Shown here one piece after another: positions 1 through 64,000 of a stretch of 64,000 bases of DNA (within the stretch, counting starts at the first letter, position 1; every line of letters begins with the position of its first letter). Position numbers and translations under genes: made by a program. The notes beneath the pieces were generated by a model. It was not told where the DNA came from, did not search any database, and saw only the letters and a list, made by a program, of their open reading frames with translations. Source of the stretch: Phycisphaerae bacterium. Its GTDB lineage: Bacteria > Planctomycetota > Phycisphaerae > SM23-33. Where the stretch lies: the NCBI GenBank assembly GCA_021108335.1, contig JAIORC010000188.1, forward strand, positions 10,240-74,239, in the 5' to 3' direction.

Positions 1-923
1 AATCCGGCGATGAAGCCGACATGAAGTCAATCGACAACCTGAAATCGCTGTTCCATTTCGACGAACCGGTATGGAAACGCTACTGCCGCTGGATGGGGGT
101 CTACTGGTTTACAAACGACAATGACCATGGCAAAAACAAAGAAGGCATATTTTTCAGCGATAGGGACGAAGGCCTTCTCCAAGGCAACATGGGACGGTCG
201 ATGGCAACCACGGGGGAAGTCAACAAGATCGTCGGTGACCGCGTACTGCTTACGTTCCTGATCTCGCTGGGTACGGTAATATTCACATGGGTGGTGGCGA
301 TTCCGATCGGCATATACTCAGCCGTGCGACAATATTCCGTTTTCGATTATATCCTTACGTTCGTCGGTTTTATCGGCATGTGTATTCCGGCGTTCCTGCT
401 GGCCTTGATTTTAATGGCTCTTTCCGGCGTGTCGGGGCTGTTCTCGGCAGAATTCGCAGCCCAGCCGGAATGGGATTGGCCAAAGGTCGTAGACCTGCTG
501 AAGCACATTTGGATACCGGTAATCGTTCTGGGCGTCGGCGGAACCGCGGGCATGATCCGCGTGATGCGGGCCAACCTGTTGGACGAATTGAAAAAACCAT
601 ACGTTACCACCGCACGAGCCAAGGGCGTCCGCCCGATTAAGCTGCTGTTCAAGTATCCGGTGCGTCTGGCGTTGAACCCGTTTATTTCGGGTATTGGCGG
701 GTTGTTCCCGCAGTTGGTTTCCGGCGGAGCGATTGTTGCGATGGTTCTGAGCCTGCCGACGGTAGGCCCGTTGATGCTGGAAGCGCTATTCAGCGAAGAT
801 ATGTATATGGCCGGTTCGATGCTTATGGTACTCAGCCTGCTGGGCGTCTTCGGCACGCTCGTCAGCGACTTGCTGCTGCTGTGGCTTGACCCGAGAATCA
901 GATTCAAAGGAGGCAGCCGATGA
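1..923 (+). CDS. Oligopeptide/dipeptide ABC transporter permease (OppB/DppB-like), 5' partial at window edge
   Basis: No in-frame stop upstream of the ATG at 21. Binding-protein-dependent transport permease signature region (LTFLISLGTVIFTWVVAIPIGIYSAV), multiple TM helices, and a C-terminal LWLDPRIRF typical of OppB/DppB. Confidence 0.85.
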   Translation, partial: SGDEADMKSIDNLKSLFHFDEPVWKRYCRWMGVYWFTNDNDHGKNKEGIFFSDRDEGLLQGNMGRSMATTGEVNKIVGDRVLLTFLISLGTVIFTWVVAIPIGIYSAVRQYSVFDYILTFVGFIGMCIPAFLLALILMALSGVSGLFSAEFAAQPEWDWPKVVDLLKHIWIPVIVLGVGGTAGMIRVMRANLLDELKKPYVTTARAKGVRPIKLLFKYPVRLALNPFISGIGGLFPQLVSGGAIVAMVLSLPTVGPLMLEALFSEDMYMAGSMLMVLSLLGVFGTLVSDLLLLWLDPRIRFKGGSR

Positions 924-2086
924 GCGCCCAAAAGAGCGACGAAAAAACTACCGCCGCCACCCCTGCAAAGGCGACTGCCGAAACTCTCAGCCAGTGGCAG
1001 TTGATCCACCGGCGGTTCATCAAACACAAGCTGGCCGTGGCGGCAATGTTTGTGTTGATCTTATTGTATTTCCTGGCTATTTTCGCCGAGAGTTTCGCAC
1101 CATACACGCGAATGTGGAAAGACCTGGATCACTCGTACTGCCCGCCGCAAGTCGTGCATTTCAATCTCTCCGATGGCATCTACGTCAATACGCTCAAGCA
1201 GCACGTTGATCCGATAACCTTCCAGAAAAGCTATTTCGAAGTGCCAGGCAAGCCAATTCCGCTGGGCTTCTTTGTCAAGGGCGAAGAGTACAAATTATGG
1301 GGGCTGAGCCTGCTACCATCGAACCGACATTTCTTCGGTGTAGATCATGATGCCTATGAAAAAGCCTATCCAGATAGCGATGTTGTCCCGACGTTTTATC
1401 TGTTGGGGGCAGACGAGTACGGCCGGGATATTTTCAGCCGTATTGTCTACGGCTCGCGGATTTCGCTTTCGGTGGGCCTGGTCGGTGTGTTCTTTACGTT
1501 TATTTTCGGCATGTCGATTGGCGGGGTCAGCGGCTACGTTGGCGGCTCGACGGACAACATCATCCAGCGTGGCATCGAGATTCTCAACGCCTTTCCACGG
1601 CTGCCGTTATGGCTGGCGCTTGCGGCGGCAATGCCGCAGGACTGGTCGCCGCTGGAGATATACTTTGCCATCACGATCGCGTTGAGCCTGCTTGGCTGGA
1701 CGCGACTTGCCCGCGTGGTGCGCGGTAAAATACTGTCCCTGCGGGAAGAAGACTACGCGATGGCTGCCAGGCTGATCGGTGCCAGCCATGGGCGGATTAT
1801 CTTCCGCCACCTGCTGCCTGGCTTCACCAGCCACATTATCGTAGCCCTGACGCTCAGTGTTCCGGGTATGATTCTTGGCGAAACATCGCTCAGCTTCCTG
1901 GGCCTGGGGCTTCGCCCGCCGATCGTAAGCTGGGGCGTGATGCTGCAGGATTGCATGGACGTCAAAGCCGTTTCTTTCTACCCATGGCTGATGTTACCCG
2001 TTATATTCATCGTGCTGACGGTACTGTGCTTCAACTTCCTTGGTGACGGCCTGCGCGACGCCGCCGATCCGTATTCGTCGAGATAA
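920..2086 (+). CDS. Oligopeptide ABC transporter permease (OppC/DppC-like) with long N-terminal extension
   Basis: ATGA overlap with the upstream permease. Motifs [23 protein letters not shown] and [18 protein letters not shown] are typical of OppC. Confidence 0.85.
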
Positions 2087-2090
2087 AATT

Positions 2091-3140
2091 ATGCAAGATA
2101 CGCAAGAATTACAAGAAATCGAGCCGCAGGAACTGCCGGAGAATGTCCTGGAGTTGAGAGACCTCAAGACTTATTTCTTTACCGACGACGGCACGCTGCC
2201 GGCGGTGGACGGCGTTACGTTTAGCGTCAAACGCGGCAAAACCCTGGCCCTTGTGGGCGAGAGCGGCTGCGGCAAGAGCGTTACCAGCTACTCCGTGCTA
2301 CGGCTGATCCAGAAGCCCGGCGAGATTGTCGAAGGCGAAATCCTGCTCCACACCAACGACTATCAAACCATCGATATCGCCCAATTGACCGAAAAGTCCG
2401 ATCTGCTTTTCCACGTTCGCGGCGGACTGGTGAGCATGATTTTTCAAGAGCCGATGACCGCGCTCAGCCCAGTTCACACCATCGGCAACCAGATTTGCGA
2501 GGCCATCCTGCTGCACCAGAACGTTACCAAGGCCCAGGCCGAGGAGATCGCCATCGAGATGCTTCACAAGGTCGGCATCCCCGGCCCGGAGCAGCGGATG
2601 AACCAGTATCCCCACGAGCTTTCCGGCGGCATGCGTCAGCGCGTTGTTATCGCGATGGCCTTGGTGTGCAAGCCTCAGCTATTGATCGCCGACGAGCCGA
2701 CGACTGCGTTGGACGTAACGATCCAGGCCCAGGTGCTGCGGCTGATTAACGACCTCAAGGCCGAACTGGGCACGAGCGTGCTGTTCATCACGCACGACCT
2801 TGGCGTCGTCGCGCAGATTGCCGACGAGGTGGCGGTGATGTACCTCGGCCGCATCGTCGAACAGGGCGACGTCCGCATCGTAATGAAAAATCCGCTGCAC
2901 CCGTATACGCGATGTTTGCTGAAGTCGCTGCCGGGTCTCAGTGGGCACCACAAACGCCTGGATTCCATCGAAGGTTCCGTGCCGAGCTTGACGGAAATTC
3001 CGCCGGGCTGCCCGTTCCACCCGCGTTGTCCAGACTTCGTTGCCGGCGTCTGCGACGTCGGCAACCCGCCGGAACTGCAGGAGTTGCGGGACGGACACTA
3101 TGTTGCCTGCGCGCGGGCCGAGGAGGTCAACCAGAAATGA
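2091..3140 (+). CDS. Oligopeptide ABC transporter ATP-binding protein (OppD-like)
   Basis: Walker A GESGCGKS, ABC signature LSGGMRQR, Walker B LLIADEPTTALD, and an OppD-type C-terminal Cys-rich tail. The ATG at 2091 is preferred over the 2040 ORF start. Confidence 0.85.
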   Translation: MQDTQELQEIEPQELPENVLELRDLKTYFFTDDGTLPAVDGVTFSVKRGKTLALVGESGCGKSVTSYSVLRLIQKPGEIVEGEILLHTNDYQTIDIAQLTEKSDLLFHVRGGLVSMIFQEPMTALSPVHTIGNQICEAILLHQNVTKAQAEEIAIEMLHKVGIPGPEQRMNQYPHELSGGMRQRVVIAMALVCKPQLLIADEPTTALDVTIQAQVLRLINDLKAELGTSVLFITHDLGVVAQIADEVAVMYLGRIVEQGDVRIVMKNPLHPYTRCLLKSLPGLSGHHKRLDSIEGSVPSLTEIPPGCPFHPRCPDFVAGVCDVGNPPELQELRDGHYVACARAEEVNQK

Positions 3141-4141
3141 TTGCCGAACAAACCACACCATTATTGAGCGTCCGAAATCTCAAGAAGCACTTTCCGATTC
3201 ACAACAAGGGCTTCTCCAGCCGCGTGATCGGAAGCGTCAAAGCTGTCGACGATGTGAGCTTCGACCTGCTGCCCGGCGAAACGCTGGGGCTGGTCGGCGA
3301 GAGCGGTTGCGGCAAAACCACCACCGGCAGAACGATTCTGCGGGCGCTGGACCCCACCAGCGGCCAGGTCATGTTCAAGGTGGACGACGACAAGATAATC
3401 GACCTTGCTGCCATTCATCATAAACATCTCAAACCGTTGCGGCCTGAGATGCAGATGATCTTCCAGGATCCGTTTTCGTCGCTGAATCCGCGTATGACCA
3501 TCGGCGACATCGTCGGCGAGCCGTTGGTGGTTCACAAGATGGCCAGGGGCAGCGAGCTGAAAGACCGCGTTGCGGAGATGCTTTTGAAAGTCGGCCTCAT
3601 GCCGGAACACGCCATCCGTTATCCGCACGCATTCAGCGGCGGCCAGCGTCAGCGCGCGGGTATCGCGCGGGCGTTGATTATGAATCCGTCGCTGATAATC
3701 GCCGACGAGGCGGTCTCGGCTTTGGACGTGTCCGTGCAGGCACAGGTAATCAACCTGCTCGAGGATCTTCAGGAAGAATTAAAGCTGACGTACATTTTCA
3801 TCGCCCACGACCTGAGCGTGGTCAAACACATCTGCGACCGGGTAGCCGTGATGTACGCCGGCAAAATCGTCGAACTCTGCGAGACGGAGGAACTTTTCGC
3901 GGTCCCGAAACACCCGTACACCAGGGCGTTGCTGTCGGCTGTGCCCGTGCCCGACCCGGACGTCAAAATGAACTTCGACCTGCACGGCGAGGTTGCCGAC
4001 CCAGCCAATCTCCCGCCCGGCTGCAGCTTCAACCCGCGATGTTCATATTGTCAGGTACGCTGCAAGCAGGACATACCCGAATTACAGGAAATCGCCCCAG
4101 GCCGCCAGGTAGCCTGCCACTTCACAGAAGACCTGGACTAA
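3137..4141 (+). CDS. Oligopeptide ABC transporter ATP-binding protein (OppF-like)
   Basis: ATGA overlap with OppD-like stop. Walker A GESGCGKT, signature FSGGQRQR, Walker [12 protein letters not shown], and a C-terminal CxxC tail. Confidence 0.85.
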
Positions 4142-4200
4142 CGCCGCCGGCAATTAATCAATAGCCCGGCGCGTAATACTGTGCGCGATAAGTAATGCTT

Positions 4201-4230
4201 GGGTGGCATGGTTTGCTTGCAAGCCATGTG
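4201..4230. repeat. REP-like palindromic element (GGGTGGCATGG-hairpin-CCATG family)
   Basis: gggtggcatggtttgcttgcaagccatgtg. The same core recurs at 12.8-13.2 kb, 41144, 59896 and 62921. Confidence 0.6.
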
Positions 4231-4277
4231 TTTTTCGTGTATTCCCAGTACCAGTTTCCTGGTTCCTGTTTTAACCC

Positions 4278-4454
4278 GTTTTGGGTAGGCCGGGTCTTGA
4301 CCCGGCGATAAGAAGGCGACAGCCTTCTTACATGGAAATCCCCTCCGATAACACATCCATGGGAAATGTATTTTTTGCCACGGGTGCCCCGAATTGGACG
4401 AATTTGTTGCATGTGCCATGCAATTGCCGGGTCAAGACCCGGCCTACCCAAAAC
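4278..4454. repeat. MITE-like element with perfect 29-bp terminal inverted repeats
   Basis: gttttgggtaggccgggtcttgacccggc at 4278-4306 is the exact reverse complement of 4426-4454. Each arm also contains an internal hairpin (gccgggtc/gacccggc). Mirrored ORFs 4158-4451(-) and 4281-4493(+) both start MGRPGLDPAI as an artefact. Confidence 0.5.
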
Positions 4455-4583
4455 TGCTTAAACCACACCCAATCCCCCGCCAATTGGAATTGAGCAGCAG
4501 TCCCCAACCCAGTGCAATATAATGCCTAACTCTTTCTCTCTCCAGGACATATAAAAATTTACCCCCTTCCCGCATTTTATGGG

Positions 4584-4611
4584 TTGACACATACCGATTT
4601 TGACTTACAAT
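4584..4611 (+). promoter_or_regulatory. Sigma70-like promoter candidate (TTGACA-16 nt-TACAAT) upstream of the LacI-family gene
   Basis: ttgaca at 4584-4589, a 16-nt spacer, and tacaat at 4606-4611, read directly from the sequence. Confidence 0.4.
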
Positions 4612-4623
4612 GAACGGGTGTGG

Positions 4624-4667
4624 TGAAGTTCATGAAATTCACTATAGGTGTTTGTGAAATTCACGGA
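4624..4667 (+). promoter_or_regulatory. Two palindromic operator-like sites (GTGAA..TTCAC), candidate LacI autoregulatory operators
   Basis: GTGAAgTTCATGAAaTTCAC at 4624-4643 is 18/20 palindromic; tGTGAAATTCACg lies at 4654-4667. Both sit between the promoter candidate and the regulator start. Confidence 0.45.
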
Positions 4668-4677
4668 AGGAAATACT

Positions 4678-5703
4678 GTGGCAGCTACAGTCGTTGACAT
4701 AGCGAAGAAGGCAGCGGTTTCGGTTGGTACTGTTTCGCGAGTACTCAACCATCAGCCCAACATAGACGTCGCACTCAAGCAGCGGGTATTGGGGGCGATG
4801 GAGCAGTTGGATTATCGGCCCAGACGTCTGGCGCGTGGAACAAAGGACGGCTCGAGTAAGAAACAGACCGGCCAGATCGCCATGATGCTTATCAACCTTC
4901 CCGATCATGTAGCGCACACGGCTTACATGATGCAATACATCCACGGCGTTCAGCAAGAGACCGCTGCGGCAGGCCGAAAGTGCCTTTTTGTTACGTGGAA
5001 CGAAGAGTCCGACGGCGATGCGATTCCACCCGTCCTCCTCGACGGGGAAATTGACGGTATAATTGTTAAGCATTTTTTACACAGTGAAATCGTCCAGCAA
5101 TGGTTGAATCGATATCCAAGGGTATTCCTGAATCCCGCGGGCGCTTCGCCGGACTGTGATTGCGTAATGGTCGACTATGAAGAGGGGATCCGCGATTGCG
5201 TCGCGTATCTGGCTTCGTTGGGGCATCGCCGAATCGCGTTCGTGGGCTTGCCGCATTTTCATACCAAGCTTCTGGGTTATCGACGCGCGGTGAAAGAGCT
5301 TGGTCTCGACGTGGACGAGGGGCTGATCCAGACCCGAGACATCTCTCTGGAAGACACCTCGCAGGAACTGGATTTGAATTGGGCGATAGAGAACCTCTGG
5401 TCGCTTTCGGAGCCGCCGACAGCCATCCTCAGCAACGATTACTTCTGCGGCGCGATTTACCATGCCCTGGCCGAACGCGGCCTGAAGGTGCCCGATGACG
5501 TCAGCATCATCGGATATGACAACGAGACGAGCCTCTGCGAGGCGATCAGGCCTAAACTCACGTCGGTGGACATAAAAGCCGTCGAACTCGGCAAAATCGC
5601 CGCCAAACAACTTCTCGACCGGATACAAAACCCGCAGGAAAGTTACCGCAAAATTTCCATTCGAGGCAAAATCGTGGAAAGAGAATCCGTCCGAAAACTA
5701 TAA
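4678..5703 (+). CDS. LacI family transcriptional regulator
   Basis: N-terminal HTH (TVVDIAKKAAVSVGTVSRVLN) followed by a periplasmic-binding-protein-like sugar-binding fold. A GTG at 4678 with an aaggaa RBS is preferred; the GTG at 4648 is the alternative start. Confidence 0.85.
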   Translation: MAATVVDIAKKAAVSVGTVSRVLNHQPNIDVALKQRVLGAMEQLDYRPRRLARGTKDGSSKKQTGQIAMMLINLPDHVAHTAYMMQYIHGVQQETAAAGRKCLFVTWNEESDGDAIPPVLLDGEIDGIIVKHFLHSEIVQQWLNRYPRVFLNPAGASPDCDCVMVDYEEGIRDCVAYLASLGHRRIAFVGLPHFHTKLLGYRRAVKELGLDVDEGLIQTRDISLEDTSQELDLNWAIENLWSLSEPPTAILSNDYFCGAIYHALAERGLKVPDDVSIIGYDNETSLCEAIRPKLTSVDIKAVELGKIAAKQLLDRIQNPQESYRKISIRGKIVERESVRKL

Positions 5704-5860
5704 CCAATGGAAAAGAATAGAACAGAAACGGAGTTAAGGGAATTTTGAGAGAAAGGAGCAGAGCAGAATTGCTTGTTGGAAACAGTGGAGAGCTTCGGGA
5801 GTAACGAAGCCGAAAGGAAACTTTGATGTCTGGAATAACTCTAACACAAGGAGTAGAAAC

Positions 5861-6673
5861 ATGAAGAAAACAATTGCATTAATGACGATGTTGGCGATGG
5901 TCGGCCTGCTGGCTTCGGTGGCGCAAGCGGCTACCGTTGGGTACTGGCGATTCGAAGATACGCCAGGGTATCTCGAGGATTCAAGCACCTATAACAACGA
6001 TTTGACCGCGGCTGGCGATCCAACGCACGACACGCTGTCTAATCTTGGCGTAAGCTTTGACAATCCTATTCCGCAGACCAGTGCAGCCAACGCCAAGGCT
6101 GTTAGTTTGGACAGAATCGGAGACTATTACCATTGTGCGGATCAGACCGAATTTACCGTTACTGCCTTTACCATCGAGGCATACGTTCGTTGGAGTGGCG
6201 GCAACACCGGATATGTAGCCTCGCATTACGACTACGCCAACAACGATCGAAGCTGGGGCCTGTATTTCGACAGAGGTTCAAACACAATGCGTGCGGTTTT
6301 TAGCTCGAACGGAACATCCTCCACCACCATCGCGTCTGGTATTTCGGTTGCGGGGGCTACGGATTACTTCGTGGCGATGTCGTTTGACGTGTCGGGTAAC
6401 GTGGAATTCTATCTCAAGAATCTTTCCGCCGGTACGTGGAATACGGCAACGGTCTCGCATTCTCTCACCTCGCTGAATGACACGGATGGTAATTTTGATA
6501 TCGGTGCGATCGGCAACGGCCACGCAGATACTCTATGGCACGGTGTGATCGACGAAGTACGCTTCTCGAACGATGTTCTGGGCCAGGATGATATGCTGGC
6601 CATGCCCGAGCCGGCGACGATGACGTTGCTGCTGCTGGGTCTGCCGTTAGCCCTTCGCCGTAGACGCAAATAA
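5861..6673 (+). CDS. Secreted LamG-like (ConA-like jelly-roll) domain protein with PEP-CTERM sorting signal
   Basis: Signal peptide, a Laminin_G_3-like body, and a C-terminal PEPATMTLLLLGLPLALRRRRK (PEP motif, TM segment, basic tail). An aaggag RBS precedes the ATG. Confidence 0.7.
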   Translation: MKKTIALMTMLAMVGLLASVAQAATVGYWRFEDTPGYLEDSSTYNNDLTAAGDPTHDTLSNLGVSFDNPIPQTSAANAKAVSLDRIGDYYHCADQTEFTVTAFTIEAYVRWSGGNTGYVASHYDYANNDRSWGLYFDRGSNTMRAVFSSNGTSSTTIASGISVAGATDYFVAMSFDVSGNVEFYLKNLSAGTWNTATVSHSLTSLNDTDGNFDIGAIGNGHADTLWHGVIDEVRFSNDVLGQDDMLAMPEPATMTLLLLGLPLALRRRRK

Positions 6674-6707
6674 ATAAATAGATAATATTGCAATTGTCTT
6701 TTTCATC

Positions 6708-6758
6708 TTGTGTGTCGGGGCATGTGGTATGCCCCGGCACACAACTCCTGCTTTTTGC
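6708..6758 (+). terminator. Rho-independent terminator
   Basis: GC-rich stem cttgtgtgtcggggcat/atgccccggcacacaa followed by ctcctgcttttt. Confidence 0.6.
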
Positions 6759-6817
6759 GGGAAGGTAATGGACTGGCAAGGCAAATCGCGGTTTCCGCAT
6801 CCTAAGGGAGCGGCATT

Positions 6818-7528
6818 ATGAATCAACGTCGGTCATCAAACAATATCGGGCGATCGCGCGGTTTTACGCTCATAGAACTGCTTGTCGTAATCGCCATTAT
6901 TTCGCTGCTGGCGAGCATTCTTCTGCCGAGTCTCAATAGAGCCAGGGACTTGGCTAAACGAACTGTTTGCGCTTCCAATCAACATCATATAACGTTGGCG
7001 TATGCCTCCTATGCAAGCGAATACTCCAACTATATACCGGTAGGTTATTGGAGTACAAAACAGTTCAACTATCCGATCTACCTGGCTGGCGGCCCAGGTT
7101 TCGTCATGTTCGGCAATCTTTATCTTGCGGACTTGATGCCCGAACCGAAGGTGTTTTACTGCCCGACTAACACGACAGATATCGGTGCGTGCTTTGACAC
7201 CGATCGTAATCGCTGGCCGCCGGGGTCGGGGGGGCATACACGCGCTGGATACGGCTCCAGGCCGGAAGTAAACTGGCGATACAGCAAGAGGGTTCATCTG
7301 TACGAATTGGGTTCGAAGGCTGTTGTCGCGGATTTTGCTTCGGCAGCGGGTCATGTGAATGACCGACACAAAGACGGGGTAAACGCAGGCTATGGAGACG
7401 GCGCGGTATCCTGGGTTGCCAGGAGTCTCCTTGACGAAGATTTCGAGCAGATAACGGGTGGGCCCTTTAGTGGCGCAAATAATATCCACATAGAAAATAT
7501 CTGGGAAACTTTCGACGAACAACATTAG
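6818..7528 (+). CDS. DUF1559 (H-X9-DG) protein with prepilin-type N-terminal cleavage/methylation domain
   Basis: GFTLIELLVVIAIISLLASILLPSLNRARDLAKRTVCASNQHHI is the canonical Planctomycete-type DUF1559 N-terminus. Confidence 0.8.
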   Translation: MNQRRSSNNIGRSRGFTLIELLVVIAIISLLASILLPSLNRARDLAKRTVCASNQHHITLAYASYASEYSNYIPVGYWSTKQFNYPIYLAGGPGFVMFGNLYLADLMPEPKVFYCPTNTTDIGACFDTDRNRWPPGSGGHTRAGYGSRPEVNWRYSKRVHLYELGSKAVVADFASAAGHVNDRHKDGVNAGYGDGAVSWVARSLLDEDFEQITGGPFSGANNIHIENIWETFDEQH

Positions 7529-7569
7529 GGTAATGATGGGGACACGCCTCATGATTCTACAGGAAAAAA

Positions 7570-9657
7570 ATGACGAGAAATAGACTGATTGTATTATTGA
7601 TGTTTGCAGGGATGTTTTGCTTTTGCAATTGTGCGCCGCCGGAGGCCAGGGCGGCTGCGAAGAAGCCCGCCGGGAAGTCAGCCAAGCCCCGGAAGCCCAA
7701 GCGCAAGCGTATCCCGTTGTTTCCGTGGAAGGGTGATATTCTTTCGACTCTCCGCAAGGAGCATCCCCGGCTGTTGTTTACGGCTGCGGACGAGAAGCGC
7801 ATTAAAAAGCTGGCCAAAGACAATGAGCAGTTGGCCGGGCTGATAACGCTTGTTACGAAAAGCGCCGAAAGGATACTTTCCGAACCGGAGGTCAAGCTCG
7901 CCATACCGCCGAAAAGTAAACGCCACTTCTATCTTCTTTCGACAAGCCGCGTTTGCCTTGGAAGGGTTACGACGCTGGCGATGGCGTTCAGGCTGACCGG
8001 CGACCGCCGCTTTTTCGAGCGGGCACGCAAGGAAATGCTTGCAGCGGCTGGGTTCTGGACATGGAATCCCAAACACTTTCTCGATGTCGGGGAAATGTGT
8101 TGTGCCCTGGGAATCGGTTACGACTGGCTGTACGACGAATTAAGCAAAGAAGACCGCGCGATCATCCGCCGGGCCATCGTCGAAAAGGCGTTGAAGCCGA
8201 GCCTGAGACATTATCACCGAAAGGTAACAAGGCTATTCTGGGAAGCAGGGAGGAACAACTGGAACCTCGTATGCAACGGCGGCCTGCTTATAGGCGCGCT
8301 GGCGATAGCCGAGGACGAACCGAAACTGTCGAGGGAAATAGTTTCCCGCGCCCTTTCTTCGGTCAAGTACGGCCTGTCATGCTATCTACCCGACGGCGCA
8401 TGGCCGGAAGGGCCGGGCTATTGGAATTACGGCTCCGTGTATAACGCTTTGTTCTTCTCCGCCCTTGAGACCTCGCTTGGCGATTTAAAGCTTTATCGCA
8501 CTGAAATGAAGGCGTTCAGCAAATCGGGTTCTTTCATAATGCACATGATCGGGCCGAACCGAAAGCCTTTCACCTATGCCGATTGCGGTTCGGGCAAGTG
8601 GAGCATTTCGCCGGCGATGTTTTATCTTGCCCGCAGGTTCAATCAGCCGGCGTTCGCCTGGTTCGAATGGAAGAATCTACGGAGGATGATTCCCTCGCCC
8701 GACGCGAAGGTCAGCAAGAAGCCAGGCAAGAAGACCAGCAAAAAGAAGCCGGGCAAAAAAGTGTCGTACGGAAGGCGCTATCACAGTCAAATCAGATTAC
8801 TTGCAATGGCGATCGCCTGGTTCGACGAGCGGGGCGTGGACTATGTTCCCGACAAATTGCCGCTCGACGCCTTCTTCCGCGGCCAGCAGGATCTTGTCGC
8901 CATGCGTGGTTCATGGGAAGACGCCAACGCCTTGTTCGTGGGTTTCAAGGGCGGAAACAACAAGGCCAGCCACGGCCACATGGACATTGGCAGCTTCGTG
9001 CTCGATGCCGACGGCGTGAGATGGGCCATCGATCTCGGCGCCGACCACTACAGACTACCCGGCTATAGCAACAAAACCGACGGCGGGCCGGGATGGCGAT
9101 ACTACCGCCGCAGCGCGAAAAGCCATAATACGCTTGTCATCGGCGACAAACTCCAGCTTGCGGCGGACAGCGAAAGCAAGGTCGTCGCGTTTCATTCTTC
9201 GCCCACCCGCTCGCACGCGGTGGTGGATATGTCGAAACCGTACCGTCGGCAGGCGAAAAAGTTGCTTCGCGGTGTAGCCATGCTCGGCCGGCAAGCCGTT
9301 CTCGTTCAGGATGAAATAACCGCTCCCGAAAATTCCGAAATCCGGTGGGGAATGGTTACTCGCGCGAAGATAAAAATCGACGGCCGAAAAGCGGTTCTCA
9401 CGCAAGACGGCAAAACGCTGCACGTCGAAGTCGTCGAACCGGTGGACGCGGTGCTCAAAATTGTCTCGACCGCACCGCCGACAAAGAAAGAAAATCCGAA
9501 CAGGGGCACCCGCATGCTGGCTGCCTTCGCCAAACCGAACGGCAAGAAGTTTATGCGGATTGTCGTTCTGCTGAAGCCGGTCGGAAAAAACTGGAAAGAA
9601 ACCCCCACGCCCAAAATCCAGCCGCTGGCCAACTGGAAGGGCAAAAAGGTAAAATAA
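7570..9657 (+). CDS. Heparinase II/III-like polysaccharide lyase family protein, secreted, with Lys-rich low-complexity inserts
   Basis: An (alpha/alpha) toroid-like N-domain and a Hepar_II_III-type motif (KASHGHMDIGSFVLDADGVRWAIDLGADHYRLPGY). Lys-rich tracts AKKPAGKSAKPRKPKRKR and KKPGKKTSKKKPGKK. Confidence 0.7.
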   Translation: MTRNRLIVLLMFAGMFCFCNCAPPEARAAAKKPAGKSAKPRKPKRKRIPLFPWKGDILSTLRKEHPRLLFTAADEKRIKKLAKDNEQLAGLITLVTKSAERILSEPEVKLAIPPKSKRHFYLLSTSRVCLGRVTTLAMAFRLTGDRRFFERARKEMLAAAGFWTWNPKHFLDVGEMCCALGIGYDWLYDELSKEDRAIIRRAIVEKALKPSLRHYHRKVTRLFWEAGRNNWNLVCNGGLLIGALAIAEDEPKLSREIVSRALSSVKYGLSCYLPDGAWPEGPGYWNYGSVYNALFFSALETSLGDLKLYRTEMKAFSKSGSFIMHMIGPNRKPFTYADCGSGKWSISPAMFYLARRFNQPAFAWFEWKNLRRMIPSPDAKVSKKPGKKTSKKKPGKKVSYGRRYHSQIRLLAMAIAWFDERGVDYVPDKLPLDAFFRGQQDLVAMRGSWEDANALFVGFKGGNNKASHGHMDIGSFVLDADGVRWAIDLGADHYRLPGYSNKTDGGPGWRYYRRSAKSHNTLVIGDKLQLAADSESKVVAFHSSPTRSHAVVDMSKPYRRQAKKLLRGVAMLGRQAVLVQDEITAPENSEIRWGMVTRAKIKIDGRKAVLTQDGKTLHVEVVEPVDAVLKIVSTAPPTKKENPNRGTRMLAAFAKPNGKKFMRIVVLLKPVGKNWKETPTPKIQPLANWKGKKVK

Positions 9658-9699
9658 CGGGCACGGATACCGCCTCAGTCGACTCGACGAGGGGAGCCT

Positions 9700-11133
9700 T
9701 TAGCTCTCCGTCCCCACGGTATGCACCGTTACGCTATTGGTTTTGCCGGGCGTGCCGAGGGGCCGGCCTGATACTACCAGTATTCGGTCGCCGTCCGAGG
9801 TAATCTGCAATTCGCGGGCAATCGTTTCGGCGATTTTCAGCACGTCCCGCGTGTGAGCCGGAAGCTTTGCCTTCCGAGATTCGACGCCGTAATACAGGCA
9901 CATTCGTCGCACTGCAGCCATGTCCGGCGACAGCCCCAGTATGGTACACGGCGGGCGGTTTTTTGAAACCATGCGAGCCGACGCGCCGGTAGCGGTAAAC
10001 ACAGCCACTGCGGAGATGGTTTCCACTGCGATAATTTCGCGGATTGCCCCGGCGATGGCGGCGGTGGTGGGGGAATCTTGCCACGTTACGCGGGCGAGGG
10101 GATTAACCTGGTCGTGATAGGCCTGGATCGTCGCGACGGTCTGGTTCATGACCTGCACGGCGTTCACGGGGTATTTGCCCACAGCCGTTTCGCCGGAGAG
10201 CATCACGACGTCGCAGTGGTCCATCACGGCGTTTGCCACGTCGGAAACTTCCGCGCGGGTCGGTGTTGGCGAATCGATCATGCTTTCGAGCATTTGCGTG
10301 GCTATGATGCAGGGTTTGCCGGCCTCCTGGCAGGTTGCGGCGATATGCTTCTGGGCGACCGGCACGGAGGGGAAGTCCATCTCCACGCCCAGATCGCCGC
10401 GGGCAACCATTATGATGTCGGCAGTTTCGATAATCGCGTCGAGTTGCTCCAGGGCCTGGGGTTTTTCGATCTTGGCGATGATATGCGCGTCGCAGTCGTA
10501 TTCCTGCAGCAACTGGCGTAGCGCTATGACATCGTCAGGCCGTTGTACGAACGACAGGGCGACGTAATCGAAATCGTGGGCGGCGATCCAGGTGACGTCG
10601 CGGCGGTCTTTTTCCGTCAGGGCAGAGAGTTTTAATTGCGTATGCGGCAGGTTCACCCCTTTACCGCTGCCGAGAATGCCCCCGACGGTAACGCGACAGA
10701 CAACCTCGTCCGGCGGAACGGTTTTTATCACCTTCAATTGCAACTTGCCGTCGTTCAGCAGAATCATGTCGTCGGGGCTGACGTCGTCCACCAGTTCGCT
10801 CAGGGTGGTGCTGATGCGGGTAGCCGTGCCGACAACAGGCTCTCGCTGGATAACGATTTCCTGCCCCTCAGCCAGTAGCGCCCCGCCGCCATCCATCATT
10901 CCCACGCGAATTTTAGGCCCGCACAGGTCGGCAACCACGGCTATGGGCTTGCCAAGGTCTGCTTCGACGTCGCGGATATTGCCCAGGAATTCGGCATGCT
11001 GTTCGGGGCTGCCGTGAGAAAAGTTGATTCGGAAACCATCGCAGCCGGCTTCGATCAACTTGCGAATAACCTTAGGCGACGAACTCGCCGGGCCTACCGT
11101 CGCCAGAATTTTAGTTCGTATCATGTCGGGCAT
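9700..11133 (-). CDS. pyk: Pyruvate kinase
   Basis: MIRTKILATVGPASSSP..., FRINFSHGSPEQHAE, and MVARGDLGVE are classic PK motifs. The ORF extends to 11178 but the MPDMIRT start is more plausible. Confidence 0.9.
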   Translation of the reverse strand: MPDMIRTKILATVGPASSSPKVIRKLIEAGCDGFRINFSHGSPEQHAEFLGNIRDVEADLGKPIAVVADLCGPKIRVGMMDGGGALLAEGQEIVIQREPVVGTATRISTTLSELVDDVSPDDMILLNDGKLQLKVIKTVPPDEVVCRVTVGGILGSGKGVNLPHTQLKLSALTEKDRRDVTWIAAHDFDYVALSFVQRPDDVIALRQLLQEYDCDAHIIAKIEKPQALEQLDAIIETADIIMVARGDLGVEMDFPSVPVAQKHIAATCQEAGKPCIIATQMLESMIDSPTPTRAEVSDVANAVMDHCDVVMLSGETAVGKYPVNAVQVMNQTVATIQAYHDQVNPLARVTWQDSPTTAAIAGAIREIIAVETISAVAVFTATGASARMVSKNRPPCTILGLSPDMAAVRRMCLYYGVESRKAKLPAHTRDVLKIAETIARELQITSDGDRILVVSGRPLGTPGKTNSVTVHTVGTES

Positions 11134-11223
11134 TGTACCGGCCCTGTCGGCGCATGAAAAGAGCGCCATGAAAAACATGACGCCCGCACACGAATATTTT
11201 ACACAAATTTACTACAGGGGAAA

Positions 11224-11424
11224 TCAGACTTTCCGAACGGAAATAGCTTTCGCTCCACGAGGGCCATCCGTTATCTCGAATTCGACGGTATCCCCCACAT
11301 ACAACGCCTTGAACCCATCACCGTCCACGTCGCTGTAATGCACAAAGGCTTCGGTTCCATCTTCAGTGGTGATGAAACCCCACCCTTTTGAATTATTGAA
11401 CCACTTAACTTTTCCCGTAGTCAT
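11224..11424 (-). CDS. cspA: Cold-shock protein (CspA family)
   Basis: 66 aa; GKVKWFNNSKGWGFI (RNP1) and FVHYSDV (RNP2). Confidence 0.92.
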   Translation of the reverse strand: MTTGKVKWFNNSKGWGFITTEDGTEAFVHYSDVDGDGFKALYVGDTVEFEITDGPRGAKAISVRKV

Positions 11425-11697
11425 TCCCTGGCCTCCCTGTTAACTGGTGTATTCCTGAATAAAGGAACTACGATATCAGGTACGTCTTTTGGAATACACA
11501 GCCACGGGCCAAATGCAACAACGGCTCTGGTTCGTTTCCCTCTATTTTCAGCTTACGTCCGATAATTGTCAATAGAAATTCTGCCAACACCGTAACTATT
11601 GCGGGTTTGCGGAGTTGCATTACATACGAATTTCGCAATCCGTCCTGCTCACATTCCAAAGAGTTTTTATAGGCTGAGTCATGATCCGGCGTTTTTG

Positions 11698-12783
11698 TTA
11701 CTCAATCCAGCCGCCGCCCATGAGAATTTCCCCGTCGTAGACCACCGCCGCCTGGCCGGGCGTTATGGCGTGTATCGGCTCGGCGAAATCCACGGTAAAC
11801 GTGTCCGGGCCTGTTATTTTCACCCTCGCCAGTGCCCCGCGGTGGTTATAGCGAATCTGTACCGTCGCGTCGAATTCCGTTACGTCAGGCTGAGACTGCC
11901 AGACTGCCCCGGCTGCGTTCAGCGAGCGGCTGGACGCCTCTGCCCGCGTGCCGATGGTAACGTCGCCGCTGATCGGATCGATACGCGTAACATACATCGG
12001 CACGCCCGTAGCCACGGCAAGCCCCCGCCGCTGGCCTATCGTGAACTGCCCATAGCCGTCGTGCCGGCCAAGCTCATCGCCGGCGGTGTTGAGAATCCGC
12101 CCCGGCTTAAGTGCCTCCGGTGCTCGCTCGGCAAGCAGCCGAACGTAATCGTCATCTTCGACGAAGCATATCTCCTGGCTGTCCGGTTTGTCGTGGACGT
12201 CCAGCCCACTCTGCCGGGCGATTTCCCGCACGAGGGCTTTGTCGGCGATTTCGCCCACCGGTAGGAGGATGCGGCTGAGCTTTTCCGGTGGAATGCTGAA
12301 AAGTGCGTAGGACTGATCCTTCCGCACGTCGCAGCCGCGAGCGATAACGGGCTGGTCCGCCCGCTCGGATATCCGGGCATAATGGCCGGTGGCTACGTAA
12401 TCCATGCCCAGCGAGTCGGCCAGTTTCATCAGCCTGCCGAATTTCAGTTTCGCGTTGCAGTAGATGCACGGGTTTGGGGTTCGCCCGGCGACGTATTCCC
12501 GCAGGAAATATTCGATAATCGGGGCGAAATGCTCCTTGAGGTTCAGCACGTGCAGATCGATGCCGAGACTCTGGGCTACGCGTCGGGCGTCGGCGGCGTC
12601 CTGCGGGCTGCAACAGCCGCGGTCGCTGCCGGCATCGCCTGCCGAGCCGAGACACATGAACACACCCGTGAGGTCGTAACCCTTCCCCAGCAGCAACGCC
12701 GCAGCTACCGACGAATCCACCCCGCCGCTCATAGCCAGCAAAACCTTCCCGGCGCCTTTCGCATTTTTCGCATCCAAAGCCAT
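11698..12783 (-). CDS. mnmA: tRNA 2-thiouridine(34) synthase MnmA
   Basis: PP-loop AMSGGVDSS, conserved Cys (FMCLG, NPCIYCN) and an MnmA C-terminal domain. Confidence 0.9.
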   Translation of the reverse strand: MALDAKNAKGAGKVLLAMSGGVDSSVAAALLLGKGYDLTGVFMCLGSAGDAGSDRGCCSPQDAADARRVAQSLGIDLHVLNLKEHFAPIIEYFLREYVAGRTPNPCIYCNAKLKFGRLMKLADSLGMDYVATGHYARISERADQPVIARGCDVRKDQSYALFSIPPEKLSRILLPVGEIADKALVREIARQSGLDVHDKPDSQEICFVEDDDYVRLLAERAPEALKPGRILNTAGDELGRHDGYGQFTIGQRRGLAVATGVPMYVTRIDPISGDVTIGTRAEASSRSLNAAGAVWQSQPDVTEFDATVQIRYNHRGALARVKITGPDTFTVDFAEPIHAITPGQAAVVYDGEILMGGGWIE

Positions 12784-12830
12784 GACGATATCTTACCGCA
12801 TGTTTCGTATGGCAGCCATATCCTCTTTTG

Positions 12831-13206
12831 GGTGGCACAGGTTTGCAACCTGTGCCGTGGTGGCCTGGGAAGGCCACCACGCGAAAGGGTTTATGCAATT
12901 TCCCACGATGTAGGGTGGCATGGTCAGCGGCGATAGCCGATGGCCATGAAAGATAGATACACGATGGCGGATGGTATGTTGGGTGGTTTTGAGAAAAGGA
13001 TGGCGTAGAAATTGTGAATCGATCTTTCATGGCTACCCCGCAAAAAACGCGGGGTTTCCATGCCACCCGATATCGTGGGAAATTGCCCGGTGCCATGCTT
13101 CTGCTTGCAGAAGCATGCGGTCCCAGAAAAAATCCTGGGTGGCATGGCGACACCGCAGGGGTCGCCATGAAGAATCGTGCGGAAACCGCGTGGGTGCAAG
13201 CACCCA
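12831..13206. repeat. Cluster of at least six REP-like palindromic elements (BIME-like array) in the mnmA/yqaA-like intergenic region
   Basis: Hairpins ggcacaggtttgcaacctgtgcc, cgtggtggcctgggaaggccaccacg, ccccgcaaaaaacgcgggg, gcatgcttctgcttgcagaagcatgc, gggtggcatggcgacaccgcaggggtcgccatga and gggtgcaagcaccc. The ORFs called here are translation artefacts of the repeats. Confidence 0.65.
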
Positions 13207-13267
13207 CCCTACAATTACGCGTGCGTTTAATATTGACCTCCATTGGCCAATGCGCTATCGTACCGGC

Positions 13268-14002
13268 ATGGAAAAAGTCAATTGTCCGAAATGTAATCTG
13301 AAAATATCCGTCGAAGCCGCGTTTTGTGAGCATTGCGGGGCGAAAATCGCCAAGCACAAAACCGCTCCGTGGTGGCATGTCCATCGGCACGTCTACGACT
13401 GGACGCTGGCCTGGGCGTACAAGCCCTCCGCCGCCATCGCCCTGTTCGTGCTGAGTTTCGCAGAGAGCAGCTTTTTCCCCGTGCCGCCGGACGTACTGCT
13501 TATGCCCCTGGTTCTCGGCAATCGCAAGAAATGGCTGCGATACGCCACCATTTGCAGCGTCGCCAGCGTGCTTGGTGCGCTGTTCGGTTTTCTCATCGGC
13601 TGGCAGCTCTGGACGCAATTAGGTGTGGACAAATTATTCTTCGATTACGTGCCCGGCTTTTCGCAGGAGACGTTTGATAAAGTCAGTGCGCTGTACAATG
13701 AGTACAATTTCTGGATTGTCTTCACCGCCGGCTTTACGCCGATACCATTCAAGGTGATTACCATCACCGCGGGTGTTTTTGGTACGGGGGCGTCGGTGGA
13801 TAATCCGGGGCTGTTCTTCGCTGTGTTTGTAATCGCCGCGACAGTCAGCCGCTCGGCGAGGTTCTTCCTGGTCAGCGGGCTGATGTGGAAATACGGGCCG
13901 AAGATCACGCCCTTTATCGACAAGTATTTCAATTGGCTGGCGTTGCTGTTTACCGTGCTGCTGATCGGCGGCTTCGTGATAATTAAAATCGTGATGCACT
14001 GA
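13268..14002 (+). CDS. Zinc-ribbon fused to YqaA/DedA(VTT)-like membrane protein
   Basis: N-terminal CPKCN...CEHCG zinc ribbon followed by a multi-TM domain resembling the YqaA family. An alternative start lies at 13250. Confidence 0.55.
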   Translation: MEKVNCPKCNLKISVEAAFCEHCGAKIAKHKTAPWWHVHRHVYDWTLAWAYKPSAAIALFVLSFAESSFFPVPPDVLLMPLVLGNRKKWLRYATICSVASVLGALFGFLIGWQLWTQLGVDKLFFDYVPGFSQETFDKVSALYNEYNFWIVFTAGFTPIPFKVITITAGVFGTGASVDNPGLFFAVFVIAATVSRSARFFLVSGLMWKYGPKITPFIDKYFNWLALLFTVLLIGGFVIIKIVMH

Positions 14003-14045
14003 TGACTTGCATGGCCGGCCCGCTGCCGCCATACGGAGAACGACC

Positions 14046-14594
14046 ATGACTATTTCCTCCGAAGATCGAACGAAACTCGTAACGCTCGCCCGGCAAACAA
14101 TCGCCGCAGCCGTTACCAATCAGCCATCGCCAGCGGTCGAAAACGCCGCCGGCCTTCTCACCGAGCAACGTGGCTGCTTCGTAACCATCACCAACGCCGG
14201 CAAGCTGCGCGGCTGCATCGGCACGTTTCAGCCGGACAGGCCGCTCGGCGAAATGATTATCGAAATGGCGCAGGCTGCCACGCACGACCCTCGCTTTACC
14301 GGCAATCCGATAACCGCTGGTGAGTTGGATCAACTTACCATCGAGGTGTCCGTCTTGTCGCCACTGAAAAAGACCGACCACCCCGAGCAGCTTGAAATCG
14401 GCAGGCACGGGATTTACATCGTCGCGGGATATCGCAGCGGATGTTTTCTGCCGGAGGTCGCCACCGATTACAACATGACGGCTGAGGAATTCCTCGACAC
14501 CTGCTGCCAGCACAAAGCCAACCTCCCCGCCGGAGCATGGAAAAACCCCGACACCGAAGTCTACCTCTTCACGTCGGAAAAATTTGAAGAGTAA
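14046..14594 (+). CDS. AMMECR1 domain protein (AmmeMemoRadiSam system protein A-like)
   Basis: GCFVTITNAGKLRGCIGTF and GYRSGCFLPEV motifs of AMMECR1. Confidence 0.85.
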   Translation: MTISSEDRTKLVTLARQTIAAAVTNQPSPAVENAAGLLTEQRGCFVTITNAGKLRGCIGTFQPDRPLGEMIIEMAQAATHDPRFTGNPITAGELDQLTIEVSVLSPLKKTDHPEQLEIGRHGIYIVAGYRSGCFLPEVATDYNMTAEEFLDTCCQHKANLPAGAWKNPDTEVYLFTSEKFEE

Positions 14595-14595
14595 C

Positions 14596-14630
14596 CGGGC
14601 CAAGCCCCGCTCGACGAACTTTTTTGGACA
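14596..14630 (+). terminator. Possible weak intrinsic terminator
   Basis: ccgggccaagccccg followed by cgaactttttt; the stem is imperfect. Confidence 0.25.
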
Positions 14631-14750
14631 AAAATCGAGGGAAAACTAACCTTTGGGGACTGCGGGAGTCTTAAGAGTCTGTAGGCAGGGCGATTTGACT
14701 ATGTGTAATGAATCGTGATTGAGAGAAAATTCTTTGAAAGGAGTGTCAAA

Positions 14751-16151
14751 ATGCAAATGCGTCGTATTCCGATTTATCTCGTTGGGTGTATGGTAATTCT
14801 GGCTGTTGGTTGGGCGGGAGCGGCTCCGCCGAAAGTTGCCATAGCCGGCAAGGCGAAGCCCGTCAAAGGCGAATCGGAGCAGGAGCGACGGGCCTGTCAG
14901 AGACGGTTGCAGGCGGAACTCAAGAATATCCCGAGTTCGCCGGGCCGGGCCAATGACATTTTGACGCTGCTGGCGAAACAGGCGCAAATGAAGCTGAAGG
15001 TGGATTGGGCTTCCCTGGCGGCCCAGAACATCAAGAAAGACAAGACGGTCAAGGTCAACCTCGCCGGCTGCACGATCGGGCAAGGGCTGGATATTCTGGT
15101 AGCCGCCTGGAGCGAGGATGGGGCGAATATGGGCTATTACATTGACCGCGGCGTGATTCACGTTACGACCGCCACGGCGATGAGGCGGATATCCCTGGTG
15201 CGGACATACGACGTTTCCGGCCTGATCCGCCTGGGCACGGATAAGCCGGTACAGACGGGTATCGCATCTCCCACGGAGCTTGGCGAACCTATATACCGCT
15301 ACGATTACCGCGACAATAGCGGCGGCAGCATTTTTGGCGATGAGGACGATTCGAAGTCCCGGAGGATGGACAAGATGATGCCGTTTACGGCAGAGGGCAT
15401 CGTGCGCATTCTCCTGGAAACGGTAGAGCCCAACACTTGGGGCACGCGTGGGTCGATTTGTCCGATGGGGCCGATTCTTCTGATCGATCAAAGCATTGAC
15501 GCCCACGGAAAGATCGAAGCGTTGCTGGCGATGCTCCGCAGGCAGTTCAGGGTTTCGGGACTCATGCGGACGCTGACGGTGCAGGCCCAATGGATCTGGC
15601 TGGACGCGAAGGTCTATACGAAACTGACTTCCGGCAAGGCTGTGGTTGCGTCGGTAGTATCCGACGACATTCTCAAAGCCTCCAAGGTAGCGTATCAGGG
15701 CGTAGCAAAGTGCTTTAACGGCCAGGTGGGAAATATGACGTCCGGTAACGCTCAAAATGTTGTGCTTGGTTATGACCCGGTAGTTACGGATCATATAATA
15801 GCATACCGGCCGATCGTCGAGATGGTGCAATGGGGCGCGGTTTTGGATTTCAAGGTGATGCTCGTCCGCAACGGCAAGCAGGCCAACGTAGAACTGCGGA
15901 GCGTCCTCAGCGAACCCCGCCATCCTGCGCGGGAGAAAAAATCGCAGATTATTCTTACAAAGATGGCGACAAAAGCCACTCCTGGAAGTTTGCGCATTAC
16001 CAACCTGGATTTCGATATCCAGACCTGCCGGGCGGCGATGGCTATTCCGCTGGACAAGTTTGTGCTGGCTGGGGGTATGAGCGGTACAAAGGACAACCCG
16101 GCGGGCAAGATTATGTGTCTGGTGGTCAAGGTTTCGGCTTCGAGTAAATAA
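14751..16151 (+). CDS. Secretin-like outer-membrane protein (N0/STN-like, N1 and compact secretin-like C-domain), paralog 1
   Basis: Signal peptide; STN/N0-like block (ILTLLAKQAQMKLKVDWASL...GYYIDRGVIHVTT); N1-like block (RTYDVSGLI...IVRILLETVEPNTWG...IEALLAML); C-terminal IPLDKFVLAGGMSG...LVVKV resembling the secretin hallmark. RBS aaaggag. Confidence 0.45.
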   Translation: MQMRRIPIYLVGCMVILAVGWAGAAPPKVAIAGKAKPVKGESEQERRACQRRLQAELKNIPSSPGRANDILTLLAKQAQMKLKVDWASLAAQNIKKDKTVKVNLAGCTIGQGLDILVAAWSEDGANMGYYIDRGVIHVTTATAMRRISLVRTYDVSGLIRLGTDKPVQTGIASPTELGEPIYRYDYRDNSGGSIFGDEDDSKSRRMDKMMPFTAEGIVRILLETVEPNTWGTRGSICPMGPILLIDQSIDAHGKIEALLAMLRRQFRVSGLMRTLTVQAQWIWLDAKVYTKLTSGKAVVASVVSDDILKASKVAYQGVAKCFNGQVGNMTSGNAQNVVLGYDPVVTDHIIAYRPIVEMVQWGAVLDFKVMLVRNGKQANVELRSVLSEPRHPAREKKSQIILTKMATKATPGSLRITNLDFDIQTCRAAMAIPLDKFVLAGGMSGTKDNPAGKIMCLVVKVSASSK

Positions 16152-16184
16152 CTTTTTGAGTAATCCGAAAGAAAGGGTGTAGAT

Positions 16185-17627
16185 ATGAGCAGCGGTCATA
16201 AATGGATTTACGGTTTATTGGTGTGTGTTTTCGTCGCGGGTGTTGCCGGCTGTGTTCCAGAGGAGACTGGGGACGAAATCGAGGCAGCCCAAACGCAGAC
16301 GCCCCCGGTGGCCCCCCAGCCCCCAAAGTTGACCATCGACGAGCAAGTCGAAAAGAAACTACAGGATTTGGTTATCGAGAAAGTCAACCTGGTCGACGTC
16401 AGGGCTGAAGATACTATCGATTTTTTCAGGGAGCACACCGATCTTAACATTTTTGTCTACTGGGATTTGCTAAAGGCCGAGAACGAAGATATAGCGGATT
16501 ACAAGATTACCATCAAAACCGGGAAGATTTCAGCCGATGCGTTGTTGAGACTGATTTTGATGGCAATAGGGCACTATGATATGTCATTGGATTACCAGAT
16601 TGACCAGGGAGTAATTATAATTTCAACCTGCGATAAGCTGAACGAGAACATTTTTGCCCGCACGTATGACGTTTCGGACTTATTGTCCCCGCCGCGCAAC
16701 ATGCCGTATGTTTCCGAAGTGCTGCCGCCGGATCGCCTTCACGAAGATCCCTATAATCGTAATGTTCGCATAAAGCGTTCTACGGGAAGCGTTTTTGATG
16801 ATTATGAAGAAGTCTTGAGCAAGAAGGAAATGCGAAGGGAAGCTCTGAAAAAGTTGATTAAAGGCAGTGTCGAGTATGAGAGCTGGTGGCCCGACGGCTT
16901 GGCCAGGTTTTCGGAAGTCGACGACCTGCTTGTCATAACCCAGACATATCAAAACCATAGGCTCATTCGGGAATTGTTGGAAAAGCTGCGTGCCGCTAAT
17001 CGGAAAAAGCAGCTATATCGGCAGGTTGCCGTCAAGACATGGCTGATTCGGCTGAGTGAAAAACAACTGGCCGCCCTGAGCGAGGCCGGGGGGCGGAAGA
17101 GTATCCCGCAGGTGATTTCCCATTCCGAGTTGAAAAAAGCGGATATGGTGTACCAGGGGCGGATTGCATGTTTTAACCGCCAGTGGGTCAGCCTTTCTTC
17201 CGGCAGAGGCCAACTGGTAATTACCGGTGCCGAGCCGGTCGTAGCCGAGCACGCCGTCGGGATCAAGCCGATTGTAAGGATGGTTCACTTCGGGCCGATG
17301 CTGGAAACGCGGGTTACACTCCAGCCATCGGGCAAAAAGGTGACGGTACAGTTAAACTGTCTCTACAGCCAGCCGTTGGGAGAAATAACGAGAAAGGCTC
17401 TCAGACTGGGATACGACAATCCCAAGGCAAAGGGCGGCAAAGCCCCGCAGGCGGCCCCGCAGAGAGTTATGATCGACGTCCTGAAATTTTCTCACCAGAC
17501 ACTGAGCACGGACGTGGTTATTCCCCTCGACAAGCCGGTTCTTGTCGGAGGACTGGCGGGAAAAACCGGCGACAAGTCAGTCGGGCCGAGCCTTTACCTG
17601 GTAGTGGAAGTAAACGCCGCGAAATGA
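16185..17627 (+). CDS. Secretin-like outer-membrane lipoprotein, paralog 2 of 14751-16151
   Basis: Lipobox VAGC. Same three-block architecture as paralog 1 (RTYDVSDLL, IPLDKPVLVGGLAG...LYLVVEVNAAK); clearly homologous but only about 30% identical. Confidence 0.45.
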   Translation: MSSGHKWIYGLLVCVFVAGVAGCVPEETGDEIEAAQTQTPPVAPQPPKLTIDEQVEKKLQDLVIEKVNLVDVRAEDTIDFFREHTDLNIFVYWDLLKAENEDIADYKITIKTGKISADALLRLILMAIGHYDMSLDYQIDQGVIIISTCDKLNENIFARTYDVSDLLSPPRNMPYVSEVLPPDRLHEDPYNRNVRIKRSTGSVFDDYEEVLSKKEMRREALKKLIKGSVEYESWWPDGLARFSEVDDLLVITQTYQNHRLIRELLEKLRAANRKKQLYRQVAVKTWLIRLSEKQLAALSEAGGRKSIPQVISHSELKKADMVYQGRIACFNRQWVSLSSGRGQLVITGAEPVVAEHAVGIKPIVRMVHFGPMLETRVTLQPSGKKVTVQLNCLYSQPLGEITRKALRLGYDNPKAKGGKAPQAAPQRVMIDVLKFSHQTLSTDVVIPLDKPVLVGGLAGKTGDKSVGPSLYLVVEVNAAK

Positions 17628-17662
17628 ATTTTTAGAAATTCCCAATAGTCGGGAGAATCATC

Positions 17663-20600
17663 ATGCGGAAACGAAAATTACTGACGGTTGTTTTCGGGAT
17701 TATCGTTCTGTCGTCGGCAGTTCAGGCGGGCATAGCGCCGCCGGCGATGTTCACCATGGTCAGGCCGGAATCCGGCGGCGATGCGAAACGCCGGCAACTG
17801 AGCCTGGCTGCCATGAATATCGACGTGCAGCTCCACGGCCCACTTGCCGAGACGAGCGTTACGATGACCTTTGCCAATCCCTTCAACCGCCAGCTTGCCG
17901 GCGATCTGTACCTGCCTTTGCCCCTGGGGGCGACCGTCAGCGGTTATGCGCTGGATATCGGCAAAATCATGGTTGACGGCGTCGCGGTCGGCAAACGCAA
18001 GGCGCGTGTCGTTTTCGAGAAGGAAAAGCGCAAGCGAATCGACCCCGGGCTGATCGAGTGGACGAAGGGCAATGTCTTCAAGACGCGCGTATTCCCGATT
18101 CCGGCGAAGGGTTCGCGAACCATTCGCATAACGTACATTACGAAGCTGGATTTCGAAGCCGGCCGGGCGGTCTATCGCCTGCCGCTGAATATTCGCGAGC
18201 AGCTTAAAAATTTCAAGTGCCGGTTGACTGTAATCCGGCCGCACGGGCTGCCCGTGTTGTTTCCGCCGGTAAAGGGGGCCAAGGCTCCCGTTGACAGGCC
18301 GGCCTTCACGCGGATCGAAAGCAATTACGTCGCGGAAATATGCAAGCGGGATTTCAAAGCCGACGATACGCTTGTCGTCGCCATCCCCATAAAGGCCGGC
18401 GACGTGGCTGTGGAACGCGGGCTGAATGGGGATTGCTACTTCTGCATTCATCAGCCGCAGCCGGCCAAGCCGGCAGCTTTCACCAGGGTCGCCCCTTTGC
18501 CGCTGCCGGCCGGCGTAACTGTTTTCTGGGACGCCTCAGGCTCTCGCGGCAAGGTGTCGCACGATGCCGAACTGAAACTCCTGCGGGAATATTTTCGCAA
18601 ATTCGCGAACCGGAAACTCCGTGTTAAACTTGTCGTCTTCCGCGATGTCGCGGAAATGCCCCGAACTTTCAAGATCGTCGACGGCAACGCCAAGGCGCTC
18701 ATCGACACGATAAAGCAATTACCGTATGACGGCGGGACGCAACTGGCGGCGATTTCGCCGTCGCCGGGGTCGGTGCCGACAGCCGGCAAGTCTGATTTGT
18801 GTCTGCTGTTCAGCGATGGGATGGACAATTTCGGCAAGACGCAGATGCCGGCCTTCCCAGGAAAGCTTTTTGCCTTTTCCGCCGGCGCGGTGGCGGATCA
18901 GCCCTTCCTCCGCAAGCTCGCCAGGGAACATGGAGGGCGATATTTCAATTTGGCCGCGACGCCCACAAGCAAAGTGCTGGCAGCGATGAGCGGCGAGGAC
19001 ATCCGTATTATCGTCCGGCACAGCAGCGGCGCTGTCAGCGTACTGCCGTACGATGTGCTTCTCGAACCCGGCGGGTTGTTTATTACCGGCAAACTGGTGA
19101 GCCGAAGCGCTGTCATCGAGGTTTTTTTGCAGCGGCAGGGAAGGACAAGTCGGCTTGCGAGGTATGGGGTTCTCGCAGCCGACGCGGTGGACGGCCGACT
19201 TCTCCGCAAGTTCTGGGCAGGCAGAAAACTCAAGGACCTGCTGCTCAGCCCCCGGATTAATCGCGAGAAAATAACCGCACTGGGCAAGAAGTTCAGCCTC
19301 GTTACGCCGTACACCTCCCTGCTCGTGCTGGAATCGCTCGAGCAGTATCTCAGATACGACGTAACGCCCCCGAAAACGTGGAAGTCGATGTATGACCAGT
19401 TCCAGAAGCAAAAAGTCGCCGTCAGGCTCAAACCTCAAGCCACGCAGGCCAAATTGCTCAAACGCGCTCGTTTGCAATGGGCCGACCTGTTGAAATGGTG
19501 GAAAACCGGTTGGAAAACCGATCGGCGGGAAACTGATACTTCAAGGCAAAGACAAACAACCCGCAAGAGCCTTTGGGAGCAGGCTCAACCCAAGAAAGAA
19601 GAGGGAGGCTTATTCGGCCCAGGAGGTTTATTCGGTGAAGAGGGAGACTCTGCTTCAAGCGGAGGTGGAGGCGGAAGCATATTCGCAGGTGAAGACGAGG
19701 CTCCTGGCAGCGCCCGCCGTCCGCCTGTGCGAATTCCGTCCCGACACCGAGAACAGAAACGAAGCCCCAGTCCTAGCCCCAATCCCAACCTCAACCCAAG
19801 CGGAACCGGCTTGCCGCAACCGGAAGACCAATCAGCACCGGAAGGTCCGCCAGAGCCAGAGCCGGCAGAACAACCCGTGCCGAAGCCGCAGCGATCCACG
19901 TCGCCGGGGGATTTTCGCGGGCCACGCGTGGACCTTGGACCCATCGTCGTGCCCGAGAAGGAGACCGACACCAAGCCCCCTCGCGAGAAAAAAGAGCAAA
20001 AGGCCGAGAGTTACTGCGTAGCCATCCGTGCCGCCAAAAGCGATCGGCGATATGCGACGTACCTGGCCCAGCGGAAAATCCACGGCAAGAAGCCGGGGTT
20101 CTATTTCGCCTGTGCCGAACTGTTTTTCCGTGATAAGCAGCGATTGCTGGCAAATCGGATATTGTCCAACCTTTCCGAACTGGAAACGGAAAGCCCGCGG
20201 CTGCTCCGAATGCAGGCTTATCGTCTGCTGGAAATTGGCGAGTTGGATTCGGCGATAGCGACGTTCCGCCGGGTGCTTGCAATGCGGGGCGAAGAACCCC
20301 AGAGCCATCTCGATCTCGGCGTAGCCCTTGGTCAGAGGGCGTTACGCACCACCGGCCGCCTGCGTAGTAAATATCTCTCCGGGAATGCGACACATCGTAT
20401 CCGCCGGGCCGCCCGACGGGACTATCGCCAGGCGGTCAGGTTGCTCAGGAAAGTTATTTGCAGCCAGTGGACGAAGTACGAGTTGCGGGGTAACTATTAC
20501 GATCCCGATAATCCATATCGCGAGATCGAGTTAACGGCTCTGATCGAATTGAATCGCCTGATCTGCGGCGTCGAGGGATTAGGGATAGGCAGGGGCGAAA

Positions 20601-20977
20601 AAGATTCGCCGCTAGGGAAAGTTCACAAGCTGGAGATGGATTTGCGGGTCGTGCTTCGTTGGGATACTGCCGGCGTCGATGTCAATCTGAGGGTCGAGAG
20701 GGAAGACGCGATAGCGTCAGGCCGGCGAAGTCGAAACTTTACCGAAGGCTACGGCCCGGAGGAATTCCTGCTGAAAAAGGCCGTTGCCGGCGGCAGTTAT
20801 GTAATCAAGGCTGTCTACCAAGCCGACAATGACGTCGAGTTGACCGGCCCGATTACGGTTCGCGTGGATATCTACAAAAACTTCGGCCGCCCCGGCGAGA
20901 CGCATAAAACCATTACCGCCCGCCTGAACAAGACAGGCAAAGACGTTAAACTCACCGAGGTCAATTTTGCCAATTGA
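17663..20977 (+). CDS. Large secreted VIT-vWA domain protein with disordered Pro/Glu/Ser-rich linker and C-terminal DUF2135-like beta domain
   Basis: Signal peptide; VIT domain (LYLPLPLGATVSGYALDIG...VFEKEKRKRIDPGLIEWTKGNVFKTRVFPIPAKGSRTIRITY); vWA domain (VFWDASGSRG...); low-complexity tract around 19.5-19.99 kb; C-terminal ~150 aa resembling DUF2135, which commonly accompanies VIT/vWA. Confidence 0.7.
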   Translation: MRKRKLLTVVFGIIVLSSAVQAGIAPPAMFTMVRPESGGDAKRRQLSLAAMNIDVQLHGPLAETSVTMTFANPFNRQLAGDLYLPLPLGATVSGYALDIGKIMVDGVAVGKRKARVVFEKEKRKRIDPGLIEWTKGNVFKTRVFPIPAKGSRTIRITYITKLDFEAGRAVYRLPLNIREQLKNFKCRLTVIRPHGLPVLFPPVKGAKAPVDRPAFTRIESNYVAEICKRDFKADDTLVVAIPIKAGDVAVERGLNGDCYFCIHQPQPAKPAAFTRVAPLPLPAGVTVFWDASGSRGKVSHDAELKLLREYFRKFANRKLRVKLVVFRDVAEMPRTFKIVDGNAKALIDTIKQLPYDGGTQLAAISPSPGSVPTAGKSDLCLLFSDGMDNFGKTQMPAFPGKLFAFSAGAVADQPFLRKLAREHGGRYFNLAATPTSKVLAAMSGEDIRIIVRHSSGAVSVLPYDVLLEPGGLFITGKLVSRSAVIEVFLQRQGRTSRLARYGVLAADAVDGRLLRKFWAGRKLKDLLLSPRINREKITALGKKFSLVTPYTSLLVLESLEQYLRYDVTPPKTWKSMYDQFQKQKVAVRLKPQATQAKLLKRARLQWADLLKWWKTGWKTDRRETDTSRQRQTTRKSLWEQAQPKKEEGGLFGPGGLFGEEGDSASSGGGGGSIFAGEDEAPGSARRPPVRIPSRHREQKRSPSPSPNPNLNPSGTGLPQPEDQSAPEGPPEPEPAEQPVPKPQRSTSPGDFRGPRVDLGPIVVPEKETDTKPPREKKEQKAESYCVAIRAAKSDRRYATYLAQRKIHGKKPGFYFACAELFFRDKQRLLANRILSNLSELETESPRLLRMQAYRLLEIGELDSAIATFRRVLAMRGEEPQSHLDLGVALGQRALRTTGRLRSKYLSGNATHRIRRAARRDYRQAVRLLRKVICSQWTKYELRGNYYDPDNPYREIELTALIELNRLICGVEGLGIGRGEKDSPLGKVHKLEMDLRVVLRWDTAGVDVNLRVEREDAIASGRRSRNFTEGYGPEEFLLKKAVAGGSYVIKAVYQADNDVELTGPITVRVDIYKNFGRPGETHKTITARLNKTGKDVKLTEVNFAN

Positions 20978-21019
20978 TGCCCGGTGTTTCGCCCGCGAGT
21001 TTTTTGTTTTGCCGTGGGG

Positions 21020-21934
21020 TCAGCCCTTGACGGCGCCGAGCTGGATGCCTTTGACCAGGTATTTCTGCATGAACACGAACAAGATAATCAGCGGCACGAC
21101 GCTCATGGCGACGGCAGCCATCAGCAGGTGCGTCGCCTGGCCCTGAGAGCTGTCGAAGGCCAGCAGGCCTATCGGCAGCGTATACTTGTGTTGCGAACGG
21201 AGCATGACCAGCGGCCAGAAGAAGCTCTTGTACGTACCCATGAACGTGAAGATGCAGAGCACGATCAGCCCCGGCCTGGCCAGCGGCATGATTACTTCCC
21301 AGAATACCTGCCATTTGCTCGCGCCGTCGATTTCGGCGGCTTCGTCCAGGCTGGACGGGATACCCATCATGAACTGCCTCAGCATGAACGTCCCGAAAGC
21401 GGTAAACGCCGCGGGAATTATCAGGCCTTCGTAGCTGTCCACCCATCCCAGCCAGTCCATGAGCTTAAATTTCGGGATCATCAACACCAAGCCGGGAATC
21501 ATCATAGTCGCCAGGTACAGCAGGAAAACCTTGTCTCGCCCGCGCCATTTCAGTCGGCTGAAAGCAAATGCCGCCATCGCGCTGGTCAGGCATTGAAGCA
21601 GTGTTACCCAGGATGCGATAAGCAGGCTGTTGAAGTAATATCGCATGAAAGCAGAATCAGTGAAGTACTGCCACCAATGCCACTGCGGATCCTTTTCGCC
21701 AGCCGCCGCTCCGTAGCTGAGCTTCTTGAAAACTTCCTGGTAATTTTCCGCCTGCCATTTTTCGGGAACCCAGTGTGTTCCCGAAACTTCTTCAAACGGC
21801 TTGAAGCTGGTCAGTGTCATCCAGACGAACGGCATAGCCATCGTACAACAGAGCATCAACAGGAACACGTGGCTGGTCAACATTGTCGCCAGCGGCTTAA
21901 AGAATTTATTGCGATGTTTGGCGGTTTTATTCAT
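21020..21934 (-). CDS. Carbohydrate ABC transporter permease (MalG-like)
   Basis: EAA-loop region DEAAEIDGASKWQVFWEVIMPLARPG; 6 TM; 8-bp overlap with the upstream permease. Confidence 0.85.
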   Translation of the reverse strand: MNKTAKHRNKFFKPLATMLTSHVFLLMLCCTMAMPFVWMTLTSFKPFEEVSGTHWVPEKWQAENYQEVFKKLSYGAAAGEKDPQWHWWQYFTDSAFMRYYFNSLLIASWVTLLQCLTSAMAAFAFSRLKWRGRDKVFLLYLATMMIPGLVLMIPKFKLMDWLGWVDSYEGLIIPAAFTAFGTFMLRQFMMGIPSSLDEAAEIDGASKWQVFWEVIMPLARPGLIVLCIFTFMGTYKSFFWPLVMLRSQHKYTLPIGLLAFDSSQGQATHLLMAAVAMSVVPLIILFVFMQKYLVKGIQLGAVKG

Positions 21935-23426
21935 TTACGTATCTGTTCCCGAATTTATAGTTGAACATTGTCAGGCTGAATATGATGATGAAAATCACCC
22001 AGGCTATTGACGAAGCGTACCCCATTCGGAGCGTTTCAAAGCCCTCGCTGTAGACGTAATAGCTCAACGTGGTGGTCGCCCCGTCAGGCCCGCCCCTGGT
22101 CATGGTTCTTGCCTGCTCGAAACCGCCCTGTATACCGCCGATAACCGACATGATGACGATGAAGAAAGTCGTCGGGGCAAGTTGAGGCCAGGTGATGTTC
22201 CAGAATCGCTGCCATGAGCTGGCACCGTCGATATCGGCGGCTTCGTACAGATGCTGCGGTACGTTGCTGATTCCCGCAATATAGAGCAGCATATTGTTGG
22301 AGCCGACAGCCATCCACAAACCCATAATCATGAGTGCCGGTTTGGCCCAGTGGACGTCGATGAGCCATTCAGGGGCTTCGAGGGCTTTGTCGCCGGCCCA
22401 GAGCGGCAAAGACTTTAACACCAATCCCAGCGAAAAAAGAATCAACCCGCCGACAGCCAGCGCTAACAGGCTCATAAAACCCGTGCCAAACCCGAAATCC
22501 CTCCGTAGCCAACCCCGAATTGTTACCGCACCGAAATAAAGCACGCCGAGGCCTGCAACTGCCCATAGGCCATAGCCTATCACCTGCCAAAGGTCCGGCG
22601 GTACAGATTTCAACCGCAATCCCAGCAAAAACAGAATCAACCCGCCCAAAACCAGATTCAGTAGTCGCATGAAGCTCGTGCCCAATCCGAAATCCCTTCG
22701 TCGCCAGCTGCGAATTGTTACCGTTCCGAAATAAAGCACGCCGGCGCCAGCAATCACCCACAACGCATAACAGCACACCTGCCAAAAACCAGACTGTGGG
22801 GAATTGACCAAATGGCATATCCAGTTCAGTATTGGCCGAAGGCTTTCGTTGACCGGCCCGCGTCCGGGATTGTACATCTGTTTCCACAGTAGAAACACCG
22901 CCACGCCGCTGGTGAAGCTCGGCAGGTAGAAAATCGTCCGGTACACCGTCGCGCCGGTGGTTATGCCCAAAGCCAGCACCACCCCGGACAATACACAGAA
23001 CAACAGGGCGATTAACCCGTAGCCCATACTGCTGAGCAACAGGCCCATGCCGGTAAAGCCGGCCAAGGCTATTAACGCCAACCCCCAACGGGTGGTACGT
23101 TTTTCGCTACGCAGTTTCCTGGTCAACAGCAACGCCAGCAATAGCGACCCGGCAATGCCAAGCGGTATACCCATCATGAAGAACAATGTGTTGCCAAGGA
23201 ATTTCCAGAAGTCGTCATGCGTCAACAAGTCATAAAAATTGCGCAGCCATACCCATTGGATCGGATCGTCCCGGAAGCGATTGTGGAGCGTCAAATCCCA
23301 GTTTGTAAAAGCCATCGCGATAGAGAAGACCACCGGAATCGCCACGAAAATAAGAAAGCCGATAAAATTGGGTGCCAGGAAGAAACACGCCGACCGAAGG
23401 TCGTTGCGACGTTTGTTTGTGCTCAT
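21927..23426 (-). CDS. Carbohydrate ABC transporter permease (MalF-like) with internal tandem duplication
   Basis: EAADIDGASSWQRFWNITWPQLAP EAA loop. Residues ~213-278 and ~279-342 are a tandem repeat (LYFGTVTIRSWRRRDFGLGTSFM / LYFGAVTIRGWLRRDFGFGTGFM). Confidence 0.8.
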   Translation of the reverse strand: MSTNKRRNDLRSACFFLAPNFIGFLIFVAIPVVFSIAMAFTNWDLTLHNRFRDDPIQWVWLRNFYDLLTHDDFWKFLGNTLFFMMGIPLGIAGSLLLALLLTRKLRSEKRTTRWGLALIALAGFTGMGLLLSSMGYGLIALLFCVLSGVVLALGITTGATVYRTIFYLPSFTSGVAVFLLWKQMYNPGRGPVNESLRPILNWICHLVNSPQSGFWQVCCYALWVIAGAGVLYFGTVTIRSWRRRDFGLGTSFMRLLNLVLGGLILFLLGLRLKSVPPDLWQVIGYGLWAVAGLGVLYFGAVTIRGWLRRDFGFGTGFMSLLALAVGGLILFSLGLVLKSLPLWAGDKALEAPEWLIDVHWAKPALMIMGLWMAVGSNNMLLYIAGISNVPQHLYEAADIDGASSWQRFWNITWPQLAPTTFFIVIMSVIGGIQGGFEQARTMTRGGPDGATTTLSYYVYSEGFETLRMGYASSIAWVIFIIIFSLTMFNYKFGNRYVNE

Positions 23427-24874
23427 TTGCCGGCCTCCCTGAGACGCCGAATCACGGGATTGTCAATCATTTCAAGCGGGACTTTTTTTCCGGCAGCCTT
23501 GAGACTGTCTATTTCCCGCTGCCGGGTGAGTGCCTTTTCGTATAACGGCTTGAGCTTTTTGTCGCGATTGACGGTGTTGCTGATTTCAAGGTTGATCTTG
23601 TCTGTCATCTTCCGCAAAGCATCTTTGACGGAACGCGTCTTGCTCTCCACGCCGGAGAGACTACGACCTATTGTGCGGCTAACGGTCGTGGAGATGACAA
23701 ATCGGCTGTATTCCTGCCCCACGCCGTATTTTTCCGCCACATGAAGATATTTTTCGTGAGCACCCCATTCATCGGGATATTTTGCCGGTTTGAGAAATTC
23801 CGGGACTCTGGTATTTTTGGGGTTGGGAGGCAAGGCATCGCCGTCTTCGATGATTAACCTGTTGTAAGATTCGTCGGCAAGGTATTGCAAAAACCGCAGA
23901 GCGATCTTTTTCGAGGAGTCGGACACCCCGGCGATAATCCCGGATGAACGAGCATCGATGAATGCCATCGGCATTACTTTATAGGGTATCAGGGCTACGC
24001 AGGGTTTGAAATCCTTGAAGTTACGCAGGGGAACCAGGCCCCATCGGCCTATGACCATAGACACGACCATTTCATTACCAAGCCACTGCATTTCCGCGCC
24101 GCCGTAGCCGCCCTCTACCGCCGCAGACGCCCGTTCCACAGGCGTGGGCATTACTTTATGCTTGAACATCAAGTCATAATAGAACTGTGTCGCTTCCAAC
24201 ACCTGCGGCGAATCGAGGGTGCATTTCGTCATCGTCTCGTTGAATATCGTCCCACCGTTCGTCGGCCATAGCCTACGCGCCTCGAAAGGCCAGATGGCGT
24301 AGCGCGTTACCCGCCCGTTTTCGTCGACCTTGCGAACCTTCAGGCACCACTGAAGAAACTCGTCCCAGTTCCAATCGAATTTCGGCATGGGCAGGTCTTC
24401 CCGTTCCAACAGGGCACGATTAACCGTCACAGGCGACGCCGTAAGATTACCCGGGAAGCCGTACTGCCTGCCGTCAACGACAATTTCCTCCCGCGCATCC
24501 TTATAGGTCTTGTCCGGGCCGAAATCATACTCCTTCGCGAAGTCGGTAAGGTCCATCAATACGCCCGCAGCCACGTACTGACGCAACTGGCCTCCATTGT
24601 AAATGTCTACAATCTCGCTGCCGACGCCGCTGGTTGCCTGGATTATAACCTTCATCGTGCCGCTGTTGTTGCTGTCGATCTCAAAATCAACTTCCCCGTA
24701 ACCCTTGTCCACCATCCATTTTTCAAATCCCGCCATCTGGCCTACGCGGGAGGGGTGAAGGTCTGTTACCCGGTACAAAAGCGGCACATCGCTACGGCGT
24801 TCCGGCAGCGTAGCCACCGCCAGAACAGTCAGCCCCGCAAGTACAAGAGTGGAAATGATGTAAAGTGCTTTCAA
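23423..24874 (-). CDS. ABC transporter extracellular solute-binding protein (family 1, sugar-type)
   Basis: Signal peptide, ~480 aa, and 4-bp overlap with the MalF-like gene at the head of the permease operon. Sequence is compatible with SBP family 1 but carries no strong motif. Confidence 0.55.
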   Translation of the reverse strand: MKALYIISTLVLAGLTVLAVATLPERRSDVPLLYRVTDLHPSRVGQMAGFEKWMVDKGYGEVDFEIDSNNSGTMKVIIQATSGVGSEIVDIYNGGQLRQYVAAGVLMDLTDFAKEYDFGPDKTYKDAREEIVVDGRQYGFPGNLTASPVTVNRALLEREDLPMPKFDWNWDEFLQWCLKVRKVDENGRVTRYAIWPFEARRLWPTNGGTIFNETMTKCTLDSPQVLEATQFYYDLMFKHKVMPTPVERASAAVEGGYGGAEMQWLGNEMVVSMVIGRWGLVPLRNFKDFKPCVALIPYKVMPMAFIDARSSGIIAGVSDSSKKIALRFLQYLADESYNRLIIEDGDALPPNPKNTRVPEFLKPAKYPDEWGAHEKYLHVAEKYGVGQEYSRFVISTTVSRTIGRSLSGVESKTRSVKDALRKMTDKINLEISNTVNRDKKLKPLYEKALTRQREIDSLKAAGKKVPLEMIDNPVIRRLREAGK

Positions 24875-25059
24875 GTTTGTCTGACTCCCATTCCATCTGG
24901 TCTGAGATGCGGATATTACAGAAGAACCGCGATTATCTGGATTTTTGCGAGCGGGTCAAACTTATTTCCAACGTCGAATGTGTCGACGCCGGGGAATAAT
25001 GGAGACATCTCCTGTTTTTGCCATATCCCTTGCGACGAAAGCAATTTTCAGAGGCACCC

Positions 25060-26355
25060 TTACTTGTCGCCGCTGGCTTTCTTCTTTTTCTCTGCTTGCT
25101 TGATTCGTTTTTGAAATGTCTTTTTGTATTTTTTGGCGTAGGTGGTCCACTTTTTGCAGAGTTCCTTGAGCTGCTTGTTGGCTTGGCGTTTGTCGAGGGG
25201 TTCAAGCAGCTTTTCCAGCTCGGCGATGTCGCTTTGCCATTGGGAAAAGAGTTCATCGCGTTGTTTGGCGGCGTCCTCAAGGAAATCCTGCTCCCATCCT
25301 CGTCCCGCGGCACGCGTGAAGGCCTGTAATGCCAAGCCGAGTTTGGGGGCTTTGAGGTGCTTCAGCCCCTTTTCATATGCTTTTTTGGCTGAACCGGCAA
25401 GGGGAGCATCGAGAAACTGAAAGGCCTTGTCCATCCATTTCGCGGAAGGCCTATCATGTCCCACGCCGGGCATGACAAAAAATTGAACATATTTAAAACC
25501 ATCCTTTTTCATGGTCTTTGCTACGGCACCCATGCCTTCCGGTCTATTTATTTTGTCTTTTTCGCCCGCGATGATGCAAATACGACTGTTTCGCTTGGCC
25601 CGACGGATAGCCGCGGCACTCGGATGATAACTAGGCCCCCGAGAAAATCCTTTTTTGCCTGGAACAGGGACGTTGCGGAAATAATCCACGCCGATAATAG
25701 GAATATTCCCCGTGAAAATATTGGAGTGCATCACGGCGATACGACTTGACATTCTCCCCCCGCCCGAAGCGCCGGCAACGTAAATACGACCCGGGTCGAT
25801 AGAGTAGCCGGCTTTGAGAATCTGTCGTACCGAATCGACCGACAATGCCTGTCGCCAGGGAACATAACACTTGTTGCCCGCATTAGCCGGCCCGATCCAG
25901 ATGAGATTGTACTTGTCAAAAAGTTTCTGCCACCGTCCCTGGGGCAGGTTCCCGGGACAGCTATTAACGAAAACGAGTAGGCCGAACTGCGTACCAGGCT
26001 TGTAGTGCGGCGGCACGTAGACATTCCAACGACAATGTGCCTCCTCTGCCTTTTCTTCGTCCCCTTCGCCACCCTTCTTTTTGGGAGTGGGTTTCCCTTT
26101 TTTTAACTTCGCCTTATAACTGCGGCAGATTGAGTAAAACAGTTTGCGGTTTACTCCCTTGTCTCCGATGGAATATCTGCCGGTTCGTGTAGCCGGCGGA
26201 ACATAGGCCGGCAGCACTTCGTCGGAAAGATATAATTGCGGGGGCTTGGCCGACCTGCCCTTGCCAACGGCAGGTTTGCCCAAAATCGAAGAGAATATGA
26301 ATACACCAGCAAATCCCACAATCAGCCAGAGTAAAATCAGTCGTTTGCCTACCAT
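25060..26355 (-). CDS. Alpha/beta-hydrolase esterase (PHB-depolymerase/feruloyl-esterase-like) with Lys-rich helical C-terminal tail
   Basis: N-terminal TM/signal segment, nucleophile elbow GASGG (YVAGASGGGRMS), a catalytic His candidate (VGHD), and a ~110-aa K/E-rich C-terminal tail. Confidence 0.55.
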   Translation of the reverse strand: MVGKRLILLWLIVGFAGVFIFSSILGKPAVGKGRSAKPPQLYLSDEVLPAYVPPATRTGRYSIGDKGVNRKLFYSICRSYKAKLKKGKPTPKKKGGEGDEEKAEEAHCRWNVYVPPHYKPGTQFGLLVFVNSCPGNLPQGRWQKLFDKYNLIWIGPANAGNKCYVPWRQALSVDSVRQILKAGYSIDPGRIYVAGASGGGRMSSRIAVMHSNIFTGNIPIIGVDYFRNVPVPGKKGFSRGPSYHPSAAAIRRAKRNSRICIIAGEKDKINRPEGMGAVAKTMKKDGFKYVQFFVMPGVGHDRPSAKWMDKAFQFLDAPLAGSAKKAYEKGLKHLKAPKLGLALQAFTRAAGRGWEQDFLEDAAKQRDELFSQWQSDIAELEKLLEPLDKRQANKQLKELCKKWTTYAKKYKKTFQKRIKQAEKKKKASGDK

Positions 26356-26646
26356 TAGTATTCACCGCCTTTGTATTTGTTGGATGTGATGGAAACACAT
26401 CATGCCCGAAAATATCACATTTCCCCGCTGGGACAACGATAAAACCATATGACATGCATGCGACAAAAACAAGATATTATTGAATAATAGGAATAACGGG
26501 AGCAGAGCCTGTTATTTGTCAAAAAGGTTGCTCTATTTAGATATCGGGCATCGTTTTTTCTGGCTTTTTTACGGGCGATCGCCACAATAGTGCGGACAAT
26601 TTGCGATTAGTGAGCAACTAAGTTTTAATTTACGGAGAAAAAGGGC

Positions 26647-28737
26647 ATGCAAAAAATATCCGGAATTACAAGACTCACGTTTGGGACCCCGGAAACGGTA
26701 ACGCCGGTCAAGCTGCGGCATTTTCAGCCGGCTTATGACCACCTGGGAAAGATGGCCGCGGCGGATGGCCCGCCGTTTGCGCCTGAGAAAGTAACCACGC
26801 GTAACAACAGCCGTGGTTTTCAAGTAGAACTCCCGCTCGATGACGACGAGCAGCTATTCGGTCTGGGGCTGCAGTTCCTGTCGTTTAACCAGACGGGGAA
26901 GAAAAAAACGCTGCGGGTCAACTCCGATCCGCGTGTCGACCTGGGCGATTCGCACTCTCCCGTACCGTTTTACGTTTCGACCAAAGGCTACGCGGTGCTG
27001 ATAGACACCGCCCGCTATGCGACTTTCTACCTTGGCGCTCTGACGAAGAGACGGAATCGCTCGAACGAAGGCGCCGCCGGTGATTCGGAAGTCGGGACCG
27101 CGATTGAAACGCTTTACGATTGCAAGGAGCAGGCAGCCGAGCGTTCCGTACTGGTTGACATACCGACTGCCGAAGGGGTGGACGTCTACATTTTCGAAGG
27201 CCCGACCATGAAAGAGGCCATCGCACGGTACAACCTCTTCAGCGGTGGCGGGTGCGTTCCGCCGCGTTGGGGGCTGGGCGTGTGGTATCGCTGCAAAGCC
27301 GACTACGATCAGCAGGGAATAGTGGAAATGGCTGATCGGCTCCGCGACGAAAAAATGCCCTGCGACGTGATGGGCCTGGAACCGGGCTGGCAAAGCCAAT
27401 CCTATTCCTGCTCGTTCGTCTGGAGCGACAAGTTTACCAAGCCGGCTGAAATGTTTTCCGCCCTGAGCGAGCGGGGTTTCAAAACGAATCTCTGGACCCA
27501 CGGATTCACCCACCCCGCCTCGCCGATTTACAAAAAACTCCTGCCATACAGCGGTGAGTATGAAGTGTTCTCGCAGGGGCTGGTCCCCGATTTCACCATG
27601 AAGGAAACCCGCGATATCTTTGGCGAGCATTTCGACAAGGAGCATGTTTCGTGCGGCGCAGCGGGATACAAGCTGGACGAATGCGACAATTCCGACTTCA
27701 TCGCAGCCTGGCCTTGGTCGTTCCCGGAAGCCGATAGTTTCCCCTCCGGCCTTGACGGCGAGCAGATGCATTCGCTGTTCGGCTTTAACTTCCAGGAATG
27801 TATCAATGATATTTTCCGCAAGCGCAATCAGCGAACCTGGTGCCAGACGCGTAATACCCATGCCCTGGCGGCACCTTATCCGTTCGTGCATACGAGCGAC
27901 CTTTACAAACACAGCGATTTCATACGCGGCCTGGTCAACAGCGGCTTTGGCGGGCTGCTATGGTGCCCGGAGGTGCGGCACGCTGCGTCGGCGGAAGATT
28001 TGGTCCGGCGCATCCAGTCGGTAGTCCTCTCGCCACTGGCGCTGATTAACGCGTGGTATATTCAGAATCCACCGTGGAAGCAGTGGGACAGGCATTTGAA
28101 CAATGACGACAAACTCCTGGACGACGGGGGCGAACTCGAAAATAATTGCCGGAAGATTCTCGAACTGCGCATGAAGCTTCTTCCGTACATTCACTCCGCG
28201 TTTTACGACTATCACCTGAACGGCATTCCGCCGTTCCGGGCACTGGTAATGGATTGGCCCAAAGATGAGGAAACATGGCAAATCGACGACCAGTACATGG
28301 TAGGCGACCGGATTATGGTCGCTCCGGTAACAGCGGAAAGCAGCAGCCGGGAGATTTATTTCCCCGCCGGCCAATGGTATGATTTCTGGACCGGCCAAAA
28401 GTATGACGGCGGCAACAAAGTCTCGTTCGACGTGCCGCTGGATCGGATTCCGATTTTCGTCAAGAGCGGCAGCGTTCTGCCGTTGGCAACTGTTACGCAA
28501 CACACCAACGATCCCGAAGCTTTTAAGCTTCAGGTCAGGGTTTATGGCGACGGTTCTCTGCCGATTCGGCTGTTCGAGGACGACGACGCGAGCATGGACT
28601 ACGAAAACGGCAGCTACAATACGCTGTCCCTCAGTTGGGATTCAACAAAACAGGACATTGTTTCAGAACGCCAGGGAAATACCCCGGCGAACGAATATTC
28701 CGTATCGGGTATTGAAATAGTAAAGGAGATATCATGA
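26647..28737 (+). CDS. Glycoside hydrolase family 31 (alpha-glucosidase/alpha-xylosidase-like)
   Basis: GH31-type TIM barrel (PCDVMGLEPGW..., GYKLDECD nucleophile region) and the C-terminal beta-sandwich signature EIYFPAGQWYDFWTGQKYDGGNKVSFDVPLDRIPIFVKSGSVLP. Confidence 0.75.
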   Translation: MQKISGITRLTFGTPETVTPVKLRHFQPAYDHLGKMAAADGPPFAPEKVTTRNNSRGFQVELPLDDDEQLFGLGLQFLSFNQTGKKKTLRVNSDPRVDLGDSHSPVPFYVSTKGYAVLIDTARYATFYLGALTKRRNRSNEGAAGDSEVGTAIETLYDCKEQAAERSVLVDIPTAEGVDVYIFEGPTMKEAIARYNLFSGGGCVPPRWGLGVWYRCKADYDQQGIVEMADRLRDEKMPCDVMGLEPGWQSQSYSCSFVWSDKFTKPAEMFSALSERGFKTNLWTHGFTHPASPIYKKLLPYSGEYEVFSQGLVPDFTMKETRDIFGEHFDKEHVSCGAAGYKLDECDNSDFIAAWPWSFPEADSFPSGLDGEQMHSLFGFNFQECINDIFRKRNQRTWCQTRNTHALAAPYPFVHTSDLYKHSDFIRGLVNSGFGGLLWCPEVRHAASAEDLVRRIQSVVLSPLALINAWYIQNPPWKQWDRHLNNDDKLLDDGGELENNCRKILELRMKLLPYIHSAFYDYHLNGIPPFRALVMDWPKDEETWQIDDQYMVGDRIMVAPVTAESSSREIYFPAGQWYDFWTGQKYDGGNKVSFDVPLDRIPIFVKSGSVLPLATVTQHTNDPEAFKLQVRVYGDGSLPIRLFEDDDASMDYENGSYNTLSLSWDSTKQDIVSERQGNTPANEYSVSGIEIVKEIS

Positions 28738-29858
28738 ATAAGCGAATTTTAGCGACACTGGTAATTTTGCCGTTGGCGGGTCTGGTACTCATGGCGGTTG
28801 CGATGGCTGCTCCGGCCAAGTCCTCCGGCGGGGCGAATCTTATCAAAAATGGTAATTTCGAACAGGTAACCAACGATAAGCCGAACGGCTGGAAATATCA
28901 GAAGCAGTGGGCTGCAAAGGCGAAATGGGGCGTGGACGCCTCGATCCGCAAGGGTCAGAAATGCCTTATCCTCAAATCGGATAACGCCGGGACTCATGGC
29001 GGAATCATGCAGAAATTGCAGCTTAAGCCCAAGACGAAGTACAAATTCTCGGCTTGGATAAAGGCATCGCTCCAAGCCGGTGCCAAAGTCCAGTACCCCC
29101 ATTGTGCCTGTGAGCAAATGGTAAAGGGTAAAAAGCAACGTTGGGAATCGCCGAAGACGGCTATTACCAACACCACGGATTGGCGCTATGTGGAAAAGAT
29201 TTTCCAGACTCCCGCCAAAATCGTGAAGAATAAAGGATGGTTTATGCCGTTCCTTTTCCAGGGGAAAGGCAGGGTATGGGTCACCGACGTCAAGCTGATC
29301 AGTTTCGGCCCAGCCGATCTCGGAAAGGCTACGTTTTCGAGCGATTTCAGTGATGTCAAGAAGTGGAAAGTTTCGTGCCACCAAGGCGAAAAGCCGGCAG
29401 CGCTTCCCGCTGGAGTCGCATTGACCAAGGCGACAGTGGACAAGAAAAGCTGCGCGAAACTGGATTACAATTTCACCAGCCCGAAGCACGATGCCGTAAT
29501 GTTGAGCACGAAGGCGAATGTCGCTTCCGGCGAGGTTTTGTCGATCGATATTTGCGGCGACGGGTCGGGGCACGCTTTTTTTGTCGTTCTGATGGACAAA
29601 AGCGGCGAATCGCATTACCTGCCGGTAGCAAGACTTTCATGGAAGGGCTGGCGAACCTTATATGTCTCAGTCTCAAAGTTATTTAAGACGCCCGACATCC
29701 GCAACGTTTCCGCGACGCATTGGGGCGGCGACGGTTCGCAGGTGCTCGAATTTCCGATCACCAAAATAACCGTCGGCATCAACGACAAGCCCGATTCGTT
29801 CAAGGGCAAGGGCAGTATATGGCTGGGCAAGATTCAAATTTTCGAGAAGGTAAAATAA
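28734..29858 (+). CDS. Secreted protein with two CBM4_9-like carbohydrate-binding jelly-roll domains
   Basis: Signal peptide and NLIKNGNFEQV motif. ATGA overlap with GH31, and 1-nt spacing to the next gene. Confidence 0.4.
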   Translation: MNKRILATLVILPLAGLVLMAVAMAAPAKSSGGANLIKNGNFEQVTNDKPNGWKYQKQWAAKAKWGVDASIRKGQKCLILKSDNAGTHGGIMQKLQLKPKTKYKFSAWIKASLQAGAKVQYPHCACEQMVKGKKQRWESPKTAITNTTDWRYVEKIFQTPAKIVKNKGWFMPFLFQGKGRVWVTDVKLISFGPADLGKATFSSDFSDVKKWKVSCHQGEKPAALPAGVALTKATVDKKSCAKLDYNFTSPKHDAVMLSTKANVASGEVLSIDICGDGSGHAFFVVLMDKSGESHYLPVARLSWKGWRTLYVSVSKLFKTPDIRNVSATHWGGDGSQVLEFPITKITVGINDKPDSFKGKGSIWLGKIQIFEKVK

Positions 29859-29859
29859 C

Positions 29860-32826
29860 GTGCGCAAATCATTCATAATTATTTCATGTGTTTTGACGAT
29901 ACTTGTCGGGAGTGTGGCATCGCTGCAGGCCGCCGGTATCGGAGAAACTCAAGCGAAATATCTGTGCATCAGCAAAACGGCCCATCCGCCGGTAATTGAC
30001 GGGAAGCTTGGCAAAGACGAATGGGCCGGCTGCGCCAAAATTCCCGGTTTTGTGCTGAAAAGCGGTATCTGCCCCCCGACGCAACAGACGGAAGTCTTTA
30101 TCACCTATGACGACAAGACTTTTTACTTTGCCGCGCGTTGCCTCGAATCGAGCATGGATAAAATCAGAACCAGGGTAAAGGAGCACAACGGGGCGGTTTA
30201 TAATGACGATAACATCGAGTTGTTTATTGACACGAATTATGACCGATACAGCTATCGGCAGTTCGTCCTGAATTCCATCGCCGTGCAGTGGAGTGACGAG
30301 CTATCGAAAAAGGGAACATGGCCCGCGGCTGCCCAGAGACACGCCGACCGCTGGGTCGTGGAAATGGCCATCCCCTTCGCCCAGCTTGGAATCACGCCGG
30401 AAAAGGGGTTTGTCTGCGGGCTTAACATCTGTCGTATCCGCTGGGGCAAGAAGCCGGAGTTGAGCTGCTGGTCGCCGACGTACGGTGGGTTTCATTCGCC
30501 GGGACGTTTCGGCTGCATGGTCTTTGGTTCTTTTAAGGATGTAGCGGTCCGCGAGGCCGACAAGCTCAGGGCGCAGCTTGACAAGATTACAGCGAAAGAT
30601 TCCGGCAATGCGGCAATGCTTGTAGAGATTAAAAAGCTGGAGGAATCGGTTAAACCGGATGAAAAATTCGACGTTGATCGATTCCGTTCGCTCCGCAAAT
30701 CGGCCGAGGCCATTGGTGAAAAAATAGTAGACCTTGGGTTGTCGGACTTGCGCGCGAAATTGACCGGCGCCGGCACGGTGGAAACGCAGCATCTGACTTC
30801 TGCCGCCTCACGGGGCAATTACAAGTTCCCGGAAAACTGGCGGAGCCGGAAGATTCTGGGGCAATATGATTTCCTGCACGATCTTTCGAACCACAAAATG
30901 CCCCTTTTCAAAAAGGCTGGACTCGCGGATGAACCTTTTATCAAGGACGCGCTCATGGGGGTCTATGTCCTGCACAATAAGATGTTCAAGAAGAAATTCT
31001 TCGATCCCAAATCCCCTATCCGAAAAGAGCTGAAAAAAACCGGCAGGCCGTTTTGCATAAACGCCCTGGTTGGTAATGCCCGAATCAGCGACATTCCGCC
31101 TTCCCTGTGCCGGCGATTCATCAAGGAATACGGCGACCAGTTTGTCGGTTTTATCGCGGACGAATGCTTTGGCCATGACGCCGATAAAAAATGGAGACAT
31201 CTGGGGGTAAGCAAGCCGAAAAACCGGAAAGACGCATTTATGGTTTTTGTAGCCTGTGCGCTGGATCGGCACACAAGGATTTTCCGCAACTGGGCCTTGA
31301 GCCATAACGAATTCCGCAACTGGGCGATTTGCACGATTTCAGATCCGCTTGACCATTTAGCGCTCGAAACTCATAACCTCGTGATGTCCGGCCATGAAAT
31401 CGGCGGCTATATGATGAGTACGCCTTTTGCGTTTGCTTGTTCCCGTGGAGCGGCAAGGCAATACGATAAGCCGTGGAGGACGTACTTGGCGGTGTGGGGG
31501 CCGGGCGTTGTCTGGGGATCTGTAACGGGCTATCAGTTTTTGTCGCCGCGTTGTCGCAGGGCGTTTGCCCGGCCGACGTGGGATACTGGCCCGTATTGCG
31601 GCACGTCGCTTTCACTTCAGAAGCGGCAGATTTTTGGTGCTTACATGTCGGGCACAAACATATTTCGCGACGAAAGCGATGCCGATGTAGGTTCGATCTA
31701 TGTCGCCAATTACGACCATCGGAAAATTCATGAGGTCGACGATCTGGTGATAGTGTTGCGGGACCGACCCTATGCCCTTTCACCGGCTGGTTCAATCCGC
31801 CAGGAACTCCATGATAACCTTGTAAAAAAGCATGACCGCGGCGCAACATACACGCCGGTGGCACTGATCTTCGACCGCTATCATGGGTACATGAATACGG
31901 AGAATATCAGTTATATTCTGGGCATGATTCCATACGCCGAAGCGGATTACATGATGCGGGCGGTTAACGATACGCTGTTCCCGTGGGAGCGTCGCATGGG
32001 CGAACGGAAGACGATGGTTACCGGGCCGTTCGGCGACATGTTTGATATTTTGACCAACAATGCTCCCGGCGAAGTTATTGACACGTACAAAGCGGCGATG
32101 CTTGTCGGGGATGTCGCTCTGGACGGGCAGTTCGTAAGCAAACTCATCAAGTACGTCAGAAACGGCGGAACGTTGATTATTAACGCCAAACAGATCAAAG
32201 GCAAACTGCCGGAGAAGTTCCAGGAAATGCTCGGCTGCAAGGTAACGGAAAAACGAGGCCGGGGCAAAATCGCGTTCAGTAATCTCGATAATTCGGTGAT
32301 ACCGGAGAAAAAGCCCTTCAACTTCCAGTACCTCCAGCCGACAACCGCGACGACTCTCGTTTCCCTGGTCGAGGGCGACAAGAAAACCGCTCCGCTGGTA
32401 CTGTCGAACAAATACGGCAAGGGCCGCGTGATTGTTACCGCGCCGGATTATCTTAAGGAAACCGGCAGCAAAACGCGGATGCTGAAATTGTTCAGCCATC
32501 TCATGCGGAATCTGAATTCCGAACTGCTGCCGGTGGCGGTGGAAGGAAATGTAGAGTATATTGTCAATCGCAATAAGAACGGCTGGGTGGTAACGCTCAT
32601 CAATAACGAAGGCGCGTACAAATATCCCGGCAAAAAGGAAGTCATCAAATCCAAGGAAAATGTCGACGCAAAAATTACTCTGAAGCGTAACGCCCTGGTG
32701 GAAGTCTCGAAAGTAAGCGAGTGGCTCACAGGTAAAGAGCTGAAACTCGCCAAAACCCCGCAAGGGACAAAAGTAATCCTCACCGTCCCAGCCGGTGACG
32801 TGCGGATTATCGAATTCGCGCAATGA
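29860..32826 (+). CDS. Giant secreted protein, family A paralog 1: CBM9/DOMON-like N-module - coiled coil - unassigned hydrolase-like central domain - GH42-middle-like domain - C-terminal beta-sandwich
   Basis: GTG start at stop+2 of the previous gene; signal peptide; CBM9-like hallmark PPVIDGKLGKDEW...LFIDTNYD...WVVEMAIPF; GH42M-like YKAAMLVGDVALDGQFVSKLIKYVRNGGTLIINAKQ; conserved C-terminal EGNVEYIVNRNKNGWVVTLINNEG...VPAGDVRIIEFAQ. Confidence 0.6.
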   Translation: MRKSFIIISCVLTILVGSVASLQAAGIGETQAKYLCISKTAHPPVIDGKLGKDEWAGCAKIPGFVLKSGICPPTQQTEVFITYDDKTFYFAARCLESSMDKIRTRVKEHNGAVYNDDNIELFIDTNYDRYSYRQFVLNSIAVQWSDELSKKGTWPAAAQRHADRWVVEMAIPFAQLGITPEKGFVCGLNICRIRWGKKPELSCWSPTYGGFHSPGRFGCMVFGSFKDVAVREADKLRAQLDKITAKDSGNAAMLVEIKKLEESVKPDEKFDVDRFRSLRKSAEAIGEKIVDLGLSDLRAKLTGAGTVETQHLTSAASRGNYKFPENWRSRKILGQYDFLHDLSNHKMPLFKKAGLADEPFIKDALMGVYVLHNKMFKKKFFDPKSPIRKELKKTGRPFCINALVGNARISDIPPSLCRRFIKEYGDQFVGFIADECFGHDADKKWRHLGVSKPKNRKDAFMVFVACALDRHTRIFRNWALSHNEFRNWAICTISDPLDHLALETHNLVMSGHEIGGYMMSTPFAFACSRGAARQYDKPWRTYLAVWGPGVVWGSVTGYQFLSPRCRRAFARPTWDTGPYCGTSLSLQKRQIFGAYMSGTNIFRDESDADVGSIYVANYDHRKIHEVDDLVIVLRDRPYALSPAGSIRQELHDNLVKKHDRGATYTPVALIFDRYHGYMNTENISYILGMIPYAEADYMMRAVNDTLFPWERRMGERKTMVTGPFGDMFDILTNNAPGEVIDTYKAAMLVGDVALDGQFVSKLIKYVRNGGTLIINAKQIKGKLPEKFQEMLGCKVTEKRGRGKIAFSNLDNSVIPEKKPFNFQYLQPTTATTLVSLVEGDKKTAPLVLSNKYGKGRVIVTAPDYLKETGSKTRMLKLFSHLMRNLNSELLPVAVEGNVEYIVNRNKNGWVVTLINNEGAYKYPGKKEVIKSKENVDAKITLKRNALVEVSKVSEWLTGKELKLAKTPQGTKVILTVPAGDVRIIEFAQ

Positions 32827-32873
32827 CAGTCAGTTGATCTGGATTATCCTCCACAGGGCAGGAGGAATTCCAC

Positions 32874-35816
32874 ATGCTGGGAAAGGTAAATCACGTGCGA
32901 GCGAGCTTTATCAATATATTATGTTTCCTGTTGCTCCTGGGCGGGAGCGTCGGAATGTTACAAGCCGATGAATCCCGGAAGCCGGTATTGTGCGCGAGCA
33001 GGACAGCCACTCCGCCGGTAATAGACGGCAAAATGAGCAAGGGGGAATGGCCGAAGAAAGCCGCGGCATCGGGTTTCAAATATCAGGGGATCGGCGCGGA
33101 AGCCAGGGAACCGACCGCCGTATTCGTTACGTACGATGACAAAAACCTTTATTTCTGCTTCCGGTGCTCCGAATCGAATGTTGGGCAAATTGTAGCCAGA
33201 CTCAAAAAACATGGCTCGGCTGTTTGGAGAGACGATTTCGTATCGGTGAATATTGACGCAACTCTTGGCAAGGCCGGCTTTTCGCAGTTTCTCACAAATT
33301 CAATCGGTACTCGATACGGCGCGCGCGGGAAGTGGCGGGCAGCGGCAAAGGTGCATCGCGGTTTCTGGTGCGCGGAGATCGCCATTGCCTTTTCCGCTCT
33401 CAGAATACCAGCCGAAGACGGTAGAGTTTGCGGCCTGGAGCTGTATCGCGGAAAACAAGGCGGATACCGGGAAAAAAGCTATTGGGCACCGGCACATGGA
33501 GACCCCCGCGTTCCCACACGGTATGGATACATGGTGTTGGGCTCGCTGCAATCTGCTGCCGTACGCCGTGCCGGAGTGTTGGAAACACGTTTGGCGAAAG
33601 CAGCGGGAGAAAAGGCCCGAAAGGCAATTTTATTGCGGAAGATCAAAAAGCTGAAAACCTTGCCCTGCCGGACAAAAAAAGATTTCATGGCGATGCGTAC
33701 CGTCGCCGCTGCGATTGAAAAGCAGATTGTACGGCTCGAAGAATCAGCGATTTGTAAAAAGGTTGCGCCTGTCGCAACAACGGGGAAAATTTTTCTGACT
33801 TCCGATGCAGCACGGAGCGGTTACGAGCTGCCGGAAAACTGGCGGCTGCGGAAAATTCTGGGTAGGGATTTTTGGCATGACATTTCATCCCGCAGAATGT
33901 CCCTGTTCAGGCGGGCGGGTTTTGTGGACGAACCGTTCATAAAGGATTCGCTCCTGACGATTCCCACCAGGGGCAACGCGATGTTTGAGCGGGTCTTCCT
34001 TGATCCCAAGTCCAAAACCCGAAAAATGCTGAAAGAAACCGGCAGGGCGTTTTGCATACCGTCGCCCCACGGCAGCTATGCTATTTCGCGTTCTTCGCGC
34101 CGAAAGTTTTTGGATGAGTTTGGCGGGCAGTTTGTCGGCTTCATTGCGGACGAATGCTACGGCCACAATTGCAGGGCAAGATGGAAGCAAATGAAGTTGC
34201 CTATGCCCAAAACCCGGCATGAAGCGTTTATGGGATTTGCCGCCCTGTTTCTGGAACGCCGAAGGGGAATTTTCCGTAATTGGGCGCTTTGTTACGTGGA
34301 TTTGCGGCCTTGGACGATATGCACGTTTTCCAGTCCCATGGACCACTATGTCCTTGAACTCGGGCCGATAAAAATGTCCGGCGCGGAGATTGGCGGACAC
34401 CCGAAATCTACAGCGATGATGTTTGCGTTCTCGCGAGGCGCTGCCCGTCAGTACGACAAGCCGTGGCGAATTTACCTGGCTCTCTATGGGATGGGTGTTA
34501 TTTCGGATTCGACAAATGGCTATCGCGTTCTGTCGCCGCGGTGCCGCAACGCGACCCGCAGGAAAAGGTGGGACACCGGGCCGAATAGCGGCACTTCGCT
34601 GTCGCTGCAAAAGAGGCAGATACTGGCTGCGTATATGTCCGGGATGAACCTGTTCCACGACGAAGGCGACAGCGATTGCGGCTCAGTTTATGTAGCCAAT
34701 TACGATTACCGCACAATCGACAGTGTAGACGACCTTGTGATAGTATTGCGGGACAAGCCTTACTGCCTGTCGCCGGCTGGTGTAATCCGCAAGGAATTCT
34801 ACGACAATATCGTCAAGAAGCATGACCGCGGCGCGATATACACGCCGGTGGCGTTGGTGTTCGACCGCTATCACGGATACATGCCCAAGCATTACCCCAA
34901 CCACGTTCAGGGCGCGATTCCGTACAAAGAAGCGGACTACATGATGCGGGCGGTCAACGAAGCGTTGTTCCCATGGGAAAGTCGCATGGGCGAGCGGCAG
35001 GCGATGGTTACCGGGCCTTTCGGCGACATGTTCGACGTGTTGACCAACAACACTCCGAGCGAAGTGCTGAGTACTTACGGGGCGGCGATGCTTGTCGGCA
35101 ATGTCGAGTTGGACGGATATTTCGTGCAACGGCTCGTCAAGTACGTCGAGAACGGCGGAACGCTGATTGTCAACGCCAGGCAGATCAAAGGCAAGCTGTC
35201 GAAAAAATTCCAGAAAATTCTCGGCTGCAAGGTAACGAAAAAGCGAGGCCGCGGCAAAATAGCATTCAGCAATCTCGACAATTCAGTGATACTGGAAAAA
35301 AAGCCCTTCAACTTCCAATACCTCCAGCCGACAACCGCGACGACCCTCGTTTCCCTGATCGAGGGCGACAAGAAAACCGCTCCGCTGGTGTTGTCAAACA
35401 AATACGGCAAAGGCCGCGTGATAGTTACCTCGCCGGATTATCTTAAGGAGCCCGGCAGCAAGACGCAGATGCTGAGATTATTCAGCCATCTCATGCGGCG
35501 GCTCAATTCCGAATTGTTGCCGGTGGCGGTGGAAGGGAACGTCGAGTATATCGTCAACCGCAACAAGAACGGCTGGGTGGTAACGCTTATCAATAACGAC
35601 GGCGTGTACAAATATCCCGGACAAAAGCCAATCGTCAAATCCGAGAAAAACGTCGCCGCGAAGGTTACGCTGAAACGTAACGCCGCGGCAAAAGTCTCGA
35701 AAGTCAGTGAGTGGCTCACCGGCAAAGAATTAAAATTCGCCGAAACCCCGCAAGGCACGAAAGTAACCCTCACCGTCCCAGCCGGCAAGGTGCGGATTAT
35801 CGAATTCGAGTTATAA
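32874..35816 (+). CDS. Family A paralog 2 (CBM9-like - central domain - GH42M-like - beta-sandwich)
   Basis: Homologous to 29860-32826 throughout; RBS aggagg. Confidence 0.6.
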   Translation: MLGKVNHVRASFINILCFLLLLGGSVGMLQADESRKPVLCASRTATPPVIDGKMSKGEWPKKAAASGFKYQGIGAEAREPTAVFVTYDDKNLYFCFRCSESNVGQIVARLKKHGSAVWRDDFVSVNIDATLGKAGFSQFLTNSIGTRYGARGKWRAAAKVHRGFWCAEIAIAFSALRIPAEDGRVCGLELYRGKQGGYREKSYWAPAHGDPRVPTRYGYMVLGSLQSAAVRRAGVLETRLAKAAGEKARKAILLRKIKKLKTLPCRTKKDFMAMRTVAAAIEKQIVRLEESAICKKVAPVATTGKIFLTSDAARSGYELPENWRLRKILGRDFWHDISSRRMSLFRRAGFVDEPFIKDSLLTIPTRGNAMFERVFLDPKSKTRKMLKETGRAFCIPSPHGSYAISRSSRRKFLDEFGGQFVGFIADECYGHNCRARWKQMKLPMPKTRHEAFMGFAALFLERRRGIFRNWALCYVDLRPWTICTFSSPMDHYVLELGPIKMSGAEIGGHPKSTAMMFAFSRGAARQYDKPWRIYLALYGMGVISDSTNGYRVLSPRCRNATRRKRWDTGPNSGTSLSLQKRQILAAYMSGMNLFHDEGDSDCGSVYVANYDYRTIDSVDDLVIVLRDKPYCLSPAGVIRKEFYDNIVKKHDRGAIYTPVALVFDRYHGYMPKHYPNHVQGAIPYKEADYMMRAVNEALFPWESRMGERQAMVTGPFGDMFDVLTNNTPSEVLSTYGAAMLVGNVELDGYFVQRLVKYVENGGTLIVNARQIKGKLSKKFQKILGCKVTKKRGRGKIAFSNLDNSVILEKKPFNFQYLQPTTATTLVSLIEGDKKTAPLVLSNKYGKGRVIVTSPDYLKEPGSKTQMLRLFSHLMRRLNSELLPVAVEGNVEYIVNRNKNGWVVTLINNDGVYKYPGQKPIVKSEKNVAAKVTLKRNAAAKVSKVSEWLTGKELKFAETPQGTKVTLTVPAGKVRIIEFEL

Positions 35817-35961
35817 CAGGTAGTTGATCCAAATATTTTTGGGACAGGTATTTGCATTGTCGGCCAGGTTTGGATTGGCATTTATGTGGATTGAGTAACC
35901 GCTGATGCCCGGCTGTGGTAGAACTATGGTTGAATTGAATTAAGAGAAAGTGGAGTCGAGC

Positions 35962-38520
35962 ATGAAATTTTCAAAATCATGTGTGGTGTTGACGTTGGCT
36001 TTCGCGGCTGCGTGTGCGCAGGCGGATCCGAACGTAATTCTTGAGGATGATTTCTCGGGGACGAAGATCAATTCTGCCAAGTGGAAGCTCTACGTTCCGA
36101 AGGGGACAGGCGGTTTCATCAGAATTGAAGACGGCGTACTGCATGTTTTGTCATGTGACAGATCGGCATTTTTCACTACGAAAAAAGAGATTCCGTCAGG
36201 ACATATCCTGGAGTTCGACTACTTTCAGCCTTCGAAAGAGCGAAAGGGCAGCTACCAGAATCATGTGTTGTATAGTGCGACCAGAGACGCAAAGGGGCGG
36301 AAGTGTCGCAACACCGTGTGGTACGTTGAGCAATCCGGGTGTTTGTTCAGTCATCACAACGGCCTGCGAGACAAGCGGGGAGCGATTGGGAATTTTCCTC
36401 CATCGCGTGATAAGTGGTATCGGGTTCGAGTATTGAACCAGGCCCGGAGCACTACGATTATTGTACGCGACCGGAAGACCGGCAAGCTTTGCAGCCGGGC
36501 CACTTTTTCCCACGATCCGGTGTCGTCGGGTCGAATACAGTTTGTTGGGGGGGCATACAACAAAGGCAGCCGCCTGGGCTTCAAGCTCGACAATGTGCGA
36601 ATTCTCAGCAAAACGCCCGTTCTCGGCAAAGCCCCGACGCCGCTGGTACCGCCGGGAAATTTCGAGACGCCGGCGAACTGGAAGCCGCTCGATATCGCAG
36701 GAAGGAATTTCTGGCATTTGGCTTACTATAAGCCCCATGCGTGGAAGCTTTGGGGAATGAGCAAGCATCCGCTGTTTGCCGAAGCGGCGTGGCTGCACGC
36801 TCCGACCGACGAAAAAGCGATCAGCGCCACGCCTCGGCCTTTTACGATGAGGCCGGCAAGAACGAAGGCCGGTCGCGAGCGGCAGGTGAAAATTGTAAAG
36901 GCCGCCGGAGATAAGTTCCTCGGATTTTATCCGCCGATGAATGAGTGGGGCGATGTCTACCTTCGCCGCGGCCGGCTTGGCAAAGCGACCAGCCGCGATG
37001 ACGGACTTGCACGAATTAAGCGGATGTATATCAAACGTGCGGATACGGCGCCGGTCAAACGCGCGACCTTTTCGCTTATGAATTACCGGCTTTTCCATCA
37101 TCACGCCCTCGAGTGGGGATCACGCTCGGTGACAGCCGAAATCGGCGAAACCGTTCCGTGTACCAACCTTCAGATTGCATGTACGCGCGGTGCGGCGCGC
37201 GAGTACGGCCGCCCGTGGGGCATCGATCTTTCCTCGTGGCTTTACGGAAAGATGACCCATTACGTGTACACGCCTGACTTCATATCCAGCCCGTGCTCGT
37301 TGTACAGCGGTCATTCCGTATCGCTCCACAAAAGATTCTGCTACGCCTCCTGGCTGGCTGGCGCTAACTATATCTGGTACGAGAACGAAGCTGTGCTGGC
37401 GATGAATGAAAACGACATCCGCCAGGTGATCGGTTGCCAGCCGGACAAGAAATACGATCGCTGGGTGCTCTCGCCGGTTGGCGAGATAGCGCAGAAGCTC
37501 TTTGCTCTCGCGAAAATCAAAGATCGCGGAACCCCTTACACGCCGGTGGCGTTGATGATCGATTTCGCCCATGGCTGGTCGCCGCTGGGCTGTACGCCGC
37601 ACAAGATATGGGCCAATCTGCCGCTGGCCAAGGGCGACCACATGCTCGACGAGTTCTTCAATACGATTTACCCGTGGAACCCGGCCCGCGACTATAGCGA
37701 GCCTGGCGCGCGCAAGCCAGGCAGGAACGGCGAGCAGGGCTTCCTGACGCCAACTCCCTATGGCGATATCTTCGACGTGTTCACGAACAAGTCATGCCGC
37801 ACCCTGGCTGGCTATCGCGTATTGATGATGGTGGGCGACGTGCGGATCGACAAGGCCCTGGCGGCAAAACTTATAGCATACGTCAAAAATGGCGGCACAC
37901 TCGTTATCAACGCGAAGCAGCTCGGGGCGCATTTGCCGGCGAAGTTCCTCGGCGCTAAGCTGACGGGGCAAAGCGGCACGGCGAAGTCGGCTTTGTGCAA
38001 GCTCGACGGCAAAAAGCTTGCCGGGGCGGCATTCAGCTACGCCAAGGTGGAATTGACAACCGCCAAGCCGCTCGTTACAGCCGATGGCGGCAAAGACGCG
38101 CTGGCTTGCATTAACGAGGTCGGCAAGGGCAGAGTAGTTCTCACGACACCGCCTTATCTTCTCAACAAGAAGAATCGTGCGGTGCCCATGTTGAAGCACC
38201 TGTTGAAACATCTCACCAGCGGCCTGCTGCCGGTTCGCGTCAGCGAAGGCGACGGCCTGGAGTATACGGTCAACCGCACCGCCAAGGGCTGGGTTGTGGG
38301 GCTTATTAACAATAAGGGTATTTACAAGCAGCCGACCGGCCCGCCGACAATCAGGCCCGAAGAGGAAATAGCAGTAATGGTGCGTCTGGATGGTGTGGCG
38401 ACGAAGGCTACCGAATGGATCACCGGCAAGAAGCTGAAAATGAAAACCACGAAAAAAAGTACAACCGTCAGGCTGGTCGTCCCAGCCGGCGACGTACGAA
38501 TTATTGAATTGGAGAAATAA
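35962..38520 (+). CDS. Family B paralog 1: ConA/LamG-like N-module fused to the same central domain - GH42M-like - beta-sandwich core
   Basis: Signal peptide. N-module ILEDDFSGTKINSAKWKLYVP... is a jelly-roll lectin/glucanase-like fold. The central RGAAREYGRPWGIDLS and SGHSVSLHKRFCYASWLAGANYIWYE align with family A RGAARQYDKPWRTYLA and CGTSLSLQKRQIFGAYMSGTNIFRDE. C-terminus ...VPAGDVRIIELEK. Confidence 0.6.
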   Translation: MKFSKSCVVLTLAFAAACAQADPNVILEDDFSGTKINSAKWKLYVPKGTGGFIRIEDGVLHVLSCDRSAFFTTKKEIPSGHILEFDYFQPSKERKGSYQNHVLYSATRDAKGRKCRNTVWYVEQSGCLFSHHNGLRDKRGAIGNFPPSRDKWYRVRVLNQARSTTIIVRDRKTGKLCSRATFSHDPVSSGRIQFVGGAYNKGSRLGFKLDNVRILSKTPVLGKAPTPLVPPGNFETPANWKPLDIAGRNFWHLAYYKPHAWKLWGMSKHPLFAEAAWLHAPTDEKAISATPRPFTMRPARTKAGRERQVKIVKAAGDKFLGFYPPMNEWGDVYLRRGRLGKATSRDDGLARIKRMYIKRADTAPVKRATFSLMNYRLFHHHALEWGSRSVTAEIGETVPCTNLQIACTRGAAREYGRPWGIDLSSWLYGKMTHYVYTPDFISSPCSLYSGHSVSLHKRFCYASWLAGANYIWYENEAVLAMNENDIRQVIGCQPDKKYDRWVLSPVGEIAQKLFALAKIKDRGTPYTPVALMIDFAHGWSPLGCTPHKIWANLPLAKGDHMLDEFFNTIYPWNPARDYSEPGARKPGRNGEQGFLTPTPYGDIFDVFTNKSCRTLAGYRVLMMVGDVRIDKALAAKLIAYVKNGGTLVINAKQLGAHLPAKFLGAKLTGQSGTAKSALCKLDGKKLAGAAFSYAKVELTTAKPLVTADGGKDALACINEVGKGRVVLTTPPYLLNKKNRAVPMLKHLLKHLTSGLLPVRVSEGDGLEYTVNRTAKGWVVGLINNKGIYKQPTGPPTIRPEEEIAVMVRLDGVATKATEWITGKKLKMKTTKKSTTVRLVVPAGDVRIIELEK

Positions 38521-38521
38521 C

Positions 38522-41080
38522 ATGCGTGCAACACTCAAAATTACTTTATGCCTGTTTTTACTGATGGCCTTCTGCGCGAAGTCCCTGGCTTCGCCCAAGG
38601 TAATTCTCGAGGACGATTTCTCGGGAACGAAGATCAATTCTCGCAAGTGGACGGTACGCGTTCCCAAGACGAAGGGCAGTTTCGCCAAAATTGAAAACGG
38701 CGTGCTGCATGTTCTTGCCTGCGACAAAGAGGCATCGATAGCTACGCGGCCGGCAATACCGGCTGCTCACATATTGGAGTTTGATTACCTGCAGCCGTCG
38801 ACAGAGATGCGTGGCGGCTACCAGAACAACATATCGTTTCAGACGATAAAAAGGCAACCGGGGCGGTGGGGTGGCGTGTTATGGTATATCGAGAGATCCG
38901 GCGTTACATACAGTCTGTGCGGCGGAATGTGGGGCAGGAAGGAAACACTTGGCAAGAAATTCCCGGTGATAAACAACAAGTGGTATCGGGTTCAGATATA
39001 CAATTTCATGGGAAGCACCATGATTGTTCTGCGCGATAAGGCTACAGGCAAGATCGAAAGCAAAACTGTTTTTCAACATGATCCCTCGTCGGATGGGCGC
39101 ATATTTTTCAAGGCGGCATCGACCAGAAAAGGAAGTCGCTGGGGATTCAAACTCGATAACGTGCGGATTACTTCAGGAGGTGGGACTCTCGATAAAGCAC
39201 CTGCCGCGCTGTTGCCTGCGCAAAAGCCGCGAGTCGGTAAAAGCTGGCAGCCCATGATGCTTGCAGGCAGGAGTTTCTGGCATCTCGCCTACTACAATCC
39301 TGTTCAATGGAAGGCCTGGGGCATGAGCGACCTGCCGCTTTTCGCGGAATCGGCATGGATGGCTGCGCCGCAGGATGCGGAGCTGCTTGGCCAGGGTAAG
39401 AGACCTTACACGCTGAAACCCAGAGGCAAAAACGCCGCAAGCATCGCGAAAAACGCCGGCAACGAGTTTTTGGGCTTCTATCCGACTCTGAATGAATGGG
39501 GCGATGTTCTTCTCAGGTCTGGGCCATGGAAAAAAATGAAGATCAAATCCAGGTACGAGGGGGTTGCGGCGCTGGAACAAATGTACAAAAAGAGAGCCGC
39601 GTCCGCACCGGTAAGCAAGGATATTTTTTCGTGGGTAGGCTACAAGCCTTTCAATCATCAGGCATGTGAGTGGGGCGCGCGAGCGCTGATCGTCGAAACC
39701 GGAGAAACGATCCCCTGCACCAATCTCCAGATTGCATTCATACGTGGAGCGGCAAGGGAATACGGCAAACCCTGGGGCGTGGATATTTCCGCATGGTTGT
39801 TCGGCGCCATGACCAACTACGTTCCGGTACAGGATTTCGTCACGGCACGCTCTGGCCCGTTTTCCGGTCATTCGGTATCTTTTCATAAGAGGATGTCGTA
39901 TGTGTCCTGGCTCACCGGGGCAAACTACCTCCTGTACGAAGAGCGCAGGGCTTTGGCAGTCAACGAAAACGATGTACGCCAGGTATATGGATACGCCCGC
40001 GACAAGGCCCACGACCGCTGGATACTTTCGCCGATCGGCGACGTGGCAAGCAAGCTGTTCAAACTTGCCGCAGTGAAAGATCGAGGCACACCTTACACGC
40101 CGGTAGCCGTCATGGTCGATTTCGCCCACGGCTGGTCGCCGGTAGGCTGTTCGGCGCACAAGATATGGGCAAAGCTTCCCTATACCAGTGGCGACCAGAT
40201 GATAAATGAGTTCTTTAACACGATCTTTCCCTGGAACCCCGACCGCAACTACAGCGTGCAAGGTGCTCGAAAGCCGGGGCGCACCGAGCAGGGATTCCTC
40301 ACGTCAACTCCCTACGGCGACATCTTCGACGTGTTCACGAACAAGTCATACCGCACGATAGACGAATATCGTGTATTGATGATGGTGGGTGATGTGCGGA
40401 TCGACAAAGCCCTGGCGGCGAAGCTTATGGAGTACGTCAAAAGTGGCGGGGCGCTGGTTATCAACGCGAAGCAACTCGGGGCACATCTGCCGGCGGAGTT
40501 TGTCGGTGCTAAGCTGACGGGGCAAAGCGGCACAGCCAAGGCTGCCCTGTGCAAACTTGACGGCAAGAAGCTCGCCGGCTCGGCATTCAGCTACGCCAAG
40601 GTGGAATTGACAACCGCCAAGCCGATTATTACAGCCGATGGTAGCGGCGACGTGCTGGCCTGCATTAACGAGGTCGGCAAGGGCAGAGTTGTTCTCACGA
40701 CGCCACCTTATTTTCTCGACAAGAAGAACCGTGTACTGCCCATGCTAGGGCATCTGTTGAAACACCTCACCAGCGGCCTGCTGCCGGTGCGCGTCAGCAA
40801 GGGTGTGGAGTATACGGTCAACCGCACGCAGGACGGCTGGGTTGTGGGACTGATCAACAACAAGGGCATCTACAAATCGCCGACCGGTCCGCCGAAAATC
40901 AAGCCCGAAGAAGAAATAGCCGTAATGGTGCGTCTCGACGGTGTTGCAACGCAGGCTACCGAATGGCTCACCGGCAAGAAGCTGAAAATGAAAACCATGA
41001 AAAATACCACAACGGTTACGCTTTCCGTCCCAGTCGGCGACGTTCGGATTGTTGAGTTCCGTACCCGACAGGAAGATTAA
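38522..41080 (+). CDS. Family B paralog 2
   Basis: About 65% identical to 35962-38520 throughout, with RBS ggagaaataac ATG. The 38504 ORF start is a TTG artefact upstream. Confidence 0.6.
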   Translation: MRATLKITLCLFLLMAFCAKSLASPKVILEDDFSGTKINSRKWTVRVPKTKGSFAKIENGVLHVLACDKEASIATRPAIPAAHILEFDYLQPSTEMRGGYQNNISFQTIKRQPGRWGGVLWYIERSGVTYSLCGGMWGRKETLGKKFPVINNKWYRVQIYNFMGSTMIVLRDKATGKIESKTVFQHDPSSDGRIFFKAASTRKGSRWGFKLDNVRITSGGGTLDKAPAALLPAQKPRVGKSWQPMMLAGRSFWHLAYYNPVQWKAWGMSDLPLFAESAWMAAPQDAELLGQGKRPYTLKPRGKNAASIAKNAGNEFLGFYPTLNEWGDVLLRSGPWKKMKIKSRYEGVAALEQMYKKRAASAPVSKDIFSWVGYKPFNHQACEWGARALIVETGETIPCTNLQIAFIRGAAREYGKPWGVDISAWLFGAMTNYVPVQDFVTARSGPFSGHSVSFHKRMSYVSWLTGANYLLYEERRALAVNENDVRQVYGYARDKAHDRWILSPIGDVASKLFKLAAVKDRGTPYTPVAVMVDFAHGWSPVGCSAHKIWAKLPYTSGDQMINEFFNTIFPWNPDRNYSVQGARKPGRTEQGFLTSTPYGDIFDVFTNKSYRTIDEYRVLMMVGDVRIDKALAAKLMEYVKSGGALVINAKQLGAHLPAEFVGAKLTGQSGTAKAALCKLDGKKLAGSAFSYAKVELTTAKPIITADGSGDVLACINEVGKGRVVLTTPPYFLDKKNRVLPMLGHLLKHLTSGLLPVRVSKGVEYTVNRTQDGWVVGLINNKGIYKSPTGPPKIKPEEEIAVMVRLDGVATQATEWLTGKKLKMKTMKNTTTVTLSVPVGDVRIVEFRTRQED

Positions 41081-41082
41081 TA

Positions 41083-41243
41083 CCGGGCGCACAAAATTAG
41101 TGCGATCGCGAGTAAAATGTCTAATGACTAAAAAAACACGCTGGGTGGCATGGCGACACCGCAGGGGTCGCCATGAGGGATGGCGTAGGAATTGCGTGGT
41201 GGCCTTGTTACCTCGTCTGGCGCACTAACTTTGTGCGCCCGGT
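41083..41243. repeat. MITE-like element: REP-like hairpin flanked by 23-bp inverted repeats
   Basis: accgggcgcacaaaattagtgcg at 41083-41105 versus cgcactaactttgtgcgcccggt at 41221-41243 (22/23 complementary). Inside lies gggtggcatggcgacaccgcaggggtcgccatga (41144-41177), identical to the copy at 13135-13170. Confidence 0.5.
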
Positions 41244-41323
41244 ATAATAGCATGCGGCAGAGTAGACACGCTGCCGACAGGAAAGGGCAAATTGTTTTGT
41301 GCATCCTAAAAAAGGTGAATTTA

Positions 41324-44263
41324 ATGCGCTGGAAATTATTGGTTTTGACGGGCTTTATGGCGATGTTTTTCGTTGGCGCCTCGGTTGCGGACGCCGCGGA
41401 GGACAAGCCGGTTTTGTGCATACGCAAAACGCCCCGCCCGCCGGTAATTGACGGGAAGCTGGACAAGGGCGAATGGGCCGGCCGCGGCGAAATTCCCCTG
41501 GTTCGCCTGCACAGCGGAAAGGGTAACGCGTCGCAGCCGGCCAAGGCTTTTGTTACTTATGACGATAAGAACCTGTATTTCGGCGTGCGTTGCGCCGAGT
41601 CGAACATCGGCAAAATAAAAGCCAATGTCAAGGAGCACAACGGCGATATCTGGTATGACGACGATATTGAAGTATTTATCGATACGAATCACGATAAGAT
41701 CAGCTATCACCAATATGCCGTCAATTCCATCGGCACGCAGTGGGACCGCGATTCGTCGAAAAAGGGAGCCTGGAAAGCGGCGGCGAAGGTGTATGCCGAT
41801 CACTGGGTCGTGGAGATAGCCATACCTTTTACCGTACTCGGGATAACGCCGGACGACGGTCTGGTTTGTGGATTTAATCTCACCCGTACGCGGCCTGGTA
41901 AGCCGACTGAGGTAAGCACCTGGTCTCCCCAGAAAGGGTCGATTCACGCCCCGGCGCGCTTCGGCTATCTGGTTTTCGGTACTCTCAAGGCTGCCGCCGA
42001 CCGTAAGGGGAAGCTGCTCCGGGCACAGTTGGACGCGCTGACTGGGGAGACAACCGCAAAGGCCGCTTTGCTTAAGCAGGTTAAAGCGATGGAGAATTTG
42101 GTTCGGAAGGGCGAGAGTTTCAAAGTGGCCCGATATCAGGCTATTCGCAAATCGGCGGCGGCGATTGAAAAGAAGATTGAGGCACTGGCGCGAGCGGAGC
42201 TGGTCGCGAAATTAACTGCCGGAGATACGGGAAAGAAACACCTTCTGACTTCCGCCGCTGCGCGAAGCGGTTATGACGTGCCGGGCAACTGGCGGATGCG
42301 AAAAATTCTGGGCAAGGAATTCTGGCATGATATTTCATATCACAGGATGCCAATGTTCAAGCAGGCAGGCCTCGCGGACGAGCCGTTTATAAAAAACGCG
42401 ATGCCGGCGATTCGCACCCGGGGCAGTGCAACTTTCGAGCGTGTTTTTTTTGATCCCAAATCCGCGACTCGAAAAATGCTGAAAAGTACCGGCAAGCCGT
42501 TTTGCGTAGCATCTGCCGGCGGCAGCTTCGCCCTCGGCCTTGAGCCTTCGGTATGCCGCAGATTCATCAAGGAGTACGGCAAGCAGTTCGCCGGTTTCGT
42601 TGCGGACGAATGCTTCGGGCATGATGCCCGGAAAAAATGGCCTCGCATGAATCTCCCCATGCCGAAAACCCGGCACGAAGCGTTTCTGGGATTTGCCGCG
42701 CAATTTCTGGAGCGCCGGAGGGTGGCTTTCCACAATTGGGCGCTTTGCTACGTGGAATTCCGGCCTTGGGCGATATGCACGTTCTCCACACCCCTCGATC
42801 ATTATGCGCTCGAACTCGGCCCGATCAAGATGGCCGGCACGGAAATCGGTGGGCATATGAAAAGCATGGCCATGATTTTTGCTTTCTCGCGGGGAGCCTC
42901 GCGTCAATACGATAAGCCCTGGCGGATGTATCTCGCCGTCTTTGGGCCGGGTGTTATCTCGGATTCGACACAGGGCTATCGCGTTCTGTCGCCGCGGTGC
43001 CGCAACGCGGCCCCCACCTCTTTCTGGGATACCGGGCCGAATAGCGGCACTTCTTTGTCGCTGCAAAAACGGCAGATACTGTCTGCGTATATGTCCGGGA
43101 TGAATATGTTCCACGACGAGGGCGACAGCGATTGCGGTTCGCTTTACGTCGCCAATTACGACTATCGGAAAATTGACAGCGTCGACGACCTTGTGATCGT
43201 ATTGCGGGACACGCCGCATTGCCTGTCGCCGGCGGGAGCAATCCGCAAGGAGTTCCATGACAATATTGTCAATACGCGCGACCGCGGCGTAATTTATACG
43301 CCGGTAGCCCTGATTTTCGACCGCTTTCACGGATACATGCCCAAGCACTATCAGGATCGGATTCTGGGAGTGATTCCGTACAAAGAGGCTGACTACATGA
43401 TGCGGGCGGTCAATCAGACGCTGTTTCCGTGGGAGCATCGCTCCGGCGAGCAGCAGGCGATGGTTACCGGCCCGTTCGGCGACATGTTCGACGTTTTGAC
43501 CAACAACGCTGAGAGCGAAGTGCTGAGTACTTACGGGGCGGCGATGCTTGTCGGCAATGTCGAGATGAACGGGTATTTCGTGCAAAGGCTCATCAAGTAC
43601 GTCGAGAACGGCGGAACGCTGATTATCAACGCCAGGCAGATCAACGGTAGATTGCCGGAAAAATTTCTCGGCTGCAAAGTAACGAAAAAACGAGGCCGGG
43701 GCAAAATAGCGTTCAGTAACCTTGATAAGTCGGTAATCGTCGAACGCAAGCCCTTCAACTTCCAATACCTCAAGCCGACAACCGCGACGACGCTTGTTTC
43801 TCTGGTCGAGGGCAACAAGAAAACCGTGCCGTTGGTGTTGTCGAACAAGTACGGCAAAGGCAGAGTGATCGTTACCGCGCCGGATTATCTTAAGGAATCC
43901 GGCAGCAAAACGCAGATGCTGAAATTGTTCAGCCATCTCATGCGGCGGCTCAACTCCGAATTGCTGCCGGTGGCGGTGGAAGGAAATGTTGAGTATATCG
44001 TCAATCGCAACAAGAGCGGCTGGGTGGTAACGCTCATCAATAACGAAGGTGTGTACAAACCACCTGGCCAAAAACCAATCGTCAAATCCGAGGAAAACGT
44101 GGTCGCGAAAGTTATTCTGAAGCGTAACGCCGCGGCGAAAGTCTCGAAAGTCAGCGAGTGGCTCACCGGCAAAGAGCTGAAACTCGCCGAAACCCCGCAG
44201 GGCATGGAAGTAACCCTCACCGTCCCAGCCGGCGATGTGCGGATTATCGAATTCGCACAATGA
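41324..44263 (+). CDS. Family A paralog 3
   Basis: True start MRWKLLVLTGFMAMFFVGASVADA, in frame with the longer 41192 ORF. CBM9-like PPVIDGKLDKGEW and a C-terminus ending IIEFAQ. Confidence 0.6.
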   Translation: MRWKLLVLTGFMAMFFVGASVADAAEDKPVLCIRKTPRPPVIDGKLDKGEWAGRGEIPLVRLHSGKGNASQPAKAFVTYDDKNLYFGVRCAESNIGKIKANVKEHNGDIWYDDDIEVFIDTNHDKISYHQYAVNSIGTQWDRDSSKKGAWKAAAKVYADHWVVEIAIPFTVLGITPDDGLVCGFNLTRTRPGKPTEVSTWSPQKGSIHAPARFGYLVFGTLKAAADRKGKLLRAQLDALTGETTAKAALLKQVKAMENLVRKGESFKVARYQAIRKSAAAIEKKIEALARAELVAKLTAGDTGKKHLLTSAAARSGYDVPGNWRMRKILGKEFWHDISYHRMPMFKQAGLADEPFIKNAMPAIRTRGSATFERVFFDPKSATRKMLKSTGKPFCVASAGGSFALGLEPSVCRRFIKEYGKQFAGFVADECFGHDARKKWPRMNLPMPKTRHEAFLGFAAQFLERRRVAFHNWALCYVEFRPWAICTFSTPLDHYALELGPIKMAGTEIGGHMKSMAMIFAFSRGASRQYDKPWRMYLAVFGPGVISDSTQGYRVLSPRCRNAAPTSFWDTGPNSGTSLSLQKRQILSAYMSGMNMFHDEGDSDCGSLYVANYDYRKIDSVDDLVIVLRDTPHCLSPAGAIRKEFHDNIVNTRDRGVIYTPVALIFDRFHGYMPKHYQDRILGVIPYKEADYMMRAVNQTLFPWEHRSGEQQAMVTGPFGDMFDVLTNNAESEVLSTYGAAMLVGNVEMNGYFVQRLIKYVENGGTLIINARQINGRLPEKFLGCKVTKKRGRGKIAFSNLDKSVIVERKPFNFQYLKPTTATTLVSLVEGNKKTVPLVLSNKYGKGRVIVTAPDYLKESGSKTQMLKLFSHLMRRLNSELLPVAVEGNVEYIVNRNKSGWVVTLINNEGVYKPPGQKPIVKSEENVVAKVILKRNAAAKVSKVSEWLTGKELKLAETPQGMEVTLTVPAGDVRIIEFAQ

Positions 44264-44311
44264 CAATCAGTTGATCTGGATATCCTTCCAGGGCAGGAGG
44301 AATTCAACACA

Positions 44312-47300
44312 TTGGGAAAGGTAAATCACGTGCGAGCGAGCTTTATCAATATATTATGGTTCCTGTTGTTCCTGGGTGGGAACGTTGGGCTATTGCAGGC
44401 TCGCGAATCGGTCTGCCTCAACGGCGTGTGGCGGTGTCAGGAGGCTAAAGATAATAAGGCGCCCTCTGGCGACTGGCATTACATAAGGGTCCCGCACCGG
44501 CTTCGCTTGGGCGTGTTCGATATAACCGATTCCGGGGGCAGGGTCATACCGGGCAGCGACGAGTTACAGAAAAACGCCGTCCGTTTCTGGTTTCAGAGAG
44601 ACGTGGTCGTTCCGAAAAAATGGATTGGCAAGAAAATTTTTCTCCGTTTCGGCTCGGTCGGTGTCTACGCCAAAGTGTTGGTGAACGGCAAGGTCGCCGG
44701 CGAGCATTACGGCGAAAGCACGAGTTTTAAGTTCGATATTACGAATCTCGTAACGCCGGGCAAGAAATGCGTTATCTCCGTTCTGGCTCTAAACCGCAAA
44801 GCCGTCGGCAAGACCGTTCCCGGCGGTGGTTCCGGCGGATACGCGGGGATTCGCGAAGATGTATTTCTCGATGCCTTGCCGCAGACCCGCGTCGAAAACC
44901 TGCATATCATCACGTCATTCCGAGAGAAAACAATCAAGGTGAAAACCTGGGTGCGAAACGACGGGGACAAACGCAAAAAAATAACGCTCACAGCTTTTGT
45001 ACTTAAAGACGGGAAGGAAGTTAAAAAGCTTCCTGCCCAAGAGTTCTGGTTGAAGCCGGGGCAAAGCAGGGAAATCGAGACGATACAGAAATGGATCGCC
45101 CCCCGGCTGTGGACGCATGAAACCCCTCATCTTTACAATCTCCGAACGGAGTTGCGTTCCGGCGGCGAAGTCGTCGATACGCTGACGACGCGATTCGGGT
45201 TTCGCGAGTTCTGGGTGGAAAAGGATTCGTTTTATCTGAATGGCGCCAAGGTACATCTCCTGGGCGAGGGAACGCTGGGCCCTTCCCGTCATTTTCTGAC
45301 TCCGGAGACTACCAGGGCATGGGTAAGGCTGCTCAAGGACAGCAATCATAATTGCGTTCGTTTCCACACCGGCCCAGCCCAGCCGTGGGTCTGGGACATC
45401 TGCGACGAGGAAGGGATACTCGCGGTTTCCCAATCGTCATTTTTTCAATTAAGCCGCAACGATGTCAACCCCCCGGAATTCTGGAAAAACATGAAGACCG
45501 AAATCGATGAGTGGATACCGGCCGATCGCAATCACCCCAGCATAATCATGTGGAATGCGGATAACGAAATCCACCACCTGAAATATTCGCTCCGGCTGAA
45601 AAAGATGATCAATAAATATGACGCCACCAGGCCGATCCAATACGGCGGCGACTCCGCGTACAAGACGTCCATGCCGCATTGTCTCGGTAACAAGGACTAT
45701 TATGACAGCCCGGAAGTGGAGGTGTTGAGTACGTATTTTTATGCCTGCTACGGCTATGCCGCCGGTGGAGAGGGACAAAGCTACGGATTCCAGGACCTGC
45801 TCAAGCGTGAGAAATGGCCGCCGGTGTGGCAGAAACTGACGGACAAACCCATCGTAATCGACGAGTTCAGCTATCCGTACGATTTTTGCGACGTGAAAAT
45901 GCTGCGAAACAAAGACCGCAAAGGCCACGTCGCGTGGCTCATCGGCGACGAAGCATACCTGGAAGCGGGCGACTATGACGCAAGGGGGCTTAATGTCAAG
46001 GCGATCAGTTTTGGTGACAGCGCGGTCAAGTCGCGAGTCTATTCGCCCACCTACATAAAAGCCAGGTCGCTGATTGGGGAGGATCTGCTTTCTGCCTGGC
46101 GGTGCTATGACTTTGCCGGCATCGTGGAGTTTGAAAGCTTCTGCCTGACCGCAAATGCCTGGTACGACTTCAGCGCGATCAAACTGAACTACACTCCCGA
46201 AGAGCTTGCCTTGCCAGGCATGAGGCCGAAGTGCCCCGCGGCTTTTTTTCGTGGCGACTCGTTTCTTAACACCTGCAAACCGGAGCTGCCGCCGTACCGG
46301 CCAAACAAACTCTTTCACACCGTAAAAAAAGCCTTCGCGCCAATATTCCTCTATCTCGGCGGCGATATGGAAATAGCGAATAAGAGGCATGTCTGGTTCG
46401 CGGGCGACGATATGAGGAAAACGCTTTGCCTGATCAACGACCGCCTCGATAAGAAAGTTTTCAGGCTTTATCTCGGTTTCGAGGATTCCTCCGGCAAAGT
46501 TTACCAGACGATAAATAAAACGCTTACGCTGCTTCCCGGCGAAGTGAAAAGGCAAAAGGTAAAATTCAACATTCCAGATTTCGCGGCAAAAACAAAATGC
46601 CGGGTCAAAATAATCGCTGTGTCCGACGGCGAGGAATATAAAAGGGATTTTGCGGTTACCGTATTCCCCAAACCGGGCTGTTTGAAAACAGTTTGCAAAA
46701 TAGGCGTCCGCGGTGACAGCCTCGCGGGGTTGCTTGGCAAGAGGATGGCGGGGATCGTTCCGGTGAAGACCATGGCCGAAATCGAGCAATGCGACATTGT
46801 CTTCTGCGACAGTGCCGACTGGCTGGAACGGGAAGCCGAAAAGGCGGAGAAGTTCATGCGTAAAGGAGGAATGATAGTTTGCCTCTGTCGCGAATCCGTC
46901 GCCGGTGTGGAGGTGGATAGGTTCACGGTGAAGAATCTTTTTCCGCGTGCGAAAGGCCATCCGCTTTTAGGCGGCATCGACGCCGACGACCTCGCGAGAA
47001 TGGAAATAACCGCCCTGCCGATGTGGGCAAAGCCCGAGCGGGGTGCTTTCCGCCCCATTATCGACGGCGGTTACAGGCTGGACTACGCGTCGATGCTCGA
47101 GTTTGTCATTGGCAAGGGCAGGCTTGTCTGCCTTTCCCTGCCGGTCCGGGAGTACGGTGCAGAGCCGATCATTACCACGCTGGTCGACAATTGCGTCCGC
47201 TACCGTGACAGCCTTGTTGCCAAATTATTACCGGCGGCTTATATGGGCGGCGCCGAAGGCGCGGCGTTTCTCGCGGGGCTGGGCCTGACGCTTCCGAAAG

Positions 47301-48652
47301 TCGAAAATCCGGGGCAGGCCGGGGTTTTGTTCGTCGGTGCGGACGTGTCCGACAAGCTCGCCAAAATAACGGAATTTGTGAAAAAGGGCGGCAAGGCCGT
47401 TTTCCTGAAACGTCAAAACTTTGATAATTTGCCGTTCGATTTGAACGTGGCAAAAACAAAAACTAATCGCCTCAATTTTCGCCGCCGTCCGCCGTTGATG
47501 CGGGGGATAGCCAATGCGGATTTATACTGGGATGAGGAAGTGGAAGTTTTGGCTTTCAACAGGTTCCCGATCCATGCTTTCGCTACTCGTCCGGCGGCTT
47601 TGCTCCAAATACCCTATGGCGGCGAGTTCGTATTTCTGCAACTCGATAAAAAGGATATCGCCGCGATAGGCCCGCGGGCGAACCGGGCGGTGTCGATTAT
47701 GCTGACCAATTTGGGTGTGGAATGCAAAGTTCCCCCCACCTGGAAGATCACCGCTTCCGATCCGGTTGCGATAGACGCCTCGATTAAGCCGGGCGAGGGT
47801 TTGCAGGTTTCAGCCGCGATTTTGCTACAGAATTATTCGTGGCAAGCCACTCGCGGCGAGTTGAAAGCAAAATTCTCCGGCCGGGAAACGTCGCAAAAAA
47901 TCAGCCTGCCTGCTAAAAGGCGAAAACGCGTACTGGTGCCGCTTGCGGCTGAATTGGGCGATATTTCCGCAACGTTGAAGCTGGCTGCAAAGCCGGACAC
48001 GGGCGAAACGGTTGAAACAGAAACATTGGCAAAAGCAATTGTGATACCGCACATCCGACAAGGGAGTATTACAATCGACGGGCGGCCTGGCGACAAGGAA
48101 TGGAAAAAAACCGCTGCTACAAAGCGTTTTGTCAGGCTGAACAAGAGATTTAAGCCATTGAACCAGAATGCCGTAGCCCGTATGGCATATGACGAAAAAA
48201 AACTTTATATCGCCATCAAGTGCGACGAGTCTCAAATTGACGCTTTGCGAGCACAACACTCCGTAACCGTGCATGACGGGCCGGTGTGGGAGGACGACGA
48301 ATTGGAAGTGTTCCTGAGCACTGGCAGCGATCCGGCAAAATATTTCCATTTCCTCGTCAATTCGATTGGGACGAGGGCGGACGAAATGAAGCTGGACAAA
48401 AAATGGAGCGGCCAATGGCAGGCTGCCACGTCGATCGGCAAAAACGGATGGACTGCGGAAATATGCATCCCGTTCAAATCGCTGGGGCAAAAAGCACCTG
48501 CGTCGGGAACTGTGTGGCGGCTTAACCTGTGTCGCTCAAGGCGGGTTGGGAAAGCCGAATATTCCGTCTGGTCGCAGACCAACGGCGGGTTCCACAAATC
48601 GGGAAAATTCGGATACCTGATTTTCGGAGGCAAATTCCCCGATGGTGGCTGA
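44312..48652 (+). CDS. Glycoside hydrolase family 2 (beta-galactosidase/beta-mannosidase-like) with large C-terminal extension ending in a CBM9-like module
   Basis: GH2 N sugar-binding domain (FWFQRDVVVPKKWIGKKIFLRFGSVGVYAKVLVNGKVAGEHYGESTSFKFDITN) and TIM barrel with NCVRFHTGPAQPWVWDICDEEGILAV and HPSIIMWNADNEIHH (acid/base NE). The last ~200 aa (ITIDGRPGDKEWKK...WTAEICIPF...GKFGYLIFGG) match the CBM9-like N-modules of family A. TTG start. The signal peptide is near-identical to that of 32874. Confidence 0.8.
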   Translation: MGKVNHVRASFINILWFLLFLGGNVGLLQARESVCLNGVWRCQEAKDNKAPSGDWHYIRVPHRLRLGVFDITDSGGRVIPGSDELQKNAVRFWFQRDVVVPKKWIGKKIFLRFGSVGVYAKVLVNGKVAGEHYGESTSFKFDITNLVTPGKKCVISVLALNRKAVGKTVPGGGSGGYAGIREDVFLDALPQTRVENLHIITSFREKTIKVKTWVRNDGDKRKKITLTAFVLKDGKEVKKLPAQEFWLKPGQSREIETIQKWIAPRLWTHETPHLYNLRTELRSGGEVVDTLTTRFGFREFWVEKDSFYLNGAKVHLLGEGTLGPSRHFLTPETTRAWVRLLKDSNHNCVRFHTGPAQPWVWDICDEEGILAVSQSSFFQLSRNDVNPPEFWKNMKTEIDEWIPADRNHPSIIMWNADNEIHHLKYSLRLKKMINKYDATRPIQYGGDSAYKTSMPHCLGNKDYYDSPEVEVLSTYFYACYGYAAGGEGQSYGFQDLLKREKWPPVWQKLTDKPIVIDEFSYPYDFCDVKMLRNKDRKGHVAWLIGDEAYLEAGDYDARGLNVKAISFGDSAVKSRVYSPTYIKARSLIGEDLLSAWRCYDFAGIVEFESFCLTANAWYDFSAIKLNYTPEELALPGMRPKCPAAFFRGDSFLNTCKPELPPYRPNKLFHTVKKAFAPIFLYLGGDMEIANKRHVWFAGDDMRKTLCLINDRLDKKVFRLYLGFEDSSGKVYQTINKTLTLLPGEVKRQKVKFNIPDFAAKTKCRVKIIAVSDGEEYKRDFAVTVFPKPGCLKTVCKIGVRGDSLAGLLGKRMAGIVPVKTMAEIEQCDIVFCDSADWLEREAEKAEKFMRKGGMIVCLCRESVAGVEVDRFTVKNLFPRAKGHPLLGGIDADDLARMEITALPMWAKPERGAFRPIIDGGYRLDYASMLEFVIGKGRLVCLSLPVREYGAEPIITTLVDNCVRYRDSLVAKLLPAAYMGGAEGAAFLAGLGLTLPKVENPGQAGVLFVGADVSDKLAKITEFVKKGGKAVFLKRQNFDNLPFDLNVAKTKTNRLNFRRRPPLMRGIANADLYWDEEVEVLAFNRFPIHAFATRPAALLQIPYGGEFVFLQLDKKDIAAIGPRANRAVSIMLTNLGVECKVPPTWKITASDPVAIDASIKPGEGLQVSAAILLQNYSWQATRGELKAKFSGRETSQKISLPAKRRKRVLVPLAAELGDISATLKLAAKPDTGETVETETLAKAIVIPHIRQGSITIDGRPGDKEWKKTAATKRFVRLNKRFKPLNQNAVARMAYDEKKLYIAIKCDESQIDALRAQHSVTVHDGPVWEDDELEVFLSTGSDPAKYFHFLVNSIGTRADEMKLDKKWSGQWQAATSIGKNGWTAEICIPFKSLGQKAPASGTVWRLNLCRSRRVGKAEYSVWSQTNGGFHKSGKFGYLIFGGKFPDGG

Positions 48653-48775
48653 AGGAAATTTCGAGTATATAGTCAACCGCAATAAGAGCGGCTGGGTGGT
48701 AACGATCGTCAACAACGAAGACGCGCTACCGGTTGAAAAGGACAAACTTTTTTACACAAACGAAAAGAGGAAAAT
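48653..48775 (+). pseudogene. Relic of the 3' end of a family A paralog (gene fragment, about 40 codons)
   Basis: Immediately after the GH2 stop the sequence translates EGNFEYIVNRNKSGWVVTIVNNEDALPVEKDKLFYTNEKRKI*. This matches the conserved C-terminal EGNVEYIVNRNKNGWVVTLINNEG of family A but lacks everything upstream. Confidence 0.6.
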
Positions 48776-48778
48776 CTA

Positions 48779-51751
48779 ATGCATGGAAAAGTATTAATTT
48801 TGACAGGTTTTATGATGTTTTTTGTTGGCGGTTCGGCTGCTGCTGCTCAGAAGGACTCTCAAGCGAAATATCTGTGCCTGAGCAAAACAGCTCGCCCGCC
48901 GGTAATTGACGGGAAACTTGGCAAAGACGAATGGGCCGGCAGCGCCAAAATTTCTGGCTTTGTGCTGAAAAGTGGTATCTGCCCCCCGAAACAACAGGCG
49001 GAGGTTTTTGTAACTTATGACGACAAAAACCTTTATATTGCCGCGCGTTACGCCGAATCTCAACCGGACAAAATCAAAGCCAATATAACACGGCACAACG
49101 GCCCGGTTTATGAAGACGATGACATTGAAATATTTATCGACACGAATTTCGACCGGAGCAGTTGTCACCAGTTTGTTACCAATCCCATCGGTACGCAGTG
49201 GGACAGCCTTGCAATGAAAAAGGGCGCGTGGTCTACAGCGTCGCAGGTGTATGCGGACTGCTGGATTACGGAGATAGCCATACCTTTTACCGTGCTCAAA
49301 ATAACGCCGGAGAAGGGGCTTGTCTGCGGGCTTAACGTCTGTCGTATGCGAAGGAGCAAGATTCCGGAGTTGAGCTGCTGGTCGCCGACGTACGGTTCTT
49401 TCCATGCGCCGGGGCGTTGCGGCTACCTGGTGTTCGGTTCTCTCAAGGACGTAGCGGCTCGCAAAGCCGGCAAGCTCAGAGCGAAACTCGCAAAGGTTAC
49501 AGGAAAAAAGAGCGCGAAAGACGCGTTGCTTAAGGAAATCGGAGAACTTGAGACGTCGGCGGGGAAAGCAGGGAGTTTTGAGGCTCGTTTCCGCAAGCTC
49601 GTCAAATCGGAAGCTGCGATAGGCGAGAAAATAACGGCGTTGAAACTATCGCCCCTGTGTGCGAAATTGATCTCCGAAAACCAGATATCCGTAAACAAGA
49701 TAAAATATCTGATTTCCTCACGTCTGACTTCCCCTGCTGCGATGAACGGTTACAAGTTCCCGGAAAACTGGCGGCTGCGGAAGACGAAGGGCAGGGATTA
49801 CTGGCATGATCTTTCATATCGCAAAATGCCCCTTTATAAGAAGGCCGGCATTGCCGATGAGCCGTTTATCAAAGACTCGCTCCTCGGGCTTTACTTTTGG
49901 AGTAACGATCAGTTCAAGAGAATGTTCTTTGACCCCAAATCCCCGACCCGGAAATTATTGAAAAAGACCGGCAGGGCGTTTTGCATACAGGCCAACGCAG
50001 GCCGGAAATATCCCTATGACATTCCACCCTCCCTGTGCCGCAGATTCCTCAAGGAATTCGGCGGGCAATTCGTTGGTTTCACCGGAGATGAATGTTACGG
50101 CCACGAGTGCGCGAAAAAATGGCCGCGTATGAAATTAAGCATGCCGAAAACCCGGCACGAATCGTTTCTGGGCTTTCTGGCTTGTTTCCAGGATCGACGC
50201 AGGCCGATGTTCCACAACTGGGCTTTGTGCATCGACGAGTTCCGTCCCTGGACAATTTGTACAAATGCGGCAAGGCTTGACCATTATGTTCACGATGCGG
50301 GAACGGTGCTGATGTCCGGCCATGAAATCGGCGGGCATCAGGTATGTAATCCGATGGCGTTTGCATTTTCGCGTGGGGCGGGGCGGCAATACGATAAGCC
50401 GTGGCGAACGTATCTGGCGGTCTGGAGCACGGGCATTGTGTGGGATTCCACCAACGGTTACGACGTACTGTCGCCGGAGTGCCGCAACTCGTTTGGCAGA
50501 GCCAATTGGGACAGAGGCCCTTACAGCGGCACGTCGCTTTCGCTGCAGTGGAGAGAAATTGCCAGCGCGCTTATGTCCGGCACGAACATGTTCCGCGACG
50601 AAGGCGACGCCGATTGCGGCTCGCTCTATGTAGCCAATTACGACTATCGCACGATTAATACCGTGGACAACCTCGTAAAAGTCCTGCGAGACAAGCCGTA
50701 CTGCATATCGCCGGCTGGCGCAATCCGCAGAGACCTCTATAACATTATCATCAAGAGGAATGATCGCGGCGCGACATACGCGCCGGTGGCCTTGGTTTTC
50801 GACCGTTATCACGGCTTTATTCTGGGGCATTATCTCAATTCCGTTCTTGGCGTGTTTCCGTACACCGAGGCGGATTACATGATGCGGGCAGTCAATCAGA
50901 CGCTGTTCCCGTGGGAGCATCGTGCGGGCGAGCACCGGGCGACGGCGACAGGCCCGTTCGGCGACATGTTCGACGTTTTGACCAACAATGCTTCTGGCGA
51001 AGTGTTCGACACTTACGGGGCAGCGATGCTTGTCGGGAATGTCGAGATGGACGGGAATTTTGTGAAAAAGCTCGTCAACTACGTCAAAAACGGCGGAACG
51101 CTGATTGTCAACGCCAAACAGATCAACGGCAACCTGTCGGAAAGGCTCCAGAAATTCCTCGGCTGCAAGGTAACGGAAAAGCGAGGCCGGGGCAAAATGG
51201 CGTTCAGCAATCTCGACAATTCAATGATACTGGAAAAAAAGCCCTTCAACTTCCAGTACCTTGAACCGACAACCGCGACGCCGCTCGTTTCCCTGATCAA
51301 GGGAGACAAGAAAACCGCTCCGCTGGTACTGTCGAACAAATACGGCAAGGGCAGGGTGATTGTTACCGCGCCGGATTATCTTAAGGTACCCGGCAGCAAA
51401 ATGCGGATGCTGAAATTGTTCAGCCATCTCATGCGACAGCTCAACTCCGAGCTGCTGCCGGTGAAGGTGGAGGGGAACGTTGAGTATATCGTCAACCGCA
51501 ACAAGAACGGCTGGGTGGTAACGCTTATCAATAACGAGGGCGTGTACAAATATCCCGGCAAAGAGGAAATTATCAAATCCGCGGAAAACGTCGACGCAAA
51601 GGTTACCCTTAAGCGTAACGCTGCGGCGAAGGTTTCGAAAGTCAATGAATGGTTTACTGGCAAAGAGCTGAAACACGCCGAAACCCCGCAGGGCACGGAA
51701 GTAACCCTCACCGTCCCAGCCGGCGACGTTCGGATCGTCGAATTTGAATGA
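48779..51751 (+). CDS. Family A paralog 4
   Basis: Signal peptide, CBM9-like PPVIDGKLGKDEW, conserved core, and a C-terminus ending VRIVEFE. Confidence 0.6.
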   Translation: MHGKVLILTGFMMFFVGGSAAAAQKDSQAKYLCLSKTARPPVIDGKLGKDEWAGSAKISGFVLKSGICPPKQQAEVFVTYDDKNLYIAARYAESQPDKIKANITRHNGPVYEDDDIEIFIDTNFDRSSCHQFVTNPIGTQWDSLAMKKGAWSTASQVYADCWITEIAIPFTVLKITPEKGLVCGLNVCRMRRSKIPELSCWSPTYGSFHAPGRCGYLVFGSLKDVAARKAGKLRAKLAKVTGKKSAKDALLKEIGELETSAGKAGSFEARFRKLVKSEAAIGEKITALKLSPLCAKLISENQISVNKIKYLISSRLTSPAAMNGYKFPENWRLRKTKGRDYWHDLSYRKMPLYKKAGIADEPFIKDSLLGLYFWSNDQFKRMFFDPKSPTRKLLKKTGRAFCIQANAGRKYPYDIPPSLCRRFLKEFGGQFVGFTGDECYGHECAKKWPRMKLSMPKTRHESFLGFLACFQDRRRPMFHNWALCIDEFRPWTICTNAARLDHYVHDAGTVLMSGHEIGGHQVCNPMAFAFSRGAGRQYDKPWRTYLAVWSTGIVWDSTNGYDVLSPECRNSFGRANWDRGPYSGTSLSLQWREIASALMSGTNMFRDEGDADCGSLYVANYDYRTINTVDNLVKVLRDKPYCISPAGAIRRDLYNIIIKRNDRGATYAPVALVFDRYHGFILGHYLNSVLGVFPYTEADYMMRAVNQTLFPWEHRAGEHRATATGPFGDMFDVLTNNASGEVFDTYGAAMLVGNVEMDGNFVKKLVNYVKNGGTLIVNAKQINGNLSERLQKFLGCKVTEKRGRGKMAFSNLDNSMILEKKPFNFQYLEPTTATPLVSLIKGDKKTAPLVLSNKYGKGRVIVTAPDYLKVPGSKMRMLKLFSHLMRQLNSELLPVKVEGNVEYIVNRNKNGWVVTLINNEGVYKYPGKEEIIKSAENVDAKVTLKRNAAAKVSKVNEWFTGKELKHAETPQGTEVTLTVPAGDVRIVEFE

Positions 51752-51833
51752 CAGTGAAGCGCTTACGAAAATTACGAGATTGAACAAGGCAACGCCCAAA
51801 GCCCTGCACCTTGCGAAGCAAGGAGAGTAGAAA

Positions 51834-53621
51834 ATGCGAATTCATAATTGGTTGTGTTTTCTTTTGATAGTAGCGTGGATGTTCTGCGCTGGCGTATCTT
51901 GGGCGCAGTCGCCTCGTCCCAAATATACTTGTTATAAGATCCCCAAAGGGGCCGTCAAAATCGATGGTGTCCTGGACGAAAAGTGCTGGTCGCGGACTCC
52001 GTGGCTGGACTTGCGGAACACGAAAACCGGCAAACGCATTGCCTATCCGTCGAAAGTGCGAATGTTGTGGGATGACAAATATCTCTACGCGGGCTATGAC
52101 GTAGGCTATGTGGATGTGTTCGGCAAGGAGACGAAAAGAGACACGCCTTTCTATAAAAAAAAAGAAATGTTCGTAAAGCTTTTTCTGGACCCTGACGCAA
52201 ACGGCACGGATGTTTTTGAAATCCATGTTTCGCCGCGGAATTGCGTGTACGATGTCCGACAGGCTATCCCGAACCATAATCAAAATCCCCCTGGCACAGT
52301 AGCCGCCAAGTGGAACTGCAAGGGGCTTCTCAGTGCGGTTCGTATTAACGGAACCCTGAATAATTCAGCTGATGTGGATCGAGGATATACCGTGGAGCTG
52401 GCTATTCCGTGGGCGTCGATACGCAAATTCACGATTGGCAAGTGCCCTCCCTCGCCGGGGGACCGTTGGGCTGTAAGTCCGCAATGTCGGTATTTTCTGC
52501 AACCGTCGAAGAATGGAATATGCCGCGGCAAAGCGTATTATGCCAGTTGGCCGAAACTCGGTATTATTGATTCACATGTTTATGACAGGTATGGACATAT
52601 GATTTTTTCATCACAAAGCCCCAGAATGCTCGAATGGAAACTAGCCTGGATATGGACCCTGCCGTCGAAAACCGACGCGCAGATCGAAGACGCCGTCGTC
52701 AAGGCCAAAGCAATGGGCTTCAATGCGATAGCGTGGAATGCCAGGTGGAAACCGTTCATTCACGCGTGCAGAAAACATGGCATGCAAGCATATGCCGTTA
52801 TCTCCCCAGATTACGGGAAAGCCTGGGGAACCACAAAGCACGAACAGGTAATGCTTCCTGGAGAGGAGAAATTACCCTCCAGTCGCAAAGATAATCCAAC
52901 TTATCAGGAAGGCGGCGAGCCGCTTGGAGGAGCTATAGGAACAGAAATCCGCCGAGCCACTTTGCCTTGTTTCAGGCATCCGCATGTCCTTGAACAATTC
53001 CGCAAAAAAATTCGCCAAAGCGTGGATCGAGGCTATTCGGGAATTGCCTTCGATTGGATTGGTTACAAGAATCTTCACGGGTGTTACTGTGAACACTGCA
53101 AGCGGCTTGCCCGTAAGGCGGCCCCGCCCGGAATGTCTCCGCAGGAGGCAGACCGCCGGTTTCAAGAGGAAACGCTCACGCAATTCTACAAGAACATATG
53201 CGATTACGCCAAATCCTACGCTAAATCCCTGAACAGGACCGTCAAAACCACATGCCATGTCTACCCGGCCTTTTTACCGAACAATCTCTATGGTAACAAG
53301 CTGCCGGTGGACTATTGCGGCCAGACGGTTTCGTGGTTTTTCAAGCCTCATTGGAAATTCGAGAAAATCGAACGCTACACGCGGTACGTCGTGGAGAATG
53401 ACTCTTTGTACCACCGGCACAGTGTAGGTGCGCCTTTTATCGCTTTCTACGGCAAGGGAACCTTCGCTGTCGATGTCAAGTCGGCTGGGCGTGTTAGAAA
53501 AGAGATTCAAATTATCAAGAAATGCGGTGCAAGGGCTATCCAGTTTGCCGAACTGGGGAATATTCTGGCAGTCCCTGCTGTCGCCAAGGTTGTCACAGAA
53601 GAGCTTAATGACCAAGAATAA
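51834..53621 (+). CDS. Secreted CBM9-like N-module fused to a putative TIM-barrel glycosidase-like domain containing a Cys cluster
   Basis: Signal peptide; CBM9-like VKIDGVLDEKCW...LFLDPDANGTDVFEIHV...YTVELAIPWASI; C-terminal ~330 aa with GFNAIAWNARWKPF...GYSGIAFDWIGYKNLHGCYCEHCKRLA. Confidence 0.45.
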   Translation: MRIHNWLCFLLIVAWMFCAGVSWAQSPRPKYTCYKIPKGAVKIDGVLDEKCWSRTPWLDLRNTKTGKRIAYPSKVRMLWDDKYLYAGYDVGYVDVFGKETKRDTPFYKKKEMFVKLFLDPDANGTDVFEIHVSPRNCVYDVRQAIPNHNQNPPGTVAAKWNCKGLLSAVRINGTLNNSADVDRGYTVELAIPWASIRKFTIGKCPPSPGDRWAVSPQCRYFLQPSKNGICRGKAYYASWPKLGIIDSHVYDRYGHMIFSSQSPRMLEWKLAWIWTLPSKTDAQIEDAVVKAKAMGFNAIAWNARWKPFIHACRKHGMQAYAVISPDYGKAWGTTKHEQVMLPGEEKLPSSRKDNPTYQEGGEPLGGAIGTEIRRATLPCFRHPHVLEQFRKKIRQSVDRGYSGIAFDWIGYKNLHGCYCEHCKRLARKAAPPGMSPQEADRRFQEETLTQFYKNICDYAKSYAKSLNRTVKTTCHVYPAFLPNNLYGNKLPVDYCGQTVSWFFKPHWKFEKIERYTRYVVENDSLYHRHSVGAPFIAFYGKGTFAVDVKSAGRVRKEIQIIKKCGARAIQFAELGNILAVPAVAKVVTEELNDQE

Positions 53622-53631
53622 GGAAAATATT

Positions 53632-56595
53632 ATGCATGGAAAAGTATTAATTTTGGCAGGTTTTATGGCGATGTGTTTCGTTGGCGGTTCGGTTATTGCT
53701 GCCGGGAAGGACTCTCAAGAGAAATATCTGTGCATCAGCAAAACCGCTCGCCCGCCGGTAATTAACGGAAAGCTTGGTAAGGACGAATGGGCCGGCAGCG
53801 CCAAAATCTCCGGCTTTGTGCTGAAGGGCGGAATCGGTGCCCCGACGCAACAGACGGAAGTCTTTATCACTTATGACGACAAGACTTTTTACTTTGCCGC
53901 GCGTTGCCTCGAATCGAGCATGGATAAAATCAGAACCAGGGTAAAGGAGCACAACGGGGCGGTTTATAATGACGATAACATCGAGTTGTTTATCGATACG
54001 AATTATGATCGATACAGCTATCGGCAGTTTGTCCTGAATTCCATCGCCACGCAGTGGAGCGATGATATATCGAAAAAGGGAGCATGGTCCGCGGCTGCGA
54101 AGGAGCGCGATGACTGCTGGGTCGTGGAAATGGCCATACCCTTCACCCAGCTTGGCATGACGCCGGAAAAGGGGCTTGTCTGCGGGCTGAACATCTGTCG
54201 TATCCGATGGGGCAACAGGAAGCCGGAGCTGAGTTGCTGGTCGCCGACGTACGGTGGGTTTCATTCGCCGGGACATTTCGGCTGCATGGTCTTTGGTTCT
54301 TTCCAAGAAGTAGCAGCCCGTGAGGCCGGCAAACTCAGGGCGCGGCTTGACAAGATTACGGCGAAAGATTCTGACAAGGCCCCAGTGCTTGCAGAGATTA
54401 AAAAGCTGGAGGATTCGGTCAAGCCGGACGAAAAATTCGACGTAGACCGATATCGGGCGCTCCGCAAATCGGCCGAGGCCATTGGTGAAAAAATAGTAGA
54501 CCTTGGGTTGTCGGACTTGCGCGCGAAATTGACCGGCGCCGGCACGGTGGAAACGCAGCATCTGACTTCTGCCGCCTCACGGGGCAATTACAAGTTCCCG
54601 GAAAACTGGCGGAGCCGGAAGATTCTGGGGCAATATGAATTCCTGCACGATCTCTCGAATCACAAAAAGTCCCTTTACAAAAAAGCCGGGCTTGCGGATG
54701 AGCCTTTTATCAAGGACGCTCTTATGGGGGTTTACGTCCTGCACAATAAGATGTTCAAGAAGAAATTCTTCGACCCCAAATCCCCTATCCGAAAAGAGCT
54801 GAAAAAAACCGGCAGACCGTTCTGCATAAACGCCCTGGTCGGTAATAAGCGTATCAGCGACATTCCGCCTTCCCTGTGCCGCCGATTCATCAAGGAATAC
54901 GGCGACCAGTTTGTCGGTTTTATCGCGGACGAAAGCTTTGGCCATAACGCCCATAAAAAATGGAAGCATCTGGGGGTAAGCAAGCCGAAAAACCGGAAAG
55001 ACGCGTTTATGGTTTTTGTAGCCTGTGCGTTGGATCGGCACACGAAGATTTTCCGCAACTGGGCCTTGGGCCATACTGAATTCCGCAACTGGTCGGTTTG
55101 CACGTTTTCGGATCCGCTGGACCATTTAGCGCTTGAAACCCATAACCTCGTGATGTCCGGCCATGAAATCGGTGGATTTGTGCCGTGTACGCCTTTGTTG
55201 TTTGCTTTTTCCCGTGGTGCGGCAAGGCAATACGATAAGCCGTGGAGGACGTACCTGGCGGTTTGGGGGCCGGGCGTGGTTTGGGGTTCTGTAAAGGGCT
55301 ACAATGTATTGTCGCCCCGATGTCGCACACCGTTTCATCGGCCAACGTGGGAGAGAGGCCCGTACTGCGGCACGTCGCTTTCGCTTCAGAAGCGACAAAT
55401 TCTTGCGGCCTACATGTCGGGCACAAACATATTCCGCGATGAAAGCGATGCCGATTGCGGTTCGCTCTATGTCGCCCATTACGACCATCGCACCATTGAT
55501 ACCGTTGACGACCTCGTGCTGGTATTGCGGGACCAACCCTACGCCCTTTCGCCGGCCGGTGAGATTCGCAAGGAGCTCCACGACAATATCGTCAAGAAGC
55601 ATGATCGCGGCGCGGCCTACACGCCGGTGGCGCTGGTCTTCGATCGATATCACGGGTATATGTCCACACACTATCGCGACCAGATACAAGGCCTGATCCC
55701 ATACACCGAAGCGGATTACATGATGCGGGCGGTCAACGATACGCTGTTCCCGTGGGATCATCGCACGGGCGAGCGGAAGACGATGGTAACCGGGCCTTTC
55801 GGCGACATGTTCGACGTTCTGACAAACAACACTCCCGGCGAAGTGCTTGACACGTATAAAGCGGCGATGCTTGTTGGGGATGTCGCTCTGGACGGGAGCT
55901 TTGTGAACAAGCTCGTCAAGTACGTCAAAAACGGCGGAACGTTGATTATTAACGCCAAACAGATCAAAGGCAAGCTGCCGAAAAAATTCCAGGAAATGCT
56001 CGGCTGCAAGGTAACAGAAAAACGCGGCAAGGGAATCACGGTGTTCAGCAAACTGGATAATTCGGTGATACCGGAGAAAAAATCCTTCAACTTCCAATAC
56101 CTTGAGCCGACAACCGCGACACCGCTCGTTTTCCTGGTCGAAGGTGACAAAAAAACCGTGCCGCTGGTGTTGTCGAACAAATACGGCAAGGGCAGAGCGA
56201 TCGTTACCGCGCCGGATTATCTTAAGGAATCCGGCAGCAAGACGCGGATGCTGAAATTGTTCAGCCATCTCATGCGGCATCTCAACTCCGAACTGCTGCC
56301 GGTGAAGGTGGAAGGAAATGTTGAATATATCGTCAACCGCAACAAGAACGGCTGGGTGGTAACGCTCATCAACAACGAGGGCGTGTACAAATATCCCGGC
56401 AAAAAAGAAATCGTCAAATCCGAGGAAAACGTCATCGCGAAAGTTACTCTGAAGCGTAATGCCGCCGCGAAAGTCTCGAAAGTAGGCGAGTGGCTCACAG
56501 GCAAAAAGCTGAAATCCGCCGACACCCCACAGGGGACGAAAGTAACTATTACCGTTCCGGCTGGCGACGTGCGGATTATAGAATTCGAGCAATAA
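53632..56595 (+). CDS. Family A paralog 5
   Basis: True start MHGKVLILAGFMAMCFVGGSV, in frame with the 53428 ORF. About 85% identical to paralog 1 in the CBM9-like region. Confidence 0.6.
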   Translation: MHGKVLILAGFMAMCFVGGSVIAAGKDSQEKYLCISKTARPPVINGKLGKDEWAGSAKISGFVLKGGIGAPTQQTEVFITYDDKTFYFAARCLESSMDKIRTRVKEHNGAVYNDDNIELFIDTNYDRYSYRQFVLNSIATQWSDDISKKGAWSAAAKERDDCWVVEMAIPFTQLGMTPEKGLVCGLNICRIRWGNRKPELSCWSPTYGGFHSPGHFGCMVFGSFQEVAAREAGKLRARLDKITAKDSDKAPVLAEIKKLEDSVKPDEKFDVDRYRALRKSAEAIGEKIVDLGLSDLRAKLTGAGTVETQHLTSAASRGNYKFPENWRSRKILGQYEFLHDLSNHKKSLYKKAGLADEPFIKDALMGVYVLHNKMFKKKFFDPKSPIRKELKKTGRPFCINALVGNKRISDIPPSLCRRFIKEYGDQFVGFIADESFGHNAHKKWKHLGVSKPKNRKDAFMVFVACALDRHTKIFRNWALGHTEFRNWSVCTFSDPLDHLALETHNLVMSGHEIGGFVPCTPLLFAFSRGAARQYDKPWRTYLAVWGPGVVWGSVKGYNVLSPRCRTPFHRPTWERGPYCGTSLSLQKRQILAAYMSGTNIFRDESDADCGSLYVAHYDHRTIDTVDDLVLVLRDQPYALSPAGEIRKELHDNIVKKHDRGAAYTPVALVFDRYHGYMSTHYRDQIQGLIPYTEADYMMRAVNDTLFPWDHRTGERKTMVTGPFGDMFDVLTNNTPGEVLDTYKAAMLVGDVALDGSFVNKLVKYVKNGGTLIINAKQIKGKLPKKFQEMLGCKVTEKRGKGITVFSKLDNSVIPEKKSFNFQYLEPTTATPLVFLVEGDKKTVPLVLSNKYGKGRAIVTAPDYLKESGSKTRMLKLFSHLMRHLNSELLPVKVEGNVEYIVNRNKNGWVVTLINNEGVYKYPGKKEIVKSEENVIAKVTLKRNAAAKVSKVGEWLTGKKLKSADTPQGTKVTITVPAGDVRIIEFEQ

Positions 56596-56742
56596 TCAAA
56601 CGGCGAAAACGCCTGGTGATTTATAATGCCGGAAACGGTATTATTAGCGGCCCTCGTTGGGTTTATGTGGATGCCGGGCGACGTGTAAGTAGCTTTTTCA
56701 AGACAAAGCAGTAGAGACGTTAACAGGAAATTTGGTGCAAAT

Positions 56743-57927
56743 ATGCTGATGAAATCCATTGTGTTTAAGGAACTGCCGATCCATGACGCCTGCTGGGCGA
56801 TTACGACCGGGGCGGACGGAAATGTCTACGTCGGCGTATGCGGCGAGTTGACGGGCGGCTTGAGCGTATTTATCGTTCGTTACGATCCGGCCAAGGACGA
56901 GTACGACTATTTGCTGGAGGCAAGCCCGGCCTTGGGAGAACCGACGGACAGCGGCAGGTCGCCTCACAGCAAAATACATTACTGTCTTCTCCCAGCCACT
57001 GACGGAACGTTATATTGTGCGACGCATTTTTCCGGGCCTGGGTTGGATGATCCGATATGGCGGCCTTGGCATGTGTGGGACGATCCGCAGCGAATGGCCG
57101 AAGGTTTTCACATTTTCCACTTCGATCCCAAGACTGAAGCGCTTGAGGATTTCGGCGTCATGAGCCCCAACGAGGGCTGTCGGGCGATGGCGTTTGCGGA
57201 GAAGAGAGGCCTGCTGTACGGCGTTACCTGGCCACGGAATCATTTCTTCGTGTACGACATAAATAAAAGGCAATACAGAGACCTCGGCAGATTTTGCGAT
57301 GTCAACCCGCAGGTGGTCTGGACGGATTCCGACGAGAACGGATACACGGTAGACGATCTGGGATACATCATGAAATATGATGCGGACGCGGATAAGCTTT
57401 TCCGGCTGGACGCAAGAGTCCCCATCGATCCGAGTTCGACAGTCGAGGCCCGCTCGGCGTACGATGTAATTCCTTCGCCGGACGGTAAAAGCGTTTACGG
57501 GTCGGTGTGGAATATGGAGATAAACTTCAAGCCCGTGCGACTCTTCAAATATGATTTCGCGGAAGAAAAGGTCTACGACCTCGGGCCAGGCCTGGGCGAG
57601 GACGATCTGGACCACGTGGGGGCGCTGATTTTCGGCGACGACGGAATGCTCTATTACACCGCCACCAAGAAAGCCAAGAATCGGATAATACCTTTCAAGG
57701 TTTATCTGTTCCGAATGAATCCGGACACGTTGGAAAAAGAGGAAATCGGCCCGGTTGATGACGGCGATTGGCATTCCACGTATATCGCCAAAGCTACGAA
57801 AGACCTCCATGGCAACCTCTACTTCGCCGACACGAATAATCGCCCGGAACGAATTTACGTCTACACGCCGGAAAAAACGGATAAGGACACACCTTCAAAA
57901 CAACCTATAGTCAGAGCATGGGGTTAA
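56743..57927 (+). CDS. Seven-bladed beta-propeller protein, cytoplasmic (no signal peptide)
   Basis: Repeated blade motif xDGxxYxG...LF/VYD...L/G (e.g. ADGNVYVGVCG, DGTLYCATHF, DGKSVYGSVW, DGMLYYTATKK, HGNLYFADTNN). Confidence 0.45.
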   Translation: MLMKSIVFKELPIHDACWAITTGADGNVYVGVCGELTGGLSVFIVRYDPAKDEYDYLLEASPALGEPTDSGRSPHSKIHYCLLPATDGTLYCATHFSGPGLDDPIWRPWHVWDDPQRMAEGFHIFHFDPKTEALEDFGVMSPNEGCRAMAFAEKRGLLYGVTWPRNHFFVYDINKRQYRDLGRFCDVNPQVVWTDSDENGYTVDDLGYIMKYDADADKLFRLDARVPIDPSSTVEARSAYDVIPSPDGKSVYGSVWNMEINFKPVRLFKYDFAEEKVYDLGPGLGEDDLDHVGALIFGDDGMLYYTATKKAKNRIIPFKVYLFRMNPDTLEKEEIGPVDDGDWHSTYIAKATKDLHGNLYFADTNNRPERIYVYTPEKTDKDTPSKQPIVRAWG

Positions 57928-57931
57928 AATT

Positions 57932-59125
57932 ATGCCAATAGATCGTAACGAATTAAAAAACAGACAATGGCCGACGCCTCCATTCCCGATCGGCAAGGAA
58001 ATCGCCGGCAGAAAACCGGATAGCGGTTCGGACGGTTCCTACGACAACGACTGGACGCGATTCGAAATAAAACAAGGCGTGCAATTTAAGGCCCTGCCTC
58101 ACCCGGCGGATTATTGCCAGTCCTGCTACGTTCACCAGGGCAGCTTGCGGCTGGTCTCCCTGCCGATTCCTCCCGGCGAATGCGGCATCAATTCCCTCGC
58201 CAGAGACAAAGGCGGCAAAATCTATGGCCTGACGAACGGCGAAAAAAGCCACCTCTTCTGCTACGACGCCGAAACGCAAAAAGACCAGGCCCGCGATCTG
58301 GGAACGTTCGAGGAGACTGCGCAAAAAGGTACGCTGGTTGTCGGTGCCGACGGCCTGCTCTACATGGCTGGTAATCTGCCGTCCGGCGAAGGCTGTATTT
58401 ATTCCCACGACCCCGCCGACGAAGCCGCCGGCGTTGCAAAAGTATGCTGCCCCGTACAAGGCGAAGGGATTGCCGCGATTGTTTCGGATGAAAACCGGCC
58501 TCGGATTTACGGCTTGAGTAACAAAAGCGGGACTTTCTTTCTTCTCGATACGGAGAAGGGCACGGTTGAAATCAAGGGCACGGTTGACGATGACGGCGTG
58601 TTTTCCGAGACCCTCGTTATCACGCCCGACGGAGACGTATTCGGCGGCTGCCGATGGTCGCAGTTGTTCAAATACGACGCGAAAGAAGACCGGCTGGCCG
58701 GCCTGGACATCAATGCGCCCATAATCCAAGGCCGCGAGATGTATAACCGGCTGGAGTCGCTGGTCTACGACAAGAATACGGATTCCATCTTCGGCGGAAC
58801 GTCGGCGGATGGAATTCTTTTCCGGTATTATCCAGGTCGGGACAAGATGGTTTCGCTGGGCAAGCCCTTCAACCAGCCGCACATTCGCTGCCTGACTATC
58901 GGGCATGACAACGCGGTTTACGGTATCGCAGGCCGGCAGTGCTGCCATCTGTTCAAATACGATGCCGGCGAAGGCGACCTTCGCGACCTCGGCATGGTTC
59001 ATGTCCGCTCGCCGCGTTTCTGGCATTGCTACGAATGCGACGCCGCCGTTACGGGCAAAAATGGCGAAATATATCTAGGCCAGAACGAAAGAATCAGCTA
59101 CCTGCATATTTACACACAAGATTGA
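57932..59125 (+). CDS. Seven-bladed beta-propeller protein, paralogous to 56743-57927
   Basis: Blades GKIYGLTNGEKSHLFCYDAETQKDQARDLG, PRIYGLSNKSGTFFLLDTEKG, DSIFGGTSADGILFRYYPGRDKMVSLG, AVYGIAGRQCCHLFKYDAGEGDLRDLG. Confidence 0.45.
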   Translation: MPIDRNELKNRQWPTPPFPIGKEIAGRKPDSGSDGSYDNDWTRFEIKQGVQFKALPHPADYCQSCYVHQGSLRLVSLPIPPGECGINSLARDKGGKIYGLTNGEKSHLFCYDAETQKDQARDLGTFEETAQKGTLVVGADGLLYMAGNLPSGEGCIYSHDPADEAAGVAKVCCPVQGEGIAAIVSDENRPRIYGLSNKSGTFFLLDTEKGTVEIKGTVDDDGVFSETLVITPDGDVFGGCRWSQLFKYDAKEDRLAGLDINAPIIQGREMYNRLESLVYDKNTDSIFGGTSADGILFRYYPGRDKMVSLGKPFNQPHIRCLTIGHDNAVYGIAGRQCCHLFKYDAGEGDLRDLGMVHVRSPRFWHCYECDAAVTGKNGEIYLGQNERISYLHIYTQD

Positions 59126-59346
59126 AAGGAATGCAGTTGCCGCTCTACTGAAGCATCAGCTAGTATTCCGTCCCGTAAAAATTGATGGGTGCCGTGGCGG
59201 GAGCGAAGCGACAGCCACGACGTAACTATTGCGAGAAAGCCCTTTGGGGGCGTCCAGCAATTTAACAGGGACGCGGCACTAGGCTGGCTTGGATAATGGG
59301 AACCGAATCCATCATTTTGCGTCAAAGAAGTGAAGGAGATTTGGTC

Positions 59347-59841
59347 ATGAAACGAGCGGCTTGGGGAATATGCGGCCTTTTGCTGGCAATCTTTCTAGTA
59401 CCTGCCGGATGCGAACAAGCTCCGCAACACGGCGTGACACCGAGCACCTCGTCGGACAATACGCTGAAATTTGTCTACGTGTCACATTGGACACTCGGTA
59501 GAATCATGCTTCTTGTGAGTGGCGAAGAAGCCGGACTTGATGTCCGATGCATTCTTCCAAAGGGAAAACTTTCCAGTCCGACAAGACATGAAATCGGCCA
59601 CGGCGAGGGTTTCGCAGAAGTTCGCCTATATCGTGGCAATGACATAGCCAGCTATTTGGCACCAAGCGGTTCCCCACGCGTACCCAGGCCGAACGAAAAG
59701 GCTGTTGGTGGAACCCTTGTATGTAAGCCTCTTGATGGCAAGAAGGCGATAATTCTGCTGGAAGGGCTACAGTTCGAGTCCGGTACGATTCCGAAGGTTG
59801 GTCCGTTTGAAGTCGTCCTGGATTATCCGCCACCACCATAG
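59347..59841 (+). CDS. Hypothetical small lipoprotein
   Basis: MKRAAWGICGLLLAIFLVPAGCEQ has a signal peptide with a marginal lipobox. There is no recognisable domain. Confidence 0.35.
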   Translation: MKRAAWGICGLLLAIFLVPAGCEQAPQHGVTPSTSSDNTLKFVYVSHWTLGRIMLLVSGEEAGLDVRCILPKGKLSSPTRHEIGHGEGFAEVRLYRGNDIASYLAPSGSPRVPRPNEKAVGGTLVCKPLDGKKAIILLEGLQFESGTIPKVGPFEVVLDYPPPP

Positions 59842-59895
59842 ATATTGACTGTTGAAATACCCAAGTCGTAGCCAATAATGTCGGCCATGAAGCGA

Positions 59896-59933
59896 CCAGT
59901 GCCGTGCTTCTGCAAGCAGAAGCACGGCACTGG
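59896..59933. terminator. Perfect 18-bp-stem REP-like hairpin between convergent genes, candidate bidirectional terminator
   Basis: ccagtgccgtgcttctgc-aa-gcagaagcacggcactgg followed by gcatttttt on the + strand. Same family as the 13094-13119 hairpin. Confidence 0.5.
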
Positions 59934-59963
59934 GCATTTTTTGGATGGTTGGTTATATGTTTC

Positions 59964-60872
59964 TCAGGCGGTTTTGCGCCGGCGTTGTTGTTTGAGGAGC
60001 AGGCCGATTCCGCCGCCGACCAGCAGGCAGAGCGTCGCCGGTTCAGGTACGATCTCCCAGCCGATATCGCTCAGGCCGGCTTCGTCCAGATCGGTAAAAT
60101 ATTTCCGCTTCCCGTTGGCGATAGTCGGATCCATCGCTGCTTCCTGGTCAACGCCGTCAACTTCGCTTTTGGTGCCTTCTTTCCAGTGGGCATTATCGTT
60201 TAACGGAACATCATCGCCATACTCCGCCCTCGCTGCGGGGCCTGTAAAATCGCTGCCACTAATATAATTCTGCCAGGGCGTTGCCCCGCCGATTCCCAGC
60301 ACATGGCCCATTTCGTGTATCGCGACCGATAGAAAATCATACTCGTCAGACTCTGGGTCGTTAGCGGAGAAGTTCCAGCTATAATCAGTTGGTAGATTAG
60401 TATTGAAGGAAACCGACCCGCCCCATGGGCCGAAATCGGTAATCGGGTTTTCCCCGCGGCTTGCCACTAAATCCAGCCATGCTGCGGTACCGACGGCGCT
60501 GTAACCACCGGCGCCGCCCTGGCCCAGGGCGCCCATATCCCGCCCGCCGGCGTAGACGATAAGCGTGTCGGCGGCGACGTTCATGTCTATCTCTCCGCTT
60601 ATCGGAAGGCCGGTAGCAGGATTGGAGAACTGTGGTGTCCAGGTATTCACCCCGCTGGGCGTAATCGCCAGCAGAGTGTCATTAAGAATGCCCTCGTAGT
60701 AAGATGCCACGTCGTCCATCCTGTCCCGGGCAGCCAAGCCGTCGGCTGTGCTGGTGTCAAAGAAACCATTCGCGTTGTCGTCGTAGTAGTAGTCGAAAAC
60801 GACATCAATCGCTGCCGTTGCGGGGGAAATCGAAATAAGGCAAACCGTAAGAATCAGAACTGCACGTCTCAT
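59964..60872 (-). CDS. Secreted zinc metalloprotease (HExxH zincin) with PEP-CTERM sorting signal
   Basis: True start MRRAVLILTVCLISISPATA (signal peptide); AIHEMGHVLGIGG zinc-binding motif; C-terminal VPEPATLCLLVGGGIGLLLKQQRRRK. Confidence 0.7.
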   Translation of the reverse strand: MRRAVLILTVCLISISPATAAIDVVFDYYYDDNANGFFDTSTADGLAARDRMDDVASYYEGILNDTLLAITPSGVNTWTPQFSNPATGLPISGEIDMNVAADTLIVYAGGRDMGALGQGGAGGYSAVGTAAWLDLVASRGENPITDFGPWGGSVSFNTNLPTDYSWNFSANDPESDEYDFLSVAIHEMGHVLGIGGATPWQNYISGSDFTGPAARAEYGDDVPLNDNAHWKEGTKSEVDGVDQEAAMDPTIANGKRKYFTDLDEAGLSDIGWEIVPEPATLCLLVGGGIGLLLKQQRRRKTA

Positions 60873-61312
60873 AATGCTCTCCATCTCGTCAGAACCAGCC
60901 GCGTGCAAAAGCGCACGGTAACCTGTTTTGCCTCGCATACGTCAGCAAGGCCATCTTCAGTGAGCACAACATGAGCGCACAACTCAAAAGAATTGAACGG
61001 CAAAACATCGACAAAACGTCCCTTCCCCGCAAACGCAACCAAGCGAACACCGGTAGACAGAAAAAGCGACACCGAACCCAAGGCTATTTTGATTCAGCTT
61101 TGATTCAGCGCGTTCTTCCGCTATCGCAGATGTTCTGAAAAGAGCGATGGCGAGCAAAATGTTTTGTCCAACAAGCCGTAAATTCTCGAGTCGTAATCCT
61201 CCTCGAGCAGAGCTAATAAGCAAAGGTTATTGTACGTCTAATACGGATTTTGTCAAGTAATATCGCCGCATCGGCAGATGTAACCACTTATTGTGTTTGC
61301 GGTTAAGATTTT

Positions 61313-63994
61313 TTAATGGAGTCTGCCGACGAGGTTGCGGTAGTCGATTTTTCCCGTGCCGAGCAGCGGCAGTTCGTCGATGGCGATTACGCGGCGGATG
61401 TTGTGCAGGCCGCTCATGCCGGCGGCGCGGATTGCCTGGTTTGCGGCGGCGCGATCAATCGGCCCGACGGCGAACATCACGACCTCAGGCCGTTCTTCGT
61501 CCGGCGTCGCCACCACCGCCAGGGGCGGCCTGTCGTCATCCTCCCGGTGAAATCGCTCCGCCAGGACAGCCTCGATCGCCGGAAGCGAAATCATCTCGCC
61601 GCCGAGCTTGACGAACCGTTTGAGCCGGCCGCTGAATGTCAACACGCCCTCGGCGTCCTGCCTCATAAGGTCGCCGGTGCAATACCAGCTCCGCCCGTCG
61701 AGCTCCACGAACGGCGACGGCCCGTCGTAATCCAGATATCCGCCAAATACGCTAGGCCCGCGAACCAGCAACATGCCCTCGCCGCCAGGTTCGACCCGCC
61801 CCCGCAATTCGGGATCCACCAGCACATACTCCAGCGAACCCATCACCCTGCCGATGGTGCTGGCGTGAGCGTCGGATTCGTGGTTGACGGAGATCATCGG
61901 CGAGCATTCGGTTACGCCGTATCCTTCCAGTACGGTGGTCTGCGGGCACTGCCGGGCCAGTGTGTCGTAGAGGCGAGCGGGGCATTTTTCTCCGCCGCTG
62001 ACCACCAGCCGCAATGACTCAAGCTGCCGCGACTCCGACGCCCGCAGTATGCCGCTGAGGAACGTCGGCGTGCCGCCCAGAATCGTCGCCTTGTACAGAT
62101 CGATCATCCGCCCCACCACCATGCCGTCGGTGGGATTTGGGTGATGCACCACGCGGACGCCCAGCACCAGCGGCAGCAGCGTTGTTACGGTCAGGCCGAA
62201 CGAATGGAATGGCGGCAGGATGCCCAATATGCTGTCGTGGCGGCTTACGGTGAAGCAGTCGTAGGCGTCGCGGATATTCGCCAGAATGTTCCGGTGGCTC
62301 AGCGGTACTGCCTTGGGCGTACTCTCCGACCCGCTGGTGAACAGAATGACTGCTGTCTTTGTTGCGCGAGACGCCGCAGCCCGCAAACTCCCCCAGCCTA
62401 GCCGGTAAAATCGCGATTTGACGAACGCCTGCAGCTTTTCCAGCCGTCCGAGATTTGCGACGATGTCCTCGATATAAACGAACCGCTCCGCCAGCCCGCC
62501 CAGATCGACCCCTTGGGCAGTCAGTCGCGTAACCAGCGCCCTGGCGGTGAGAATCCGCTGCGTACCACTGGACTTGAGGCAGTGCTCCAGGTTCCGCGGG
62601 CCTAGCGTCCAGTTGATCATCGCGGGGGTCTTGCCGGCGAATTGTGTCGCCAGAAACAAAACATCCGCCGCCACCGATGCCGGCATCATAATGCCCACGA
62701 CCTCGCCGGCCAGCGCCCGGATGTGCCGCCGGAGAATCATAATGCTCGTTACCATGTCGCGATATGTTTTGACCCCGCCGGCTTGGTCGGCGGCGATTAC
62801 CTCGCCGGGCCGGCGACCGGCCTGATACAAAAATGCCTCCGGGATATTCATATCCTCCAGCCCCGGCGGACACGGCAGAGTGGCACAATCCTTTGAGAGC
62901 CGTGTGTTTTTCACTGCGCTGGGTGGCATGGCTTGCTTGCAAGCCATGTGTTTCCCCGTATGGCTAAACCACTTTGGCGATACCGGCTTGAGGTTCACCG
63001 CCGCAGCCGAGATCGATTCGCCGCAGGCAGCGAGCATCACGTCGCCGACCGTCTGTATCGCTGTGATGTCGTTCTGCGTAAAGCCGAACTCCGCGCCCAG
63101 CCAGGCCAGCAGCTCCATGCCCGCCAGCGAGTCCATCCCCAAGTCATTGGCCAGCCGCGACGTATCGTCGAAGTCGGCCCGGCCGATCAACTCCGCTAGA
63201 TACTCTCGCACTTGCCGCCGCGTCGCCTGCGGGACAGCCGCGGCATCCCCGGAAATCCGTGGCGGGGTCGGTTCGGGCAGTTCCCGCGTGCCGCCGCGCT
63301 CCCAAATCGTAAGCGGCACGAAGGTGTTTTTAAGTGCGTCGGTGTTGTAGCGGGATTCGAGGTAGCGATTTATTTCCTGCCGGCTGCCCTGGCGGGGCAG
63401 GTCGTCCGGCTCGACAAGTTCGAGCGTAATCTCGCGGCGTGGTGTGAAAAAAAGTCCATTCCGTAGCAGTGCCCAAGCCCCCTGTTTCAGCACAGGCCCG
63501 ACACCTGGTTCCGTGCCGCCGGCCCAACTGAAGCGGCTGCCCCAAAGCCCGCGCGTGCGAACCAGCACTACCCGAACGTCCGGCAATTCGCGGAGAATCG
63601 TCTCCACACCGCTGCCGGCCCGCAGGTCTTCCAATCGCGTTCGCTGCAATTGCCCCGACGGATACAGCACGATATTGTCGCCGCTGCGCAACGCCTCGAC
63701 GCATTGGCCGATGACCGCCCGCACCGCATCCGACGACGTTCCGATTTCCGTCAGGTCGTCGATGGGCAGCACGCGACACCGCCGGGCCAGCGAGCGGATG
63801 AAGAAGCGGTCGATCTGGTTGCGGTCAGCCAGCGCCCGCACCTCGAAAGGCCCGAACAGCCGCGACAGGACAATCACCGGATCGATCAGGGCAGGGTGAT
63901 TCGGCAGGAACAGAATCCCCCGGCTGCCCTTTCCCAGCACCTCAGCCAGCCCGCGGACGCGAATGCGATATCGCAGCCATAGCGCGAATTTCAC
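61313..63994 (-). CDS. Tri-domain Aas-like protein: PlsC-type lysophospholipid acyltransferase - acyl carrier protein - acyl-AMP/acyl-ACP synthetase
   Basis: N-terminal LPLAT motif LPNHPALIDP (HxxxxD); mid ACP motif LGMDSLAGMELLAWL (DSL phosphopantetheine site); C-terminal AMP-binding ILFTSGSESTPKAV, GYGVTE and GDL...GR..R. The N-terminus abuts the window end. Confidence 0.8.
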   Translation of the reverse strand: MKFALWLRYRIRVRGLAEVLGKGSRGILFLPNHPALIDPVIVLSRLFGPFEVRALADRNQIDRFFIRSLARRCRVLPIDDLTEIGTSSDAVRAVIGQCVEALRSGDNIVLYPSGQLQRTRLEDLRAGSGVETILRELPDVRVVLVRTRGLWGSRFSWAGGTEPGVGPVLKQGAWALLRNGLFFTPRREITLELVEPDDLPRQGSRQEINRYLESRYNTDALKNTFVPLTIWERGGTRELPEPTPPRISGDAAAVPQATRRQVREYLAELIGRADFDDTSRLANDLGMDSLAGMELLAWLGAEFGFTQNDITAIQTVGDVMLAACGESISAAAVNLKPVSPKWFSHTGKHMACKQAMPPSAVKNTRLSKDCATLPCPPGLEDMNIPEAFLYQAGRRPGEVIAADQAGGVKTYRDMVTSIMILRRHIRALAGEVVGIMMPASVAADVLFLATQFAGKTPAMINWTLGPRNLEHCLKSSGTQRILTARALVTRLTAQGVDLGGLAERFVYIEDIVANLGRLEKLQAFVKSRFYRLGWGSLRAAASRATKTAVILFTSGSESTPKAVPLSHRNILANIRDAYDCFTVSRHDSILGILPPFHSFGLTVTTLLPLVLGVRVVHHPNPTDGMVVGRMIDLYKATILGGTPTFLSGILRASESRQLESLRLVVSGGEKCPARLYDTLARQCPQTTVLEGYGVTECSPMISVNHESDAHASTIGRVMGSLEYVLVDPELRGRVEPGGEGMLLVRGPSVFGGYLDYDGPSPFVELDGRSWYCTGDLMRQDAEGVLTFSGRLKRFVKLGGEMISLPAIEAVLAERFHREDDDRPPLAVVATPDEERPEVVMFAVGPIDRAAANQAIRAAGMSGLHNIRRVIAIDELPLLGTGKIDYRNLVGRLH
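62921..62950. repeat. REP-like palindrome embedded in frame inside the Aas-like CDS (ACP/ligase interdomain linker)
   Basis: gggtggcatggcttgcttgcaagccatgtg is a perfect palindrome, translated on the minus strand as ...GKHMACKQAMPP... The same peptide string appears in the artefactual ORF over the 4201 copy. Confidence 0.6.
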
Positions 63995-64000
63995 GAATGC

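Follow-up and report, generated by a model that had tools for sequence, protein, structure and literature searches.

A homologous core behind two unrelated N-terminal modules in a seven-gene array from a Phycisphaerae bacterium

Results

Seven paralogs in a plus-strand glycan-utilisation cluster

We analyzed a window of 64,000 nt from a Phycisphaerae bacterium (Planctomycetota; SM23-33), corresponding to positions 10,240-74,239 of the forward strand of contig JAIORC010000188.1 in assembly GCA_021108335.1. An HMM scan of all six frames found exactly seven genes of one core family in this window, in agreement with an earlier note on the same DNA, which had counted seven paralogs, two of them with a different N-terminal module. 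Five genes belong to group A and two to group B, and all are encoded on the plus strand: A1 (29860-32826, 988 aa), A2 (32874-35816, 980 aa), B1 (35962-38520, 852 aa), B2 (38522-41080, 852 aa), A3 (41324-44263, 979 aa), A4 (48779-51751, 990 aa) and A5 (53635-56595, 986 aa). The nearest relative of A5 is A1 (88% nt identity). Each of the seven proteins has a visible signal peptide; the true starts of A3 and A5, with their signal peptides, fall within longer ORFs. A2 is P0012 of the representative library, where it is annotated with a later start, and A1-A5 themselves were absent among the matches of a word-indexed protein search. The public annotation of B1 (P0001, 852 aa, 100% identical) begins at 35962, and the starts proposed earlier for the two group B genes, 35962 and 38522, were correct; B2 begins 1 nt downstream of B1. 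Minus-strand ORFs are also present within 35962-41080 (36196-37104, 37120-37641, 37792-38727 and 39173-40261) and were taken to be shadow ORFs of the genes on the plus strand.

The array shares one plus-strand cluster with GH31 and GH2 genes and a gene for a CBM4_9 protein, with a heparinase II/III-like (PL-like) gene and genes for ABC sugar transport located upstream. This is a glycan-utilisation cluster that holds both subfamilies.

CBM9 modules of group A and its neighbours

Group A proteins consist of a CBM9 module, a helical segment of ~95 aa and the core that is also found in group B. In A1, the signal peptide is followed on the plus strand by the CBM9 (aa 33-224, nt 29956-30531), a three-helix linker (aa 225-317, nt 30532-30810) and the core (nt 30811-32823); A2-A5 likewise combine CBM9, linker and core. 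The helical segment, which the earlier note had called a coiled-coil linker, was confidently modelled as three helices with a pLDDT of 81-96 (model pTM 0.89), and may be an integral structural part of the protein rather than a linker.

Beyond group A, the GH2 gene (44312-48652) encodes a C-terminal CBM9 at aa 1242-1446 (nt 48035-48649, plus strand), and ORF 51834-53621 encodes an N-terminal one (nt 51921-52622, plus strand), which precedes a different C-terminal scaffold. The distribution of five modules in group A and one on each of these two scaffolds had been recognized before, and it held; the window contains seven CBM9 and two group B modules in total, with similarities far above chance. 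The GH2 module is 34-39% identical to the CBM9s of group A and of P0014/P0015 and is sister to that clade, and the module of ORF 51834-53621 shares only about 20% identity with the rest.

The Pfam family CBM9_1 (PF06452) matched the group A modules with E-values from 3e-15 to 1e-3. Against a cut-off of 23.4 bits, the scores were 34.2 for A1, 57.2 for A3, 37.7 for A4, 37.9 for A5, 39.9 for GH2 and 41.4 for ORF 51834; A2 alone fell under the cut-off (19.3 bits), yet it aligned over its full length with the other CBM9 modules. A profile of the seven local modules matched the CBM9 of TmXyn10A from Thermotoga maritima (1I82) with an E-value of 3.9e-18 over residues 6-185 of 189, a sequence homology that covers the whole module. 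Judged by its sequence, the N-module of group A is a true CBM9. Unlike that of TmXyn10A, the group A CBM9 is N-terminal, belongs to a scaffold that is not a xylanase and precedes the three-helix segment. Notenboom and co-workers reportedly showed in 2001 that Trp71 and Trp175 of TmCBM9-2 clamp the reducing-end sugar. In our reading of the alignments, all seven local modules have W or Y at the first clamp position; at the second, A1, A4, A5 and GH2 have F, A3 has I and A2 has P. Since A2 and A3 lack the second aromatic residue, not every module need bind sugar in the canonical way.

A jelly-roll N-module in group B

Group B proteins are built from a signal peptide, a beta-jelly-roll of ~195 aa and a core of ~620 aa. 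In B1, the signal peptide (aa 1-22) is followed by the ConA-like jelly-roll (aa 23-217, nt 36028-36612), a short Pro-rich linker (aa 218-236) and the GH42-like core (aa 237-852, nt 36670-38517); B2 has the same architecture, with the N-module at about nt 38597-39178 and the core at nt 39236-41077, all on the plus strand. The two proteins are 64% identical over their full length and 69% identical in the core, and both N-modules open with ...VILEDDFSGTKINS.KW.

Only two Pfam families gave a signal for this module, both below the gathering score: Laminin_G_3 (E 0.006, 17.1 bits, cut-off 27.6) and 3keto-disac_hyd (E 0.03, 13.6 bits, cut-off 26.8). In the AlphaFold model of B1, the N-module (residues 23-217) reached block pLDDT values of about 69-92, mostly above 80, and the linker was predicted at low confidence. 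Foldseek matched the modelled module to ERGIC-53, GH16 and 4w65 with E-values of 2e-8 to 6e-8, a probability of 1.0 and TMt of 0.5-0.57. As modelled, the B N-module is a curved two-sheet jelly-roll of ConA-like fold. It has this predicted fold in common with the ConA-like superfamily (Laminin_G_3, 3-keto-disaccharide hydrolase/DUF1080, ERGIC-53 and GH16), and the weak, sub-threshold Pfam signals come from two families of that superfamily. No relation was detected by hhalign between the B module and the true Laminin_G_3 of the family member P0019 (probability 1%). The B module is a family of its own, found only in the B clade (15 sequences).

Two non-homologous modules joined to a homologous core

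In both groups, the boundary between module and core is marked by a P-x-N-W motif (G-K-S-W in B2), located at aa 320-328 in A and aa 237-239 in B, ~12 residues ahead of the first barrel strand. Over the ~620 aa of the core, identity is 69-86% between A proteins, 69% between the B proteins and 33-38% between A and B. The barrel portion adjoining the junction is the least conserved part between the groups (18-28%).

The earlier note had called the N-modules unrelated and named the alignment by which homology would come to light. We ran this comparison, and no homology between the A and B N-modules was detected by BLASTP (E=17) or by hhalign with profiles of 13 and 23 sequences (probability 0.14-0.3%); as a positive control, the two halves of the CBM9 set gave 100%. 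Both N-regions are all-beta, ~195 aa long and located at the same position, and MAFFT forced a few shared columns between them, so one might regard them as extremely diverged homologous beta-sandwiches, with no swap having taken place. We consider this reading barely credible. Besides the BLASTP and hhalign results, the A profile matches 1I82 at E 4e-18, whereas CBM9 is absent from the top 50 PDB fold matches of the B1 model, in which the N-module retrieved ConA-like lectins and glucanases and the C-terminal domains retrieved GH42-like enzymes; moreover, the 95-aa helical segment of A is missing in B. A homologous core is carried behind two non-homologous N-modules.

Predicted fold and candidate catalytic residues of the core

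The core is predicted to comprise a clan GH-A-type (beta/alpha)8 barrel, a GH42M-like alpha/beta domain and a C-terminal beta-sandwich, the three domains of the GH42-type fold. The full-length B1 model, made from a 10-sequence alignment, was poor in the core (pLDDT below 50 at residues 320-614), and we drew on it for the N-module and the C-terminal domains only. Sequence signals were faint: none of the seven proteins matched Pfam Glyco_hydro_42 at E<=0.1, and GH42M scored 13.7-23.5 bits, under its cut-off of 25.8, although agreement at the fold level is clear. Sequence searches of the PDB with single proteins and with 7- and 123-sequence profiles left the barrel unmatched and returned only CBM9 and a weak GH42M-like signal, NCBIfam gave no matches for four proteins, and a literature search found nothing relevant on the core family or its CAZy assignment (CAZy membership itself could not be checked directly).

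Despite the divergence of the family, E435, E605, R529, R533, R660 and D729 are present in 58 of 58 members, and E513 in 57 of 58. Three Glu residues lie at strand ends, together with conserved Arg, His and Asp, across very divergent members. E605 scored lower in a broader 123-sequence alignment, probably owing to local misalignment. E435 lies in an N/D-E motif following what would be strand 4 and is spaced 170 residues from E605, which fits the practice of GH42 and of clan GH-A, whose catalytic Glu pair is on strands 4 and 7. Conservation and spacing, and these only, suggest E435 as the candidate acid/base and E605 as the candidate nucleophile. The catalytic scaffold assumed in the earlier note is plausible on account of the predicted GH42-like fold and the three invariant or nearly invariant Glu residues, and the core proteins are most likely retaining glycosidases. 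No characterised GH catalytic domain matched the core in sequence, and identity to GH42 enzymes is 12-14%, which would also suit a non-enzymatic glycan-binding or structural surface protein of GH42-like fold; however, the conservation of the Glu, Arg, His and Asp residues, the motif and spacing, and the setting of the genes, which have GH31 and GH2 genes as neighbours and genes of PL-like and sugar-transport type upstream, make this unlikely.

Among known enzymes, the core fold resembles that of the GH42 beta-galactosidases and alpha-L-arabinopyranosidases (Gan42B, 4OIF; B. circulans, 3TTS; T. thermophilus A4, 1KWK). GH42 enzymes are typically cytoplasmic and have no N-terminal accessory modules. 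By contrast, the core proteins are secreted, carry N-terminal accessory modules and possess E513 as a third, nearly invariant Glu. The GH164 beta-mannosidase Bs164 (6T5O) has a similar core layout, but its barrel shows no sequence homology and its N-terminal modules are different; the same applies to the barrels and N-terminal modules of the archaeal GH35 GlmA exo-glucosaminidases and the Ignavibacterium GH35 beta-1,2-glucosyltransferase.

The A/B difference is an old subfamily trait

The core family comprises 1,638 representatives at E<=1e-3. Its N-terminal types include CBM9, CBM_4_9 plus CBM9, Laminin_G_3, an FG-GAP or lambda-carrageenase-like propeller, Kelch, NPCBM and an unknown module of ~230 aa. 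Some members have no N-extension (P0025, P0029, P0037, P0039, P0090 and P0232), and therefore the core can stand alone. The A and B cores fall into separate deep clades in a single midpoint-rooted NJ tree calculated without bootstrap support, and within each clade the type of module is strictly conserved.

The earlier note interpreted the locus as module swapping, in which B1 and B2 had replaced the module of the other five paralogs. Its observation of one core with two unrelated modules stands. A recent in-situ swap, converting an A-type paralog into a B-type gene or the reverse with retention of the core, is nevertheless highly improbable. Such an event might be expected of adjacent, co-oriented A and B genes in an array that demonstrably recombines. 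However, the 33-38% identity of the cores between groups contrasts with 69-86% within them, and A and B genes share no blastn similarity. The B architecture is also kept in at least 13 other protein clusters at 48-59% identity, and these relatives in other bacteria resemble B1 more closely than the A genes do, which speaks against a replacement. B orthologues stand alone in four other genomes, where none had A-type neighbours. The CBM9 architecture is likewise kept in many other family members elsewhere. Given the low A-B identity, the deep clades and the persistence of both architectures outside the array, the A/B module difference is an old subfamily split and not a fresh swap.

Recombination among group A genes and next to the GH2 CBM9

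In A2, the part encoding CBM9 and linker (gene nt 1-920) had no blastn similarity to other A genes, and the core (gene nt 921-2943) was 74-81% identical to the other A cores, with a sharp boundary at gene nt 921, near position 33790 of the window. This combination of a divergent N-part and a shared core identifies A2 as a recombinant mosaic, with the proviso that the source is a metagenome-assembled genome and that, where paralogs are 70-90% identical, some apparent mosaics might in principle be chimeras of the assembly. Over the last ~230 codons, dS was 0.39-0.58 in all ten A pairs, compared with values from 1 to saturated upstream; the pair A1-A5 had 0.25-0.27 upstream versus 0.40 in the C-terminal part. 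For B1-B2, dS was 0.52 in the C-terminal part versus >1.2 upstream. Trees of the segments were incongruent as well: the A2+A3 clade had bootstrap values of 100%, 99% and 83% in the first, second and C-terminal segments of the core, against only 22% in the CBM9 and 16% in the linker, and A1+A4+A5 formed a clade with 100% bootstrap in the CBM9. Region-specific low synonymous divergence and tree incongruence between segments, the two marks of gene conversion, thus occur together, and the C-terminal domains appear to have been homogenised by this process.

Two further traces were found at the GH2 gene. The plus-strand segment 32780-32975, which covers the 3′ end of A1, the intergenic region and the A2 signal peptide, is ~89% identical to 44218-44410, which covers the 3′ end of A3, the intergenic region and the GH2 signal peptide, and the likeness stops near the end of the part coding for the signal peptide. 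Directly 3′ of the GH2 CBM9 lies an A-gene relic (48639-48722, plus strand) of 28 stop-free codons, PMVAEGNFEYIVNRNKSGWVVTIVNNED, which derives from the A-type C-terminal beta-sandwich (82-88% nt identity to A1, A2, A3 and A5) and contains the GH2 stop codon in another frame. We infer a scenario in which GH2 would have captured its CBM9 from an A-type gene. Recent recombination at the level of modules is thus seen among the A genes and in the vicinity of GH2, and not between A and B.

Discussion

Overall, we favor an explanation in which a secreted GH42-like family gained its N-modules anciently and independently, expanded in tandem and continues to recombine (probability roughly 0.72). Throughout the family, the N-terminus would be a variable slot just ahead of barrel strand 1. 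A ConA-like jelly-roll with a short Pro-rich linker would have become fixed in the B subfamily and a CBM9 with the three-helix segment in the A subfamily, both through ancient, independent domain gains or replacements. Each subfamily would later have expanded by tandem duplication in the Phycisphaerae cluster, and homologous recombination or gene conversion would then have homogenised the C-terminal domains, leaving the N-modules and the N-terminal barrel part free to diverge. The mosaics may stem from the same recombination: the junction in A2, the signal-peptide segment that A2 and GH2 have in common, and the relic that follows the CBM9 of GH2.

In this reading, the N-modules would bind or position different glycan features. 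Alternatively, they might be integral parts of the catalytic unit of each subfamily, such as a wall of the active site or an oligomer interface, with no role in targeting or binding. The A/B difference would then be one of enzyme architecture between subfamilies, and not the retargeting of a scaffold to different substrates that the earlier note proposed. This would account for the strict conservation of module type per clade, the confidently modelled helical segment of A and the incomplete aromatic clamp in A2 and A3, and the poor conservation of the junction-side barrel between A and B suggests co-adaptation. On the other hand, members without an N-extension exist, the CBM9 also occurs on GH2 and ORF 51834 in the manner of a portable accessory module, and the B linker is Pro-rich and modelled at low confidence. 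We regard this alternative as a possible but rather unlikely one.

That CAZymes evolve by placing different accessory modules on one catalytic family is textbook knowledge, and the main finding is therefore no surprise: the array shows the usual modularity of CAZymes, here on a family that is uncharacterised, and does not differ in principle from modular CAZymes with interchangeable CBMs, in which one catalytic family bears many accessory modules. Nonetheless, the confident GH42-like model, the conserved candidate Glu residues and the lack of a catalytic annotation in Pfam, NCBIfam and PDB make the core a target for enzyme discovery, with relevance to glycan degradation in Phycisphaerae and Acidobacteria. 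The locus also records domain shuffling at several time depths, from the ancient split to the A2 boundary mosaic and the relic beside the putatively captured CBM9.

More speculatively, these elements could be read jointly, as an unclassified GH family, a recombining cassette array and a CBM9 capture by GH2, a combination that we regard as doubtful. The family would be GH42-like and of clan GH-A type; at 50% identity it numbers >1,600 clusters, which come from Planctomycetota, Acidobacteriota, Armatimonadota and other groups. N-modules and barrel segments would diversify and be exchanged at the module junction, and gene conversion would hold the C-terminal oligomerisation domains uniform, possibly for mixed oligomers with several specificities into which paralogs co-assemble, a testable question raised by the homogenised C-terminal domains. 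The GH2 CBM9 would be the N-module of a now-deleted A-type neighbour. With tandem paralog arrays under gene conversion, the local array has region-specific homogenisation and incongruent trees in common; what is specific to it is the uncharacterised core and the traceable relic beside the putatively captured CBM9.

Organization of the gene array

Searching all six frames of the window with an HMM of the shared core detected exactly seven core-family genes, all on the plus strand. In five of them, termed group A, the core lies behind a CBM9 module and a three-helix segment: A1 (29860-32826), A2 (32874-35816), A3 (41324-44263), A4 (48779-51751) and A5 (53635-56595). In the other two, B1 (35962-38520) and B2 (38522-41080), it lies behind a jelly-roll module. 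All seven proteins start with one or more basic residues and then a hydrophobic, signal-peptide-like stretch.

Alignment of the seven proteins and a motif scan showed that all share a boundary at the motif P-x-N-W (G-K-S-W in B2), located at aa 320-328 in group A and aa 237-239 in group B. Over the ~620 aa past this boundary, identity is 69-86% within group A, 69% between B1 and B2, and 33-38% between the groups. The group A N-module scores above the Pfam CBM9_1 cut-off in four of five proteins, and its profile matches the solved CBM9 structure 1i82 over the whole domain (E 3.9e-18); profile score and homology to this founding structure support its assignment to CBM9, with the sugar clamp conserved only in part. 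The ~95 residues that follow are predicted by AlphaFold to form three helices (pLDDT 81-96). The group B N-module is all-beta and ~195 aa long, and is joined to the core by a Pro-rich linker of ~15-20 aa with low model confidence. CBM9 is also found at the C-terminus of the GH2 protein (gene 44312-48652) and at the N-terminus of ORF 51834 (51834-53621, +). In this respect, the earlier note accurately described a shared core, two N-module types and further CBM9 scaffolds. ORF 51834 is the third CBM9 scaffold; its module is only ~20% identical to the others, and the remainder of the protein shows no more than a faint resemblance to DUF4838 (E 0.05).

The core is a GH42-like family

Pfam yields only weak Glyco_hydro_42M and GLMA_2nd signals in the core; NCBIfam gave no match to it, and PDB sequence searches, including one with a 123-sequence profile, gave none in the barrel. 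The model of A1 residues 225-988, built from a 123-sequence alignment, is confident (pLDDT 85, pTM 0.89), and its best structural matches include many other clan GH-A barrels. The core agrees with GH42 by fold only, not by sequence, and the most fitting label is that of an uncharacterised GH42-like family. E435, E605, R529, R533, R660 and D729 (A1 numbering) are present in 58/58 full-length family members, and E513 in 57. E435 lies just after a beta-strand, with N or D at the preceding position (N-E-W in group B); E605 comes after another strand, 170 residues further on, and GH42 enzymes show this spacing too. From the conservation, position and spacing of these two glutamates, we infer that the core is a putative retaining glycosidase, with E435 as the candidate acid/base and E605 as the candidate nucleophile.

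Two old subfamilies with unrelated N-modules

Homology of the two N-modules was what the earlier note itself named as refuting its view, and the comparison gave no sign of it. BLASTP between the group A and group B N-terminal regions detected no homology (E=17), and profile-profile comparison gave a probability of 0.14% with 5- and 7-sequence profiles and 0.2-0.3% with 13- and 23-sequence profiles, compared with 100% for two halves of the CBM9 set as a positive control. All Pfam matches of the B module fall below threshold (Laminin_G_3, E 0.006; 3keto-disac_hyd, E 0.03). Its confident model matches ConA-like proteins, among them the ERGIC-53 L-type lectin, GH16 enzymes and 4w65, with a Foldseek probability of 1.0 and TMt of 0.5-0.57, and CBM9 is absent from the top 50 Foldseek matches of the B1 model. 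The B module therefore appears ConA-like at the fold level, not at the Pfam level.

The earlier note further proposed that B1 and B2 had exchanged the CBM9 and linker of the other five for the unrelated module while keeping the core, as evidence of domain shuffling. In a single neighbor-joining (NJ) core tree without bootstrap support, the proteins with a B module form one clade, in which B1 and B2 pair and are joined by the database members P0003 and P0004 and then by others; its neighbours are lineages with propellers, an unknown module or no extension. The five group A proteins make up one clade in a separate half of the tree, most of which carries CBM9. The architecture of B1 and B2 is shared by B orthologues (48-59% identity), which stand alone in four other genomes, with no A-type gene nearby. 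In-situ replacement among these paralogs is contradicted on both grounds. Because the core clades are separate and the B architecture is kept elsewhere, the A/B difference is best read as an old subfamily character, and the locus as two subfamilies, each tandem-duplicated. The earlier observation of one core with two unrelated N-modules was thus confirmed, and its interpretation partly supported.

With a threshold of E<=1e-3, the exhaustive profile search recovered 1,638 cluster representatives, and with E<=1e-30 it recovered 505. In the top 265 proteins, the core is preceded by CBM9, CBM_4_9 plus CBM9, a true Laminin_G_3 (E 2e-22), an FG-GAP or lambda-carrageenase-like beta-propeller, Kelch repeats, NPCBM, an unannotated ~230-aa module (~94 sequences, mostly of an Acidobacteria type), the B module (15 sequences) or nothing. 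The ~230-aa module, conserved in ~94 members within P0166-P0265, mostly from Acidobacteria/Pyrinomonadaceae, has no Pfam match and carries the consensus ...EYLWxEAENMRGF...KAPGWG...

Signs of recent recombination within the array

Separate module and core phylogenies, as suggested earlier, are incongruent within group A. Bootstrap support for A2+A3 is 22% in CBM9, 16% in the linker and 100%, 99% and 83% in the core segments; for A1+A4+A5 it is 100%, 74% and 54%, 24% and 28%, respectively. Nucleotides 1-920 of A2 (window 32874-33793; CBM9 and helices) have no blastn match to any other A gene and dS there is saturated, and nucleotides 921-2943 are 74-81% identical to every other A gene. The break is sharp and falls exactly at the linker/core junction. 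As the contig belongs to a metagenome-assembled genome, assembly chimeras among the paralogs could in principle contribute to such mosaics.

In the last ~230 codons, dS is 0.39-0.58 in all ten A pairs, compared with 1 to saturated upstream; in A1 and A5, which are closest to each other, it is 0.40 C-terminally and 0.25-0.27 further upstream, and B1-B2 have 0.52 C-terminally versus >1.2 upstream. The low-dS zone is the C-terminal ~700 nt of the five A genes (e.g. 32130-32823) and of B1 and B2, covering the GH42M-like and beta-sandwich domains. The contrast points to gene conversion of these domains, not protein-level constraint alone, and looks like concerted evolution of a putative oligomerisation part.

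A ~195-nt segment, ~89% identical, is shared by 32780-32975 (A1 3′ end, intergenic region and A2 signal peptide) and 44218-44410 (A3 3′ end, intergenic region and GH2 signal peptide), both plus strand. Similarity is lost close to where the part encoding the signal peptide ends; the GH2 gene is unrelated to A2. Directly downstream of the C-terminal CBM9 of GH2 lies an A-type relic (48639-48722, +), 28 stop-free codons of the C-terminal beta-sandwich, 82-88% identical to A1, A2, A3 and A5; the GH2 stop codon (48650-48652) falls inside it in another frame. Since CBM9 followed by a 3′ part of the A core is the order of an A gene, we suspect that GH2 took its CBM9 from an A-type neighbour that has since been deleted. 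At 34-39% identity, the CBM9 of GH2 branches as sister to the A-type CBM9 clade, a placement that fits such a capture but does not prove it.

As in other modular CAZymes, one putative catalytic family is paired with accessory modules that can be exchanged, and its tandem expansion goes along with gene conversion. This is a phenomenon of an ordinary kind; the value lies in an unannotated putative enzyme family and a clear record of module-boundary recombination.

Genomic surroundings

The window is part of the metagenome-assembled genome of a Phycisphaerae bacterium. From ~26.6 kb to 59 kb, every long ORF is on the plus strand, with neighbouring genes overlapping by 4 nt at the closest and separated by 243 nt at the widest; besides the seven core-family members, the run holds a GH31 enzyme, a CBM4_9 protein, the 1,446-aa GH2 enzyme, ORF 51834 and two unannotated ~395-aa proteins. 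The latter, adjacent at 56743-57927 and 57932-59125 (+), end the cluster and have no Pfam match. B1 matches NCBI "MAG: hypothetical protein K8S55_08225" at 100% identity. A word-indexed protein search returned B1 and B2 and none of the five A paralogs of this contig; A2 occurs solely as P0012 in the representative library, where its start codon is placed later. Upstream of the run are a heparinase II/III-like gene (7570-9657, +) and sugar ABC-transporter genes (21927-24874, minus), whose ABC-permease-like ORF (21927-23426, minus) contains an adjacent ~189-nt tandem duplication (22403-22591 and 22598-22786, 76% identity). One copy of a 67-nt direct repeat (82% identity) lies at 13127-13193 and the other at 41133-41199, inside the 243-nt gap preceding A3; the repeat may be a regulatory element common to both sites.

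Follow-up and report, generated by a model that had tools for sequence, protein, structure and literature searches.

Remnants of genes left by deletion or illegitimate recombination are known in bacterial tandem arrays of paralogs. Such a remnant is a short paralog fragment lying within a spacer in the orientation of the array, under relaxed constraint and with intact copies adjacent, and the same features are found at the locus described here. The adjoining gene encodes a multi-modular GH2 glycosidase. Like 6ED1, 5T98 and Escherichia coli LacZ it contains GH2_N, Ig-like and TIM barrel domains together with the NHPS..NE motif, and it shares a long C-terminal body with GH2 proteins of 1200–1600 aa. 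It ends with a CBM9 module, a C-terminal placement found in many enzymes. A search of the literature on CBM9, GH2 and Planctomycetes found nothing specific.

The DNA analysed (the window) is a stretch of 64,000 nt from one Phycisphaerae metagenome-assembled genome, in which secreted paralogs (family A) form a tandem array. One slot of the array is occupied by the GH2 glycosidase instead of a family-A gene. We consider it an even chance that the interior of a family-A array member was exchanged for a GH2–linker–CBM9 block, with the member's ribosome-binding site and signal peptide retained and a stump left behind.

The family-A array

The family-A proteins comprise an N-terminal CBM9, a body of unknown nature and a beta-rich C-terminal end, with a total length of ~990 aa. 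When the body was compared with the PDB only the CBM9 part was matched. Five paralogs in the window were used for comparison. A word-index search with gene 48779 returned full-length family-A proteins from this genome only. The search missed P0237, a family-A protein that occurs in the same sample, so restriction of family A to this genome is not a robust conclusion. Scans of genome contigs and of metagenome contigs, using an alignment of GH2, one of family A and a degenerate pattern of the relic described below, revealed no related locus, and the family-A scan yielded distant CBM9 domains only. A candidate linkage of P0123 with the GH2 homolog P0002 on one contig was rejected, as these lie on two different contigs of coincidentally equal length.

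The GH2 enzyme

The GH2 open reading frame (44312–48652, forward strand) begins with a TTG start codon. Its length of 1446 aa and its Pfam domains confirm the protein of the original prediction. The GH2_N, GH2 and GH2 TIM barrel domains lie within aa 36–519, with scores of 51.2 bits (PF02837), 57 bits (PF00703) and 60 bits (PF02836), each above its cut-off, and GH2 structures in the PDB are matched with E values down to 7.5e-35. The acid/base glutamate is conserved, with NHPSIIMWNADNEI aligned with NHPSVVLWGAMNEL of 6ED1 in the NHPS..NE motif; this alignment ends before the presumed nucleophile (IDEFS, E518). The GH2 body as a whole (44411–47722, forward strand; aa 34–1137) is assigned from Pfam and PDB matches as GH2_N, the GH2 Ig-like domain, the TIM barrel and a long C-terminal region that is common to other large GH2 proteins.

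The closest GH2 homolog (P0002, 54% identity) ends at aa 1137 and lacks a CBM9. Other homologs bear different modules beyond this point, and CBM9 is absent from all of the top 120. Judged from these homologs, the C-terminal slot in this GH2 family is variable. Some members of the family also have no signal peptide. The base composition of the GH2 gene (GC 0.54, GC3 0.66) is equal to that of its neighbours. A foreign composition was thus rejected and there is no sign of recent foreign insertion, although a source elsewhere in the genome would look alike.

The linker and the CBM9 module

The body is followed by a linker of ~100 aa (47723–48019, forward strand; aa 1138–1236) that weakly resembles the Ig-like NEW3/NPCBM_assoc domain. 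The match to PF10633 (E 4.3e-4, 20.8 bits) is below the cut-off of 24.4 bits and the AlphaFold model is not confident there (pLDDT <50), so assignment as a NEW3 domain was rejected. C-terminal pairs of NEW3 and CBM9 are seen in unrelated enzymes. The linker alone gave no match with phmmer, and none was present among the CBM9 hits either. It had no significant match to family-A, spacer or signal-peptide DNA in the window, other frames included, and descent of the linker from family-A or spacer sequence read in a different frame was rejected on that basis. Relatives of the linker plus CBM9 were taken from an exhaustive HMMER search, as the word-index search gave one weak match and missed the query itself.

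The complete CBM9-fold module occupies 48020–48631 (forward strand; aa 1237–1440), as delimited by Pfam, AlphaFold and Foldseek. Pfam CBM9_1 (PF06452) matches aa 1255–1405 with 39.9 bits against a cut-off of 23.4. The AlphaFold model has pLDDT >90 for aa 1240–1439, with the last strand (GYLIF) lying within the fold. The top Foldseek matches are both CBM9 structures (1I82_A and 7NWN; E ~1e-11 to 1e-12, TM 0.73–0.76), the first being the CBM9 of Thermotoga maritima Xyn10A (E 4e-12, TM 0.76). A direct search of PDB sequences with phmmer found no match to the module, 1I82 included.

The original prediction took this module to be the N-terminal CBM9 of a lost family-A gene, which would have been fused to GH2 before an internal deletion left the stump. 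The homology that it claimed is borne out: the C-terminal ~200 aa of GH2 share 33–42% identity with the CBM9 at the N terminus of each of the five paralogs, and within the window these are the closest relatives. The identity between the CBM9 of family-A gene 32874 and those of its own paralogs is only 42–45%, and signal peptide, CBM9 and relic follow one another as in a family-A gene. However, the donation of the module by that gene is not supported by the wider comparison. In a neighbour-joining tree that included database relatives, the family-A CBM9 domains formed a monophyletic clade with GH2 outside it in 98 of 100 bootstraps, and the GH2 module was their sister in 1 of 100. The local family-A CBM9s rank 58, 136, 138, 141 and beyond 150 among the database relatives of the GH2 module, the best of them being outscored by at least 57 unrelated representatives of 50% clusters. 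The CBM9 regions of GH2 and family A are essentially without nucleotide similarity, whereas the relic is 82–88% identical. There is also no family-A counterpart of the linker. These comparisons show that the GH2 CBM9 has no specific relationship to those of family A. Moreover, internal deletion in a downstream gene could not by itself remove the GH2 stop codon, the spacer and a family-A signal peptide. An origin of the module from the lost gene is therefore improbable.

The stump at the 3′ end of the GH2 gene

The relic (48639–48725, forward strand) consists of 87 nt, corresponding to 29 codons of a lost family-A gene, and its frame is +1 relative to that of GH2. Similarity to each of the five paralogs is far above the level of chance, as the original prediction of a stump required, with 82–88% identity over 56–87 nt in blastn (E down to 2e-23) and a blastx E value of 1.6e-11. 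Within the protein match to the conserved EGNVEYIVNRNKNGWVVTLINN block, 20/26 to 20/28 amino acids are identical. The equivalent block is the most conserved in the family (97% amino acid identity). No family-A fragment was found in the other spacers of the array.

The extent and position of the relic differ from those first proposed. It had been described as 40 codons of the extreme C terminus of family A starting three codons past the GH2 stop. The homology covers 29 codons that correspond to approximately residues 893–921 of ~990, some 70 residues before the end, and it begins before the stop codon. Downstream of 48725 the collinear identity to family A falls to 25–30%, which is the chance level, and a relic of 40–45 codons was rejected for this reason.

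Compared with each paralog the relic has 9–11 nonsynonymous and 3–7 synonymous codon differences in 30. Pairs of paralogs have 0–4 nonsynonymous differences, with synonymous differences similar to those between relic and paralogs. The nonsynonymous excess is pseudogene-like and is consistent with a genuine gene remnant in neutral decay, while the equivalence of the synonymous distances places the parent of the relic among crown-group family-A genes. The latter is a further point against descent of the divergent GH2 CBM9 from the same gene. The comparisons thus show that the 87 nt following the CBM9 module are what is left of a crown-group family-A gene and are undergoing neutral decay.

The GH2 protein terminates within this stump. 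Beyond the CBM9 module it has six further residues (KFPDGG) and a TGA stop (48632–48652, forward strand), read out of frame from relic DNA from 48639 onwards. The nucleotide alignment shows that the codons for PDGG and the stop are composed of relic DNA; the GH2 reading frame thus enters the stump out of frame and takes its stop codon there. In 21 of 33 native C-terminal CBM9-like modules the chain ends 1–2 residues after the F of FGxLxF; in GH2 there are 8.

The 5′ end of the GH2 gene

The spacer upstream of GH2 (44264–44311, forward strand) contains an AGGAGG ribosome-binding site and is homologous to the intergenic spacer between genes 29860 and 32874. In blastn, 44208–44388 is 90.7% identical to 32771–32953 over 183 nt. 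The signal peptide (codons 1–33, MGKVNHVRASFINILWFLLFLGGNVGLLQARES; 44312–44410, forward strand) is of the type of gene 32874, as seen from a codon table. The two DNA sequences are 98% identical over codons 1–15, 82% over codons 16–26 and 57% over codons 27–33, where five of seven amino acids still match. Beyond codon 33 the similarity is no better than random, and the GH2_N domain starts at about this point. The alignment shows that the ribosome-binding site and signal peptide of GH2 are family-A-like, of the gene 32874 type. The direction of sharing could be from GH2 to gene 32874. Gene 41324, immediately upstream of GH2, is not the closest paralog of 29860, so a simple segmental duplication of two genes does not account for the shared junction.

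Both flanks of GH2 read as parts of one former gene, since they share one orientation and follow the order of a family-A gene. They may alternatively have arisen in independent events, which we regard as possible but doubtful. GH2–linker–CBM9 would then be an older resident of the array and the family-A gene downstream of it would have been lost by two deletions, one from the GH2 stop region through codon ~892 and the other from codon ~922 up to the ribosome-binding site of gene 48779. A separate short tract of recombination or gene conversion would have equalised the 5′ ends of GH2 and gene 32874. The fall in identity from 98 to 57% toward the junction is conversion-like, the relic shows no particular closeness to gene 32874, and the composition of GH2 is that of its neighbours. 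The array is also dynamic, with genes 29860 and 53632 85% identical and a relative within the same sample in which the gene order differs from that of the window. Nevertheless, such a tract would have to be bounded by homology on the right, which is absent between GH2 and 32874 past codon 33. Independent events require at least three illegitimate junctions, compared with two or three for replacement, and leave the shared orientation and family-A order of the flanks to coincidence.

The integrity of the assembly

The source is a short-read assembly of a single metagenome-assembled genome, and the same sample also holds a related low-coverage population. Moreover, the relic falls in the block where the family is most conserved. 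The relic or the family-A-like 5′ end might therefore be a chimeric join of paralogs or strains. Yet the relic differs by 18–26% from every paralog and from the same-sample relative, and so is a copy of none of them, and the longest exact repeat at the 5′ end is ~46 nt. The independent Logan assembly of run SRR15668623 contains a contig that is 100% identical over 44329–48946, covering both relic junctions. The same GH2 and 45-aa proteins are present in the ENA record (a contig of 88,360 nt) and in the NCBI record (longest contig on record 89,895 nt). An artefact of assembly is thus extremely improbable.

The 45-aa open reading frame and gene 48779

The relic overlaps an open reading frame of 45 codons (48642–48779, forward strand), annotated at NCBI as hypothetical protein K8S55_08245. 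It is also called in the ENA record, and the same 45-aa sequence is found in Logan. A function that holds the frame open, such as a small protein or translational coupling of GH2 to gene 48779, would be in keeping with its layout: the ATG is 8 nt ahead of the GH2 stop, with GGAGG 11 nt upstream, and the TAA shares bases with the start codon of gene 48779 (TAATG). However, descent accounts for 29 of the 45 open codons, and the other 16 would be free of stops by chance in about half of cases. The substitutions are pseudogene-like, gene 48779 has a GAGGA ribosome-binding site of its own, and the frame has no homolog with which conservation could be compared. Maintenance by function is very unlikely, and the frame is probably not a functional protein.

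The spacer beyond the relic (48726–48767, forward strand) has no significant match in the window and chance-level collinear identity to family A. The ribosome-binding region and intact family-A gene 48779–51751 follow (together 48768–51751, forward strand; blastn, Pfam). Positions 48768–48800 are 94% identical to 53621–53653, and in Pfam the gene matches CBM9_1 and, weakly, a GH42M-like domain. A terminator-like site was sought in the spacer between GH2 and 48779 and none was found, so co-transcription of the two genes is plausible.

A model for the origin of the locus

In the replacement model a block consisting of the mature GH2 body, the ~100-aa linker and the CBM9 would have been inserted by illegitimate recombination into a family-A member, in place of roughly codon 34 to codon 892. 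The incoming block would have kept the spacer, ribosome-binding site and signal peptide of its host gene. The stump would have remained on the 3′ side, and a later deletion would have taken the final ~70 codons of the former gene. The product is probably a secreted exo-glycosidase, putatively targeted to glycan by its CBM9 and co-transcribed with gene 48779. That one in-frame replacement in situ provided the glycosidase with its secretion signal and ended in the leftover 3′ stump is tentative, at rather less than even probability. The scans for related loci found no genome with the ancestral arrangement, and the order and number of events are inferred only.

The locus is an instance of ordinary gene-array turnover. 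It provides a small, clean example for an array of carbohydrate-active enzymes, in which a paralog has been lost except for a stump, and a different enzyme occupies its place with secretion signals of the paralog type and with a binding module acquired at a C-terminal slot that is variable. No long-standing question is opened by the finding, which rests on a single metagenome-assembled genome. There is also a warning for annotation, since the last residues of GH2 are frame-shifted relic sequence and K8S55_08245 is almost certainly a pseudogene fragment.

Comparison with known systems

The CBM9 of GH2 has the same predicted fold as that of Xyn10A (TmCBM9-2, 1I82), with only ~20% identity. Compared with 1I82 and PF06452 it bears an atypical tail of 8 residues derived from the junction and relic DNA. 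Among its top 120 homologs the present GH2 is the only bearer of a CBM9, and unlike known GH2 proteins it has a signal peptide of the type of a neighbouring paralog family. The locus departs from known array remnants at both ends of the adjoining gene, which terminates inside the remnant in another frame and has expression and secretion signals derived from a paralog at its 5′ end.

Organization of the gene array

The source of the window is a Phycisphaerae metagenome-assembled genome built from short reads (NCBI locus tags K8S55_082xx), and its contig is ERZ26872896 NODE_61 in ENA (88 kb, coverage 28). From 29860 to 56595 all genes lie on one strand, forming an array of family A, family B, a 595-aa CBM9 protein (start 51834) and the GH2 gene (44312–48652, 1446 aa). 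Family A comprises five secreted paralogs with 60–85% protein identity, named by their starts at 29860, 32874, 41324, 48779 and 53632. All carry CBM9_1 at the N-terminal end and a strongly conserved region at the C-terminal end; the matches of the body in between are GH42M-like and weak. No Pfam domain scored above threshold in the body (aa ~240–990), which gave only weak GH42M-like and GLMA_2nd matches, and a PDB profile search with family A matched the CBM9 part and nothing beyond. Full-length relatives were seen in this sample only, and the body may be an undescribed enzyme family.

Genes 29860 (29860–32826) and 53632 (53632–56595) are 85–89% identical along their whole length, indicating a recent duplication. 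Gene 32874 (32874–35816) is a mosaic, with 42–45% identity to the paralogs in CBM9 and 74–84% in residues 541–900, a pattern pointing to conversion or to constraint that varies along the genes. Sources disagree on its start (32874–32957), the NCBI call at Met28 (953 aa) dropping the signal peptide. Mechanical ORFs from 41192 and 53428 likewise add upstream sequence (41192–41323 and 53428–53631) to genes whose true starts are likely 41324 and 53632. The two tandem family-B genes (35950–38520 and 38522–41080) lack CBM9. They align with the last two-thirds of family A at 31% identity and have an EY.VNR..GWVV.LINN block in common with it; their N-terminal part is different. A contig from a related low-abundance population in the same sample (ERZ26872896 NODE_12059, 1–3136, coverage 2.3) carries the ortholog of a 374-aa gene (28734–29858); the very next gene there most resembles 48779 (70–79% aa identity), whereas in the window a 29860-type gene follows. 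Near nt 1500 the reading frame on that contig is interrupted; either a sequencing error or a pseudogene could account for this.

The GH2 protein

The 1446-aa reading frame carries GH2_N, GH2 and TIM-barrel domains (aa 36–519) and, as originally predicted, a C-terminal CBM9-like module (Pfam CBM9_1, aa 1255–1405). In the AlphaFold model aa 1240–1439 have pLDDT >90, with the last strand, GYLIF, inside the CBM9 fold. The best solved Foldseek match of the module is the CBM9 of Thermotoga maritima Xyn10A (1I82_A, E 4e-12, TM 0.76). The acid/base motif is conserved in sequence alignment, the signal peptide is plausible, and no terminator-like site was found between GH2 and gene 48779. The predicted product probably acts as an exo-glycosidase that is secreted or periplasmic and is expressed together with the family-A proteins.

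A family-A remnant at the 3′ end of GH2

A family-A remnant does lie beside the GH2 stop. Positions 48639–48725 have 82–88% DNA identity to all five paralogs by blastn (blastx E 1.6e-11), and a search of all array spacers found no other family-A fragment. Its dimensions differ from the original prediction of a 40-codon extreme C-terminus beginning three codons after the stop. The homology covers 29 codons and matches residues ~893–921 of ~990, the most conserved block of family A (97% identity); past 48725 collinear identity falls to 25–30%, which is chance level. The remnant begins upstream of the stop, in the +1 frame: where family A reads CCG GTG GCG GTG GAA the remnant has CCG ATG GTG GCT GAA, read in the GH2 frame as CCC GAT GGT GGC TGA. 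The last four GH2 codons and the stop are therefore out-of-frame remnant DNA.

Against each paralog the remnant shows 9–11 nonsynonymous and 3–7 synonymous codon differences per 30, compared with 0–4 and 2–9 between family-A paralogs, and six residues invariant across the intact copies are changed. These substitutions have the pattern expected of a non-functional remnant, and by synonymous distance the parent gene falls among today's paralogs. An assembly artefact is improbable. The remnant differs by 18–26% from every paralog and from the related low-coverage population in the sample, and so was not copied from any of them through chimeric joining. Moreover, run SRR15668623 was assembled independently by Logan, giving a contig that matches 44329–48946 at 100% identity and crosses both junctions. 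A small residual doubt comes from every assembly being of short reads.

The remnant is annotated within a 45-aa ORF (K8S55_08245) that spans the GH2 stop to the start codon of gene 48779. In this region (48626–48779) the ATG of the ORF, with a GGAGG 11 nt upstream, precedes the GH2 stop by 8 nt, and the ORF ends in TAATG, overlapping the start of gene 48779. The layout is compatible with translational coupling. There is no sign of selection on the ORF sequence, which is most simply read as a pseudogene fragment.

Origin of the CBM9 module

It had been proposed that GH2 captured its CBM9 from the gene that left the remnant. The CBM9 phylogeny and the linker both speak against this donor link, the key step of that scenario, and we reject it. 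The GH2 module is 33–42% identical to those of family A, an ordinary distance within this very large family; exhaustive HMMER searching of 1.84 billion cluster representatives gave 13,387 relatives, many 40–50% identical. In a joint ranking the local family-A modules came 58th, 136th, 138th, 141st and below 150th. In a neighbour-joining tree (41 taxa, 189 columns, 100 bootstrap replicates) the six family-A taxa, including the copy of the same-sample relative, formed a clade in 98 replicates, with the GH2 module as sister in one. Its neighbours come from Planctomycetota and Victivallaceae metagenome-assembled genomes, where they belong to unrelated enzymes. At the nucleotide level the GH2 CBM9 has almost no similarity to family A, in contrast to the remnant.

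The closest GH2 homolog (54% identity) ends at the equivalent of aa 1137, and in more distant homologs other modules follow the same point, so this GH2 family has a variable slot at its C-terminal end. None of the best 120 homologs has a CBM9. The lineage gained a linker of ~100 aa and the CBM9 at this slot, and domain accretion in GH2 is plausible. Nothing in family A or the rest of the window corresponds to the linker, whose likeness to the NEW3/NPCBM_assoc Ig-like domain is below threshold; large unrelated enzymes do carry C-terminal NEW3 and CBM9 pairs. Native C-terminal CBM9-like modules end 1–2 residues past the final FGxLxF strand in 21 of 33 cases, while GH2 has an eight-residue tail (GGKFPDGG), suggesting loss of the original stop at the junction.

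A family-A-type 5′ end and a proposed history of the locus

GH2 has a family-A-type 5′ end as well, a feature beyond the original prediction. Positions 44208–44388, comprising the last part of the preceding family-A gene, a 48-nt AGGAGG spacer and the first ~26 GH2 codons, have 90.7% DNA identity to 32771–32953, the 29860/32874 junction including the signal peptide of gene 32874. Over a wider tract (44208–44410 against 32771–32975) identity drops from 98% to 57% toward codon 33. GH2 has a TTG codon where gene 32874 has ATG then CTG. Amino-acid likeness runs to codon 33 (LLQARES, MLQADES) and ends abruptly at the start of GH2_N; the other family-A genes have different signal peptides. The contig of the closest GH2 homolog (ERZ650341 NODE_19095) begins, at 1–80, with a stretch translating to MIRRPPRSTPKPSSAASDVYKRQ, presumably a library-adapter artefact, and the N-terminus of that homolog therefore falls outside the signal-peptide comparison.

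With the remnant, the family-A-type 5′ end places family-A sequence on both sides of the GH2–linker–CBM9 block, in the same orientation and in family-A order. We infer that, most likely, the block (mature GH2, linker and CBM9) took the place of the internal part of a family-A array member and kept the ribosome-binding site and signal peptide of that gene. At the 3′ junction the frame was lost, and thus translation ends four codons into the remnant. The old gene would also have lost its final ~70 codons to a further deletion reaching as far as the ribosome-binding region of gene 48779. The main rival, less likely but still plausible, is that a downstream family-A gene was lost by two deletions, with a separate 5′ exchange with gene 32874; such independent events need more illegitimate junctions than replacement. 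Synonymous changes in about 6 of 33 signal-peptide codons and extra nonsynonymous changes in about 10 of 30 remnant codons serve as rough clocks that both agree with a single event, on counts too small to decide. Searches of genome and metagenome contigs found no syntenic locus in a related genome.

The remnant is real, and the locus is one of ordinary paralog-array turnover, useful chiefly in annotation and to illustrate, as a worked case, how carbohydrate-active enzyme loci evolve.

Follow-up and report, generated by a model that had tools for sequence, protein, structure and literature searches.

REP-like repeat units in the ACP-to-adenylation tether of an Aas-like enzyme from a Phycisphaerae bacterium: a probable tolerated passenger

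Can palindromic repeat DNA settle inside the coding sequence of a multidomain enzyme and simply be tolerated there? The question was raised by a 64,000-nucleotide stretch of a Phycisphaerae contig (the window). A sequence-only reading of it had noticed a perfect palindrome translated in frame within a PlsC acyltransferase-ACP-acyl-AMP ligase fusion, and had offered three explanations: a tolerated repeat insertion in a flexible linker, an intragenic REP element, or a frameshift or an assembly problem that hides two genes. We favor, with a probability of about 85%, the reading that REP-like repeat units were inserted in the ACP-to-adenylation tether of an LplT-associated Aas-like enzyme and are carried there as a tolerated passenger.

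The host gene was located at 61313-63994 on the minus strand from its open reading frame and Pfam domains. The ORF comprises 893 aa within the window, and the database annotation gives 902 aa, with the start 27 nt past the window end. Pfam searches identified an Acyltransferase domain (residues 21-120), a PP-binding domain (261-318) and an AMP-binding domain (391-754) in the protein, and an MFS_1 (LplT-like) gene lies upstream, overlapping the host-gene start by 8 nt. In Escherichia coli, Aas and LplT form a lysophospholipid re-acylation system. The host protein likewise pairs a PlsC-type acyltransferase with an acyl-ACP-synthetase-type adenylation (AMP-binding) domain, and its gene is translationally coupled to that of the LplT-type MFS transporter. 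Unlike E. coli Aas, it has an in-cis ACP domain separating the two enzymatic domains, and it scores far under the NCBIfam Aas equivalog cut-offs (466 bits vs 1221 for PRK08633; 257 vs 886 for PRK08043). Because of these scores the gene is named Aas-like, with an extra in-cis ACP. We retrieved 1668 homologues of the protein, the nearest non-self one at ~62-64% identity, and the contiguous three-domain architecture was common to all of them. The host retains every column that does not vary among 26 homologues, such as the DS of the ACP site and the one with the TSGSE..PK motif, and both the reading frame and the catalytic residues are intact.

Inside this gene a hairpin was found at 62927-62948, with two 10-nt arms (62927-62936 and 62939-62948) that are 100% complementary and flank a 2-nt loop. 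It is preceded by GGGTGG (62921-62926) as an unpaired 5' tag. The palindrome is thus present in the host ORF as claimed, although its self-complementary part is the inner 22 nt only and not the whole 30-mer that had been quoted. The hairpin encodes residues 349-356, in the ACP-to-adenylation linker, and the position proposed earlier, between the ACP and AMP-binding domains, agrees with the Pfam boundaries. Homologue linker lengths and pLDDT values delimited an in-frame insertion of 72 nt (24 codons) at 62885-62956 on the minus strand, which encodes residues 347-370 (GKHMACKQAMPPSAVKNTRLSKDC) and contains the peptide stretch HMACKQAMPPSAVK; its boundaries are approximate, with ~3 codons of leeway on each side. 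The earlier estimate was right about the undisturbed frame and too high about the number of extra residues, which is 24 and not ~30.

The linker was measured between the invariant W (of KWF) and L (of AFLxQ). Of 120 homologues, 116 have 20-24 residues there, whereas the host protein has 46, an excess of 24 aa or 72 nt, and this orthologue comparison, which the sequence-only reading had proposed as a check, confirmed an insertion. The same linker was expanded independently in three of the 120 homologues, with no resemblance to one another in sequence or in length (+24, +50 and +64 aa). Independent palindromic in-frame inserts were also found in homologues P0003, P0116, P0055 and P0050, two of them in the same ACP-adenylation linker. 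The databases yielded no close relative in which the site is empty.

The AlphaFold (AF2) model of the host protein had a mean pLDDT of 81.5 and a pTM of 0.80. Residues 347-370 were the sole long stretch with pLDDT below 50; the flanks scored 86-97, and the domains on both sides were confidently modeled, placing the insert in a loop or linker. The 24 extra residues are therefore predicted to be disordered, and they are apparently harmless. The idea of a tolerated repeat insertion in a flexible linker was supported in that the segment is missing from 116 of the 120 homologues and its residues coincide with the low-confidence stretch of the model.

Judged from their sequence, the 72 nt resemble a pair of repeat units arranged head-to-tail, of which one is intact and the other decayed. 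Unit B (62918-62958, plus strand, antisense to the gene) is intact, matches the 27-mer pattern exactly and consists of the GGGTGG tag, the hairpin CATGGCTTGC-tt-GCAAGCCATG and a tail, TGTTTCCCC. Unit A (62879-62917, plus strand; AGTGGCA...AGCCGTGTGTTTTTC), head-to-tail with unit B, was recognized by alignment to an intergenic copy at 4198-4238, with 26 identities across ~36 aligned positions; it has kept the tag, the 3' arm and the tail, and its stem is broken. Among 5000 shuffles, 12 scored as high as unit A, as did 3 among 4904 background windows; at this moderate significance unit A is a probable, but not certain, decayed copy. The exact match of unit B to the 27-mer could reflect either a recent insertion or a hairpin under selection.

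Relatives of these units are dispersed through the window. A search with the 22-mer, allowing up to 3 mismatches, recovered only itself and 4207-4228, with none in 100 shuffles. The second site belongs to the intergenic copy at 4198-4238 (plus strand; GGGTGGCATGGTTTGCTTGCAAGCCATGTGTTTTTCG), a sibling of unit B that is near-identical over ~33 nt and follows the stop codon of an ABC-transporter ATPase (ABC_tran) gene at a distance of 60 nt; it was scored as terminator-like, the call covering 4206-4229 plus the tail. The 11-mer head GGGTGGCATGG occurs exactly six times in the window, five times in intergenic DNA and each time followed by a hairpin; in a shuffle control that allowed 1 mismatch the mean was 1.3, and none of the shuffles reached six. 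Seven perfect hairpins with a stem of at least 10 bp were counted in the window, where dinucleotide shuffles gave 0.8 on average. Three heads, at 12913 (plus), 13068 (minus) and 13137 (plus), lie in a family cluster at 12830-13212 in a divergent intergenic region. Further cluster members are GGGTGGCACAGG at 12830 (plus) and GTAGG followed by GTGGGTGC-tt-GCACCCAC at 13209 (minus). A different hairpin stands behind each head in the cluster, and an inverted repeat pair is found at 12895-13086. Another member, GGGTGGCATGGCGACACCGCAGGGGTCGCCATG (41143-41175, plus strand), is identical to the copy at 13137 and lies 63 nt downstream of a gene end. The 64 kb thus hold six exact 11-mer heads and two near-identical units of ~35 nt.

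Other members in the window carry the tags GGGTAG or GTAGG, and GGGTGGCA is the tag label for the family hairpins. Rfam gave no match in the whole window at the gathering threshold, and at 12780-13280, with E values up to 10, only chance-level hits (mir-4536, RsmW) far under the gathering score. A sigma-54 promoter (TGGCAC-N5-TTGC), raised by TGGCATGGCTTGCTTGCA, was rejected: the TTGC is 2 nt too near or too far, and other members have no TTGC at all.

The exact 27-mer of unit B was found in 15 copies in other Planctomycetota contigs. One came from a scan of GTDB representatives and lies 16 nt past a stop codon in a Planctomycetaceae MAG, and 14 are on 12 metagenome contigs. All 15 are outside plausible genes and apparently intergenic; long open frames over three of the loci (L009, L010 and L011) gave translations that looked like non-coding junk, and these copies were kept out of the intragenic count. 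Twelve of the 15 are joined tail-to-tail by an inverted partner that shares their head, and a T-tract is missing in all 15. The family is thus REP-like in being mostly intergenic downstream of ORFs and in its frequent inverted dimers, the intragenic pair itself being direct. The description of the palindrome as an intragenic REP element holds to the extent that its DNA belongs to this dispersed, mostly intergenic family of GGGTGG-tagged hairpins.

By sequence, the family architecture matches that of GTAG-tagged REPs: an unpaired GT[A/G]G tag with a stem-loop, mostly intergenic and often in inverted doublets. The layout of a 20-40 bp stem-loop with an unpaired tag is represented here by GGGTGG, a 10-bp stem and a 2-nt loop. 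Published GTAG REPs are GTAG- or GTGG-tagged and present in the PVC superphylum, with GTGG predominating in GTAG-20 of Opitutus terrae; they are mostly intergenic, downstream of ORFs and often dimers, with several stem sub-families per genome (PMC3733652). A minority fall wholly inside ORFs, where most of them are dimers and code for 20-30 aa (Di Nocera, De Gregorio & Rocco 2013, PMC3733652). The present elements resemble them in the short stem-loops, GT[A/G]G tag, coexisting stem variants, intergenic bias, dimers and PVC hosts. They differ in a longer head (GGGTGGCAY, plus a shared CATGG/CCATG stem base), in an intragenic pair that is head-to-tail with one unit decayed, in having no linked RAYT, and in a Phycisphaerae MAG as host, outside the survey in PMC3733652. 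Relatives of the element form inverted doublets whose partners stand 20-60 nt apart, which recalls the REPIN/RAYT system (Nunvar et al. 2010; Bertels & Rainey 2011; cited in PMC3733652), but its defining partner, a cognate RAYT gene, was not found in the sequence searched. Rickettsia palindromic elements are ~100-150 bp with a conserved encoded peptide (Ogata et al. 2000, summarised in PMC10969869). As with those elements, a palindromic repeat lies in frame in an unrelated protein gene, is missing from orthologues, encodes a fold-compatible peptide and is present outside genes too; unlike them, the element here comes from another family, measures ~36 nt per unit and is mostly found between genes.

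We investigated the hairpin at the RNA level. On the mRNA strand, unit B is predicted to fold at ~-17 kcal/mol; RNA folding of the region as a whole is unexceptional (z = -1.6). Downstream of the hairpin the mRNA reads CCACCCAGCGCAG, which is not a U-tract, and the hairpin should therefore not terminate transcription. A scan of both strands at 62400-63400 found no terminator-like sites and so gave no support to an intrinsic terminator inside the host gene.

Since the element is a repeat, able to confuse assemblers, an artefact was considered in which a repeat-induced mis-join or an indel falsely fused genes or added sequence. The flanks are, however, colinear with the single-gene architecture of all homologues, and the entire insert is shorter than one read. 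A second, independent assembly contained the same insert, matched the first letter for letter over 62800-63100 and encoded the same 902-aa product, while the two contigs (88,360 nt vs 89,895 nt) differ by 17 SNPs across 12.7 kb. The host gene itself showed 3 nucleotide differences, all third-position and synonymous. The identical insert and the synonymous-only differences make an assembly or frameshift artefact very unlikely, and the suspicion that two genes were masked here can be dropped. Just as unlikely is a lineage-specific linker extension whose likeness to the repeat family is coincidental; coincidental similarity was among the outcomes that the sequence-only reading had said would overturn it. 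Linkers do vary easily, and a close relative lacking the insert is not available; yet a near-identical stretch of ~33 nt is shared with 4198-4238, and the 22-mer shuffles, with 0 matches, together with the 27-mer at 15 intergenic sites elsewhere effectively refute coincidence.

We consider it improbable that the hairpin or peptide has been co-opted, either as an mRNA element separating the domain-coding regions (a ribosome pause serving co-translational folding, an RNase processing site or a stability element) or as a functional lengthening of the tether for ACP reach to both active sites. The perfect 10-bp stem and exact 27-mer of unit B, kept despite lying in coding DNA, and the three independent expansions of the same linker would fit such a role, but a 20-24-aa linker suffices in 116 of 120 homologues, the expansions have neither sequence nor length in common, the regional RNA folding is ordinary and the peptide is predicted to be disordered. 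The nature of the family leaves more room for doubt. It might be a dispersed hairpin of some other sort (a MITE fragment, a terminator-like element that is mobile, or hairpins spread by recombination or template switching) and not a RAYT-mobilized REP, in which case the insertion would still be real and would have come about through a different mechanism. A heuristic search for HUH-plus-NPV motifs across the window and fetched loci (~190 kb) detected no RAYT Y1/HUH transposase, and neither did Pfam on 10 ORFs beside repeat clusters; an intrinsic terminator is called at the intergenic copy (4206-4239), the head is longer than the canonical tetranucleotide, and the intragenic pair is not inverted. 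Against this stand the lack of a T-tract in the 15 copies on other contigs, the fit of tag-plus-stem-loop, tail-to-tail doublets and position downstream of ORFs to published GTAG REPs, and the GTGG variant published from a PVC bacterium, and we regard such an origin as unlikely.

In the favored reading of a tolerated insertion, two head-to-tail units (72 nt) of the dispersed GT[A/G]G-tagged REP-like family would have entered the tether-coding DNA antisense to the gene, in a stop-free frame. The insert would be transcribed within the mRNA, where the intact unit would fold as a hairpin without causing termination, and translated into 24 extra residues. The enzyme would stay functional because these residues would form a disordered loop in a linker of non-critical length, and we infer that the insert has no function of its own. 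Because no RAYT was seen, we infer the mobilization mechanism only by analogy with GTAG REPs: single-strand hairpin mobilization by a RAYT-type Y1 transposase, with local tandem duplication after or alongside it.

The insertion is a genuine new example of an already known phenomenon and reveals no new mechanism. A speculative and rather unlikely extension is that the ACP-to-adenylation tether and surface loops of the adenylation domain are preferred landing sites for GT[A/G]G-tagged repeats across Planctomycetota, at least some inserts being kept because the enzyme benefits from its lengthened tether or from a hairpin within the mRNA; if true, this would amount to repeat-driven protein and linker evolution and not pure passenger DNA. 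GT[A/G]G-tagged REP-like elements have so far been described chiefly from Proteobacteria and few PVC genomes. The present findings suggest that uncultured Phycisphaerae, along with other Planctomycetota, harbor active elements of this kind, which have repeatedly decorated the same protein family. For annotation, such segments should not be taken for frameshifts, fusions or novel domains. The insertion offers a clean, well-controlled case of selfish palindromic DNA that would survive in an essential-looking multidomain gene by way of a length-tolerant interdomain tether.

The host gene is a minus-strand ORF (61313-63994) that encodes 893 aa inside the window; its product is annotated in the database as a 902-aa "AMP-binding protein" from a Phycisphaerae MAG, with the start 27 nt past the window end. 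Pfam assigned Acyltransferase (residues 21-120), PP-binding (261-318) and AMP-binding (391-754) domains. The best NCBIfam matches were Aas-type and acyl-[ACP]--phospholipid O-acyltransferase models, yet these fell below the cut-offs, and the host gene begins within the last bases of an MFS_1 transporter gene. "Aas-like, LplT-associated" is a fair description of the gene. Positions 62921-62948 are GGGTGG-CATGGCTTGC-tt-GCAAGCCATG in plus-strand orientation. An inverted-repeat search of 62850-63050 detected only one pair, with 10-nt arms (62927-62936 and 62939-62948) that are 100% complementary across a 2-nt gap. The hairpin described in the sequence-only reading is thus present, but its 30-mer is not palindromic throughout because GGGTGG is a 5' head that does not pair. 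The codons within the hairpin are those of residues 349-356, which places it, as that reading stated, in the linker between the ACP and the adenylation domain.

Alignment with 25 homologues revealed 24 extra linker residues in the window protein that were found in no other sequence, corresponding to 72 extra nt at about 62885-62956. The distance from the invariant W (KWF) to the invariant L (AFLxQ) was 20-24 residues in 116 of the 120 homologues listed and 46 in the window protein, indicating that the extra residues are an insertion; the added segment is in frame, as claimed, and shorter than the ~30 aa proposed. We considered whether this segment could be a sequence artefact or a frameshift masking two genes. 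An ENA assembly has a contig (88,360 nt versus 89,895 nt) that encodes the same protein; it shows 17 differences from the window across 12.7 kb but none over 62800-63100, which makes an artefact very unlikely. The three differences within the host gene (63122, 63125 and 63131) all fall at third codon positions and leave the protein unchanged. The contiguous three-domain layout is common to all homologues, some of which have an MFS transporter fused in front, and on this layout, together with the same insert and protein in the second assembly, we reject the reading of a frameshift masking two genes.

The right half of the insert is an intact repeat unit, unit B (62918-62958), which fits the 27-mer pattern exactly, like 15 copies in other contigs. 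The left half, unit A (62879-62917), reads AGTGGCA...AGCCGTGTGTTTTTC and shares 26 identities with the intergenic copy over ~36 aligned positions, a score reached in just 12 of 5000 shuffled sequences and 3 of the 4904 background windows. These two matches suggest that the insert is probably a head-to-tail pair of ~36-nt units, one of them decayed. In the gene orientation, two of the three frames across the insert are open, so a stop-free, in-frame outcome is unsurprising. The closest non-self homologue shows ~62-64% identity; none was close enough to offer an empty site that would define the exact boundaries or reveal target duplications.

A search with the 22-mer, allowing up to 3 mismatches, identified one other site in the window (4207-4228), versus 0 matches in 100 shuffles; with its flanks (4198-4238), this intergenic sibling is near-identical to the in-gene copy across ~33 nt. 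The head GGGTGGCATGG occurs exactly six times in the window (4201, 12913, 13068(-), 13137, 41143 and 62921), a number reached by no shuffle with one mismatch allowed, and the window contains 7 perfect hairpins whose stem is 10 bp or longer, versus 0.8 in dinucleotide shuffles. The repeat and its hairpins therefore exceed chance. After every GGGTGGCATGG head comes a stem-loop with a closing CATGG/CCATG pairing, and its upper stem varies from copy to copy. Of the six heads, five lie between genes, two of them 60-63 nt 3' of a stop codon and three in one divergent intergenic region dense with hairpins. The intergenic sibling (4206-4239) scores as an intrinsic terminator of the upstream ABC-transporter gene, and Rfam contained nothing matching the repeat. 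Related heads were also found on other window hairpins, including GGGTGGCACAGG... at 12830 and GTAGG + GTGGGTGC-tt-GCACCCAC at 13209 (-).

Further sub-families were observed. Adjoining the intergenic sibling (4198-4238), a REPIN-like inverted doublet (4267-4465) carries GGGTAG + GCCGGGTC-tt-GACCCGGC in each of its 43-nt arms, which are 91% complementary and 113 nt apart; it represents a second sub-family, tagged with the canonical GTAG. A third, which shares the head and stem base of the repeat, comprises the identical 34-nt unit GGGTGGCATGGCGACACCGCAGGGGTCGCCATGA at 13137-13170 and 41143-41176, 28 kb apart. The ~480-bp divergent region (12784-13268), between tRNA methyltransferase (MnmA-like) and zinc-ribbon/VTT-domain genes, consists almost entirely of hairpins. 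It includes a 192-nt MITE-like inverted pair (12895-13086), the arms of which have in common 29 nt 5' of the head and ~22 nt past the stem (CCATGAAAGATnGATnCAC) and enclose completely different hairpins. A hairpin at 13094-13117 (CATGCTTCTGC-tt-GCAGAAGCATG) is related to one at 59885-59944, an 18-bp perfect stem (CCAGTGCCGTGCTTCTGC-aa-GCAGAAGCACGGCACTGG) with a T-run after it, located between convergent genes, which is probably a bidirectional terminator. The product of the minus-strand ORF at 59964-60938 has at its C terminus a sorting signal of the PEP-CTERM type (VPEPATLCLLVGGGIGLLLKQQRRRK), and a similar tail is present on a lectin-like protein beside repeat copies at an external locus (L008). 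The window also contains a large paralogue expansion (29860-56595) of five to seven tandem genes of ~1000 aa each, with CBM9-like carbohydrate-binding domains and 60-93% DNA identity across hundreds of bases, probably a polysaccharide-degradation locus.

An external scan for exact matches to the 27-mer GGTGGCATGGYTTGCTTGCAAGCCATG yielded 14 copies across 12 metagenome contigs and one in a Planctomycetaceae MAG, the latter 16 nt past a stop codon and followed by an inverted partner. None of the 15 copies lies within a plausible gene; three long open frames over them were rejected as genes, their translations being junk. A tail-to-tail inverted partner accompanies 12 of the 15, with the same head, GGGTG(G/T)GCA, and often a different hairpin. 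The 28-nt core GGGTGGCATGGCTTGCTTGCAAGCCATG is exact in contigs of G+C 0.51 to 0.65, one of them the MAG labelled Planctomycetaceae (L004 7930-8000; L005-L016, metagenome contigs SDBT01/SDBS01/Ga0180434/Ga0180438), an unusual breadth for a REP sequence, which suggests that the sequence spread horizontally or is itself under constraint. GTAG-tagged REPs have an unpaired GT[A/G]G tag and a 6-13-bp stem, with coexisting sub-families, dimers and sites downstream of ORFs; the GTGG variant has been reported from Opitutus terrae, a member of the PVC bacteria, and REP families from Rhodopirellula baltica (PMC3733652). The window family and its external copies show this architecture. Neither the window nor ~125 kb of sequence from related loci yielded a RAYT, the defining enzyme of the RAYT-associated REP class. 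By architecture and distribution, the repeats are candidate members of that class.

An AlphaFold2 model of the host protein, built on a 26-sequence alignment, had a mean pLDDT of 81.5 and a pTM of 0.80. Residues 347-370 formed the only long stretch with pLDDT <50, coinciding with the insert, and values of 86-97 followed directly. All columns invariant in the 26 sequences are kept, including the phosphopantetheine-site DS and the adenylation motifs. The insert appears to be tolerated and is predicted to be disordered. At the mRNA level, where the sequence-only reading had called for a structure prediction, unit B is predicted to fold as a hairpin of 9-10 bp (about -17 kcal/mol), but its 3' neighbour is CCACCCAGCGCAG, not a U-tract, a terminator scan of 62400-63400 on both strands returned nothing, and folding of the 121-nt region overall was not unusual (z = -1.6). 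The insert is thus a reproducible, in-frame, true insertion of a dispersed hairpin family, predicted to be disordered, and we infer that it is neutral. Family membership, insertion and predicted disorder bear out the explanation preferred at the outset, that the flexible linker tolerates a REP inside the gene. The insert may have come in as has been proposed for GTAG REPs, through single-strand hairpin mobilisation by a RAYT Y1 transposase.

Intragenic palindromic inserts are already known, and the present case is a further example. Intragenic REPs have been reported in highest number in a PVC genome, mostly coding for 20-30 aa (PMC3733652). Among Planctomycetota homologues of the host enzyme, P0003 and P0116 carry large linker inserts in the same ~10-residue stretch as the window insert. 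The P0003 insert (+64 aa) is encoded by a string of hairpins, e.g., CCCTCTCCCT-cgg-AGGGAGAGGG, and a 50-nt piece of it is repeated, inverted, in the intergenic space just 3' of its own gene; the P0116 insert (+50 aa) is encoded by a long imperfect inverted repeat. P0055 contains two inserts elsewhere, at reference positions of about 441 and 662, and P0050 one at 441; these are GTAG/GTGG-tagged hairpins, e.g., TATGTAG-CTCACCCG-ccc-TCGGGTGAG, in adenylation-domain loops. The independent inserts of these four homologues map to L002 5793-6002 and 7600-7650, L003 1468-1665, L017 2143-2271 and 2896-3033, and L018 2458-2589. In-frame palindromic repeats thus recur among the Planctomycetota members of this gene family. 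Such recurrence agrees with the published intragenic REPs and with the precedent of the Rickettsia RPEs. That the same linker, and the same protein family, have received several independent insertions is of mild additional interest.
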